A stretch of DNA of 64,000 nucleotides from Kudoa neothunni (taxonomy: Eukaryota; Animalia; Cnidaria): positions 3,027,189 through 3,091,188 of the forward strand of contig OZ199840.1 in the NCBI GenBank assembly GCA_964304625.1, in the 5' to 3' direction. The position numbers and the translations under genes are program-made. Positions 1-64,000 of the stretch are shown here, in pieces; position 1 is the first letter of the stretch, and every line of letters begins with the position of its first letter. The notes under the pieces were generated by a model. The model made no database searches. It was not told the DNA's origin and saw only the letters and a program-made list of their open reading frames with translations.

Positions 1-1262
1 CCATTGAAGAAATTGACCGCCCTCGTTGTATTCTTTGCATCTCAACGTGTCCAATGCCAACCTAAAACAATCCAAGCTCGGCGAACATTTTCGAGCTATT
101 CATAGTGGTAGTTCAAAAACTGGAAACGATTTCGATTCGGTGAAAGCCAAAAGTACTCGATAGGACATGAAAGGAAAACTTGCGAGTTATGGATTTGTTA
201 ATGAGGAGAAACCTTTACTTTTGGCTTCCTTCAAGATTGCCTATGAAATTGTAAAAAAGATAAAAGCCCATACAATTGCGGAGGGTCTGATGAAAACTTG
301 CATCGTCGAATCTGCAAAAATTATATTGGGTGAAGAGGCTGCAAAAAAACTTCAAAGGATCCCTATGTCCAACAATATTATAAGGAACAGAATAGATGCC
401 ATTGGTGCTGATATTCTTGGCCAACTTATTTTTGATATCAAAGTATCTCCTCTGAAGATATCAATTCAACTTGATGAATCGACGGATGTAGACAATTGCA
501 GCCAGCTAATAGCGTTTGTTCTCTTCGTCAAAGAAAACATCATTCGTGAAGAATTTCTTTTTTGCACGCGTCTGAACACAACGACAACTGCTGAGGATAT
601 ATTTAATGTAATCAAATCTTTTTTTATTAATAAGGAGATTCCATTGACTATTATTGGATCAATTTGTACGGATGATACTCCTGCGATGCTGGGTGTTAAA
701 CCTGGACTCGTTGCCCTCATGAGAAAGGAAGTGTCTGATGTAATGGTCACGCATTTGTATCCTACACCGCTAGGCCTTAATGTCGGAGACTTTGCCAGGA
801 CCTCTAAAAGACGTCACGGATGCATATGTTAAAATACTTAATTTTATTCGCTCAAGGGCACTGAATCATCGTTTGTCTAGGGCGTTTTGCAATGAACTTG
901 GCAGTGAATTCTCAGTTTTGTTATTTCATACAGAAGTAAGACGGCTTTCTCTTGGTAAAGTATTGGCTAGATTATTGTAATGTACGCCAAGAAAGCCACT
1001 GTTCCGTAAATACACACAAAATATACGTAAGAGTAAAAACATGAGCGCGCCCTAATTAAATGCCTTACAATTATTCACCTTAAGAAAGGAAGTTGAAGAA
1101 TTCTTAAGAATGAAAAAATCCAACTTTGATAACGCTATGGAGAACCCTACTTTTTCGGTAATACTAGCACACTCGGCAGATATATTTCAACACCTGAACG
1201 ATTTAAATTGTTCAATTCGAGGGAAAGGAGTTAACATGGTGATAGCGTCTGAGAAACTGCGA
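1..1262 (+). pseudogene. hAT/Buster-family transposase remnant (ZBED5/SCAND3-like), truncated by the window start
   Basis: ORFs 167-832, 780-980 and 1110-1307 carry Buster motifs QLDESTD, ICTDDTPAM, HTEVRRLSLGKVL and DIFQHLNDLN, broken by frameshifts and a 94-bp insertion. Confidence 0.9.
976..1069. mobile_element. 94-bp solo-LTR-like insertion with 5-bp target-site duplication
   Basis: TGTAA...TTACA termini with ATTAT repeated at 971-975 and 1070-1074. Removing the insert plus one ATTAT restores the transposase frame ARLFTLRKEVEEFLR. Confidence 0.8.
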
Positions 1263-1497
1263 GTCGCACATAAATCATTCCTAATCCCTATTTATATTAT
1301 CTGTTGAAGTGTTCTTTGGTTTTATCACGTTATTTTCTGTTGATGATTAATCTAATCCTACCTCCACAATAATTTAAACCATTATATTTACGTAGTTAGT
1401 CGTTAATCTGTATTATTATTGTGAGAAACGTGTCTCTATTAGCGTACGTAACACTTTCAAACACGGATAGTCATTATTCCGGCTGACCTTGCATACA

Positions 1498-2181
1498 GGG
1501 GTCCCTAATCCATCACCGCTTCTCGTCTTTCCTATTAAAAATTATTCCTCCTGTAAAGAAATGGTAGAATATTTTGTATTCTGATGCTGCGCTGCAATCA
1601 AATTCCTGTATGATGTAGGGATAATAAACAAGTCAAGCCACTGTGTTCACTGTGGAAACATTGGATCCTCTGTAGATCGCGAACAATGATGTTGTACAAA
1701 AATAGAACGCAGGGAAAAATTCCTTTTTCAATGGTACTTTCTCTTCTTTGTACAAGTTTCCAATAAATGTGGTGCTTGAGTTTTCATACTATTGGTTAAC
1801 TGGAATTAAATCAACACAACTTGGTTTTATAATCGGACACTCAACAAATACCATCAAAGATACATTTAACGTTATAAAATATCGAATTTCTCCAAGAAAC
1901 CGAACATCATGAATCAATGATGATGGAGAAATTGTTCATAGTGCCATAGATGAGCTTTTATTTAAATTCCAATGGAGACGAAAAACCATTCACATCTCTG
2001 GAATGGATGTTTGGGATCACTCAAAAACCTTGTTTAAATTTATAAAACTAAGACATATTTTTATTTTTTACCGTCTAATAAAAAAATACGACTCCTTCAA
2101 ACATTAGCAACCTGTGTTATGCGACATAATCCCCCTCTTTTGTAGAATAATTCGATTAATGCACGTGTCGGATTGGGCCCC
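1498..2181 (+). mobile_element. Merlin (ISXO2/IS1595-like) DNA transposon, internally deleted
   Basis: Degenerate coding ~1560-2040 reads CxxCG...KFPINVVLEFSYYWL...GHSTNTI, then IKYRISPRNRT...IDELLFKFQWRR (Merlin C-terminal region). Imperfect inverted ends ggggtccctaatcc / ggattgggcccc. No clear TSD, so the ends are tentative. Confidence 0.65.
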
Positions 2182-2318
2182 TTTACTGCACCAGATCCTA
2201 ACTAAATAAGATTTTGAAATAAATGTTGAATGCCAATTAAATTATAAAAAAAATATATTTACTCATGTCAGTGATATCATTAAATGAGTTTATTTTTTAT
2301 TTTTAAGTATTTATATTA

Positions 2319-3577
2319 CCGGGTTTTACATCCTAAACCGAACAATGTGAAGATCGAAACCGGGCAGTTTTACTAAATTGGCCAATAATTCGAACTTTAA
2401 CGCTGCATTTCATATAAAAAGACGCAATGAATGTATTATTATAAAATTGAAAAATTTATGTTTTCAATTAGGTTAATTTCAAGGAACGTCCTCTAAAGTG
2501 TGACAATAGCCTAGAAACGTTTCACTGTGCTGAAATTAGTTATTCAAATTATTTTAGTCACAGATCGAGTGGAAACTATCATTCGTTGAATTAAATCATT
2601 GTTTCCTCGAATAGGACCATCCTTGCGGGTGTTACTTTTTATTTGTGAAAATACCTCCTCGCAAGGGTTCAGAAACGGTGAATATTGGGGAAGATATTTA
2701 ATTTCATATGAATAATCGTCGTAGAATTCCATATTAGAATGATGGAATCGGACGTTGTCTATAATAATAATAATAATAATAATAGTAAAGTCCCCATTTC
2801 CCAACACATCACTTACTTTTGTTAGGAATGTTTGGCATATTTCACAATTTACGTCCCCGGTAATGACTTCACAGTGGACGACACTTATCGCATTCACAGC
2901 GAGGATCATTGTGACGTTAGGTCCTCAGCTGTTAATCACTACAGGATTGGGGGTTGTGCCAATAAGAGAGCGCCCATGTGAGCGTAACAAGTGAAGCGAG
3001 AAGGGGCTTTCGTCAATAAATATAAGTTTTTCATATCTCACATTTATTGACTGGTTAGTATACCAATTGGCGCAATCCCTTCTTTCATGTTTAACCTCAA
3101 GAGAATCGCGGCTTTGGGGTATTTGTCGTGTCATTTTGAACGATATGCTCATTTTTTTAGCCGTTTCCATACGGTTGTTTGGCTCACTTCCAGGTTAAGG
3201 CGTTCAATCATCCGTTGTAAGGTGATCGTACAGTCGTCCTCAATTAGTTGAAACAATTGGGTTTTTGCTTCGTCAGTTAATTTTATATGACGTGGACCAC
3301 CTCTTACGCCCTTTTCGTAAGTTTCATGTTCTTGGCGTCGTTTAATCATGTCGCTAAGGGTTGATTTAGGAATTTTCATCTCCCGCGACACCAAAGAAAG
3401 AGACTTTCCCTCGTTAATTACGAGCTCAATGGCTAATTTTCTCATGTCTTTTGAAACGCTTTGTCTTGGAATTATATATATATTTTAATTATATTTGTTG
3501 TCACGCTGTTCTTTGCTTAAAAAGCACACTGTCCGGTTTTGATCGTCACATCGTCCGGTTTTGGATGTAAAACCCGG
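2319..3577 (-). mobile_element. Tc1/IS630-like transposon, full length, transposase disrupted
   Basis: ~50-bp TIRs (ccgggttttacatcc...) flanked by TA at 2317-2318 and 3578-3579. ORFs 3445-3149 (HTH), 3170-2925 (IFIDES) and 2909-2544 (DNVRFH...YSPFLNPCEE). Confidence 0.95.
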
Positions 3578-3843
3578 TAAATCAGACAGAAAATGAGATA
3601 AATTTTAATGAAAAACCATTTGAATCACTTCCGACTATCATGATTCTTAAGAGGTGCATGCTCCGAAAAGTACGAAAAATCGATTGCCTAATGTACTTTG
3701 TATTTAACAATTACATTTGCTTTCCTATATTAATGATAACATGTAGATATTTAGAAAAGTTAAATATGAAACACACAAATCAGCGAGTATAAAATAAAAA
3801 AACTAAAATAATTCGGAAATATGCAGATTTTTTAAATAGCCAA

Positions 3844-6800
3844 TTATTTTACCATTCTTTTCAAATTATGTCTTATTCCACAGACGAATAAGTTCAGTGT
3901 TGTAGAAATTTCTAGCATAGACAGGTCATGGGTAAAACTATTTGTTTTTAAATTATTTAAATTCTCAATGACTTCAAGGATGGAACAAATATTGCGAGTT
4001 TTTTCATAATTTTCATCAGTAAACGATTCATTCATTGCATCGACTTCATTATTTATTGAGTTAACACATCGTTCTTCCGGACCTCTAACTGAAGTAAATT
4101 CTTCTTCAATAACACAATCTTCAGATTGATTTTCTGGGGAAACTACTTCCAGTAGAAATGATAGTACCTTTTGATCCACAGTTATTGAAATGTTAGGACT
4201 TTTTTTAAAAACGTTTTTGTTTATTTCTTTACTCATTAATTTCAACACTTCTTTCATCATATATATATATATCTTCAAGTAAATCTGGAGGATCGTAAAT
4301 TAAATATCATCCAAAATACTAATGGAATTAACTGTCAAAGGACCGTGAGTCGAAAAATTCAGTATGTGCCATGTGCCCATGGGGGTCATTTTTGAGCCCA
4401 CAATTATTTTCTTATTTTATTGCGCAATTGACCCAAAAATTTATCCTTGTAATAATTATTCATAACGCAGTTACATTAGCCATTTAAAAGTCTGTTCTAG
4501 AGAGAATAAAAGTGCAAAAAATGCAATTCATCCTTCGATAAAATATTATAGACATCTGCATCAAAATGCATGTTATTGTAGGTCTAATTATACGTTCTAT
4601 TGTATTTACAATGTCGAAAGTCTCTGGGAGTAAAATAACTGTGCTCAATGACATGTACACAAAAAATGCACATAAGCGACCGGGCGTGATATCAGACATG
4701 GTTTCCGGAAAACGTTGTTAATCTCAAAATTGAAGGTAGGATTAGGTCTGATTCAAGATTGTAAACATTTGAGTATGTTTATACATTCAAAAAAATAATT
4801 TAAGTATGAAAAATTTTAATTAGTTTCAGTTTAAAATAAATTATATTAGTTTGGGGATTTTTTCAAGAGAGAAATTTTTCCAAAGATAGCATTCCCTCGG
4901 TTTCTAAACTGCATGTTTGACAATAATCAATGTTTTTTTGGATTCTATGTGATGAACAAATAGGACTCTTGCAGATATAGCAACGTATATTAGTTTTTCG
5001 GTCAATATTTCGTGAACAAAGTACACATTGTGATCTTTTGCACGAACCAATAATTTCTACCGAACTAGACGTTTCCTTATTATCGATACATTTATTAAAT
5101 AGCTCGAAACTATATTTTAAATGCGAGTGACAATGGTTTTTGAAAGTCTGACGCAATATAACATCCGGTTTAATCAGTTCAATGCATAACTCTCTAAGAA
5201 AATTTTGGTGCCTGCTACGATCTTTGGATCATTGACTCTCCAACCAGGAAACTTCGATGTCCATATAACGTACGCATTCAGCGCCGCGATATCAATGAGA
5301 TCCATGAACATACGAAAAGACCATCTCCTCGTTGCTCTTGAACAGCTATAAAACTTAGTCATGCGATCTCCATTGTCAACACCGCCCTTCGTTCTGTTAT
5401 AGTGTTGAATCATTTCCGGTCGCCTTCTTTCACCCGATTCGATAGCATTGTCGTTTATTTCGGTAGATAGTAAAAAAACGGCACGATTTTTTTGGGGGAC
5501 ATAGGACACCATCGTTATGTCATCAGAGAAACAAAAGGTCGACGACAGTTCAACTTGGTTTGTCTTCTTTAGCAAATGTTCCGGAATACATCGATTGTTG
5601 CGTCTAATAGTTCCCGTTAATGTGATATTGTTTTGTAACAAAAAAGTAGCTAGAGGAACGGTTGTAAAAAAGTTGTCCGTTGTAACACCGCGACCAGAAC
5701 CGTAATATGGTTGGATCAACTCCTTGACTACTCTTTCACCTTGTTTTACGTCTTTAACACCACCAATCTTTCCAGTGTACGGTTGGATATTAAGCAAATA
5801 CGATGTTTCAACATCGGCGGCAACCCACAACTTCATCCTATAGCGATCTGGTTTATTCTTGATATATACTCTGAAAGGACACCTTCCGTGAAATGCCACC
5901 ATCCTTTCATCAACAGTAATGTGGAGGCCAGGAGAGTAATTCTGACCAAAATAATTATTTATTTCGGTAAATACCTCTCGAATGGGCTCAAATTTATCAT
6001 TCGACAAATTAAAACGATCTTCTCTAGTATGCTTATCATCGAATCGAATTACCCTATATATGTGGGTAAAACGATTTCGGGACATTGCCACCGAGAAGAA
6101 ATATTGCTTGAAAGTGGGTTGGTGTCCCAAATGTTTTTGAACTACACCTTTGATCCATTACACCTTCCAGCTACAATTAGTATTCCCAAAAAAGATTTCA
6201 ACTCTTCCATCATTATTTTTTTTCATTGTTATATCTTGCATTCGATTCACAATATTTATTAGTGTAAGATAAAACCTTCTCAAGGATGGAATCAGAAAAA
6301 AAGAGACTAAAGCATTCAAGAATGTTTTGGACATTTGTAGCATCACCTATTGGACCAGAGTTATTCGTGACAAAATTGTGTGTTCTAGTTCGTGTCTTTG
6401 TTTTATTGGTAAGATCCCATTGAACTCCTGATTTAGACATAGACATATCACCAGAAATTTTAAAATACTGTTCACCCTTGTACTCAGAACCGCACTATGA
6501 TTCGAACATTTCTACTATATTTTCATAGTATGGTGCGTCTGACAATTCACCTTCAAATTCGAGATCGCTGTCGATAGTTTCACCAATTACGATATTGTCG
6601 TCAATAAAATTATTGATATCGTTATCAAAAAGCATTTCTAAATATAAACTTCTTCGTAAATAAATTATCTAAACGTGAATAATATACTTTAATTACTCCT
6701 AAGGTTTAAAACACGTGTAGCCGGTAAATCCTGACTTAATCTTATGATGGCATCGTAATCCTTCGATAGGGAAAAGGAAAACCTATAATAAAAGCATCTC

Positions 6801-8134
6801 ATGAATGTTTAATTAATATTAATGGTGGTAATTTTGAGTTGTTTATTTTCATCTTTTAATAATTATAATACAACGTTGAAATATGAAGTATGGGGACGTA
6901 TGTAGAGCATGTACTCGATTATACTAGCATTTTTTCTCAGATATATTCTAATGTCTTTCAAAATTTTGAATTTATATAGTGTATGTATATATTTTTTAAG
7001 ATTAAGTTACTTTTTTCTGGAAATCTATCAGGTTTTCATGTTTTAAAATAAGAATTACCGAAAATGGGGTCATGAGAGACCCCGCTTAGTCCCGGGACAG
7101 TTAACGGTAAATTTATGTATATAACAATTCGTCGGAAGATTTCTGTAAATGCATTTAAAATTGTTAAGAATTTCTTGATTTAATAGTGGAATTTTGTTGG
7201 TTGTTTTTGGAGAGGGAAAACAGAGTCGAATGTTTGAAAAATTTAGCGTTTGATGAGCTGGGAAATTTTTACCAATTCATATGATTCTTCTCTTCCATTG
7301 AGAAAGTTCATGCTTTTATTACGCTAGATGTTTTGAAAAAATAAAGTCTTAATTTTAACCAAATAGAGAAGTGGGTGGTCATTTATTTTACGAAAACAAT
7401 AAGGTTTCGTGGTTGTGAATTATTAATAATAGTCTTTTTCTAGCAACGAACAGATGACAGCAATTGTTATTCTCTCTTTGGAATTTTTAAAACCGCGAAA
7501 GTCTTCTTCCATTTGAACACTTAACCTTACATTAGAGTTTAAATAGAGATGCTAACTTAAAACAATATTGTACCTTTTCTTTGCTGCTAAAATTATCCTG
7601 TTTATCCAAATCATTAATATCTTTTCGATCATAATTTTCGATCAACATTAACAAATGATCGTTTCAAAAGGAACTATTTCAAGAACAACACTCTTGGATT
7701 CATCCACGAATTTTTTATTTTCAATCCAACTCTTAAAGAAAATCCTTGAAAACAGCCTTTACCAACCATTGAAATTGTGTTTTTAACTTTATATGAATAA
7801 TCATAGAACTTTGACATTATATAATCCTGAGGGAGTTCGATGTTATGTGTTTTCGTTAGCTCGATCCACTCCTTAACTTTAGAATCTAAAATGTTAGAAT
7901 TAGCTATTCTTAAGATTTCACTGTTGGGATCTAGACCTCGAGAGTCGCCATCTTTCAGAATACTGTCTTTTTAATCATAGGTTGTTTAGGAAAGATATCG
8001 ATTTCAATTCAAATTCTCAACAGTTTTGGTTATTGAGCCACCGTTTTTTTTATTTCCTCGTAATGGCTTATTATTTTAACTTAATCAATTAAATATCGAT
8101 ACTTTCTAAGTTATCTTAATTGCGTACTAACCAT
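3844..8134 (-). pseudogene. pogo/Tigger (CENP-B-like) transposase remnant interrupted by a piggyBac element
   Basis: Minus-strand translation gives LDSKVKEWIE...(HTH), GFKNSKERITIAVICS and PKTTNKIPLLNQEILNNFKCIYR (DDE_1 motifs) at ~7110-7900. It continues past the TTAA insertion into ORF 4278-3844 (acidic C-terminal part). Confidence 0.75.
4332..7100 (-). mobile_element. piggyBac transposon (PGBD4-like transposase, frameshifted)
   Basis: TTAA at 4328-4331 and 7101-7104; inverted ends CTGTC(aaa/ccg)GGAC. ORFs contain TVDERM, TTDNFFT, YNRTKGGVD and a C-terminal Cys-rich domain (CVLC...CYICKSPICSSH). Confidence 0.95.
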
Positions 8135-8322
8135 GTCGTTGGATTCAATTGGGGGGTTTTTAATGCGCAGTAAGCATGCAGTCATATTTTCCTTGACTCT
8201 GGACCATGTTTTTAATAATAGTTTTCTTGGTTAAACATTTTTAAGTGTTTATTATCATAAATAACAGGATTGGGTATTTTTATTAGGGAACACTGTCATA
8301 ATATCAAATTGCGCAATGGCAC

Positions 8323-8778
8323 GGCATGTACTCGCCAACATGTATCGCAAATGCGTATTTGAATATTAAACAGGGGTGTCAGTGGGATTTAAAAAACCCC
8401 AGTCCTTGTACTAAAGTCTTACGTTAGAATGAGCGAAAAATAATTAGATCAATCAAATTATGACTCACTTAAAACTCAACGTGAGGGGCACAAAATCCTG
8501 TACAGCGGATATTTGTACGTAAAGTGCCATTCTAAAAAATAATTATTCTGGAAATGCAGAAAGTAACCTGCAGAGGCCGGTTGATTACGACGCTTCCGTC
8601 AGATATTTTCATTGTTAAAGAAAGAACAAACTATAATTATATCGCCATTCAAGACCATTTTAAAAAAATTATTTCATAGTAAAATAAAAAATTGTGCCAC
8701 GCGTTAATACTTAGATTTTATATCCAATTTTGTTACATAATTTTTTGCGCACGCAGATCGTGTTGGCGAGCAGACGCC
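8323..8778 (+). mobile_element. Non-autonomous Mutator/MULE-like element with FLYWCH remnant
   Basis: Imperfect inverted repeats ggcatgtactcgccaaca / tgttggcgagcagacgcc. Internal frame TQREGHKILYSGYLYVK...LFWKCRK...CRGRLIT resembles a FLYWCH zinc finger. No TSD found. Confidence 0.65.
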
Positions 8779-8786
8779 AACATGAG

Positions 8787-9921
8787 TAGAGGTTAAGATC
8801 GGTTCGGTTCTTGACAAAACCGAGAATCAAAAACCGATTTGGGAAATTTATTTTTTATTTAATATAAATTAGATTTTATTATGAATTGATACGGTATTTA
8901 AATAAGTAAACTAGTTTTTAAAATAGTAAAAGGACAAAAATTATTGTTGTGTGAAGTGTTTTAACGGTGAAAAAATTTTGTATTTAGCATTACAGGAATA
9001 GTATCTGGTATTTGGAGTTATTTTGTTGGGCTGTCTAATAAAAGAGAAAAATTTAATAAATGCGACTTCATACTCACCAATACGATTGAGGATTTCTCGC
9101 GTATTGACGGAACCATTTCAGAAATTTTAAAAATGAAATTCATCAAACGCTGTTTTGAACTAAGCGCCAGTTGGTCCGATATATTTATGTTTTTAAGCTT
9201 CGATTCAAACATTTGTATAAAGAATATTTTCTATCAAAGACTGTAAATTCGGATCTAGAAGACGCAGTTAATTTCGTTGAACTGAATAATCAAATCCAAA
9301 ACTATGAACCTTCCGAATCTGAGACAATCTTAGACAATTTGACAAATTACATATCCTGACCTAACAGAACAAAATGTTGTTCACATTTAGTGAAATTACA
9401 AATTTTATTAATCACGGTGTGATGTCAGATCATTTAGAAAGGATCCATAAAACCCTTTCTAACGTTAGACCTTCGTGTATTGACTCAGGCGGATGTTTAA
9501 CCTTACGCAACCGTTCTATTTCCCCGTTGTGCACAAAATTGAGCGATTCGAAACTTGAAACTATTGTGTTTATTTATGAAAATAGAAATAATTAGATTGG
9601 AATTTGAGATATGAAATCTTTATTATGTGTTTGAAACCATTTTATCGTAAAAGATTTATAATCGTTTTTAAATGCAATATTAAATAATTTTGAATAATAA
9701 AATTATTTAAAACAATTAAAGATAATATCAAATTTAATTCGATTGTATAATATTTCAAAATTTTGTTGTAAAGAGCATATTTAGACAAAGAACGACTAAA
9801 ATAAGATTCCAATCAATCACATTTTTACATATTATTTGCGTGAAAAAATTGATGTTGATAATTGTAAAAATTATTTACAAAACCGAAATATTGAATCGAA
9901 ACCGAAACGTCTTAACCCCTA
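8787..9921 (+). mobile_element. Internally deleted hAT element (dimerisation-domain remnant)
   Basis: TIR tagaggttaag / cttaaccccta with subterminal AACCG repeats at both ends. ORF 9374-9595 (LSNVRPSCIDS...CTKLSDSKLETIVFIYEN) resembles the hAT C-terminal domain. Confidence 0.7.
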
Positions 9922-9988
9922 CACTACTGTGTTACGTAATAAATTGTTTAACCCTTCAGGGTTTTGTAATGAAGGAGGGTTAAATAGT

Positions 9989-10306
9989 TTAATATAACGC
10001 TGTGATATTTAAAGTACTTGTTGAAAAATTTCCATTTTCACATTGCATTGCATGGATACCGATTTGATGATACCAAGTTTTTTCATCATTCGGCAAAATT
10101 ATTCTCTCATAACATATAAGTGACTCATGATTCAATTCTTTTAGTATTATTAGTCCATGCTTGATATTTATATTAATTAAATGAACAAAAAATAGCATTA
10201 ATAATTTTTGATTATTACTACCATTATAGGCTTCATTAAATTGAATCCAAAAATTTATAAAAAGAGAAAATAACATTATGCAGTTCATACTTATCTTGAG
10301 TGACAT
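9989..10306 (-). CDS. GDA1/CD39-like paralog C: exons 1-2 only, intron 1 donor mutated (possible pseudogene)
   Basis: N-terminal hydrophobic segment, then HGLIILKELNHESLICYERIILPNDEKTWYHQIG, which aligns with exon 2 of the paralogs starting at 21189 and 28683. No downstream exons found in the window. Confidence 0.75.
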   Translation of the reverse strand: MSLKISMNCIMLFSLFINFWIQFNEAYNGSNNQKLLMLFFVHLININIKHGLIILKELNHESLICYERIILPNDEKTWYHQIGIHAMQCENGNFSTSTLNITALY

Positions 10307-10859
10307 AATCGGGAAAAGTCTTAATCAATTAGAAAGGATTGTCTGTGTGCTTTTAATGCGAAATTATTGTGATTCTCAACCAAGTGGCATATATCGTGAA
10401 TAAAAAATTTTCTTCGAGAATTTTTAAATTATATTATTTAATTAATATTTTAAGGTGTTATGTCAGCGTATTCAGTTTTATGAAAAATCTATATTACCTG
10501 ATACTGAATCTTACTAGGCAAAAAACCATTCACAATAATTATTTTTCTTTTGGAGAATTATTATACCTATTTCTTAATTATCATCTAATTTTAACACATT
10601 AATTCTAAAAATAGACACTATTGCTCAATTTATTATTATAGTGTTTATTTTTTATAAAAAATTTAAAATGGATGCGTTTCTAAATACGATTTTTACGTAT
10701 CTTGACTTTAAGTACCATTGAAATATAGAAGAATTTGATATATATATATAAATGTAAAAATCCGATTAAACAACGTAACGCAATCATGCTTAAAGTAACA
10801 ACGGTTATTGTCATATATTTAAAACTGGAGTGTACGTGTCTGTTTAAATCGTAAGACGT

Positions 10860-11754
10860 CAAAACCTTGGGTTTTCCCCAAGATCTTGGGATTTTTTTAC
10901 TTTAAGCCAAATCTCGGGTTTTTTGTTTATCTACAAAACTTGTAGATTATTGAATTCTTTGGGAAAAATTTATAAATAATAAGTTTTAGAATTTGGTAGG
11001 ATAATTATACTTGTTTTTTTAGTAATAGAGAGAATTAAAATTACTCGAAATTTTAAAAAGATATCACGACCATCTGTAACGCGCTGGTTTCCGACCCTTG
11101 GATAATTGTTATTTAATCAATTGTTCTTATTATTCTGCGATTGTATTTGGGTATTTCTACGCTGTCTTAAGATTTTCTAGTTTTTTTAATAACATACTTT
11201 GAAGTTATTGACGTATATTATTTTAAATTATGCGTGAAAATTCAAACTGAGTTAAAAAAGCGTGGGATAATATGTGCTTCAATCAAGACTGGTTAAAGTT
11301 GATTTTAAAGATTCGTTTAACCAAGATGCTAAGGACATCAATTCCAATTTCTGCGATTGTTGAACGAATATTTTCATTAATGAACGTTTTATAAACTAAA
11401 TAAATCAACTCATTAAAGGTTGCAACCGTAAAATGTAAACTTCTCGCAAGGCAGTTGATCAGAAGAAATAATAATAAGTGTTAGATGTCGCGTCCAACAA
11501 ACCAACTAATACATGATGTGAGCAGCGGTGTTGCGAGCCGATGATACCTTGAACGCTTAGAAAATAGATAAAACTTGTTAGCTGAGGGTTGTGAGGTTGA
11601 TGAAGACGATTCAGTTGACGACAATAATTAGAAAACGCGTTTAAAATACAAATTTTTGTTATTTTAATAATAATATTATTAGGGTTTCTTTTCGAACTTT
11701 GGTTTTTAAGAGTTCACTCTTGGGTTTTTTCCGATAGTCTCATTGGGCGCCCTG
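10860..11754 (+). mobile_element. Degenerate hAT element remnant
   Basis: Frame near 11330-11440 reads SIPISAIVERIFSLMNVL*TK (hAT dimerisation motif). TTGGGTTTT subterminal repeats; right end ...gggcgccctg. Left end unclear. Confidence 0.55.
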
Positions 11755-14336
11755 GTACATCGGGCGAGGACACATGTGCAGCGAAAACTGTTTCCTTACG
11801 TAAGCATATGTTGAAACATTTGACTACATAACCATAAACCAAGCGACATTTTCTCGTAATTTTCTAACATAAAATATCGCGGAATTATTATTAACCGAAA
11901 TACAGCCCATTTCGTGTAATCATGCGGTCGACCAATAAGAATAAGGTTAAAAGAATTTGTTTGTGGATTATCGGGAGAATTACATTATTTGGCGCCAAAG
12001 TAATAATTAACTTCTCCAGGATAGATATTTAAATTCTCAGCTTCATGAGATAATCTCAATGATGAACATTTAAATCATCGGATCGGCAAAATTTACTAAA
12101 TAGAGAAACGCCTATGGCATGATATAACTAAGAATTTTCAGCATTTATTGAGATATAAAATATGTCCATTCTCAAAAGACATATTTTACTTAATTTTTTT
12201 AAAATATAACTTTTAGTATACATTTGAAAAGATAATAACGTTACAAAAATTCTCCTATTCACTTAAGGGTACTCAAATAATCAATATTTTCATTAAAAAT
12301 AAGGAATTTCCCGATGTCATATTGGAAAAAATAGATTAAAAATTACCAAATTACCTGTTTACGATTGAGGTTAATTTATTTCCGAGCTATAATCAATTAA
12401 AATGAACTTCTAATATATGTATATACAAAGAAAATGTGTTAATTATGATATTGAACATTCAAAAATTAATAATTATGTCATTTGGAGAAATTTTAAGACA
12501 GATGAAACCATTAGCGTGATATTTACAAATGATGTTTCATAACTCTTAAAATTTATGGCATATATTAGTTTTCTAATATATTTATTATCTTTTCAAAACT
12601 CTTAATATATTTTTTAAAGAGATTATGATTATTTAATAAAACACGTATGTTGTTATTTTTAATAGTTGCCATAAAGAAATAATTTGGTGGGTCTATACGC
12701 ATTATGAAAAAGATTTACGATGTGAGCATAGTTTTTCAATATTTTATTTTTTTACGAGTGTTTAAATAGAATCGTATTCTGTTTAAATCCCGGTAATGTC
12801 TCAATTTCTTATTTTTCATGAAGATTGAATAAAATTGAAATCGTATTTATTTTTTGAACATGTGTTATTCCTTTTTGGGGTTTTACCAATGTATGTCTCT
12901 TAAAAGCTGAAATAACCGTTATAATGATTTTCAGGACGATTAAATTATTTTTCGAGTTAAATTAAAACATCTAATTATTTGCTCACTGTAAACTTGAAAG
13001 TTATTATTCAAATAATTATCAGATAATTCTTAGGATGAAACTCAATGAATATGATATGAAAACTGTAAGAAAATATGATTTGTCTTATGCTACAAGTAGT
13101 TTTAGCGTCTGAATCAACAAGTACTATTGAAAAAAGAATGTTGACTCTCGCTAAGAATTATTCTGTTAGTAATTAGGAAACAAATTGTCAATTCCCTCAT
13201 CTTGATATTATTTGAAAATTTTATCAATAAAATGATTATTCTAAAACAATCGAATAATACATTTATCTTGAACATAAGTTGACATTCGATAAAACCGATA
13301 AATTGTTAATCATTACTGTACACTTTCAAGCCAAAAACATCTGATTACTATCAATTAAATAAAAAAATTTCAATCTACCTTGTATTAGTTTTTATTTTGG
13401 AAATTTTGGTGTTATTTTGAATGAATAGATTTATTTGAAATGTTTAAAAATCATGTCAAAATAGCGAAACGATAATTTCCCGTCCACACACGTTTGGTTT
13501 AAATCAGATAAGATTCTTCATAAAGTTATCAGAAACAAGTAATACTCGGCGTTATTATTTTATACGTTGAAATCTGCCTTTTTATTTGTTTAATTTCTTA
13601 TAATATTTAGACTTAAATCTTTAATTATAAAATATATGTATTTAATTTGTTTCAAAAAATAATTTAAAAATACAGAAAGTTACAATACATTAGGTTATTG
13701 AATGGTTATTTTTAATTCGTTGGCAAAATTTAGATTATTCAGAGCAAGTCATCTAATGTCAATAATTTGTAAAATAAGTTTAAAAATAACGATTATATCT
13801 TGTATATTCTTATATTTAGATTATGACATAAATTTATTTATATTTAGATTAACGTAATTGTTTAAAATTCAAAAAATAACCATAAACAAAAAAGGTGAAT
13901 CAAGACAGGAAAAATGATTTGAAGTCTTTATTTTATTGTGTGAATAAATTTCAGATAATGATTTGTCCAATTATATTTAACTAAAACTTTAAAAATCCTA
14001 TCGCACACTACCAATCAAAGCTATGATTTCGCGCTAGTGTCGATATAAAAATTATTGTTCCTCTATATTTGCATCTTAATCGTGAAATATTGCGTTCAAA
14101 ACACTCTAACGTCTCATGAAATATCTTTGCTTAAATATTATAAATGATAAGTTCAATACATTTGAGCCAAACATTTGAAATAACTCAGTCTTATTTTTCT
14201 TTTATTATTCTATAAATATTATTGAATATGTGGTGCGACTTGGCTAATCAAAATAAAAATTAACCATTGCCCTCTTTTCTAAAAAGAAAGATTATGTTGG
14301 GGACAGAGTACAAAAATCCATGAAATAATAAATATT

Positions 14337-17300
14337 TTAAAGATAAAAAATTTTGTTCCTGGAACGAAGTAATAGATATACGACGGCGACAAGCGTTATT
14401 AAGATAGGAAAGACCACAATTACTAATGTCAGCGTAAAAATTTTTAACATGAGTGGTCTCTTCTTATATTTCTGTATTGTAAATCTATGTTTATCGGATA
14501 CACTCCGAATAGTTGATTTCGATTCGAAGTAACTATCGGTGATAGCATCAATGGATCCAGATTCCGTGGGAAATTCGGGTTTGCGAGTGATATATGAACT
14601 CTCGAAAATTACAGAAATTTTGGCTGTAATTGAGTCTATTGGTTCTTGTCTAAAATATTTGATATTTTATAACAATAAATAATTTAATGACTTGGTCTTT
14701 TCCGAATAACTTGGAAGAATTGAGCCAAAAAAAGGATCAACAAATATATATTCATTAAAGCCATTGTATTCATAATAATTTCTAAATAATAAACTGATTT
14801 TAGATACATTTGATAAATTACATTTTTTTAAGAGCTGCAGTATCTTTTTCTACAAAAAGAGATCCGTCGCTTATAATAGTATATATAACAGTAATATGGA
14901 AGCATTCTAGATATAAAAAATAGCCATCCTTAATTGTTAGATATTAATATTATGGCAATAGAAATTGTTACGTAGTATCCATTAACAGAATGGACATAAC
15001 ATATACCATTTATATAATCAAGAATAGCTTTCATCAAGTCTGTTATTTTTTGTGGCTCAAACTCAAAATAATTATTATAAATCTATAATTTATCAATTGA
15101 AATATTTTATCACAACAATACCTCAAATTCATTTTTCTCCGACAATATTTTTCCTTTTCCAATTGCTGACAGGTTGCAATAATCGTTCTTCGAACAAGCA
15201 TTACTGTCATACATGACAGATCGGATCAATGAGGTACACTTCTCCAAGTCATATTTTCCCAGAAAGGTTGCTTGATATTTTGGTAAGGATTCCGACATGC
15301 AAACATTTTCCAAAGTATTATAGTTGAAATGTTTTTCATAATCAGTGATAATACAAGGGTGAAAATATTGTTCATTTTTCGCTCCCTTTATATTCAAGGA
15401 AAAATTTTAATTTAAAGAATTTTAATATATTTACTTTAGCTAGCTTGTGATACGTTGATATTAATATACGTTCGAGAGCCAAACAATAAAAATCATACAC
15501 AAAAGCCGTGTACTTTTCTTTTCTGAGAGAAAATTCTTTTATAATCCATTTATCGCTTGGGTTGGGTGGATTCTCGGCGAAAATTCCAATCGTAAAACCT
15601 ACATGTGTTGCAAGCATAAATGACTTTTGGTCTAAAATCTTAATAAATTATTTCAAATTCCACGCTCATTATAGAGGTTACTGATTCTTCAAAGTTAAAG
15701 TGGTACTTCAAAAGCTCCAACAACCCACTTGTATTTTCATCGAGTATTATTGATGAACCCAATATTATTTTATAATGATCAGAGGCCTCTATTTTTTCAA
15801 TGTCGCTCCGTAAAATTGTTCCCAAATCCTCTTCAATTTTTCTTGAGAAAAATTTAGTGACTGAATTATGAGTAAAATTTTATACAAGTGCATAAACTCC
15901 AGAGAATACATAATTTGTAATAAAATTTGTTCAAATTCTTCAGCTTCCCATTTGCATAATTTGGCAGCAAGTTTCATACAATCGTACAAATGATGATTCA
16001 CTTTTTATATAAGATGATGTTAGAATCGATATATATATATATATATATGTCTGTTTTGAAATTTAATAGGTATTTTAATAGTAAGTATGTACTGACTGGT
16101 AAACATTTAACCCCTTGAGGGTTGTTTTGACTAAAGCTAATTAGATGTACACGTAAAAGTGTTAATACCGACTTGTAATTAATTATCTAGAGCGGAATTT
16201 TAAAAATTATGTTTAAGCTATCAATAATTTTCATGGCAGGGATAGGCATACTTTCAAGTTTGGGTTTTAAATCAGTACATTATGAGTTTCCAAAGGGCCG
16301 CAACTTATACAACCTATGGTTAACCAATAACGTAACGCCACATATATATGTATAGTATAGTAAAGAAAAAAATAAATATAATTAAATATACACAATTATT
16401 TTTGGCCAATTAACTTTATAGCGGGATTGGGATCTTTTATATTCCATAAATATTTTAATTGGTTCATAGAATTTTTAACAAATATCTGAGATAATTAACG
16501 TTGCGTCTTTTATCCTATATTATTGAAGTTAAAAGACTAAAAAAATTTTTCCTCTCTAACAGGCTTTGGAGTTAAAATGACCAACAATTTTTTAGTTTGG
16601 TATATGCCGAAAATTATTATACAGATATGTGGAAATTAATGGAAATTCCTGCATAAGGAATATTGAGAAATTCAGTAATTATTATTAACGATAATCCGCA
16701 AAAATCCGACTAATTACGTGGTAGCATATACAGTCAACCACGGTTATTGCGCACTTTTGGTGGGTGGCGAAAAATGTATAACATCCATCTAATTCGAGGC
16801 TGCCAACGGAGTTTAAAAACCCCAATGTCGAAAAAACACTACTTTAAAGTACAACCAAAAATAGAATCGTGACTATTAAAGTTTTTAACCTTCTTCCGAT
16901 TCAATAATTACGTGTTCATGCATTGAAGTTAAATTTATCTTCGTATGATTGCCATGTTTTAGCACGAGCACTCACTCATACTTAATATCTTGTGTAGATC
17001 AACACACTCACAATTAATTACTACATAATTCAATGTATATTTTGAAATAAGGTTCAAATTTTCTAATAATAAGCGACAATTTTTACTAAGTAATTATGTA
17101 ATCGTGTCATATTAAAGAATCCAATGTGGTGTCGTTCAATATTGCAAATGTATAAGATCTACACGACAATGGTTCCCGCACCCCTAAGGGTGTGAACTGT
17201 GGGTTTGGGGTGCGAGATTCGACCACAATGGAAAATAATTTTTGAGAAATTTTGAGTCGGCTAAAGCTTATCGTATACAAGGGGGCACGAACTTCGTTTT

Positions 17301-20300
17301 CTCATAAAATGGGAGTGCGAGTCCAATTTTATTTGGGAAGCACTGCTGCATGATATAATTTGAATAGCATACGTCATTAAAAATATAGATATTAATGTCG
17401 TACATAAAAAAATTTAAGCATTCTTTAAGATTTACAGGTTTTCAATAAAAACCCAAGATTTTGTATTAAATAAAATAACTCCCATGAATCCAAGGTGATC
17501 ATGAAAAGCCCAAGCCATGGCAGCCCTGATGTAATTGTGCGCGTGTGGCAAAATAAACGCAAGTATTATCTTTAAAACGAATTAATTAACATTTATTCGT
17601 TGACATAATTTAACGAAACAATGCATTTATCGGTATATTTTACAATTTTAGATACTTTGTCCATCACTAGGCAGAAATCATTCAATCTATTTGAGTCTTG
17701 AGGTAAAATACTCAACGTATTTTTGAGAGAGCATCCTTTAGTTTCTTCGAGTTTAATTAATATTTAATATGGTACTTTTTATTGAGATTAGCATAATGTT
17801 GAGAATTTCCACTTAACCCTTTCGTGCCCAAAAGCTATCATAGTGACCACATGTATATTTTCTATATGGAAGCTTAGTTATGGGAAACATGGGCATAAAA
17901 TTAAATTTTTAATGCATTCAATCTTTTTTCATACTAATTATAGGAATTTTAAAGAAAATTTTGTAAGAAATTGTATAGCAGCAAACTTTAAGCCATTTTG
18001 GTCCCCAAAAGTCATTATATCATTTCATTCATTAACTAATACTTTTTCAATAAAATATAACACAAAAATTTTGAGTCGTAGATAACAACATAAATAATAT
18101 ATTTATTGAAGTTAAACATTTTTTTATGTAACTTTTAAAAAATAATGATGAAAATAATACATGGCCATTAGGATAGCCTTTGAGCAAATGCGCCAAGTTT
18201 GAACAAAGATGGATCGCTACGTTAAATATAACAACCTAAATAATGATAAATCAATATCAGAAGTAGTTATTCTTCCGGATGCTGATCTGTCAGAAACAGA
18301 CACGGTTTCTGATGATGAAATGGAAAAATATGCCAATTAAAGTATGATGATTTCTCTGTTTCTACGCCCGATGATATTGACTCTGAATATGATGATGTAG
18401 AGTACAAATAGACTAACGAAAATTTTGGCTTGATATTCCGGATGATGTTATTACTGTTAATGATTTTGAAGAAATTGATCGATCTTATTGATTACTTGAA
18501 ATTCTTCTTTAACAAATCACTAATCCAGATGATAACAAATGAAACAAACATTTATGCCACTCAATGTGGAATAAATTTTGTTACAGATATTGAAGAAATC
18601 CAAAAGTATCTAGGGGTTCTCATGTTGATGGGTATTGTTAGAATGCCTCGTTATCGCTGCTATCGGAGCACATCATTAGATTTTCGACACGTATCAAACG
18701 TTTTCTCTAGAAATCGATTTGATAAAATTTCCAAATTTATTCATTTTTCCAATAATGAAGATATCACTAAAGATCAAAACTCGGAAAATTATTATCGTTT
18801 TTCTAAAATTCGACCTTTTTAGAACATCTACGGTTCTCGTTTTTAAGTTTAAACCAGAAATGTGCAATGCAATCGATGGGCAAATGATTCCCTTAAAAGG
18901 AAGATGCTAAGCTAAACAGTACCTTCCCATTAAACAAACCAAATAGGGGTTTAAAGTGTTTGCTCGGTGTGGCATCAGTGGCGTACTCTATGATTTTATC
19001 TCGTATCGTGTATGAGGGAAAACCACCAGCAATTTCACAAACTTGTGGTCAAACTTGGAGTGATTTTGTAGTAAAATTATGCGAGACTTTACCAACTTCA
19101 AGATCCTTCTTTTTGTATTTTGATAAATATTTCACATCTATTCCATTGCAGCAACTGTTAAAGAAGCGAAACATCTACTCTGTTGTACAATAAGAAGGAA
19201 CAAAATTAAAGATTGTCCATTAACCCCGGTAAAACAAATTCAGCAAGAAAGGTCACGGTTCTTACGAAAGCTTTCAGGATACCAAAAATGGAATATTATT
19301 GACTCAATAATGTGATGGTTCTGTTGTTACGCTTTCTTCTACTCATTCTTCATCCCAGCCCCTTGGTGTAGTTAAAAAATTCGATAGAAGGGCTAAAAAG
19401 ACTACAAATATTGATTACCCCAATGTAGTTTCAGAATATAGTAAAAACATGGGTAGAGTTGACTTGTCAGACATGTCGATAGCATTTTACGAGTTTAACC
19501 ACAAATGCCGAATGTTTTGTATGCGAATATTCTTTTGGGGGTTCAATACCGCCATAACCAATGCTTGGTTATTATATAAACGAAATACAAAGGTCAATGG
19601 TGACAACTACAAAGTAATGGACCTTTTGTCATTTACTCGGTCTAAAAGTGAAAGTATGATTCACTTCAAAAAATCCAATATAGTAAAAAGCGTTGGCATC
19701 CTTCATTGGATGATTCTAAAGTTGTAGCTGTTGATCATTTGCATAAAAACAATCGAAACCCCTGTCAGAGTCAATAAGATTTGATAATGTCGACCATTAT
19801 ACTGAAATAGTGGACACAAAAGGAAGGTGCCGATTGTGTAAATAAAGAAAACAATTCAGCTGCATTCGATGTGGAATAACGTGTTGTAATGTTAAAACTC
19901 GAACCAGATTCGATGTAATATTTTTTCGCGCGAGTGCCCAGTGATCATTCTGCTCACCACGATGAAATATCGTAAAAAATAATAATTAAATATTTAATTT
20001 TTATTCAAAAATTTTTTATGTTAAAAAAAAATATTAAATATAATTTTTATAGCTCTAATTAAAAATTTAGGCGCTAAAGAGTTAAAATAGATGATTATTT
20101 TTATGAGTATAACGACCAGTTTCTATAATTTCGCACGTCTTTCATGATTTCCTAACTGATTAATACGATGGAATTGGCTTGTAAGATACATTAAAATTAT
20201 AAAAGCTGCGAATTAAAGGTGCACTCGATAATCTTGTGTATTTAGAAAGGTGTTCCTTCATAATAAATTACAATATATTTTCTTTATAAATATAACTTTG

Positions 20301-21189
20301 GAGATAACATTATAAACAAATATGGATTTACCAAGGTCTGGTTAGGTGAGAAAGAGTCTGGAAGGATGAAATTATCACAATAATATATTTGTTGACATTG
20401 TGTAAAAAATACCATTTAATAAATGAACAAATATTAATGTTGGGGCTGAAAGATTGCGCGTAGGTTTCTAAAGTAATTGCCGTCGGTCTGATATGACGTT
20501 ATCTGTGAAACCCTCTCTTTATTATATTAGCGGTTATATAAGAACCCATTAGCTTACCTTATTATTATCATATTTGAACGATGGTTTCTTGCCTTAACAA
20601 TTAAAATTTAAATTTTGCATAAAGCTTCACGAGCTGAAAAATAAGTTCTCGTGTCCTTAGTTTGTTTACCACTGTTCTATAGGGATCTCAAGGAAGTTTA
20701 CCAGACGTATCGGGATTTAGGACTGAATTTGATGGGGCCAGGAGCAACTGTATATATTATAATATAAAATATATGGATCGAAGCTTACTCTATAACAATA
20801 AAATTCAAATCTCCATCAAATTAATCAAACTCTTTATTTAATAAAATTATTAATTTATTAATGTTGAAGTGATAAGTCCTTCTTCAGACAATAAAAATGT
20901 AGAGTGATTAAAAATAATTATCTTATTTGTTACATGAGCAAATATCGCTTTTGGTAGTAAGTTTGTGGTACCAATCTTTCTCCTCCTCTGGTATAATTAA
21001 CCTTTTATAGCATATAAAAGAGGAATAACTTAATCGTTTGTATAGCACAATTCCTTTCTTTGGAATTTATGAAATGAAGTTAGTTTAAAAACGAATAAAT
21101 AAAAGTACCTTTGGATATTTATCATTTTGAGGTAAAATGTAAGAAATGAAACAGTTTAGAAACAGTACGATCAACATTTGGCATCTCAT
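14337..21189 (-). CDS. GDA1/CD39 (NTPDase)-like membrane protein, paralog A, 10 exons, catalytic motifs degenerate
   Basis: Hand-spliced intact ORF: exon 1 21189-21109, exon 2 21057-20934, exon 3 from 16000, stop at 14339-14337. CD39-like segments include DCMKLA, KEKYTAFVYDFYCL, HPCIITDY, LGKYDLEKC, CSKNDYCNL and LECFHITVIY. An S/T-rich stalk and TM helix follow. Confidence 0.85.
17167..17345. mobile_element. hAT (Buster/Charlie-type) MITE
   Basis: Ends caatggttccc / gggaagcactg; degraded 8-bp TSD ctacacga / ctgcatga. Confidence 0.65.
17817..20081 (+). mobile_element. piggyBac transposon (PGBD2/3-like transposase pseudogene) in intron 2 of paralog A
   Basis: TTAA at 17813-17816 and 20082-20085; TIR ccctttcgtgccca / taggcgctaaagag. 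ORF fragments contain AIDGQMIP, YFDKYFTS and MGRVDLSD. Confidence 0.92.
20200..20700 (-). pseudogene. Possible retroelement integrase remnant
   Basis: Minus-strand translation with many stops includes LEIPIEQW and REGFTDNVISD, resembling rve core motifs. Confidence 0.35.
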
Positions 21190-24100
21190 TACTCCTCAAA
21201 TTATTTGGTTCGAAAGTAAAGCTTTTACTTATTCAACGATAGAGATCACACTAAGATTTGTTAAGTAGTTTTCTATTACTGTGATCTACAGCTGGAATAA
21301 ATGATGTGGATTGTAGATTTTTGTTTCATATCTTTTAAATATAAAGTTTTATACACAATATTAACTGTTTTATCTAAGTAATTTAAATTTATCAAACTAT
21401 AAAATATAATTCGACGTTGATTGTGACAAAATAAACAATTATTGGTTAAATCGTGGTTTGTTGAGAAAATATTAAATAAATATTTTTTTATTCCTTAATT
21501 TGAAATTAAATATGCTACGACTATTCCTTAATGTTCATAAGTTATTTTAGTTATATAATAAGCACTTCAATGATTAAAGCAGGAGTAAACTGATAAAGGT
21601 TAAGTGTAACATTCTATCTAGATTTTACACATAGTTTTAGTAATGAGTGTCTAACAATAACAATTTTAATTTGGTATCATTTACGATATTAAAGATTATG
21701 TTGTTTACTTTAAATTATTTAATAAATTATTTTATTGTACTATTATAAAACAGGTACTGTAATTCCAATTCATATTTAATTAGGCTTATATCGTTAAAAT
21801 TTCAAGAGGTTATAATAAAAAGAAAACAGAAAGATTAGGTTTATTTATTCAAGAAATTATTTTCAAGACTGAGAAGAGAGATTTACAACTTAACTGATAC
21901 GAATTAGCCCCTAATAGTGAAAACAATTGTTGTTGCTTCTCAAATTAATCCTATTTAAATAATGAAAATCAGAGATATGGATTTTATGGAATGAAGCCTA
22001 TTATCTTCAAATTTACACCAATACCATGAATGATTGGTCGAAAATTATGTATATGGTACATAAAGAAATTTTGAAATTTTTAATAGATATTTAAAGCGGA
22101 TTATGAATGTATTAATGGCATCAAAATGCGTTTTTAGGGCTTTTTCTTAGATATCTCGTATTCATGTCTATAAGTTAAATAAATCTTATTTTTCCTTGAT
22201 CGAAAAACACGTAGACCCTCCCATTAGTTTCTGTGTAACGTATAATTAGTTTTTTAATTAAAATGTCGCATATATAACTTACATGTTATGTAGATACCAC
22301 TGATTGAGCATATAACTTAAATTGTTATCAATAAACTATTTTTGCTTAAATAACTATAAAATTTCGATTAGCATACTTATTACATAATGGTTATGCTAAT
22401 TAATATTAATAATTAATTAAGGATTCAAGATTCATCATCTAGGATGATAATACACATATTTTGTTGATCTTAATAGTTTTAAATAATTTATTACAATTCC
22501 CTAAATTTTATCATTTCGCAAACTTAAAAAAAGTTATATGGGGACATTTCACGGTCTAAATAATACGGAATGCTTTTCACTTTATTACTCAGATTCGAAA
22601 AATTATACTTATTTTAAGTTAAGAGGAACCTTTTGATTTTATGGAAACAATTAGATAATTATAAATTAGGAAGAACTTCTCTTTTCAAAAGATAAAAATA
22701 TAAATAATAACGGTCCACGTAATATTTTCATGTGGATCGACTCCAAGTTTTTTGTCTCAATTTTAAATTTTCGTAAACGTTATATTCAAAAATTAATCAT
22801 TTCTATTAAAAAATCGTAAATTAATAAAGAGGGAACTTAATAAACTTTATTGCTCTCATTCTATTAGAATTAAGAAAGATTTACTCACCCAGTTTTTCTT
22901 TTGGGGACTTTACATCCCTCTAAGATGAAAGATCAGAGGAAAAATATTGTTTGTTAAATTCTCCTTATTGATATTTTAATAAGCTTGAGGCAATATGTTT
23001 TTGTTTAAAATATATTTTTTCTAATCAGAATTTACCATTTGGTACTGACTATTGCAGTGGATTCGTTTAATCCCCATGTGCGGATTGCCTAACGCCACAG
23101 ATGGGAATATTTACTAAAATAACTCTTCCACCAAACATTTAATTTTAAAAATGCATACAACAATGAATTAACTATTTAAAAATAAATTCTCAAAATAAAA
23201 TAAATCAAATTACTTTTAATATATAAATTGGCCAAATATGCCATCTTTATTTTATATTTTTCTTGAGTGGATTCATATATAAGTTAATGTACAAGCGATT
23301 ATCAAATCTTAATGTGTTCGTTTTATATAACAAGAAGTGTCGATTTACCCAATACATTAATTGAGAATGTGGCAACTTTTGTTAATAAGACTCGTTCTTT
23401 ACAATGATTGTAAATATACTATTTTACAATATAAGTTCGGTTATAATAATTATTTTCACATTTAATTGGTGATTTTAGTTTTTATTAGTGGCTTAATCGA
23501 TTAAAGTTAAAATTTTTCGTTTTAATATTGATGTTAATTATATGAAACATTACCGTTTAGTTTATTTAAGAGATGTTTTCTGTTGTAGATTATAATTAAT
23601 AAGTTGGTATAGCCGTTTACGATTTTTAATTAAAAAAAATCCATCATTTAAATCGGTGTTTATTTTTTAACCGACCTAGTGCTATGGTATTATGGACACA
23701 AAATCGGAGTAAACAGGCTTAAAAATCACAATTTATTAATCTACCATTTAAATACAAGTATGATAGCATGCATTAAGGATCCGGTGACAATTTCGCCATA
23801 TCCGCCGTCTTTATATGCGTTCGTTATGAGAAGCTTCGTTCAATTGCGACCGAAGATAGAGGAATTGATGTTAACATTAAAAAAAGTTTTTAATGTATTG
23901 GATACATCGAGTGTATCCGTTTTTTTATATATTTCAAAAGATATCATCAAATGCATGTGTTTTATATTAACCACTTTAGAAATTATAATTTGAATCTAAT
24001 TTTATAATTACTATTAATGCAAAATTACCCTCAAAATATATTATAATGCAACATGCCACAAGGCCAAAATATTATAAAGATTATTATAACCAAGAAGAGA

Positions 24101-25019
24101 CGTTGACATTAATTTTGATATTGTGTCGTTTGTAACAAGAGCATTCGATAAATATCTTGTTGCTGTGGCTGATGTATAGGATTAACTCTTCGTCGCTTTG
24201 CTAAAATTAAGATAGGCTAAAAAACAATACACTTATATTGGTCGATACACCAATAAAAATGTATTATGTAGTTTTATTCAAGGGAATTTGCCATTTATAA
24301 TTGATGGATTTATAGAAATTTTAATTTTTTATATGTTGTTCGATATATGAAATATTTATGAATGAGAATTTTTATTGATAATATTGCAAAGGAAAAGTTT
24401 TGTTGATAAAATATTGAAAAGGACCTATGAGATTTTATTTATTATCATTTAGACGTATCAAGCACTGTTTAAGTTTTATGTGTTTATGCTTTACAACGTT
24501 ATTTAGGAAAGGGATTTTTTTATATTCGCGATGGAAATGATAACGAGAAATCTTTATATAGCGATAAATAACGCATTTCCAGTGATATTGGATTATCATT
24601 CCAGTTTTCTAATTATTGCAATCAATTAAAAAAAAATAAAACGTTGGAATTTAAAATAAATTTTTTTCCTTTAAATAATTGATTTTTAGGAAAAAACTTA
24701 ATTTTTGGCACCGTTATTCGGTGGACCTCCTTCGGCACACACAGGTTTTTTGAGCACCGTTTTGGGGGATTAATTTATTTGAAGTGTATTTTTCAAAAAT
24801 CCTTTGAAGATAATTTTCCTGTTTCAAAAAATTATTATTTCAATATTTTGCGGTTGTACGCTTTTGCTAATGTTTTTTAAGGAATAGCTAAAGCGATTCC
24901 ATTTTTTTAATTACATTGAAGTATTTCGAGCATGAAAATAGATAGCAATGAAAATGATGAATAAATCTTATTTTTTTCAAACATAATCATATAAATGTAA
25001 ACTATAAAATGAGTATATA

Positions 25020-28000
25020 TTAAAGCTCATATATTCTATTACGTCGGCGACAAATTCGAAATTTGAGGAACATAAGTATTGAAACTATTAGAGAAACCCC
25101 GACAACCAATGACATGGCATATATTTTGAGATTATTCGTTCCCGCATGGCCTTGAAGGACTGTAAATCTTTTTCTTTGTTCCAAATGCACTATTACAGAT
25201 CGAAAATCTGCAGACTCAACCCAAAAAATAGTTTCAGACGATTTTACTCGAGTGTAATCTATGGTGGAAATGGGAGACTTAGATTCAAGGCTAAATCCAA
25301 GCGTAGAACTAAAATATGTCGATTCAACGCTAAATTCGGAATATGAAGCTAATGGTTGTGATTTAGTCGTAGATTCGATTGAGGGGGCTAGAGATTTCGA
25401 CCTTAAAGTAAGCTCTAAGGAGGAAATGAGAGAATCAGATTCGGTGGTCAAATCATCGGTCACAGAATAAATATGAGTACTCTCTGTGTCAACAAAAATT
25501 TCGGATGTTTCTGAAATCATTGGAGTAACTCTGAGAAATTAAATGACAAAAAATAAGTCAACGTAACTAAAATACTGTTTCGAACCTTGCTGCAATAACG
25601 AACCAAACGCAGAATCAAAAAATATATGTTCTTTATTGGGAATATAATCAGGGTGGTCTCTTAACATAAAAACGTTATTTATAGCCTAATAAATATAAGT
25701 TTACATTTCTATTAACGATACAGTAATATCTTCCAAAAATAGGTTTTTTTCAGTTAAAATTGTGTAAATGATACTTAAATGAAAACATTTTTGAAATATG
25801 TAAAAATTACTCTAAGGATAATGACATCAATTCAACTTGTTGGTGTTAAACATTACATAGTATCCATATTTTTGGTAGTTGACACATTCCGCTTCCTTGT
25901 GATTAATTAATATTTCCTTAATGCGGCTTATCCTATTTGGTTTAATATTGATATAATCGTTATATATCTAAATTTTATGGAAAAAATCATTATATTTAAA
26001 TAAAACCTCAATCTTCTTATGTTTCAAGAAAATGTCTCTAATTCTGACGGTCGAGAAGTTACAATGATGATTGTCTGTGCAGATTCTACTATCGTAGATG
26101 ATGGCGCGGATAAGCGGAACGCATTTTTCAATATTGTAATCTCCGACGAATTTTTCATTAAATGTTTGTACACGTTCTGATACACAAACATCGTTTTGAC
26201 GGCCATTGCTATGCTCGTGTCTAAAACCACTGATGATACAAGGATGAGTGATTAATTCGTTATGTTTTCCCTATATATATATATATATATATTTGTTGAA
26301 GATTGATTTAGAATAATATTGATAATTAGTTTACCTTGGCTAACTCGTAATAGGTTGTAATCATGATTTTGTCGAATGTCATGCAATAAAAGTCGTTTAC
26401 AGCTGCAGTATACTTTTCATCTCGAATAGAAAATTCTTTGATCATCCAAGCATCGAATATGTCTACACCGATTTGAAAAATTCCCACAGAAAATTTGATG
26501 CGGCCCATAAATATAAAGGGCTTTGTATCTAGAAACTAACATATTATTATAGACATCAACAACTATTTCATTACTGATTCATCGAAATTATAGTTATACT
26601 TTATTAGTTCAACCAATCCACTAGTGGTTTCATCGATGGCGACCGAAATGTCCCAAAATATATTGTAGTACGTAGAGGAGGCAATTTTTTCAATGTCTTC
26701 TTGCATAAGCGTTTTTATTTGCTCTTCATTTTTACTTGAGATAAATTATTTACATTAAATTTTTATGAATATTTACTGATAGAAAAAATCGAGCGAATAA
26801 ACGACCTGTAATAAAATTTCATTTATTTCGTGATTTTCCCATTCACACACATCAATGATTTCATATATGCAATTGCATCTTGTGGGACCCCCTATTAGAA
26901 TTCAATGATATGAAAATATTTAATAATCAAAATAATTAATAGTTTATTTATTTTTTTGACTTCGATTAGTTTTAAAAAGCGGGTTAAATTGTTTCCATTT
27001 TTCTATGTTAATGTCCCCCAGCGTTTAACCTTTATTGTACTGAGCGACGTATATAAAGCACCCCATGGGAGTTATTCGCGTCTAAATCCGAATATAAATC
27101 GTTTATCATATGCATCTCTCAAATACTTTTAAAAAATTCTTCTTACATTTTTTAACGTAAGAATTAAGTTAATTATCCTTTATTTATTACATAGTTCTTT
27201 TTTTTGAAAAAATAATTCCATAACTGGCAGAACTTTCAAAATTTGTTTATTAACACAAGTGATTTTATATTTTTGTCGAATTTTATGAGAAAATAATTAT
27301 AAAACTATCACATATGATTTGAATATGGAATTTTTTGTCAAACTCAGTTTAATCAGGATTAGCGACCATTAACCACAATTAAGTAAGCTGGTATAGTCCC
27401 TGCATTACATTGAACCATCTCTATCTATTGGACGTGTAATTTCTATAATGGTTTTATGCCGTTTTCTGAAAATAAACGTAGTAGTTATTCTTTTATTAAT
27501 ATTTAATCCGAGAACGGGTATATATATATATATATGAAAACTGATAAACTAATTGATACTTTTTTTCGAGTGACAATAAAAGTGACACTAATCTTCAAAT
27601 TTTAGGTTGTTTTGCAATCACCGTGCCTACAATTCGCCAGTCTGGAAAATAAAAATCTATATTCGTTTATCATATATTAAGAATTATTTGACATTAAATA
27701 CTATGGAAAATATGAAAATAGGAGAGAAATATTAACGTAGGCGACGAAAAAGAAATAAATACTCTTTAAATTAAATTATTATAATTTTAAAAGTAAATTA
27801 ATTTATATGTAAAATAACTAACTTATAAATACTTATCTAGTCAAGCTTGCCTTTTGCGGGAGATCTTAATAGCAGGATTGTACACGATGTTTTAATTACC
27901 ATGTTGCCAATTTTATTGATTGATATCTTTTAATAATTGTATCTATGCTACTTTTGCGCAATTTGGTGATTTATTTGGATCAAAATATGACAAATTTTAA

Positions 28001-28683
28001 GGTATTTGATGCGTAGTTTATTATTCCGTCCGTAATTAGTATATTAAATTGATACCACGCAAGATATTGTTTTTTAACCAACTTGTGTTTAAATTCAAGT
28101 TTTTTAACATCATTTAATTTATTGAATGTTTAGTATATTGATGTAAAATTCCAAGAAATTTATTTTGTAAATAAAATGATTTCTATTGGAGCAATTGGCA
28201 GATATCTCATTTCGAAAAATGCTTAATTTTTTAGCACTCAGTACAGTACAGCAAAGGTTAATATTAAAATACACTTCATTTAAACTGCTCACAAGCATCC
28301 TTTATGAATGTCTTGATTTAGTTATTACATATTTTATATAAAAAAATAATTGAAATAGTAACTTTATTTGTAATATACATTAAGGTTGATGTCAAATAAC
28401 ATTAACACCGATCAAATGTGGGGTTACTTACATGAACAAGATCCACCTTTAATCTTTAGTTGATTAACCCAATCGTTGGTATTTTGTAGTGGCAATGGTC
28501 TAATGTAACAAATATGCGAAGAATGCGACAGCTTCTTAAATATAACTACTCCATGCTTTTCAATTCATTAATGATACGAATAAATGCTTGACAAAATACT
28601 TTTTGATTTTTCTCTTCATTCATTGTTTTATAGCGGTGACTTAAAATCGCTAACAATAGAGTATATATCAATCTGGATCCCAT
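25020..28683 (-). CDS. GDA1/CD39 (NTPDase)-like membrane protein, paralog B, 10 exons, catalytic motifs degenerate
   Basis: Hand-spliced intact ORF MGSRLIYTLLLAILSH...NQK|HGVVIFKKLSHSS..., with the same intron positions and phases as paralog A. The last exon (ORF 25520-25020) has a long S/T stalk, a TM helix and the tail RRRNRIYEL. Confidence 0.85.
27029..28257. mobile_element. Non-autonomous piggyBac-like element in intron 2 of paralog B
   Basis: TTAA at 27025-27028 and 28258-28261; inverted ends cctttattgtactgag / ctcagtacagtacagcaaagg; no transposase ORF. Confidence 0.8.
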
Positions 28684-29451
28684 GATTATGTCAAATGTAA
28701 AAATCCCCCTTCTAATAGATTTGCAACGAGAATAACTCAATATTTTTACTACAAAATTTAATTGTTGAAATTCCAGTCAACTAATAAATTTAATTGATTT
28801 ATGCATATTTTATTTGTTATCACACATAGAGATATATTAGAAATAAGGATCGCTCCAAGTATTAACTAATTAACAAAGTTTGATGTTTATTATTATATTG
28901 GACGAAAATTCGGTGTTGACTGCAATAAAGTCAATGTTAATACATTCCAAATTCTAGTTTTCTTCAATAATTTTACATATAAATTATCAAATATTAATTA
29001 AATAAATTTTTTCATGTTTAAATTTTATAAAATATTGGAAAAAATCGGTAAAAGCATAAGGATCGGAAAAATTTGAGGCTAAGTGCATTTTTTATGCATA
29101 AAGCTATATACAATTTCTTTAAGTTGGAGATTTGACGAAAAAATTTAAAATTTTATTGTACTTATAAATGATTATATATGTTTATCGCTAAAAATTAATG
29201 TGTGAGAAATTAATCAATTATTTATTTACGTCTAGTTTTAATATACTTAATTTTTTTTGGCATAACATCTAATCTTCTGTATTAGCTATCACATTTTACA
29301 ATTGATAATTAGTTTAAATATCGCTGTTTTATAATTGAAATATCTAACATACTTATTCAAGATAATTCCATTATGGTTTTCACCGGTAATTTGTTAGTGT
29401 GCACGAATCAGACCATTACGGTTGAGTATAAATTTTATTTTCTATATAATA

Positions 29452-30529
29452 CAGTCGAACCCCCTTTATCCGAAAATCGCGCTATCCGAATAATTTTTTA
29501 AAATTTATTTGAAACTGATGTATATTCTAAATAGAAAAATTTCATTTAACCAAAATTCCAGCAGCCGCAATCCAAAACAACTTTTTGCTGGAATTTTTGG
29601 ATAAAAATGCCTTGAAGTCTGGAATCCAGACTCTGGATTGGTGCTTGGTTAAAATGGCACCTACACTTATTTTTTTGATACATACATACATACGTTCGTT
29701 ATTTATTCACTTTAAGTTTATTTTTGATTAAAAGAAATAGCGTCACGTAGATAATATAATATTTTATGTTCAAAATGAAACCATGTTCACGATGAGCGAA
29801 TAAATGTTGGGTAAAGACTGACTCCCATGTATCATTTCAGGAATAATAAAATATAAAAATGGAATTTATTGGATTGTTTTATCACAAATTAGCAATGAAT
29901 TCATAAGACCAATTTATCAATGGAATTGACTTAATTCAATAAATGTTCACACATCAGTTTTTTCCCATAACACCTCCACTTTTATGTCTTAACAATCATT
30001 ATTCAATATTAAATTGTTGGAATATGACATATTTTAATTAATTAGGAAATTATAAATATCGTTATGGAGAACTCTGGGAAAATACTCCTCATTGTTACTT
30101 TATTATTCTTATCATCATTATTAATACAGTTTACAATATCCAAATAGGTAAGAAATTATAAAAAAATTAATAACAACAATCCATTTTTTTGAATCTATAA
30201 CGTATGGTTCTAATATGGCGCAGCGGATTTAAGGTCGCACATATAGGTAGTATGCGAGCGCCGACTACGTTGGATATAGAACCACATTGCCTTGAACTAA
30301 TGTTTTCACACTTTATTCACTAGTATAACATATATATATATATATATATAGTAGAGTTTTCTTTAAAAATATAAAACAAACATTGAATAATGAAAAATAA
30401 AGTATGTAATTAACCTACAATTTTTCTCCGCCCCACATGCGCTTTAACCGAACTTTGTTTAACCGAAATTTCAGTATCCTAAACGAAAATGTCAGGTCCT
30501 AACATTTTCGGATTAAAGGAGTTCGGCTG
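29452..30529. mobile_element. pogo/Tigger-type non-autonomous element
   Basis: TIR cagtcgaaccccctttatccgaaaa / ttttcggattaaaggagttcggctg flanked by TA on both sides. Confidence 0.85.
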
Positions 30530-32099
30530 TATATGCCTTTTCTAACTATAAGGAATCCACTACAGTAAGTAACCAATTTCACGCACTTTTTAAAAACCTG
30601 TTTAGCTAGAATACTTATTGGTCATTATCTATATATATATATATATATATATATAAAGTAGTACCGGGCTTTTCATCAAAATTCGGAAAGCGCAAGAGTC
30701 GGTCCGAAATTGAAATTTTAAATTTAGATTTTTACCTATGTAATAGCTTTTATATTTAATATTTTCATTAAATTTTTAATTAACCCATCAAGGTTTTTCA
30801 TTCCCTTTTCGACACACTAATAATAACAAGATATCTTTATAATAACAATTTATTCTGCTTCAGCCATTTATTATTCAAATAAAATAACTTTATAGCTTAT
30901 TACAAATTGATAAAATAATAGAACAAAAATATTTTAACGTGTCTTTAAGACTGGCTAGAGAAGCGTAATGTTTCAATATTAATCATAATATTGCATTAAA
31001 TCAAAATGTTATAACATAATTATAAAAATAAAGCTTTAAAAATATTCATAAAGTCAATTAATTGAAAAAATTCTCTGGGGAAATAATATTAAATTCATTC
31101 TATGATCATTTTGTGGCTAAAAAATACACGATGCAGCATTCAAAAAATAGTTACACCTTCCTCAAATAAAGGATAACGTTATTGTAATCGTAGGGATTAT
31201 ATTGAGAGTCGATAATTTTATTTCAATAAAAGCCAAATTCAATTTCGGGTAAAAATGCGAACTAAACTCAATTTTGTAATATAGAGATTTTTTCATTTAA
31301 ATTTATCATAATTGCTATTAGATTAATTTCACCTATCAAAAATTTGACAAAATGCTAAATAATTTTATATTCCATAATTATTTCAAGTCAGAATCATATG
31401 TGATATTTTTATTATCATTTTTCCGTCAAAAAAAATTTCAATTATTTATATTAATTTTTATTCCGGATAAGGGATATTTAAATAAAATATAAAATTAATT
31501 TATTACATACAAGCAATATAAATTTGAATAAACCTTAGTATCTGAAATGCCCAACTACAATCCGTCCAAAGAACTCTCAATCGCCAAATATTAGGGGTGG
31601 TAAAATAGTGTCTATTTGGGTATTTAATGAAACCGAGGTTTCTAACCATCATTCTTTGGTATAAATTTTCCATTAAAATTTAATGTATTAGAAGGTAATA
31701 GAATAACATTATTGAAAATCCAAAGAACAAGTAAAATTATGATGTACGAATAATTTAAAATATATCTGTTATTATTCAAGTATACATTAGTTTAAATATA
31801 GCCTCGTGAAATATTAAATACATATTAGTCATTGGATTATCTGTGAGATGAATTAGCCATATACATATTCCGATACATTTTAACAAAAAATATATAATTT
31901 TAAATAAGGTTAAAAAATTTATAACGTTTTCTTTTATTTAATCGACTATCCAGAACATCGCATCTGTTATGTAAGCAACGGAGAAATCGTGCTCAACTCA
32001 AATTCAACGAGCACGTAGAGTATGTAAAAAGCATTTTCACCGCAAAATAAAAACACAGTTATGTATTATTTTTAAAATTAGGTTTATAAATAGGAAAAT

Positions 32100-32900
32100 T
32101 TAAAGAACTAATTACGATATAACGCTCATACTCATCAGAAATTTTTAATGAAGATATAACTTGATAAATTTGGTATAAATGAGGAAATAAAAAAATAGCT
32201 TTACACATCGGTGAAATCAGTTTTAAAATATCTTAGATATTCTAGGAGATATTCTTTATCGTAAGTATAGCCACTGCCTATTCTTTCTATTTTTTGTATT
32301 GCACATCCAATTAAAAAATGTAGCATACGAATAAATTCAAAATCATACTAAAAGCTCATTGCATATTACGACAAATGATTAGAGAGAATTTATGCGGAAT
32401 ATTATCGCTCTAGAAATCAACGACAAAAATAAAAAAAATTGAAGGCAAAAATATTATAATGCACGATGATGAGACTGCCGTAACTAAACGAAAGGAGAAT
32501 GTTGGTCGTTTGTTGTAAAATCGACAGTATTGAATAGTTGGCGGAATATGTGAGAATGGTTATTGTTTTTTGAGCTAACCAACAAAAGGGACCGTGATAT
32601 TATTTAAAATATCATTTCGAATAGAGAAATGGAAAATTCAACTATGTGGACTGATAATTTTGCAGGATATCATTTTTTGAATGAATTTTGATTTCTCCAC
32701 AAAACGGTTATACATAAATATTTATTTTCTTCGGCTGTTGGTGTCTATATCAACCGAATTAAAACTGCTTGGGGTGCATTCAATAGAAAGTACCGTAGCG
32801 TTACAAACAAAAGTCATTAATTGCTCTAGGATTACGTATCAAACTCTATTTTCTTTTTAAAATATAAAAAAATACGAACTAAGTTCATTTTCAAAGAATT
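32100..32900 (+). pseudogene. Merlin (ISXO2-like) transposase remnant
   Basis: Degenerate translation gives DETAVTKRKENVGR, VGGICE, STMWTDNFAGY, HKTVIH and NRIKTAWGAF, which are ISXO2/IS1595-like DDE motifs. Boundaries approximate. Confidence 0.75.
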
Positions 32901-33393
32901 AAACGATAATTTTCTTGTATAATTTAAATATTCTGATTTTTACAAATTCTGTTGAAGGGGTCCTTATTGTGTATTTTAAGCAGAATACCTTTAATTTATC
33001 TGTTTTACAGTCTAATTCGGATATTAGACTCACATTTAGTAAAATATATCTCTGGCGATAAAAATATTGGTCATTACACGTTATTGAGGAACCATATCTC
33101 GACTTGGTGTAATCTTAAGTATATAATTTGAAAAGTTGAAATTTTATTATTAATTTATGCGTCTGATATCAAATAAAAATAAAATATTATACATCCTATA
33201 CCACATAGAAATTAACTTAGAATCAACAATAATTCATGTGACGAGCACAGCCAGTATCCTCTGAGACTTCTCAAATAGTGAGAAAAATTACGAAGCACCA
33301 AACAATAAAATATTTGTAGAAGTTTTATTCAGTAGATAATGCTATTTTAAGAAGCGTAAATTCATCCGGGATAATACATAAAGATAGTATAAG

Positions 33394-33821
33394 TTAGTGC
33401 CTGAATACATCTTTTTGGGGACTCATTACCATTTGTCGATAAGCTGATTTTATCTCCTAATAAATTCGAGCAATCGTTGAAATATTTTCAAGCGAAGATA
33501 CAGTGTATTCTTGTCTGAGTGCACATGGAATACAACAGCAATGAAGCGCGCAATCCTCGCATAGGTATCCCTACAGGCACATTATTAACTCGCTAAAATG
33601 TAACTTACTTTAATAGAGTTTTGGTATCGAATTTTCTCCCGCAGCAATGCGCCGAAAATTGGTGGACATAACGCATAACCCAAGCCCCACATAATTGCGT
33701 TTCCCTCAATATCATTTGCATTTAAGCCGGCAACAATACAAGGGGCAACCCAGGCTGCACAACACCAACAACAATCTCCTGAGCATTCACATAACCCGGT
33801 GCTCCAAACCCTCATTTCCAT
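33394..33821 (-). CDS. PLAC8/cornifelin-family Cys-rich protein, copy 1 (3 coding exons)
   Basis: WSTGLCEC..DC..CC..W.APC...LREKIRYQNSIK|GYLCEDCALHCCCIPCALRQEYT|EIKSAYRQ...; GT-AG introns. Confidence 0.92.
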
Positions 33822-34456
33822 GTTAGACCCTCTAATACGGTTACGCAACTTAGCATCCTAAAAACAAACTAAATATCGAAAATATTAAATAATTTTTTGT
33901 ATTCTTTTAGGAATCACTATTATAAATAAATTAGTTGTTCGTATGGAAATATTGACTTGGTGAGTATGAAATAAAATTTACGGTGAATTATTATTAGGAT
34001 TGTTATTGTTTTTTTATGTATTAAGATATAAACAACGATTAATTGTGAATTTAGGATAACGTCGCACGTTTGCATTAACATGCACAAAATGGAATTTGAG
34101 CCCTTTGAAAATCATTTCATCAAATGGCTTATTACATTATCTACTATATGTATAAAGTTCTTATGTCTGCCAGTGTGTGTTTTGTTTGCAGCAGTACGCA
34201 TATGCCATGGAGAAACTTTCTTTAACCCACTAAGTCACTTGAAAATTTACACCTTCCGAGTGAAATTGGGGTGTAAATACACCCTAGGTTTTTTTTCAAC
34301 GAAATTATTGTATAATATTAGCTAACTAGTTCTGTGTAACTAGAAAAATTTGTGTTGAGTAATTTTTGAGTAATTAACGAGAAAACATTGCTAAATCCTG
34401 ACAGCGCGTGGGTGAATATACTAAGACATTCTGGCGGTCAGAAAATTACCTTAATC

Positions 34457-34585
34457 CAGGGGTCTCCAAACTTTTTTTTTCGTCGACCCCATCGAGAAAT
34501 ATTCTTAAAAACACTAGTATTCGCAACTTTTCTATTAAAAAAAATAAAAATATCTGTAACGTAACTCATTAATATTCTATTTCTA

Positions 34586-34623
<38 letters not shown>

Positions 34624-37600
34624 GAATTATACCGCTCGAAAAAGTATCTTTATTAGTAATGTAACGTTAAAATCTATTAGAAAAATTTCAGATTTGCGAA
34701 AATTTAGACATATTTATAATCAGATCATAGCATAAAAAACAATTATGATAACCAATTTACCACGAAATAAATGAGAATTTATTGTAATAAATGGGCATTG
34801 AAAAGAGTTTAGTATATCTATTTATTAGAACAGTTACAAAAAATAACTAAGATGACAAATGTACAACCTACATCATGAGATCTATTCCTTGAGTTTAATG
34901 AGAAGGGTGCACTTGGTTAGCAGCTACCAGACTCTTAATGTCTGGTTGAAAATTTGTTAGTTTCAGCCTCAGATCTCCACGACTCTCAAGGTTAAGCCAG
35001 TTCCTTTGCTTTGTCAAGATTGCGTTCGCATGACTAAAACCGACTTCAATCATATAGGATGATGGGGACGCTATTAGATAATATTCAGCCGCGTCAGAAA
35101 GCCTGGGATACTTGGTGATAATATTTATATTACTCCAATATTCACTGAGGTTCATTTTTATAAACAATACTTTGGCTTCTAAATCTACGGACATTTCAAT
35201 GAGCTCATCTTCTATATCGGATTTAGAGCCATTATTATACATTTTCACATTAAATAGAGTGATAAGCCACTTAGGAATATTCATGTTCTCCAAATCTTCA
35301 TATCTTATTTTCAAATCTTCTTTTAGTTTATTAAGATGCTCAATGTATATCCACAAATCATGATCCGATATATCTTTTGATTCTGTTAATACTTGCATAT
35401 TTGAAAAATATTTGAACTCTCTACGTGCCAGCGAAGATTTAAATAGTTCTACTTTTGTTTGAAATCCCATAAGTATGCTTCGAGCTTGAATAATCGTAAC
35501 TCCTTTTCCTTGAAGACGTTTTTGTATTTCATTAAATTTAGAATATAAGTCAGCTAAATAGAACAGATGATTTTTGGTTGATTGCAACTCGCGGCATAAT
35601 ATTGGGTCGATATCAGTTAGAAATTCTTCGGTTGAGTCATACAAATCAACGAGCCTTTGCAAACTATCCCCTCTAGACAACCATCTTATTTCAGTGTGCA
35701 AAAGCAATTGATTGTAAGTTTCATCATTTGTTTCACACAACCTTGAAAACAGTCTGACATTTAGCGGGTGAGCTTTAATCCTGTTGATTACTCTAATACA
35801 CACTTTTAAAGCATCATGCAATTCATCACTCAGCTTCTTCGCTACAAGGTGTTGTCTATGTAAGACACAATGTACGGTTTTCATTGCAGGTATCTTTTCC
35901 TTTATAAAATCCGAAAATCCTCTATAACGACCTATCATAGCTGGCGCACCGTCAGCAGCCACGGCTAAAATATTTTCAAGGCGAACATTGTGCTTATTCA
36001 AATAGCCCTCCAAACATGAAAAAATAGTCTCAACTTTGGAGTCAATTTCAAGGTAACTGGCAATTAAAAATTTATCGATAGTATCTCCAAGGGATGGACT
36101 ATTAAACCTCACATGAGCCATTAGAATATTTGAACTTCCAAATGTTGAATCGTCGAGTTGAATAGCAAATTTACATATCTTGAGCTCAGATATTAATGTT
36201 CTTTCTACATCGTTTGCCAGTTCTTCAATGCGTCGCCGCACAGAATTTGCACTCAATGGTATGCATTTAAGAACTGGAAGAGGGTCTTTCTTTAAAACAC
36301 ATTCAATCGCATCTTTAATTGCATGTACTATAATATCTTCTCCAACAATATAGAGTTTTCCCCCTTTTTTGCCATATTAAGATATACTGTACGATGCTTT
36401 TAGCCCCCCCCCTTCATTATCAACACTAGCAGTTGGTTTAAAAAGAGAATTCATGTTTGGCTGAACTTTCCGTTTATCTTAAGTGTTTTGAAAAATTCAA
36501 TGCCCTTATCTTTTTTATCAGGATGGATTCTCTCTAAGTGATCTTTCATTTTTGACGGTTTCATGGCATCATTGCTTAATTTTTTTCTACGTAAAAGACA
36601 CATGGGGATGGTTTCATTATCGCAGGACTGTACAAAACCATATTTCAAATATTCCATGGAATATTGTCCGCTATTTCTCTTTCTAACTGTTGGAATCATT
36701 ATGAATATTATATCTGTCGAAAAATAGAAGAAATGTGCAAAACAATAGATCAGATATTACGCGAGGTTTAGCGAGTATATATTCGCGCCATTGTACAATT
36801 ACGCCACAGGCATACTGACGCCTATTTATGTGACTGTCCTAAATCCCCTTCTTCTTAATAATGCGGAAAATGTCGTCAGTTCAGAATTAAAATCCATGAT
36901 ATTTTAAATTAGAGAAACCTATGATTTGACTTCCGTTAGGGAAATTGCTATTTTGGCTTACGAAGATATTGGGGGAGTTGTAGTTTGGACTATAATTAAT
37001 TATACTTGACTACTGTAGGCAAAAAATCAAACAAAAATAAAGGATGACAGCATTTTCAAAGAAAGTAGTTTTATATGTTGGCTATTAATAGGAATTGTTA
37101 GGATTCAAAGTAGTGAACATTATTGCTAAGTTCAAATTTATAATTAAGATTTTCCACAATAAAAACATTTTTTCCATATTGTTGAAAGCTGGTTAGCTGA
37201 CCTTAAAATAATTAGAAACATTTAAATGTATAAACCACCTGGTCGTGGGTTAAGTGTATACTTTTGTCTCAATTCAAAAACAAATTAATAAAATGTTTGG
37301 GGCTTCCTCAGTTATACATATCTATGACTCATTATCCAGAGCTACGGTATCGATTACACTCAGATACCATTATGATTAAGCATCTCTAGGGTGTTCTTTA
37401 GTTACTGGAAATGTACTAAATGTGTAACAAGTATGCTGAATCGTTATATTAAGCTTGGTACCAATCGGCAACTTCAATAGTTTTTTCTTAACTATTTTAC
37501 TATTAAAAAAGCAAAATGTATCACAATGAATCTGTTTCATCATAAATTATACTTAATAGGTCTCTGGAATTAGGTCGCTTGTATGTGGTTATGGTTATAA

Positions 37601-38251
37601 ACCTTTGCAAGATATATAAGTACAACGGAATATTTTAAGAATAAATTGCATCGTATATATAATGATAATTATTTGTTCATACCCGTCTCTAAAACTTAAT
37701 AAGAATATCTTATTCTTTATTTTAAGATAATGTTCCGTAGCTTGAGGTCGCACGAAGAGTTTTTTAAGTGCCAACAGGCGGTGAAACAACAATAGCAAAT
37801 TATTATAATTATTTTCGGAGCTTTCGTAATTTTAATTCAGATGGATTCTAAATATAAGACCTATCATTCTAGGTTACTAAAGAACATAATGTTAACTATC
37901 GTTATTCTTGTATGTATTGTTGATATCAACAAATATTAATGTTCATTTGATTTTAAGAAAAATAATTTTAATGTGTTGATTAATTTTTTATGAGTTATCA
38001 AGAATATCTACATTAATTAAAGAAATTAAATTACTTAACTACGGCAATTAGAAATTGATTTTAATCTCGAAAATATAAACAAAAAATAGATATCTGGGCC
38101 AGTCGTTAATTAATTGTATTTAAAAATGTAGTACGGAGTAGAAAAGTGGGAAGCATTACTTTAAACCCAGAAAATATAATGCATTCTCTATAACACACAT
38201 CGATCCCCATTCGATCCCTAACGTAATTATTGACCACTTTGGAGACCCCTG
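34457..38251 (-). mobile_element. hAT/Buster transposon with near-intact transposase
   Basis: Perfect 14-bp TIR CAGGGGTCTCCAAA. BED-finger ORF 36699-36451 plus a 453-aa ORF 36256-34895 (QLDDST, ADGAPAM, CVLHRQH, RWLSRG, C-terminal QVHPSH), disrupted between them. Confidence 0.93.
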
Positions 38252-38553
38252 CTCTAGAATGATAAAATACAATCATGCTGATGTAATAAAGTAATGGGGT
38301 TTTTGTTTACATAAAATTAAATTTGCTTCAAGAAATCAAATACTTTCACACATGCATGATTACATCGTGCGTCATGGGAGATGTTATTTATAGAAGATGG
38401 GTGAATAGAATCTCCCATTTTATACGTTATCTAGCTCGGGCGATCTTAAATTAATAACACATAGAAACTCCATTAAAATAATAAATTAAAAGTTTTCTTC
38501 AATATGCCGAGGAAATTTTGAGTTAAAAACCCAAATCGTATCAGCCAATAATT

Positions 38554-38962
38554 TCATAGACTTATCGATGCTTGCTGGTATCCCCTTCTTAGTTCCTAAT
38601 GTAAAATTTCAAAATATATAGTATTATCTGTTAAACGATTGGAATACAGTATGCTCTTGTCTGAGTGCACATGGAATACAACAACAATGAACCATGCAAT
38701 CCTTACAGGAATTACCCTAGAAGGACATTTACAACGCGAATACTATACAAAATACCACAATGGACTGTTGGTATCTTATTTTTCTTCGTAACTTCTGACC
38801 AGTAAAGGGGGGACAAAACCAATAACAAATGCCCCAAATGAAGGGGTTTAGACCCAACTCCTTGGCGTTAAAACCAAATACGACCATTGGAGCAACTGAT
38901 GCCAAACAACACCAACCACAATCATTAGAACAATTACACAACCCAGAGCTCCAATCTTTCAT
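38554..38962 (-). CDS. PLAC8/cornifelin-family Cys-rich protein, copy 2 (3 coding exons)
   Basis: MKDWSSGLCNC...KIRYQQSIV|GNSCKDCMVHCCCIPCALRQEHT|ELRRGYQQASISL*; same intron positions as copy 1. Confidence 0.92.
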
Positions 38963-39941
38963 CCTATAGTGATTCCACTAATACACTTAAAGATTATAAT
39001 ATTACTTAAAATAATTTTAATAAACAATAAAATGTTAGAATTATCATTTAAATATAATGAATAATTTTATTGGAGGCGTTTAAATAAGAATAGGAACTGG
39101 CCTAAACAACGCAAATTATTAATCGTATTATTTATAATGATTTAAATTGTAAACATCAGTTAATCGTGAAACAAGGAGATTTCTATATCTCGTATATAAA
39201 AGTAATTTCCATCCAAAATAACAAATTATTTGTTTTAAATATTTTAGCCGTCGCGAAAAGTTTTGACAAATTTTTGTTAATAAAAATATTGTATCAGTTA
39301 ACTTGTGTGGGGATATTACTTTTTTATATTTTTGAGCGTGCAATTAAAAATAACTAATGTACGAATTCATGGGGTAAATATGTATCAAAAGTAAACCCCT
39401 TAATAAGTTAAAATGTTTTTCTTGTAAGCTCATGATAAACATTCTTATGTTGGTTGAAATTTTTCCAATCGATCAATAATTACATATTAGTATAATCAAG
39501 TGACATATATTATTATTTATTATTACTATTATAAACAATGAGGATCAGTTACACAAAGGAGAATTTCTACATTAAATAACTTTTACTGTATCGCAAAAAC
39601 ATTGATAAATAATAAATTTTAATCAGCTTAACCGAAGTGTAGGTAGAACGGTGTTTTTTCCAATTATGTTTAAAACATAATTTTGAATGTGTTGAATTAG
39701 CTCAAAACTATAATTTATAATGAACCGATAATTATATTTAACACGATTATAATTGAGATTGATTAAAAGAAAGAAAAATATTCACACAAAGAAATTACAC
39801 ATGATAAAATAATCTAAGTTACTAAGTTATAGTAATAGACGAAACAAATTGGCTGATTGATGGAAACATGCAGTTAATTATACATTATTTTAGTCAATTG
39901 TAAACATCAAAATTACACGAAAAACATGTAAATTATGAGTT

Positions 39942-40418
39942 TTACGAATCCCCAATAACAGACGACACATCCGACGATTTTTTCAATCTCAAGGACGCTA
40001 CAATGATTCTTGAAGCGGGTGACGATATATTTACCGACTCATTCAAGTCGAATGCATCAATATTGGAATCTTTGTTTGCTGATATTTTTCGCTTTCGTTT
40101 TTTGTTGGAAGAAGTGACGGTCGGGTTAGAATCGGAAATGTCACACCCAATTTCTTTTAGGATATTCCTCAATCTATCTACCGGTACAACCAAGTCTTGC
40201 ACAAGAGGCATACAATCCATAGAAAATTTGCTAATATAGAGAGCTATTAGAGTTAGATAGCAGAGACACTTGGTGAGGAGCAAATTGTTGACTGTACTAT
40301 AAAAACATTAATACACAAATATAAAAAATAAATTTCACATACCCTCCTTCCGAAGTGAATTCGCTAGTCAGGTGTTTTAGAACCTTTCTCGATATTTGTT
40401 CAGATAGGCTTTTCTGTA
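39942..40418 (-). CDS. RNA polymerase I subunit RPA49/PAF53-like, last two exons (5' part unresolved)
   Basis: QKSLSEQISRKVLKHLTSEFTSEG|GTVNNLLLTKCLCYLTLIALYISKFSMDCMPLVQDL...LKEIGC...IVASLRL resembles the A49 C-terminal winged-helix pattern (K.LCY...LAL.I..F). Confidence 0.6.
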
Positions 40419-40989
40419 CTATAAAATTAGATTAGAATAAATTTAGTTGAGCGCTATATTAATCTTCTAACAACTGAATAAATTACTTTAGGTGCAATGA
40501 GCTATTAGTATACATCACAGCCACATATTTATTTTATTAAAGTAGTTATAAGATTTATTTATTTCTATGTAACATTTCCACAATCCAAATACAAATATAG
40601 AATAATAACCACAAATCAACTTTGGGTTTAATGTGTCAAAGTCTTTCTGATCCCACTTAAAATTTGACGTTATATTATTTACAACATTTTTTGTGTAAGT
40701 AATTTCATAGAGTTATTTTTTAATTGAGAAGAATTTTTTTGATTTTAAAAATAAATTATTTTCCTTAAAAACTTGGAATTAAAATATTTCAACGTCAACT
40801 GGCAGTCGGCGAGCGAAATATATGAAGATCCCAGACCAATGTTCAAAAGATGCGGAGGTTTCAGATTAATTAGCATTCGGAAATTCACCAGCTAGATATT
40901 GCCAAAAAATCGACTCGGAAAAAAGAGCGGTAAATATTAAATAAATGTTTAATAATACACGCGTGAAATTACATTAGATCTTATTCTTA

Positions 40990-41660
40990 AGGAAGGAGAT
41001 ACAAAACAATAGATTGCGGATGCTATGAAATGTTATTTTAATACTAGTGATGTTGGTCTAAACATAAAACAGGTTATACTAAATTGAGCTTTGCTAAAAA
41101 GGACCGGTAGAGAGAGAAGATATATTTTAATCTCGAACAAAAGTAATTTATACTTGATTATGCCTGATTTTAATTGTAACATCCAAGACTTTGAAATCAT
41201 TTATGGATGCTTTTGAACAAAAATATCAATTAAATGTTTCAGGACTAACGATTAACAATGTTTTGGAAAGTTTCCCCTACTCCTAAAAAGATTTCACTCG
41301 TATTAGTCGCATAAAATTCATCCATGAATATAATTAAAACAAAAATATTATTTAATATTTAGTTTCGATCTAAAATTTCTTTATTGATGTTTTAAATTAT
41401 CTTAATTTAAACAAATTTATCCATATTGCGATTATCGATAAGTCGGGATTTCCGTTGTCCATGCGGAATACCTTAGGTAGATCATCAATTGGAAAGAGAT
41501 GAAATAAAGTGGTTAACTCTTTCAGATCAATGAATAAACTTTGATTGCGACCGTTGAGTACACCAAACTTTGGACCTTCAAATTATGCGAAAGATTTATA
41601 AATTCAGAAAGTTTTTCTCGTTATATTAATCAATTTATTGCGGAATTCAAAAAAATAATA
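40990..41660 (+). pseudogene. Tc1/IS630-like transposase remnant
   Basis: IIDKSGFPLSMRNTLGRSSIGKR near 41430-41500 parallels FIDESPFSLHLLRSHGRSLIG of the element at 2319-3577. Confidence 0.6.
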
Positions 41661-42949
41661 TTACAAATGAAAACATCGCCCCCTGGGTATAAATGTCAGA
41701 ATCAGACAATAAACGCCAACAATTAAAATATATAATGTTAAATCAGGAATCTTGTTGTCCCATTATCGAAAGAAATTATGACTTTAAATTCATCATTATA
41801 AAATTACCAAAAGAATTCGACGAAAAACTTTATCGCAAATAAATGGATGAAGGAAATTCGCAATCAGGAAGATTTTCAGAAGGAGATCAGAAAAGGGTCA
41901 CATAATTGTTTTAAAGGATAAAGACGGAAGATCTATTTCAATACGAATGCAATATAAACAAGAATTTGTGGATGGGAAAAGCGCCAATTAAAAATTGATG
42001 TCACTAAGCAAACAGCGTATAAATGTTAAAATGGCATTCAACACAATAGGACACGAATTTCTATAATATTCATTAGCTGGAAATTCAAGGAGAAATCATA
42101 AAAAGAAAAAACTCTCGACATACTCTACATCCTATAAATATAGCCTGGAATAACGACTCAACAGACTGTTACATTCTCCGATAATTAATATTGATTATGA
42201 TTAAGTAAGGTTTTCATTGTGGATGACGGGTTCGAAAATTGGAACAAGAGCGAATTATAATATTAAAACAATATTATTTTATTGTCATTATGTAGAGCCC
42301 TAGTCAATTATCTATTTAATCTTTATCTATTTAATAAACGGACAATTATTCAAATCGCATGAAATCATATTTGTAAAATTTCAAAAATAAGAAAAACCGA
42401 ATAATTACAAATTCCAACATATCAACTTTTAATAATGTCGAAATGAGATTTGAAAACTGTAATGCAAAATCTGTAAAATTCATTTAAATTTTAGGCTCAG
42501 AAAATTTGGAGTAATATGGAAAATAATATTGGATAGCAGGAATTGTGATTATAAATAATGAATGCAGATTGGATTTTGAAAAAAATAATTTTTGAACAAT
42601 AAACATTTTTATCCTATCTGAAGCTTTTAGTTTTGGTTAGGATAACGGTAATTTGCCAAATCGGCTGTAATCCTTCTCAGATTTTTCAAAATGAAATTTT
42701 TTATTGTTCACTATCAATAAAGACACACAAAATGTATTCTTATAATTAATAAATTATGTACTAAAAATTGGACAAGACCAATCGACATTTCTCTGGATTT
42801 AAATATAATTCATTATAATCTCATAAATATATGTTGAAAATTTAAGAAATATTCAATGTATATTTTTGAGTAAGACTGGATTTTACAAACGTATTAAGAA
42901 TGAATTAGAGTTGTTAGAGGGGTATAAAATAAAAACGCGAACGCAACCG

Positions 42950-43750
42950 ATTGTGGCGTTCAATAGGATGACTTACCATAAGAGATATGTTGTTTCTTTT
43001 TGATGGCACCATAAAACTCAAACAAATAATACCAATAAATGAGCAATATGAAAAAGTTGGAATCATCAAGACTTTCCAAATTAGGGACCACGCGTACAGT
43101 TTGATATATAAAAACTGGAAGGCTAGAGGATATAAAAATAAAAAAACTGATTCGAAGGGTTCAACCTTGAAGGATCATCTCGAAGAGATTCTACTAACCA
43201 CTGTTTGAATTCGTCGATGGTACCCACGAGATGTTTTCTTACTTTTCTGGGTAAAACTATCAGAGTTAATCATTTATTTAAATGGATAACAAAGTCGAAA
43301 ATTGTTATAGTTTAAAATCTAAACCTACATGTATTAATATCGTAGATTTCTGTCACATCTTTTGCATCGGGATTACGAGGAGGCAAAATGACACAGTCCG
43401 ATTTGTTTTCTATACGTCATGTAATAGAAAATTCTCAACAGACACTTATGGTTACTATTTTGGTCGTCAATAAATTGATTTATTGAATCTTGATAATTGG
43501 ATATTAATTGTGGTAAAGCGTCTTTCATCGTGTTGGAAGAAGCGGTTGAAATGTCGGTTTGTTTTTTGCGTATATTTGAAGACTTTTTCAGCTGAGTCGA
43601 TCCGAAAATTTCAACAGCGGATGCAGACTCATTTTCCTAGATTTGATATCGGTCAAATCAATTGCTAAAATCCTTAGCTGGCATACTTTGGTAATATTAC
43701 AGGATTTTTCCAATGTAGAATAAACTAAATTATAATTTCGATCAGAAAAT
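42950..43750 (+). pseudogene. Ginger/rve-type integrase remnant
   Basis: Degenerate RDH..Y, INIVDF and DTYGYYF segments occur in the order expected for zinc-finger plus DDE integrases; heavily decayed. Confidence 0.4.
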
Positions 43751-46700
43751 AAAATAATTCAAAAATTAATATTTTAAGCTGAAGCTAATTCAATATAATT
43801 ATACATTAAATTTAAAAAAAAATTAAGGGATAGTTAAATTTATTGAAATAATGATAATAACAAATAGAGAGAAAAGAAAAGACCAATTAAATATATAATT
43901 CAATTATAACAATCAATTAAAATTTTAATCCGACCAAGGAAAGACTGATACACTGAGAATGAATGTCTAAGCCAACATATGTAAATCTCAGAAACGGATA
44001 TTGTGTTTAAATGCGCTTGATTCGGCCTACCATAAAATCATGTCACTTAACTTAATTAGGGATTAAAATGGCGATGACTGATACAACATAGGATTAAGTG
44101 GAAATTAAATATTTTCATTAGTATTATTCTCAAACAACAAAATTTAACGTTTACACAAATTATCAAATAGTTTAACACATTTTTTAAGTTAACTCAACAT
44201 TATAATTTTCAGCTTTATTTTTTAAAAGACTAATATTTTTGATTTTACCGCGTACTTCCACATTTCATTTATGAACAAAAATGATTTACAAACTCATTAT
44301 TTATTATAAAACACTTTATTCTACTCAATGAATCAAATGTCACTAGTTGGTTTAAGAACAATATCTTCATCTAAATTATTAGACATAAATAAAAATTTCT
44401 ATTCTCCATATTAAATTTGAAAATAATGAATATTTGATTATTCAATGGCTAACAATTTTCAATAATTATTTAGACAATATTTAGTTGAATTTTTTCACAA
44501 ATAAAAATCAGACTTGCGCACAGCCTCATACTTGTTAGTTGTATTAGTGACTTGTTTGGGCAAATACTGAAAATTGCGTTGCTCATAATAGTTTAAAAGA
44601 ATAATGACCGCGCAACTCTAATATAAATATTAAACTTCTTTGATCATTTCTCACAGAATAATAAAATATTTGTGCCACTGAAGAGAATATACGATTTAAG
44701 ACGAACATATAGATGTCTATTGCGATTAACAGAAATTATCTGCGAAAAGTAGATAAATAATGACTGTGTCAATGTCAATTAGCCCTAACAAATTCAATCC
44801 TTTGAAGATATTATTTCTATCCTAGGAATGATGTGGAAGCTATTAACCTTAGTAAATTATAATTATTAAATAAGTAGGTAATAACGATAGAAGTTGTAGG
44901 AAATAATGAAAATGAAATTGGCTTAAGTGTGCACGCCGTTTAAAATTAAATTTGTAAGGATTAATAGCAGCGGCTTAAATACAATCGATCTTCACATTCA
45001 CGGATTAGGGCGCTAAAGAAATAATTTCCCCCTGTTTAACGGACAATTGAAACACCTTTAATTTCCTAAATACCTAATTAAACAATCGGACGTGGTCATC
45101 AATCAATTTCAAAGTATACAATACATAATATCAATTCATTCTCATAATTAATCCAACGAAGTGTTTGCCACTTTGAAAACAATTCGGTCAATTATAACCT
45201 TCAAATACCTAATTCGCGCGTGGATTGAATTAAGGTTCTGATAAAGCGTCCGCAAATATTGACGAAGATTAACAATCAATTATCTCGATTCAAATTAAAA
45301 ATTTTATTGTAAAACTTCAATTTATAACTTCTAGACAAAAATATAATATTGTAAGTGCGTGAAATAAAAATATTTTTATATGCAAATGGCTAACGACACG
45401 GACCATAAAATCCAAGTGGGTATAGTATTGACTATATATTTATTATTCGTTGCACATCACTGCCGCTCTTGGAGCCAAAAATAATTAAATACAGCAGATT
45501 CCAAAAAATAAACTTATAGATAAACAACAAATAGGAGTTAACGGGACTAAAGATGGACACCGCGCAATCATAATTGCCATTTGGATTAAAAACTTCCATG
45601 TCAATACAATAGTCAGTGTCTTTTATATCAAATCATTTAAAGCAACCCATAAAAATAATCTGAATAATGTTAAACAAAATTGCATGATTCTCCCTATAAT
45701 AAAGGTTTTTAGGTCGCAGTTGCATAAAAACCCTCGGAATTTCTATAATAACCTTTGAATAATAATCAATCAAAATAAGCAGATTCTAACCTAGCATGTC
45801 TAGTTGTGTGGACGCGTCTAATGCAATCATAAACTAATTTTCTTGCACAGAAGATAATATGTCTTTATTAATTGTTTTATTAATTAGTAGATACAACGAA
45901 AAAGGCGATTATAGAATCAAAATGTTAAAACAAAGTCAACAGGTGACTTAAGAAGGACAATAACAAATTGTTTAACTTTATAAAGAGGTTGCCAAGCAAT
46001 AATCGACAAATTTAATTATCACTAGTCCTTGACTCCTTTTATTAACTAATAAAATTTATTTCAAAATGTAAATAGCTAATATTGGCGTAGCCCCGTGAAA
46101 AACAAAACCTATGTCACACTAATTAACTCATGACAAAACAAGCATAAAATAAGTAACTAGAACGACATTATTGTTGCACATTAAATTCACTCCAATATAA
46201 CAAATCACATCAACAACTCAATTCTAACACACCATGTGTGAAAATGAGATGGAATAAATTATACAAACAAAAATAATCAATCAATAGCACCATGATTGAA
46301 CCAGATAAGATTTAAGCGGTAAATATATAACCACGTAATTTGTAATTTGACAGGCGCTTAAGCAAATGCAACATCTTTTGAAATGACTAATCTTCAGAAC
46401 CGAAAATGATATAACATTACAATAGAGGATTAAAGGTATCATAATCCATTCACAATATACCATACCGGTCAACAGTAAGTAATCAGTCACATCAACCTTA
46501 TCAATTACGATTCAAATTATCAGAAAATTAAAATAAGTAAATATGCCTCAAAAATCATTTAAAAATTTTGTACTACAAACAATTTCATTTTAAAATTAAT
46601 GCCACCATAATTGGGCTTAAATCGAACAAAAACATAATTACTGTCCGGAATAAGTGTATAGGTATCGGCGAGTTGTGGCACGTATCTTGATTGTTTTTTG

Positions 46701-47263
46701 TTCCATACAAAAACAACGCTCCTACAAAGGATTAATGTGTTATTATTGTTCGCAGCTGAAGGTGATGGCTAAAACAACTAACTGTGAAGAACAGGTGGCA
46801 TCGAATCTCTTTCCACAGAATGTAATATCGTCAACTTTCACACTCTAAAATTGACAAAAATAATATTAAATTAGACAATAAATTAACCAATTATATTGCG
46901 ATTAATTATAACAAAATAATTACAATGCTGTCGGTGTTGGTATTGTTGAGAGAGTGTTCGCCTAACGACGATCGATCGTCAAGTTGAATTCTTTTAATTC
47001 CATCTTTTGTGACAGTCCCATTAGTGAATTTAACTAATTAAAAATTTTAGTTGGTGTAACCAATAAAAATATTTTCGCAGCAATAAACCGCTAATTTAAA
47101 CAGTTCGTTAAATATCGCCAGTTTTAAACAAAGCACTCATAAGTGTCAATTGGTTTCCCCGCAAATCATAATTGGACAATAAACTCAATTCTACTATAAA
47201 AGTAAATTAGAAATGAAAACTCACCAATTATGGGCTTATGATGAGACGACATTGTTAATGTAT

Positions 47264-47277
47264 CACTGCACGTGCGC
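47264..47277. promoter_or_regulatory. GC-rich NRF1-like motif upstream of the hnRNP K-like gene
   Basis: cactgcacgtgcgc in an AT-rich background, ~65 bp before the first splice donor; near-identical motif at 51343-51357. Confidence 0.35.
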
Positions 47278-47511
47278 GTAACAGATTCGTGCGCAGTCGC
47301 ATAGTTTTGTCTCGTTGCCTTGCTCTAACCTGCTCAACTAAGGTATGTGTTTTATTTGAAACTCAGCGCTCTAGATTTTTATTGAAAACTGTCTCTCACA
47401 AATAACCATTGACTTTTGTGATGTTCTCCCCCCATTTAATTCCACCTTAGGAGTCAGTCATCTCGACGCGGAATCATCAACGACTACAACTCATTCACAC
47501 TAAATTACAAT

Positions 47512-49158
47512 ATGGCTAACTCAAAATCTGTTAAAATTGAACCTAAAGAGGAACCCATCCCATCAACAAATGATGATACTACCACTGCTGATGCCAAGGA
47601 TCTGATTTCCTCGACACTACCAACCACCCCACAAAACTCGACTACTATAAATAATTCCAACAAACGACCACGCCGATTCAGAATGTGTCTTCTGTTTCAA
47701 CAGTCTGAAGTTGGGCCGATTATTGGAAAGGTATCTCAATGGTGTTTTTAGCGACTAACCACTAACTGCCACATAATCTAGTCTGGTGCTAATATCAAAG
47801 CTATTAAGCAGAATGTAATAATTGCTTTTTATTATGATGATGATAATAACGTTGTTGCTGTTGTTGTAGTGTGGTTGTGATTTAAACTTTCACGATCTCT
47901 ACCAACGTAACAGGTATTGTGTTTGTTAATCGATCACAGATGGACCCATAACATCTTTTCTCCCAAGAACACTGATGATACACGGAGAGAAACCAAACAT
48001 TCCTATTGCTATTGAACACATTGCATGTGCTCTCAGGGTAATCACTTTACCATTTACAATTATGCGATCAAAAATCTACTACAACAAATTTTTTAGGAGG
48101 ACGACCAAAATAGGGTTTCCTCCCAAGAGAACAACGGTGAGACCAATGGTGAAAAAAATTCGCGCGTTTCTATCTTCTGGATACTTCAACGTGATCATGC
48201 TATCAGTCTTATTGGTAAAGAAGGCGCCAACTCAAAGCGGGTACGCGATGATACGCAAGCCACCGTTTCTGTAATTACCACTCATTCAATTATTAATTGT
48301 CTCGTTGGCGATTAGCTTATATTCTGATCCTGATTCTGATTTTGATTGATGTAGGTTTTGTTCGGTGATGATCAGTCCTCCCCCGAACTTCTTGTCAGAA
48401 TTACTGGAACTCCCAAAGAGATCGCCAATGCAGTTCAATTGTGCATTGACGAATTCATTAAAGTAACAATTTTTTCCAACTCTATGACATTACATATTGC
48501 ATATCAATCATATCATATCACGTCGTATCTAATAATGTATCGTGGAAATATTTAGGATCAGGGTAGATATAGCAGAGCTCCATTAAGACCGACAACTGGG
48601 TTCGACGGCTTCCGTAGACGATTGTTAAGTCAGGGAGGGCGTGGTTTCCGATACACTTCTTCCAAATACCGTATGCAATAAGCAACATTTTTTAATGAAT
48701 TCTCCCACTTTTATGTTAAATCCTAAAATTATCGTGTTTTAGGGTGGTCCTGACCAATTCAAAATCGAATCCACCCAAACCATCCAACTTCCTAGAGATG
48801 TATTTCATGGATGACTTTGTTTGATATGTACTGGTTTTAGCTTGCTGGTGCTGTGATTGGCAAAGGTGGTGGTAACATTACTCGAATCAGAAACATATCT
48901 GGCGCCAGTATCAAAATAAATACTCCAGAGAAAGAAGATGATCTCGCCACTGTCGTTGTTGTTGGAAGACCTAGTTCGGTTGCTGTTGCCTTCGAACTGA
49001 TCGAGGAATGCATCCAAATTTTCCTTGCGCACGGTGTTCGTCTTAAGGCTGCGGCTGCCACCACTAATGGGGCCGACGCTAACGCCCAACTCTCTGTCAA
49101 GTCTGTAAATGCGGGTGGCCACAACAACTCCAGGTCGAGACGTCGACACAAAGAGTAA
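47512..49158 (+). CDS. HNRNPK: hnRNP K-like triple-KH RNA-binding protein (multi-exon; 5'UTR intron ~47343-47450)
   Basis: Three KH GxxG motifs: IIGK|SGANIK, LIGKEGANSK and TQTIQLPRD|LAGAVIGKGGGNITRIRNISGASIKI. An R/G-rich linker lies between KH2 and KH3. A PCBP-type identity is not excluded. Confidence 0.8.
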
Positions 49159-50154
49159 TTCCATGTGGAGATAATTTTTTCATGAGGTTTCTAGTAAATC
49201 TCAAGCCAGCTCCCAAGGTCCGGTCACAACTGATCCAGAATCCAAGGAAAACAGCGCTGTTGTCTCCAAATAATAAAACATTTCTTGTTGGTAATGGCTT
49301 CATCCTACTAATAATCATCCTATTATTGGTAACATATTTTCCACAACTTTATTGTCTATTATTCTCTACTACTTATTCTGTTACACCTTTTCGATACATA
49401 TGCTACTACGACTACTACTTTGTGCAACCCTTTCTCGTTATTCACTGCTACAATCGTTAAATTCATTTACATTGTTACCAGTTTCAATTATCAACTTGTT
49501 GTGGTTTTATAAATTTTTGTCTATTTTCATGGCAACGCCTCAAAATTGTGTACAGTAAGAAACCAATTCCACGTAATCCCATCGGGACCAAGAAAAAGTG
49601 CCCCAAATCGGTCACGTCCAATTTCACGAACTTGCGTGCGAAATTGTTTCAGAAAAAATTGACATTTAATTATGATTAAGTTGAGTTTAAAAACGCCTGC
49701 TAATTATATCCAATTTTTAAAAAATAATTAAAACCAAAGAAATGTATTTACCCTTAATCCAGTGTTTTCCAACTTGGGGGCGTAGGAAATTTTTGGTGGG
49801 TGGGGTAAGGAATCTTTGAGTGTTTAATGAACGACTCTTGTCTTGTAGGTCGTGGAAAATCCTGAACATTGATGTAACATGGATAATGGTGAGATAAATG
49901 GACAGGTGGCGCACATTAAAATAAATATTTCGATTTTTGATCTTGTTTATTTTTAAGCGAATGTGAATATCCTGAAGCAATACAAGAGTACTGATTAATT
50001 TATGTAAAAATATAAAAACGTTTAACATGGTTTTTGCTCGGTAGAATCGGAATGGTTATAATTCCGATGTTGTCACATATATAACCATGATCCCCTCTTT
50101 TTTGTCTTATCCAATAACAATATTGATTAATTTTCAATATTAATTATTTCATTT

Positions 50155-50365
50155 AGGTGTCAATAGTTTTGATTATTATTAATTACTTCTGATCCAAAGA
50201 TTGAAGGAATGGGCCAGGAATAATTTAAGTTAGGGTAATCTAAATAATTAAATCTGCGGACAGCTTGTGAGTAAGAGTAGATGGGATTAAAATGGGGATG
50301 CGCTTGCGTAGATGCCGTTTTGGATTAGGATTTACCGTGAAAATAGTCCCTGCCTTTATATAAAG
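50155..50365. repeat. Dispersed repeat copy 1 (probable LINE 3' end on the minus strand)
   Basis: Colinear similarity to 56183-56395 (tagttttga, aattaaatctg, gtgagtaagagt, ttttggatta..atttacc.tga.aatag). Confidence 0.65.
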
Positions 50366-52286
50366 TTTGTAGAATGATGTTCCAATCTTCAATGATAATA
50401 ATAATAAATAATACAGTCAAAGCTCGATTGTCCGGAAGAAAACTTGAATTTTAATTGGATTCTATTGAAAATACAATTCTATAAATCAATGATTCTCAAT
50501 CTCAATCTGGGGTCATGGCAGATTTTGTGTCGGTCATGAAAAATTTTTTCGCTAATTTGGATGGCGCAGGAAAACGTGGAACCATACCGTGTAGGGTACC
50601 CTCTGAACAGAAAATGTTATTTTAACTTTTGTACTCGATGTATATTGATTTGAATATAACTATTATATTTAATTAAGTTACATATTGTTGTTTTATGAGT
50701 AACATAGCACACTTCAAGATGGAAAGCGGTAAAAACTTAACTCATCATGCAACCTAAAATGGTCAACACATGTTATGATCGGGCAATATTCACTCTTTCG
50801 TTCGTTTGTTTTTGGTGCTCGCAAAAAGTTCTTTAACTTGAAAATCTGATACAGATGAGAGTTATCTTTTTCCATTAAATTTTAGACATGTAACTATTCA
50901 TGTATTTCTTGCGCTCGTTTAATTTCATGACACAGCGATTTGACTTTATAATTTTTTCTATTTTTACGTATTTAATACTTAAATAAGATTATTCACAAAA
51001 TATCTAAGCGGGCGGCTATTTATAAAAAATACAGTTTATATTTAATTTAGCTATTAAAATTTGAAGGTATTTTCGAGCAATTCAATTTATTCGCCAATTT
51101 AATGAATCAAATCTAGACATTAAAAACATTATTCGTCCGGAATTTTCATTCAGAAAAAATTTTATTTAATAATATTATTAATTCATATGAAATTTAAGAT
51201 TTTTTATACAAAATAATGCTTGTAGACATTTCATGAAAATATAATCTGCACATCCCAACTATATTTTTTTACTGTCCTCATATGCCAATTATTATTTGTA
51301 ATTAGGGATCGTAGTTTTCGACGTTTATTTAGGGTGATTCTGCACTGCGCGTGCGCATTGTTACAGCACTTTAAATTAAAAAAAATCGGAACAGGCACAG
51401 TACAAATAGCTTTTATATCAAGTAGCGATAGCAGAAGAACGTCGACAACAATATCAGAAACTAAAATTTTCACATTTTTGTCATTCTTTCTCCCTAAAAA
51501 AATAACCAGCGGAGAAGTGTCTTGAAACGCTTTTTTTACCCCTTCACGTCTGAATTTTTTTGTATCAAGGAAAAATATATATAAATTTAAATAAGTGCTT
51601 TTAATTTAAAACCGATAATTATATTCTTAAAATATCTTTTAGCATTTCATAAAAGTGGGCATTAAATGTTGTCCCGTATACCGGACATCCGGTATTAATG
51701 AACCGGAATTTGTGCGCAAGATAGAAATCGAAAGGAATTGCATAAAGAACAAAAAATAGTTTATAAAATGTGTAACACAAGTTCCGAATCGAGGTTCTTT
51801 GCATTAAAAGGCGCTGGTGCTATACCACACAGCTCTCGATCACGCATCTATGGTTGGTAGATTACAACCCTTATAATCCACATGTTACAATAACTTTACT
51901 AATTTGGGGGTGATTTAATGTTACAAACTTCAGTATAGTGCTCAATTAATTACTTCTCTGTTGCGCGTGCGTTATTATCAAAAGATAAAAATATTTTAAT
52001 AAGTATCGTTCAACATTTAAACATTAACCAGGTGATTAAATTAATGTATGTAAAACAGATGGATACAACACAACAATATAGTAATTCTGTTGATTATTAA
52101 AAACCAGCTGCTAAAATCTCCTATGCAACCAACTTAATTGATGGATTAATTAATAAATATTTAACTTTTTTTGTATTTTATAATACGTTCATGTGTGTAA
52201 TAAAAATATGAAGCATCCCAAAAAACACCTCAAATCCGATACCACTTAATCACGTGTATTTTGTTTTGATCGAGCGAGTGGCGATA

Positions 52287-55200
52287 ATGGGAGTTGATCG
52301 TGGTGTAGTAATAGGTGCCGGGTTAGAAACTAGTCGATTATACCACCATTATCGAATGCTAGGGTTGGTTTCCAATCAAGTTAGGGCTGTAATTGAAACA
52401 AGAGGCAGTGAATGTTTTGTTATAAGTTGTACTGGAAAAGTATTCCAAACCTACAACGTAATTTTCTTTTTTCCGGCCACATCCTATTTAACTAATATTT
52501 TTAGTGTGAAAAACTCAATCTAGTTGTCTCAAGTAATTTCCATTGTTTGTAGCGAATTGATTTGGTTGTAATTGCGGGAAAGGTGATGAATTCGAAGAAG
52601 AGATAACTCACCTTCTGATCATTCCCCAAAATGGTCACGTAATCGTTGGATATGGGAAAGGTAGAGTAAAAATTCTTAAACGAGGAACCCAGGTAATTCT
52701 TATCAATGTTCAATGAAATGGTTTTTTTCATTAACAATGTCAAATCGAATTAAGGTGATCGACGAGTTCGAACACCATAGCAAAATCAAGTTAATGATGT
52801 TGGCAGGAGATGCTATTTTGATTGTCGATGAACACAACACAGCAGTTGTTCAAAATCTCCAAAGTCATGGTATTTTTAAAAAAAACAAACCATCATTCAT
52901 TTTTCTATGCAATATTTTCAGAGGTGCTGTTGGAAATGTCGATTGGAAACAATAATTTTGATATAAGTGCAATATGTCATCCATCCACTTATTTGAATAA
53001 AATTTTGTTTGGTGCACACGATGGTTCGTTACAACTATGGAATATTAGAACAGGTCGACTGATTCATAGTTTTGAGAAAAACTGGGATGATGTCGAAATC
53101 ACAGCACTTGTTCAATCCACTGCGGTAGATGTCGTTGCCATTGGGATGGCTAACGGCTACATTTATCTTTTCAACCTTAAAAGTGGATCTGTTCTTTATA
53201 CTTTTCATCAAAGTTATGGTTGTGTTACTTGTATTAGTTTTCGCACAGGTGAGTCATTTATTATGCGCTTCCCATTTGTAGTATATTTATCAAATTAATC
53301 CACATTACAGATGGTTTTGGTTACATGGCTACAGGAAGTCGTGATGGACACATAACAATATGGGATTTGGATCGCAATCAACTTTCCTATTGCATAATGG
53401 AGGCCCATCAATCCGCAGTGACCACTCTTGAATACCTTCCAAATAGTACTATATTGTTGTCTACCAGTGATGACAATTCGATAAAAGTATTAATGTTGGG
53501 TTTTTGGTTGAGTGGAGTCGTATTCATCATTATATTCTAGGAGTGGATTTTTGATGGTAAACCAACCAATGAAAGTCTTTCAGATGAGGGTCATGCCAGA
53601 TTGTACAAGTATAGATCGGGACATTGTTCTCCGATCCAAAAACTCCGTTTCTTCTACTCTAACACCAAATCCACCGTCAACACCAACAATCAGTACACCA
53701 TTCTAAGCTGTGGACAGGACAATTCACTTCGATATTTCAATCTTTATCGAGACGAACAGAATGTAGAAATATCTCAAGGTAAAATAGAGCATCAGTCCAA
53801 AAAGAAAAAGGTGGATTTGGCCGACCTACGTCTCACTAGCATTGTTGATTTTTCTTTTGCTAATCAAAGAGAGCATTTTTGGGACAACTGTGTCACCTGC
53901 CACAAGAAGGACCACTATCCTCGAACGTGGAACATAGGTAATCGTAAAATTGGCAAACACATGCTTGGTTACAACACCAAAAGCTCCTTCAATATTGATG
54001 GTCAATTCCCGTTGGTGTGTGAAATGACCAGATGTGGCAATCTGGCAGTGATCGGTTACAATAAAGGATCAGTTGTGGTGTACAATGTACAGTCGGGACT
54101 TTTCTACAAGGAGTTCACTAATAAAAAAGCTCGAGCGCACAACCACCCTATCGTTGGTCTCTGTGTCGATAGTATCAACAAATATATGGTTAGTGTTGAT
54201 GAAAGTGGTCTGATGAAATTTTGGAATTTCCACAAGTCTATTCAATTGGGTCAACTATACTGCGAGACCGAACGTGTCTACAATGTGAGACTACATCCTG
54301 AGAATCTGTTGATGGCGATTGCTGTTGTTGACACTGATCTTAAGAAAAATTTTATTAAAATTATTGATATTCAATCCCACCAAATAGTTAGAGTTTCTAA
54401 GGATCGCGATTTCAAACACATCAACGATATGTCGTTTACTGCTGATGGCAAATGGTTGATTGTTGCTACCGCGGATGGTCTACTATCTACTTGGGATGTT
54501 GTCACCAATCAATTGATTGATTGTTTTGTCGCAGATCACGTTATCCAATCGATTGATCTTTCCCCTGGTGGAGATTTTTTAGTGCTAGCATACAATGATC
54601 AACGTGGTATTCATGTGATAGCCAACCGGTTTATTTTCGATCCAACTACTATTGTTGTTCCTCTTCCATCCGACTATAACCCATTCCGAAATCAAGCTGC
54701 CATCACCACCAATTCAACTAATTCTAAAGTGACCAATGAAAATAGTGATTGGCAAGCTGTGGTTCAAAAATTTATTAACTCCAAAAAAAACTACAATAAT
54801 GTTTTAATGAAAATTGGTCTTTTCCCCGAATCAAGATGGCTTTCACTGTCCAATATCGATCTTATTAAAGAGAGAAACAAACCCAAACAATCAAAGGTAA
54901 TTCTCAAAAGTGCCCCTTTCTTTCTGCCAACTGTTAGTGGGTTGCAACCCTCATTTGATACAGTTAACAACACTACAGACGGTTCGCATTCAATCAATGC
55001 AAGTGATCTTAGCTCTCGATTCAAACGACTTAAAACCACAGACCCAATTTCCCCACTTGTACAACAATTAAACGAGTACCAGAAAAAGGACAAAAAAGCT
55101 ATGATCAACTTGGTTGAATACCTATCCAAACTTAATCCCTCTATTATTGATTGTGAACTGAATTACTTGTCGGTCGATATGGAAGGTAGCGTGGAAGTTT

Positions 55201-55448
55201 TATTGAAATTTGTTGTATTTTTGGTGGACGTCGTCGATTGGGGACAGTATTTTGAATTCGTTCAAGGATTGCTCAGTTTATTCCTGAAATTACACTCTAA
55301 AACTCTTGCCTCAAATCATTCCATCTTCCAAACAGATTTATCCAATCTGCTAGAATCAGTCGAATATCGTCATAAATGCCTGCATTCTGCAATAAGTCAA
55401 ACATTGTGTATATTAGATTTTATCAAGAGCAACAATATTAGATTTTAA
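52287..55448 (+). CDS. WDR36: WD-repeat protein 36 / Utp21 (SSU processome), 7 exons
   Basis: HPSTYLNKILFG, LQLWNIRTG, STAVDVVAIG, ISFRT|DG, DNSIK|EWIFD, RSGH..P, IKERNKPK...APFFLPT; introns splice in frame. Confidence 0.96.
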
Positions 55449-56182
55449 GATTGTTCCACTCACTTATTAATGCTTATAAGTTGTTTTTGTTAATTATTGT
55501 GAATTTTTGTGCTTATATGTTGGCTAATTTCTATAGAAGTGGCGGTTTTTGAGATGCACATGTCTTTTAATATATAAAAAATAATTAGAAATTAAATCGA
55601 ATTGTTCTCGATTTTAAGATATGATATTTAGAAAAAATGATTTTTTAATTAATATTTAGTCCGCCAACAAATTTATTTGTTGACATAATTTTTTATAATT
55701 GTTGAACGCACTTTGAGCTCTAATTAAAAATAATGGATACACCTGTAGAATTTCTTCGTTAGTAATAACGGATTAGTTTGAATAAAAATTGTAAATTTTA
55801 AATAATACACATCCTGGATTAGATGAAATCTGGAAATTTAGCTTAAATAAAATTCTACTTCAAATATTATTCGTTGAGCAAAAATTTTCAGCTCCTCTTG
55901 CTCGTATATCTTAAAAATGAATTAATTACGAAATCGTCCGTTTTTGCTGCTGTTAATGTTTTCCAAGGATTTAGCATATATTTATAAACAAAGTTATTTT
56001 GTTGTTTTGATTATCATACGTGATTAAATTGTTCCCTATGTTATCTAGAGAGAAACGTAGATCATATAGCTTATTCAAAAGTTTTTCTCGGGAACCAATT
56101 AATCCCTGAATTTTTGGTTCATTCTCCTTTATGACTAATATAACAAAATAAAAAGTGATTTTTGGCACATAAATAATATTCA

Positions 56183-56395
56183 AGTGTTATTAGTTTTGAC
56201 GATATTTAATTATTTCTAGTCTCTGACTGAGAGTGAGAGAGAATGACCAAAAATAATTAAATACAACGTATTATAAAAAATTAAATCTGTATAGATCCTC
56301 GTGAGTAAGAGTTGCTGATTAAAAATTTCAATTGCGCAATCGTACCTGCTTTTTTGGATTAAAATTTACCTTGACAATAGCTTCTGCCTATAAAA
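56183..56395. repeat. Dispersed repeat copy 2
   Basis: Diverged direct-orientation homolog of 50155-50365. Confidence 0.65.
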
Positions 56396-57911
56396 TATGA
56401 TTAGATCGGTAATTTATTGAATAAACTATTAACTATTTTATAATTATTAAGTTATTTAAGTCATAAATTTATTATAGATATATGAACATTGTATTATTAG
56501 AAATACACATATTAAGTCAAAAAACATCTAATTGATAAGTAACTTAGTTAAATATACCCAAAATTTTGATATAAATTGTAAATTATAATGAATCAACTGA
56601 CTTTATTTATTTTAAAAAATTTAAACACATCACGTGGAAATTATGGATGAACAGATTAAATAATCTCTCTTAATGCAAGAAAAAATTCAATGCACGTAAA
56701 TTTATTATATAGATTATAAAAATCTTTAATATGATGGTTTCTATGAAACGAACCACGTAAAGAAGTTGTCATCAACTCGCAAATAATGATGACCAATTTC
56801 TGTAAGACATGCAATCAAAATTGATTTAATATTTCAAAATAAATAATATTTCATCAATTAAAATATTTAACATTTAGAATTTTATAAAAAATTTTAAAAA
56901 AGTTTGAAAGTATGAGGTTCAGGCTAATATATCCGAGAATGTGCACACACCCGACTTTGTCCGAATTAAAATTCTTTTAAAATTTAAGTTATTCTTTAAA
57001 TTAAATTCATATAACCCCGTGTCTTACTAACGAAAAATTATTACGAGCAAATAAATTTTGAAAGATGTGTAATAAATGTTTGTTATTAATAACACACTAA
57101 GACATCACAGAAAGTGTTTTACATTTTCTCAATCTCCCCAACAATAACTTAATTATAATAATCAATATTCAATAAATAAAATATCAAATTTAAAAAAATA
57201 TAATGTGAGCACCTCAGTGGTAAAGTTTCAGAGTTTATCTTAAGTAGGATCAGTTGAAAATACCAAGAATAGAATTGGATATTGTTTTCAAAGGGTCGAT
57301 ATACATACACTCTGTGCATTTTATCGAAATATAATTTACAAATGTTTTCAACTCAATTGTAATAAGATTTCTTTTTTATATACATCTAAAAATTATATCC
57401 GAAGAAGTTCGATCGAAAAAGTAATTAAGGTGTTCAAATAAAGGGATTAATTACTCTGTGCTGATCTGGTGAGATTATATGAATGAAAATACTAATAAAT
57501 ACTATAAGCAATTGAAAACAGTTTAAAGGCTTTAAATTTTGTTTTGTAAATTATAAAACCTATTACGCAATTTGTTTAGATTCGGTATTTTTATTTTGAA
57601 AAGATAAAATAATTGAAAAAGTTATCTTTCTGATAAGGTTCAAATCTGAAATAACTAATACATATTCAATAACATTGAACGTGACGATATTTATATTATT
57701 GGAAAAAATTAAGTTATTAAATTTAATAAGATTATTTTATTTGAGCTGAACCGGTTAGTGAGATTAAAGGCGTGTAATATTTATCGGACTATTGAAAAGC
57801 TAGATTGAAGAATTCGAAATTCGAAATTACCATCCCAACCTTATAACTATTCACGCATTATAGCTGACACCTTAAACCCAATAAATTAAAGTATTTGACG
57901 ATATATTTCAA

Positions 57912-59321
57912 ATGTCAAACATCATACAAGATCGAAAAAACAGCAACGAAAATGATCTTGTTTGTGTGAGGTTGGATCATTCACGACAAGGTCTACATAC
58001 GATAATTGGAGCTAATTTTGAACATATTTTGACATTCAAGAATATATGTGTTATGGATCTATCTCACAACTATTTGAAGACGCTTCCAAATGAACTAGTC
58101 CAGCTGGATATGCTAGAAACTTTGAATTTATCCGACAACAGTATCAAAGATGTGAACAATATCGCCTGGTCACACATGAAGATTCTAACAATTGTGGATT
58201 TGAGTTTTAATGAAATTGAGATTTTTCCTAAAACGTTGGTGGGATCTAAAAGTCTAAAATGTTTAAATCTCCGTCGAAACTATATAAAGAGTGTTCCTTC
58301 CAATATTAAAGAACTTAAGAATTTAGCAGAACTCTATTTGAGAAATAATCATCTAGAAGACCTTCCTGAAGATTTCTTTCAACTGACCAACCTGAAAATA
58401 CTCGATCTAGGATATAATCGAATAAAAATTGTACCAAGTAAAATAGTACATTGTAAGCATTTGGTCGAGTTGGACCTATCCTACAATATAATTTCAGAAT
58501 TGCCAAAAGATATAATCTATCTCAATGAATTGAATAAACTGAATGTGGATCAAAATCCTTTGATAAAACCGCCTATGGACATATGTGCCCTTGGTATGAT
58601 GCATATATTTAAATATTTTGCAAAATTAAATGTTGGCTCCTCATTCCACGCTGACCAGACACAATCTTTGACATCCAGGGCCATTAACGTGGCAAAATAT
58701 ATTTACCAACAGCCATCATCAACACCTACATCTAATAAACTCCATAAATATGCCAGTATGGGTGGAGTCAACGATTTCGATCATGAACTATTTAAAAGTA
58801 GATAGTATTTTATTAATTTTCAATCTAACTATGTTTAGAATTCCAAAGATGGAGGAATGAAAGCAGCATATACGAACTTGATTCAACAAAACACCTATAC
58901 GAAAGTATAATACTCCCTAATAATGACTAAAGTATAGTTATTAAATCATTTTTTAGACCACACTGAACTCTGTCGGAGAGTTGTCAAAGTTATCAATAGC
59001 ACGTTAAGAACTCATTACAAAGAAGAAAACATCATAAACGTATTATTAGATGGATCCATCTTGAATAAATATCTTGCCGAAACAGTCCCGTCGGCCATGA
59101 AATCGCATATTTCCAATTTTTCGAATGCTGCCAGCTATAAAATTTACATGCCTTTGATAACGGAAAGATGGGACAACTTTTTGAAGTGTTCCCTAAAGTT
59201 ACTCAATGAGAAAAGTCCATATAATGACAGTGATATCCTAGCAATATCTAAAAATCCACTAAACCACATTGACATTATTCTTGATGTAATCCTCCTTATT
59301 TATAAAATAAAAGAAATATAA
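57912..59321 (+). CDS. Leucine-rich repeat and calponin-homology domain protein (LRCH-like), 3 exons
   Basis: About 8 LxxLxLxxN repeats in ORF 57912-58805. Two short introns lead in frame to LLDGSILNKYL..TVP...WDNFLKC...DIL, a CH-domain pattern. Confidence 0.8.
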
Positions 59322-59894
59322 TTGATTATTTGATTATCAAAGTATGATTATTATACTTTAGTTTATTTTCTGCTATCCTTGATCACCCATTTACATTGTA
59401 ATGCAGTAAATTCTTGGCTATTCGTTGTAAAATTTTACAATGTTCGTAGTTAAAAAGTATTAACTAGATCATTCGAGATAATCTACAATAGGACTTGGGT
59501 TAACTAAATTCAAAATAATCATTTTGTTATTTTATTTTAAATAAATTTTTCTTGTTTAAATAATTTAAATAACATAACTTTAATTGGAATATTGTATCAT
59601 TATACACTTAACTATTTGCAATTCACCCTCCCCCCTACTCGCCTGTTTTTCATTTAATCTTTTGGACAATTTTTATCAAAAATTAGTTCATATTAACATA
59701 AATTGGTAAATAATTTTAAAATAACAATGCCTGTAAATATAAAATGTAAAATTACAAAATAGAGATGATACAGAACTTATAGGTAACTAGTAATTAATTT
59801 TAAAATAACATGGTCAGTCATGAGCTTTCGTTTCTCCCTTCGGCTGTAAAGCAGCATTAAGCTGTGTCATACATCACTGTCGTTATAATCATCA

Positions 59895-60350
59895 GGAAAA
59901 TATGGCATAGTGGTGTTAGATGTGGCTCGCATACCGTGAGGTTGCTAGTTTAAGGCCTGATCCGTACGCCCCTGTATTCCAAATCCGGAGTTAAACAGGA
60001 AGGCTGTAATAATGGCAGGAATCTACGATTCATCGTGGTCTTGCTTGCAGCTGGGAGGAGAGCCTGGTGGAAGGATAGATCTGAGGCGCTCACAAATGCG
60101 AGAATAAAGGAACCAAATTAAACCCAATTGGGGATTTCAGTGGAGCTGACGCCCGCATTCAGACGACCTTCGCAAACTAATTCAGGGCTAGTCCAGGGTG
60201 CGGCTAGGGGTGATGGTTGCTCCGAAACGAAGATGTTTTGAAAGTTAAAATCCCACACTATCGCATAAATTTAAGTCGCCTTAGTATGACGCTGTGATGC
60301 CTACAACGTGAATGGAGAAGGCCTAACCAGCCCGAAATTCACAACCTAAC
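59895..60350 (+). mobile_element. tRNA-derived SINE-like element
   Basis: Pol III A box TGGCATAGTGG (59903-59913) and decayed B box AGTTTAAGGCC (~59947-59957). GC-rich body; 3' segment ttaagtcgccttagtatgac resembles RTE-type LINE tails. Confidence 0.6.
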
Positions 60351-60538
60351 AAGTTGCGCCAGGAGTTTGACCTTGTAAATAAAAAAACTATAATCTTCCT
60401 TGTCGTATGGTACATAAAATTTCAAAATCACAATTTATTATTGGTTAGCACAATATAATTCAAATATTTTAAATTTATCATTATTAAATTAATGAATAAG
60501 ATTGTCTTTAGAATGTTCTTTGAAAGAGTATTCTAACG

Positions 60539-60905
60539 CAGAGGATCTCAACCGGGGTAAATTAAGTGACATCAAAATCTGATACAGGAAATTTTTGCAT
60601 AATTCGGCTCCTTACATACTTAAGGATTTCTGAAGAATTATACTGATCAGAGCTAATGAACTCAATTAAGATGTTTCCAGAAATGCAAAAAATGGTTTTA
60701 GGAATGTGCGTAACAACTATTTATAAAACTATGAAAAATATCTATCTTTGATGCCTCGATTTTCTTTTAGAGATGAAGCGTAATAATCCTTAAATAAATA
60801 TACAACCTTAAAATAGACATGAATTTAGTTTCCATGTTATGGGGTTAAATTTGGATTTTTCACCAGGCTGAGGGTAAATTTTATAAAAACGGTTGAGAAC
60901 GCCTG
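60539..60905. mobile_element. hAT-type MITE
   Basis: Inverted ends cagaggatctcaaccg / cggttgagaacgcctg with subterminal gggtaaatt repeats; TSD not conserved. Confidence 0.65.
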
Positions 60906-62329
60906 ACTTAAAAGATTAATAAACATTGGAAGATTCCTTCATAGAGGTTATCACAATATCTTACAGGCCCTCTTTTAATTTTGAAACATATCGATAGCAA
61001 TATTGTTTATTCAAAAGTTACAAATTTTTCTCCAAGACAAGAGAAAACAATTAAAATGTATTATGCTAGGAGTTTATCGTATCGTGTGATTTTCTTTAAT
61101 TGTCGCTCACATTTTGTTTGTGTAAGGCAGTATTTCCCAACGCGGCGCATGAAAAAACTTAAGTGAGGCATAGAAATTTTTGAATTTGTAATGAACCGCT
61201 CTGATGGGACCCTAAAAATCCTGAGTATTGGTGTGACGTACTTTTAAATCAATTTCGCGATTTTCGATATGGCTTATTTTCAAGCGACGATTAACGTCAT
61301 AAAGAATACAAAGAATAATTTCTAAATATATACAAATTAATAATAATAATATTTAACGTGTCTTTCGTCCAAATAAAATCAGTTTAGAATCATATACCCA
61401 TTTTTTGATTAAACCTGATGTAATATTGATTAATTTTGTATTTATATTCTTTATTTTATGTTAATTAGCCCCATATACACGAAAGTTTTTCCTAATGAAG
61501 GTTGGATTACCACGAGTTAAATTTGACGCTGTTCTTGACGGAATGAAGAATTAAATATGTTAATTCTTGGAGTCCATCGATAAGTTGTTAGTTCGGTTAG
61601 AATATATTTTAATGTTAATGAGAAAAGAAATGTATGTTAATTGTTTTCAAAGTTCAAGGTGATAAGGAGTTTTATTCAAGTTAAAAAAGTCAATACTCAC
61701 GCAAAAAGTTTTGCACGGAACCTTAGTTCAAGAAAACGTGAGCGCGATAAGAAAAGGATTGGGAAGCAAAATTAAGGTCTCAATTTTTCAAAATACTATT
61801 AAATCAACAATAATAATAATAATAATCATCATCGTCATCATCATCATTGACTGGTATTTAGAAAAACGAATTTTTCGTCCATAAAGAATTAATAAATAGA
61901 AGCGACTAAAGATTATTAATTTCCTAGAGAATTTAAATCTTTTAAAATTTTACGCTTTATTTATTTAGTGAGACAAAATCGAAAATTTATGTAACTAAAA
62001 TATTATATATTAATATTGGCTATATCCAGAGAAATCGTCATCTGAGCCAATAGCTTGTTGAAAGATGAAAATTGCACGGATCCGTGTCATTAGCCAGTTC
62101 CAACAATGTGTGGTCATAAGGATGATCCTCTGCTGGCTAAATTGGACAAAATGAGAATACTTACGCAGCAACAGAAAAAATATCACGCATAAAATATAAA
62201 ATGTTTATAAAGCTACAATCGTTATATTTTGGTGTATGGGTTACAAAAAGCAATACAACAGCCAGTAGCACATGAAAATCAAACTGATTACACATGCAAT
62301 ATAAGCATTGTGCGAATGAGGAGTACGCT

Positions 62330-64000
62330 TTAGATGGCAGTTTCTGGAAAAATTTCGAAATATTTATCGATAATTGTGGTGAAAAACGATGTAAACACAG
62401 GTCCATCCTGGTTGATCATAGTGACAGACTCGATAGCAGGTCTAACAATTGTAGGCCACCAGCATAATGAGAGATTATTGGGCATCATTTGGTTGGTAGA
62501 ACTGTATTTGGATACACTATACAATGGCAATTAAACCAGCAAAAATCATCAAAATGCAATACTTGTTGAGATGTTTCATAAGAGATTTAAATGTTTCAAA
62601 AGAAAACCTATCCAACTGAGAACAAATGGCCTGGATAGTGCCAATAGGTATGTCATTATTTTTCGGTTTATCTACACAATGTATTATAGAAATATGACAA
62701 TAGAGAAACTACTTAGCAACTGAACTAATAGTGCTTGAGGAAACAAAGGCGTTGGAAGTGACTTTATAAAACTTTTTAGAGAACTTGTAAACACATGCAC
62801 ATTATATTCGAGATTGGTAAGATTGATATCGTTATCTAAAGGTGAGATAGATATAGAATAAAAAATTTGATTTATATTTCAGTATTGAATTTATTGGCAC
62901 GACAGAACTAGAATTCTGCAGTGTCTAGATAGGTTTAATGAGCAAGTGGATATTTATGGTAAGTCAGTCTTCCAACTAAACCGCGTTTATAACTCTAGAC
63001 ATCACAAACTAACCTAATCTAACAATTGGAATATTAGGCGTCGTGTCAATAATTTCATTTTTTAATTTGAATTTTGAAAACAATAAATTTACCCTGAGAA
63101 AAACTACTAATGAGTTGATCTATGTTGTGTTTACGCCCACTTAATCGATATAAACCTTCAGTTTGTAGACCGATCTCCTCGATATGTTGGATAACCTTGT
63201 CCATAAATTTGGGCGTGCCGTTTTCACCATCGCAGACATCACACAAAGGTTTTCCAATGAAACCATTATCACAATTATCATTCACATTATAAGAATTAAG
63301 ATCCTTTTTGGTTTTTATAGTACTCCATTGTTCAATTTTATCCAAAACAGACATCGTGTGATTTTTATCGTTCGTAGCTGAGCTATGATTGGGTGGTAAT
63401 GCTCCAATAATGTTAGAATTCAACGTTTGTGAACCTCCAGAAATAAGTCTTTTGGAAGCTTTCGATTTGATATTATTAAACATTTTGTTGAATTGATTGG
63501 AGATCTTGTTTTTATCGGCTAATTTATTTTTTTTCTTTATGGTCGAATTTGGTAGATCATTACCTAGAATATCAAAATATGGTCACGACAATAGAAATAA
63601 TAGGAATACTGTCATTTTTAAGGGTCAACGAAGAATTTTTGCATCCAAGTGATAAGGTATTCAAATAGCCACCAGAGATGATATCAAGGCAATGCTGTGC
63701 ATCGTTTTGATTGGTATCTCCAGATTTATTGGTGTCACTGCTGGTGAGGTCACTGGTGGTTAACGAACCTGACCTAGCGTTGGAAGCGGTGACAATAGAG
63801 GCAGCATTAGTCAATGAGGATTTTGGCGGTTGATGTCGCCGGAGTTTATTGAAACGTTCCGGCTGTTTGTGTTCCTTCATGTTTAATGTACCACCACCAC
63901 CACCACCATGATCACGATCACGATCAATCGAGTTGGAAACCAAATCGATATTACTACTGACTTTATCCGAACCATCATTGATATCATTGTAGGAAAGTAG
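62330..64000 (-). CDS. RhoGAP, p190 (ARHGAP35/ARHGAP5)-like, 3' exons; gene starts beyond the window end
   Basis: GKPL...GLQTEGLYRLSG (arginine finger), KSFIKSLPTPL, KHLNK|VS..S..NQM.PNNLSLCWWPT. The C[FW]WPT signature is typical of p190 GAP domains. Confidence 0.88.

What the first reader, a model, noticed from the sequence alone, without database searches (positions are those of the whole stretch)
9989..28683. Tandem family of catalytically dead CD39/NTPDase-like surface proteins
Seen in sequence: three same-strand paralogs, two of which splice to uninterrupted 10-exon ORFs with identical intron phases. From my recollection of human CD39, the Cys scaffold is kept but every apyrase-conserved region is replaced. 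ACR1 YGIVLDAGSSHT becomes KGIVLYKRLSYSS / HGVVIFKKLSHSS / HGLIILKELNHES. ACR2 YLGATAGMRLL becomes LLQIMYSLEFM / LLQVVYSLDFF. ACR3 GQEEG (catalytic Glu) becomes DENTSG / DETTSG. ACR4 DLGGASTQ becomes ATHVGFTI / GRIKFSVG. ACR5 GWTLG becomes DPFFG / DSAFG. The replacement motifs are themselves shared between otherwise very divergent paralogs, which points to selection for a new function. Inference: a lineage-specific pseudoenzyme family acting as receptor, adhesin or decoy at the cell surface.
Basis: partly seen in the sequence, partly recalled or inferred. Interest (0 to 1): 0.9.

Follow-up and report, generated by a model that had tools for sequence, protein, structure and literature searches.

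The report
Dead CD39-like surface proteins in Kudoa
A fish-muscle parasite (most likely the myxozoan Kudoa neothunni) carries a large, unannotated family of membrane-anchored proteins that descend from the ATP-degrading enzyme CD39 but have lost every catalytic motif, so they probably serve as non-enzymatic surface proteins.

Summary
Two minus-strand genes, g2 (21189-14337, 522 aa) and g3 (28683-25020, 586 aa), splice through canonical GT..AG mini-introns into uninterrupted 10-exon ORFs with identical phases. The third copy has only exons 1-2 in the window. Its body lies upstream of the window and looks broken.

Descent from CD39/NTPDase is shown for the C-terminal lobe. An exon-6 family profile matches NTPDases (hhalign 95.7%, E 9e-9; true NTPDases at E 2e-5 to 7e-4 among 1.84 billion proteins). 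All eight C-lobe cysteines keep NTPDase3 spacing. A partial exon 4-5 model lists almost only NTPDases among its top 44 PDB hits, but weakly. Exons 2-3 (ACR1-2) rest on position and short motif resemblance only.

No ACR1-4 motif occurs in any frame of the window or 22 fetched family-related loci. Two canonical NTPDase genes of the same genome keep theirs.

The family has about 15 core loci and 39 exon-6 matches on all three chromosomes. Each protein has an N-terminal hydrophobic segment, a CD39-like head, a Ser/Thr-rich stalk, a transmembrane helix and a short tail.

The genome matches published Kudoa neothunni. Expression, loss of activity and function are untested.

The parts
14337..21189 (-). 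Gene g2, 10 exons, 522 aa. Exons: 21189-21109, 21057-20934, 16000-15886, 15841-15682, 15638-15435, 15385-15122, 15082-14972, 14928-14822, 14781-14692, 14649-14337 (stop included).
   Evidence: The spliced ORF is uninterrupted, all junctions are GT..AG, and phases are 0,1,2,0,0,0,0,2,2. Exon 6 hits Pfam GDA1_CD39 at E 1.8e-4.
25020..28683 (-). Gene g3, 10 exons, 586 aa. Exons: 28683-28600, 28555-28432, 26891-26777, 26734-26575, 26535-26335, 26270-26007, 25967-25857, 25811-25705, 25659-25576, 25530-25020 (stop included).
   Evidence: Uninterrupted spliced ORF with the same phases as g2. Paralogous to g2 exon by exon.
10042..10306 (-). Gene g1, exons 1-2 only (ATG at 10306, donor after 10042). 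The rest of the gene lies outside the window, in L004 at 3156 down to about 1513.
   Evidence: tblastn paralogy to exon 2 of g2 and g3. The body was found in L004. It has a TAG at the end of exon 4 and a frame change in exon 10.
15122..15385 (-). g2 exon 6: the Cys-rich part of NTPDase domain II, with five invariant Cys.
   Evidence: Family profile A3 against NTPDase3 alignment A4 gives hhalign 95.7%, E 9.2e-9, columns 289-368. In the 1.84-billion-protein search it matches NTPDases at E 2e-5 to 7e-4.
26007..26270 (-). g3 exon 6, the same domain as g2 exon 6.
15435..15840 (-). g2 exons 4-5, the region that corresponds to ACR3 and ACR4. The catalytic EE is replaced by T/S, and DLGG is replaced by hydrophobic residues with a single conserved Gly.
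   Evidence: Family alignments. hhalign puts exon 4 on NTPDase columns 157-199, but at E 0.64. The partial AlphaFold model has NTPDases at nearly all of Foldseek ranks 1-44, with E 4e-3 or weaker.
14337..14649 (-). g2 exon 10: Ser/Thr-rich stalk, TM helix and a short basic tail ending in ..FYL.
   Evidence: Hydropathy and composition.
25020..25530 (-). g3 exon 10: a longer Ser/Thr-rich stalk (about 138 aa, 32% S+T), TM helix and a tail ending in ..YEL.
18209..19727 (+). Degenerate piggyBac-type transposase remnant inside intron 2 of g2.
   Evidence: Pfam DDE_Tnp_1_7, E 1.4e-18, on 18430-18822. The ORF is in pieces.

Best explanation
These genes encode membrane proteins that descend from a cell-surface (CD39-type) ecto-NTPDase. 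They keep the enzyme's disulfide-stapled C-terminal lobe and overall length and order. The phosphate-binding and catalytic motifs (ACR1-5) are replaced. The head sits on a Ser/Thr-rich, probably O-glycosylated stalk of variable length, followed by one TM helix and a short basic tail that often ends in Leu. The family expanded to about 15 core loci, with up to about 35 more distant exon-6 matches, in a myxozoan parasite that has only about 5,300 predicted genes. Shown here: gene structure, C-lobe homology, absence of ACR consensus, membrane architecture and copy number. Inferred: the proteins do not hydrolyse nucleotides. They would act as non-catalytic recognition or adhesion molecules at the parasite surface. 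This would parallel dead cholinesterase folds, which serve as adhesion domains in neuroligin-type proteins with a similar head, stalk, TM and tail layout.
For: Gene models: two complete 10-exon ORFs with identical phases. Homology: Pfam GDA1_CD39 sub-threshold hits for g2 exon 6 (E 1.8e-4) and for 5 of 14 paralog exons. The exon-6 profile retrieves true NTPDases from 1.84 billion proteins (P0003 E 2.3e-5, P0004 1.4e-4, P0007 6.6e-4). hhalign gives 95.7%, E 9.2e-9. The top PDB sequence hit is rat NTPDase1. Exon 8 maps collinearly to columns 427-446 at E 0.002. The eight C-lobe Cys have spacing 27,18,21,14,6,46,18, against 28,19,26,13,6,46,22 in Danio NTPDase3. The partial exon 4-5 model has NTPDases at nearly all of Foldseek ranks 1-44. 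Lost motifs: no ACR1-4 pattern in any frame of the window or 22 fetched loci, while L001 and L003 of the same genome keep theirs. Alignments show variable residues at the ACR1 and ACR4 positions. Architecture: TM and stalk in about 14 loci. Family size. Organism.
Confidence: 0.6

Rival explanations
1. Nucleotide sensor or decoy. The head still binds ATP, ADP or another nucleotide without hydrolysing it. It would buffer or sense nucleotides at the parasite-host interface.
For: The fold is derived from a nucleotide-binding enzyme. Parasites commonly use E-NTPDases at the host interface (general knowledge; review PMC8630654, listed).
Against: Both phosphate-binding loops (ACR1 DxGSS and ACR4 DLGGxS) are replaced. 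The replacing residues are not even conserved within the family.
Confidence: 0.12
2. The proteins are still enzymes. Catalytic residues have moved or the chemistry or substrate has changed.
For: A fairly conserved Asp/Asn-Glu lies just upstream of the lost EE in exon 4. The family-specific motifs SGLxELLKYNY and FxDPxFGS are conserved.
Against: All four tested ACR consensus patterns are absent in every copy. The conserved motifs map to structural helices of NTPDases rather than to the phosphate loops.
Confidence: 0.07
3. The family consists of decaying relics. It would be largely unexpressed or pseudogenised duplicates spread by segmental duplication in a repeat-rich genome.
For: g1 has a stop and a frame change. 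L015 exon 6 is split between frames. L009 exon 4 is split. No RNA support exists. 11 of 16 candidate gene starts failed a rigid template.
Against: g2 and g3 keep 1.5-1.7 kb of spliced ORF open in a 30% GC genome. All 18 splice sites are canonical and all Cys are conserved, despite only 35% identity. The same exon order recurs in a distinct organism's contig, L018. Introns are unalignable while exons are conserved.
Confidence: 0.1
4. Origin by capture of a host fish NTPDase3-like gene, followed by loss of activity and expansion. This concerns origin and is compatible with the best explanation.
For: The one named NTPDase that passed E 1e-3 in the 1.84-billion-protein search is a fish NTPDase3 (P0007, Danio). 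P0004 is a near-identical fragment of it, and P0003 is unnamed. The host is a fish.
Against: Identity is only about 26%. The genes have ten exons with typical Kudoa mini-introns and AT-rich composition. No phylogeny was possible, and cnidarian surface NTPDases were not compared.
Confidence: 0.05
5. The proteins are unrelated to CD39 and the resemblance is a chance Cys-rich pattern.
For: Most exons give no match. Some hits of the exon-6 profile were unrelated Cys-rich or low-complexity proteins (P0002, P0005, P0006).
Against: Independent lines converge on NTPDases: Pfam, a library-wide HMM search, hhalign at E 9e-9, collinear placement of exons 4, 6 and 8, the spacing of eight Cys, and the Foldseek list.
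Confidence: 0.03

Closest known systems
Cell-surface ecto-NTPDases (CD39/NTPDase1, 2, 3 and 8; Pfam GDA1_CD39, PF01150)
   Same: Length and order of the ectodomain. Eight domain-II cysteines with near-identical spacing. The exon-6 region is homologous at profile level. An N-terminal hydrophobic segment sits about 10 residues before the ACR1-equivalent strand, and there is a C-terminal TM helix.
   Different: No ACR1-5 consensus. A Ser/Thr-rich stalk, sometimes a tandem repeat, is inserted between the head and the C-terminal TM. There are four rather than two N-lobe Cys. The N-terminal hydrophobic segment is short (11-17 aa) and more like a signal peptide. The family has expanded to at least 15 copies. 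No exon reaches the Pfam gathering score.
Canonical NTPDase genes of the same genome (L001 at C2:7.278 Mb; L003 at C1:0.886 Mb)
   Same: Same superfamily and same genome.
   Different: L001 keeps ACR1-4 in the forms DAGSTGS, ATAGMR, GVLEGVYQW and ELGGAS. L003 shows DAGSTGT and DIGGSS. L001 scores 119 bits on PF01150 and has no Cys at the 'SFxCYG' position.
Cholinesterase-like adhesion molecules (neuroligins, neurotactin, gliotactin); analogy only, from general knowledge
   Same: A dead ecto-enzyme fold used as an extracellular head. The layout is a signal peptide, head, O-glycosylated Ser/Thr stalk, single TM helix and a short tail with a C-terminal hydrophobic motif.
   Different: The fold is unrelated (alpha/beta hydrolase). 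No partner is known here. The resemblance is architectural only.
Parasite E-NTPDases (Schistosoma SmATPDase1, Toxoplasma NTPases, Legionella Lpg1905)
   Same: CD39-superfamily proteins deployed by parasites at the host interface.
   Different: Those are active enzymes with intact ACRs. This family has none.

Membership tests
GDA1_CD39 (PF01150) / NTPDase | Score above the Pfam gathering threshold (24.9 bits) | tested here: not met
   This was tested exon by exon only. The best result is g2 exon 6 at 20.8 bits, E 1.8e-4. 5 of 14 paralog exon-6 sequences hit below threshold. Other exons give no hit. The six-frame genome scan with PF01150 found only the canonical genes. The full-length (joined) protein was not scanned.
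GDA1_CD39 (PF01150) / NTPDase | Profile-level homology to bona fide NTPDases | tested here: met
   Exon-6 family profile against the NTPDase3 alignment: hhalign 95.7%, E 9.2e-9, columns 289-368 (repeated at 95.4%). hmmsearch of 1.84 billion proteins returns NTPDases at E 2.3e-5 to 6.6e-4. Exon 8 maps to 427-446 at E 0.002.
GDA1_CD39 (PF01150) / NTPDase | Five apyrase conserved regions (ACR1 DxGSSxT, ACR2 ATAGMR, ACR3 GxEEG, ACR4 DLGGxS, ACR5 WxLG) | tested here: not met
   No ACR1-4 pattern occurs in any of six frames of the window or of 22 fetched loci. The controls L001 and L003 are positive.
Cell-surface NTPDase subfamily (NTPDase1/2/3/8) | Conserved cysteines forming the domain-II disulfides | tested here: met
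   g2 and g3 both have Cys at 212, 239, 257, 278, 292, 298, 344 and 362. The spacing matches C266-C426 of Danio NTPDase3 within 0-5 residues. These Cys are invariant in 13-14 paralogs.
GDA1_CD39 / ASKHA superfamily | Two-lobe actin-like (ASKHA) fold | tested here: inconclusive
GDA1_CD39 / NTPDase | Divalent-cation-dependent hydrolysis of nucleoside tri- and diphosphates | not testable with these tools
   This needs a recombinant ectodomain assay.
Cell-surface NTPDase subfamily | Membrane anchoring with the catalytic head outside | tested here: met
   An N-terminal hydrophobic segment and a C-terminal TM helix (Kyte-Doolittle 2.1-3.1) are found in about 14 loci. Orientation is inferred.

The most novel reading that the evidence does not exclude
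The family could be a variable surface coat. It would be built from a CD39-derived, non-hydrolysing head on a length-variable mucin stalk, and an intracellular muscle parasite would use it to engage or evade its fish host. Some members lie at chromosome ends (C2 at 16 kb, C3 at 5 kb). The family may have been seeded by capture of a host NTPDase3-like gene, and the head may still bind nucleotides in the ATP-rich myofibre.
Probability: 0.1. Interest if true: 0.85.

Novelty: new variant of a known kind. Interest (0 to 1): 0.6.

Why it matters
Ecto-NTPDases are known as active enzymes, and parasites use them to blunt host purinergic signalling. I found no description of a natural, expanded, motif-less branch of the CD39 family.

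If these proteins are made and displayed, three things follow. They would add CD39 to the short list of ecto-enzyme folds recycled as non-catalytic surface modules. They would give Kudoa, a group of commercially damaging fish-muscle parasites with almost no known surface molecules, a candidate host-interface family. They would also show how much lineage-specific coding sequence is missed when a genome is annotated by protein hints alone (PMC12239612). Apart from one 91-aa metagenome fragment, none of these genes has a counterpart among about 15 billion public proteins.

Tried and rejected
- RNA evidence: the first sequencing-run run failed. The second listed DNA holders from one study and RNA runs found only by species label. 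Read laying on 24900-28800 gave zero RNA reads in X5-X7. This is no test, because the label is evidently the host's, and the genome paper reports too few Kudoa reads in tuna RNA-seq.
- Exon-wise hhalign of exons 2, 3, 4, 5, 7 and 9 found nothing.
- Pfam on exons 2-5 and 8, and on two open-intron exon 4-5 stretches, found nothing.
- The protein-atlas search on exons 4-5 gave no usable hit.
- The exon-6-alone AlphaFold model gave no meaningful Foldseek match.
- dN/dS: paralogs are 24-57% identical, so dS is saturated. The only close pair, L012 and L019, is 100% identical over 3,250 bp.
- A rigid-template gene builder closed 5 of 16 candidate gene starts. A permissive splice walker 'closed' almost anything and was discarded.
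- The g1 model could not be closed with canonical sites.
- Paper searches for the metagenome sample id were irrelevant.
- The bacterial promoter scan was irrelevant to a eukaryote.
- Cluster look-up of P0001 and P0127 added nothing.
Exons were joined only inside scripts, to check ORF continuity, phases, lengths and Cys positions.
Full report
**What is there.** The window is AT-rich (about 30% GC) eukaryotic DNA with mini-introns.

On the minus strand, paralogous open segments line up exon by exon between two genes. I fixed the junctions by requiring GT..AG, an open frame and agreement between the two copies.
- g2 (21189-14337) encodes 522 aa and g3 (28683-25020) encodes 586 aa.
- Each has 10 exons with phases 0,1,2,0,0,0,0,2,2 and near-identical exon lengths.
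- Eight introns are 39-64 nt. Intron 2 is long: 4,933 nt in g2 (from the curated exon 2-3 coordinates), holding a degenerate piggyBac remnant, and 1,540 nt in g3.
- The two proteins are only 35% identical when summed over exon-wise alignments.

The third copy, g1, has only exons 1-2 in the window (10306-10042). Its exons 3-10 lie outside it in L004. There a TAG replaces the expected exon-4 GT donor, and the TM-bearing end of exon 10 is in another frame. g1 is therefore probably a pseudogene, unless these are errors of a low-coverage assembly.

**Which organism.** The assembly has three chromosomes (17.15, 12.04 and 11.05 Mb) plus an 18,219-bp piece. That piece carries a very diverged cox1 in which TGA reads Trp, and AGR sits at conserved Arg positions, which is genetic code 4. 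A WDR36 ORF in the window is at most 33% identical to named animal proteins.

These figures match the published Kudoa neothunni genome, assembled from yellowfin tuna HiFi reads. That genome has three chromosome scaffolds, a mitochondrial contig of exactly 18,219 bp, 30.41% GC, 49-nt introns and about seven-fold coverage. It has 5,316 proteins predicted from protein hints only, and too few Kudoa reads in the tuna RNA-seq for transcript-based annotation (PMC12239612). The DNA run that holds the window shows depth of about 6.5. I take the identification as very likely.

**Is it CD39-like?** For the C-terminal lobe the answer is yes.
- g2 exon 6 hits Pfam GDA1_CD39 at E 1.8e-4 and 20.8 bits, below the 24.9-bit cut-off, on profile positions 229-307. 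5 of 14 paralog exon-6 sequences do likewise.
- A 14-paralog exon-6 profile (A3) was searched against 1.84 billion representative proteins and returned seven hits. One is a 91-aa family fragment. Three are true GDA1_CD39 proteins at library-wide E 2.3e-5, 1.4e-4 and 6.6e-4. Three are unrelated Cys-rich or low-complexity proteins.
- Against an alignment of 12 vertebrate NTPDase3 sequences (A4), hhalign gives 95.7% and E 9.2e-9 over columns 289-368, with all five cysteines aligned.
- The best PDB sequence hit is rat NTPDase1, though at E 0.25.
- Exon 8 maps collinearly to columns 427-446 at E 0.002.
- g2 and g3 both have cysteines at 212, 239, 257, 278, 292, 298, 344 and 362. The spacings are 27, 18, 21, 14, 6, 46, 18, against 28, 19, 26, 13, 6, 46, 22 for C266-C426 of Danio NTPDase3.

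**The middle and N-terminal parts.** Support here is weaker.
- Exon by exon, exons 2, 3, 4, 5, 7 and 9 give no significant match.
- Two paralogs (L005, L014) have an open exon 4-5 intron. This allowed a contiguous reference, which carries about 14 intron-encoded residues. With the other paralogs' exons as rows it gave alignment A7.
- The best hhalign placement of A7 puts exon 4 on NTPDase columns 157-199, the ACR3 region, but at E 0.64.
- An AlphaFold model from A7 has pLDDT 62.5 overall and 71-84 over exon 5. It shows a hairpin, a second hairpin and a helix.
- In Foldseek against 350,542 PDB chains, ranks 1-44 are almost exclusively NTPDases: rat NTPDase1 and 2, Legionella, Trifolium and human NTPDase4. 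The scores are weak (E 4e-3 to 0.1, TM about 0.3).
- I read this as specific but not conclusive support. For exons 2-3 (ACR1, ACR2) the only evidence is position and a short 'G-I/V-V-L ... F-x-C-Y' resemblance to the ACR1 strand pair.

**Are the catalytic motifs gone?** A pattern scan for ACR1-4 in all six frames found none in the window or in 22 fetched loci.

The same scan found DAGSTGS, ATAGMR and GVLEGVYQW in the canonical NTPDase gene L001, whose translation also shows an ELGGAS ACR4 variant. L001 scores 119 bits on PF01150. The scan also found DAGSTGT and DIGGSS in L003.

In the family alignments the ACR1 Asp position is variable (H, Y, V, F, L...). The ACR4 region keeps one Gly among hydrophobic residues. 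In the gap-free alignment anchored on G-L...N-Y, the catalytic Glu-Glu pair falls on Thr/Ser.

The family does have conserved motifs of its own: SGLxELLKYNY in exon 4 and FxDPxFGS in exon 9. Loss of hydrolysis is a strong inference, not a measurement.

**Family and architecture.**
- Six-frame searches of the genome give 33 matches at E <= 1 with the two-sequence exon-6 profile and 39 at E <= 0.01 with the 14-sequence profile. They give 18 exon-5 matches.
- About 15 loci are core members at E < 1e-22, on all three chromosomes. Several sit in clusters, and two lie 5 kb and 16 kb from chromosome ends.
- About 14 loci show collinear exons and a terminal exon with 10-35% Ser+Thr before a strong TM helix. 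Their short basic tail often ends in Leu.
- One stalk is a 12-fold TIDELFTP repeat.
- Under a rigid template, 5 of 16 candidate gene starts (15 loci, two of them identical duplicates) close from exon 3 to the stop. This is a lower bound.
- A 901-bp ENA metagenome contig (L018, 30% GC) holds exons 4-8 in the same order, and is at most 45% identical to any copy here in exon 6. A related organism therefore has the family too.
- No full-length relative exists in the protein collections searched.
- Two other first-stage notes on this genome describe the same kind of gene.

**Mechanism.** The most likely reading is a non-catalytic head derived from a surface NTPDase, held away from the membrane on a glycosylated stalk, that acts in recognition or adhesion at the parasite surface. 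This resembles dead cholinesterase folds in neuroligin-type proteins (an analogy from general knowledge).

The rivals are a nucleotide binder without hydrolysis, a shifted active site, decaying relics and host-gene capture. They are listed with their tests.

**Limits.** Exons were joined only in scripts, for ORF, phase and Cys checks. There is no RNA evidence. dN/dS was not feasible.

Noticed in passing
window 5174-6130 (-) and 18209-19727 (+): There are two piggyBac-type transposase remnants. The first is a 318-aa ORF (DDE_Tnp_1_7, E 5.6e-61). The second is fragmented. Each lies inside the unusually long intron 2 of a family member (g1 and g2 respectively).
   Followed up: partly
window 34895-36256 (-): A 453-aa ORF has a weak hAT dimerisation-domain match (E 0.003). 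It is probably a hAT transposase remnant.
   Followed up: no
window 53601-55448 (+) and 57912-58805 (+): There is a large WDR36/Utp21 exon (615 aa, at most 33% identical to named animal orthologs) and a leucine-rich-repeat ORF (297 aa).
   Followed up: partly
G000:C2:16192-16708 and G000:C3:4858-5366 (L010, L014): Two family members lie within 5-17 kb of chromosome ends. Other members form clusters at C3:9.64-9.65 Mb, C2:5.83-5.88 Mb and C3:10.34-10.37 Mb.
   Followed up: partly
L005:1156-1518 (-): The stalk of one paralog is a tandem array of about 12 copies of the octapeptide TIDELFTP. Stalk length differs greatly between paralogs (about 43 to 138 aa).
   Followed up: no
L012 and L019 (C2:11.538 and 11.578 Mb): Two copies 39 kb apart are 100% identical over 3,250 bp, which covers the whole gene from exon 2 on. 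This is a very recent duplication, or haplotypic duplication in the assembly.
   Followed up: partly
terminal exons of g2, g3, L004, L005, L006, L008, L009, L014: The short cytoplasmic tails end in a conserved Leu preceded by Y/N/D/A (..FYL, ..YEL, ..ANL, ..RDL, ..YNL, ..VDL, ..NAL, ..NDL). This could be a sorting or PDZ-type signal.
   Followed up: no
L026:2629-4005 (-), G000:C4: The mitochondrial cox1 is extremely diverged. TGA reads Trp and AGR sits at conserved Arg positions (code 4). The mitochondrial piece has 43-45% GC against 30% in the nucleus.
   Followed up: partly
L018 (ENA ERZ28624939 scaffold_21136, 901 bp): This environmental metagenome contig of 30% GC carries exons 4-8 of a family member with the same mini-intron layout. 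It evidently comes from a related myxozoan.
   Followed up: partly
intron 2 of family members (window 20933-16001, 28431-26892; L008, L009, L013, L015): In a genome of about 49-nt introns, the intron between exons 2 and 3 is often 1-5 kb in this family (about 12.5 kb in g1). In L006 and L014 it is only about 200 nt.
   Followed up: no
L001:2960-3180: A stretch next to the canonical NTPDase gene reads as N (withheld or masked). I did not work on it.
   Followed up: no
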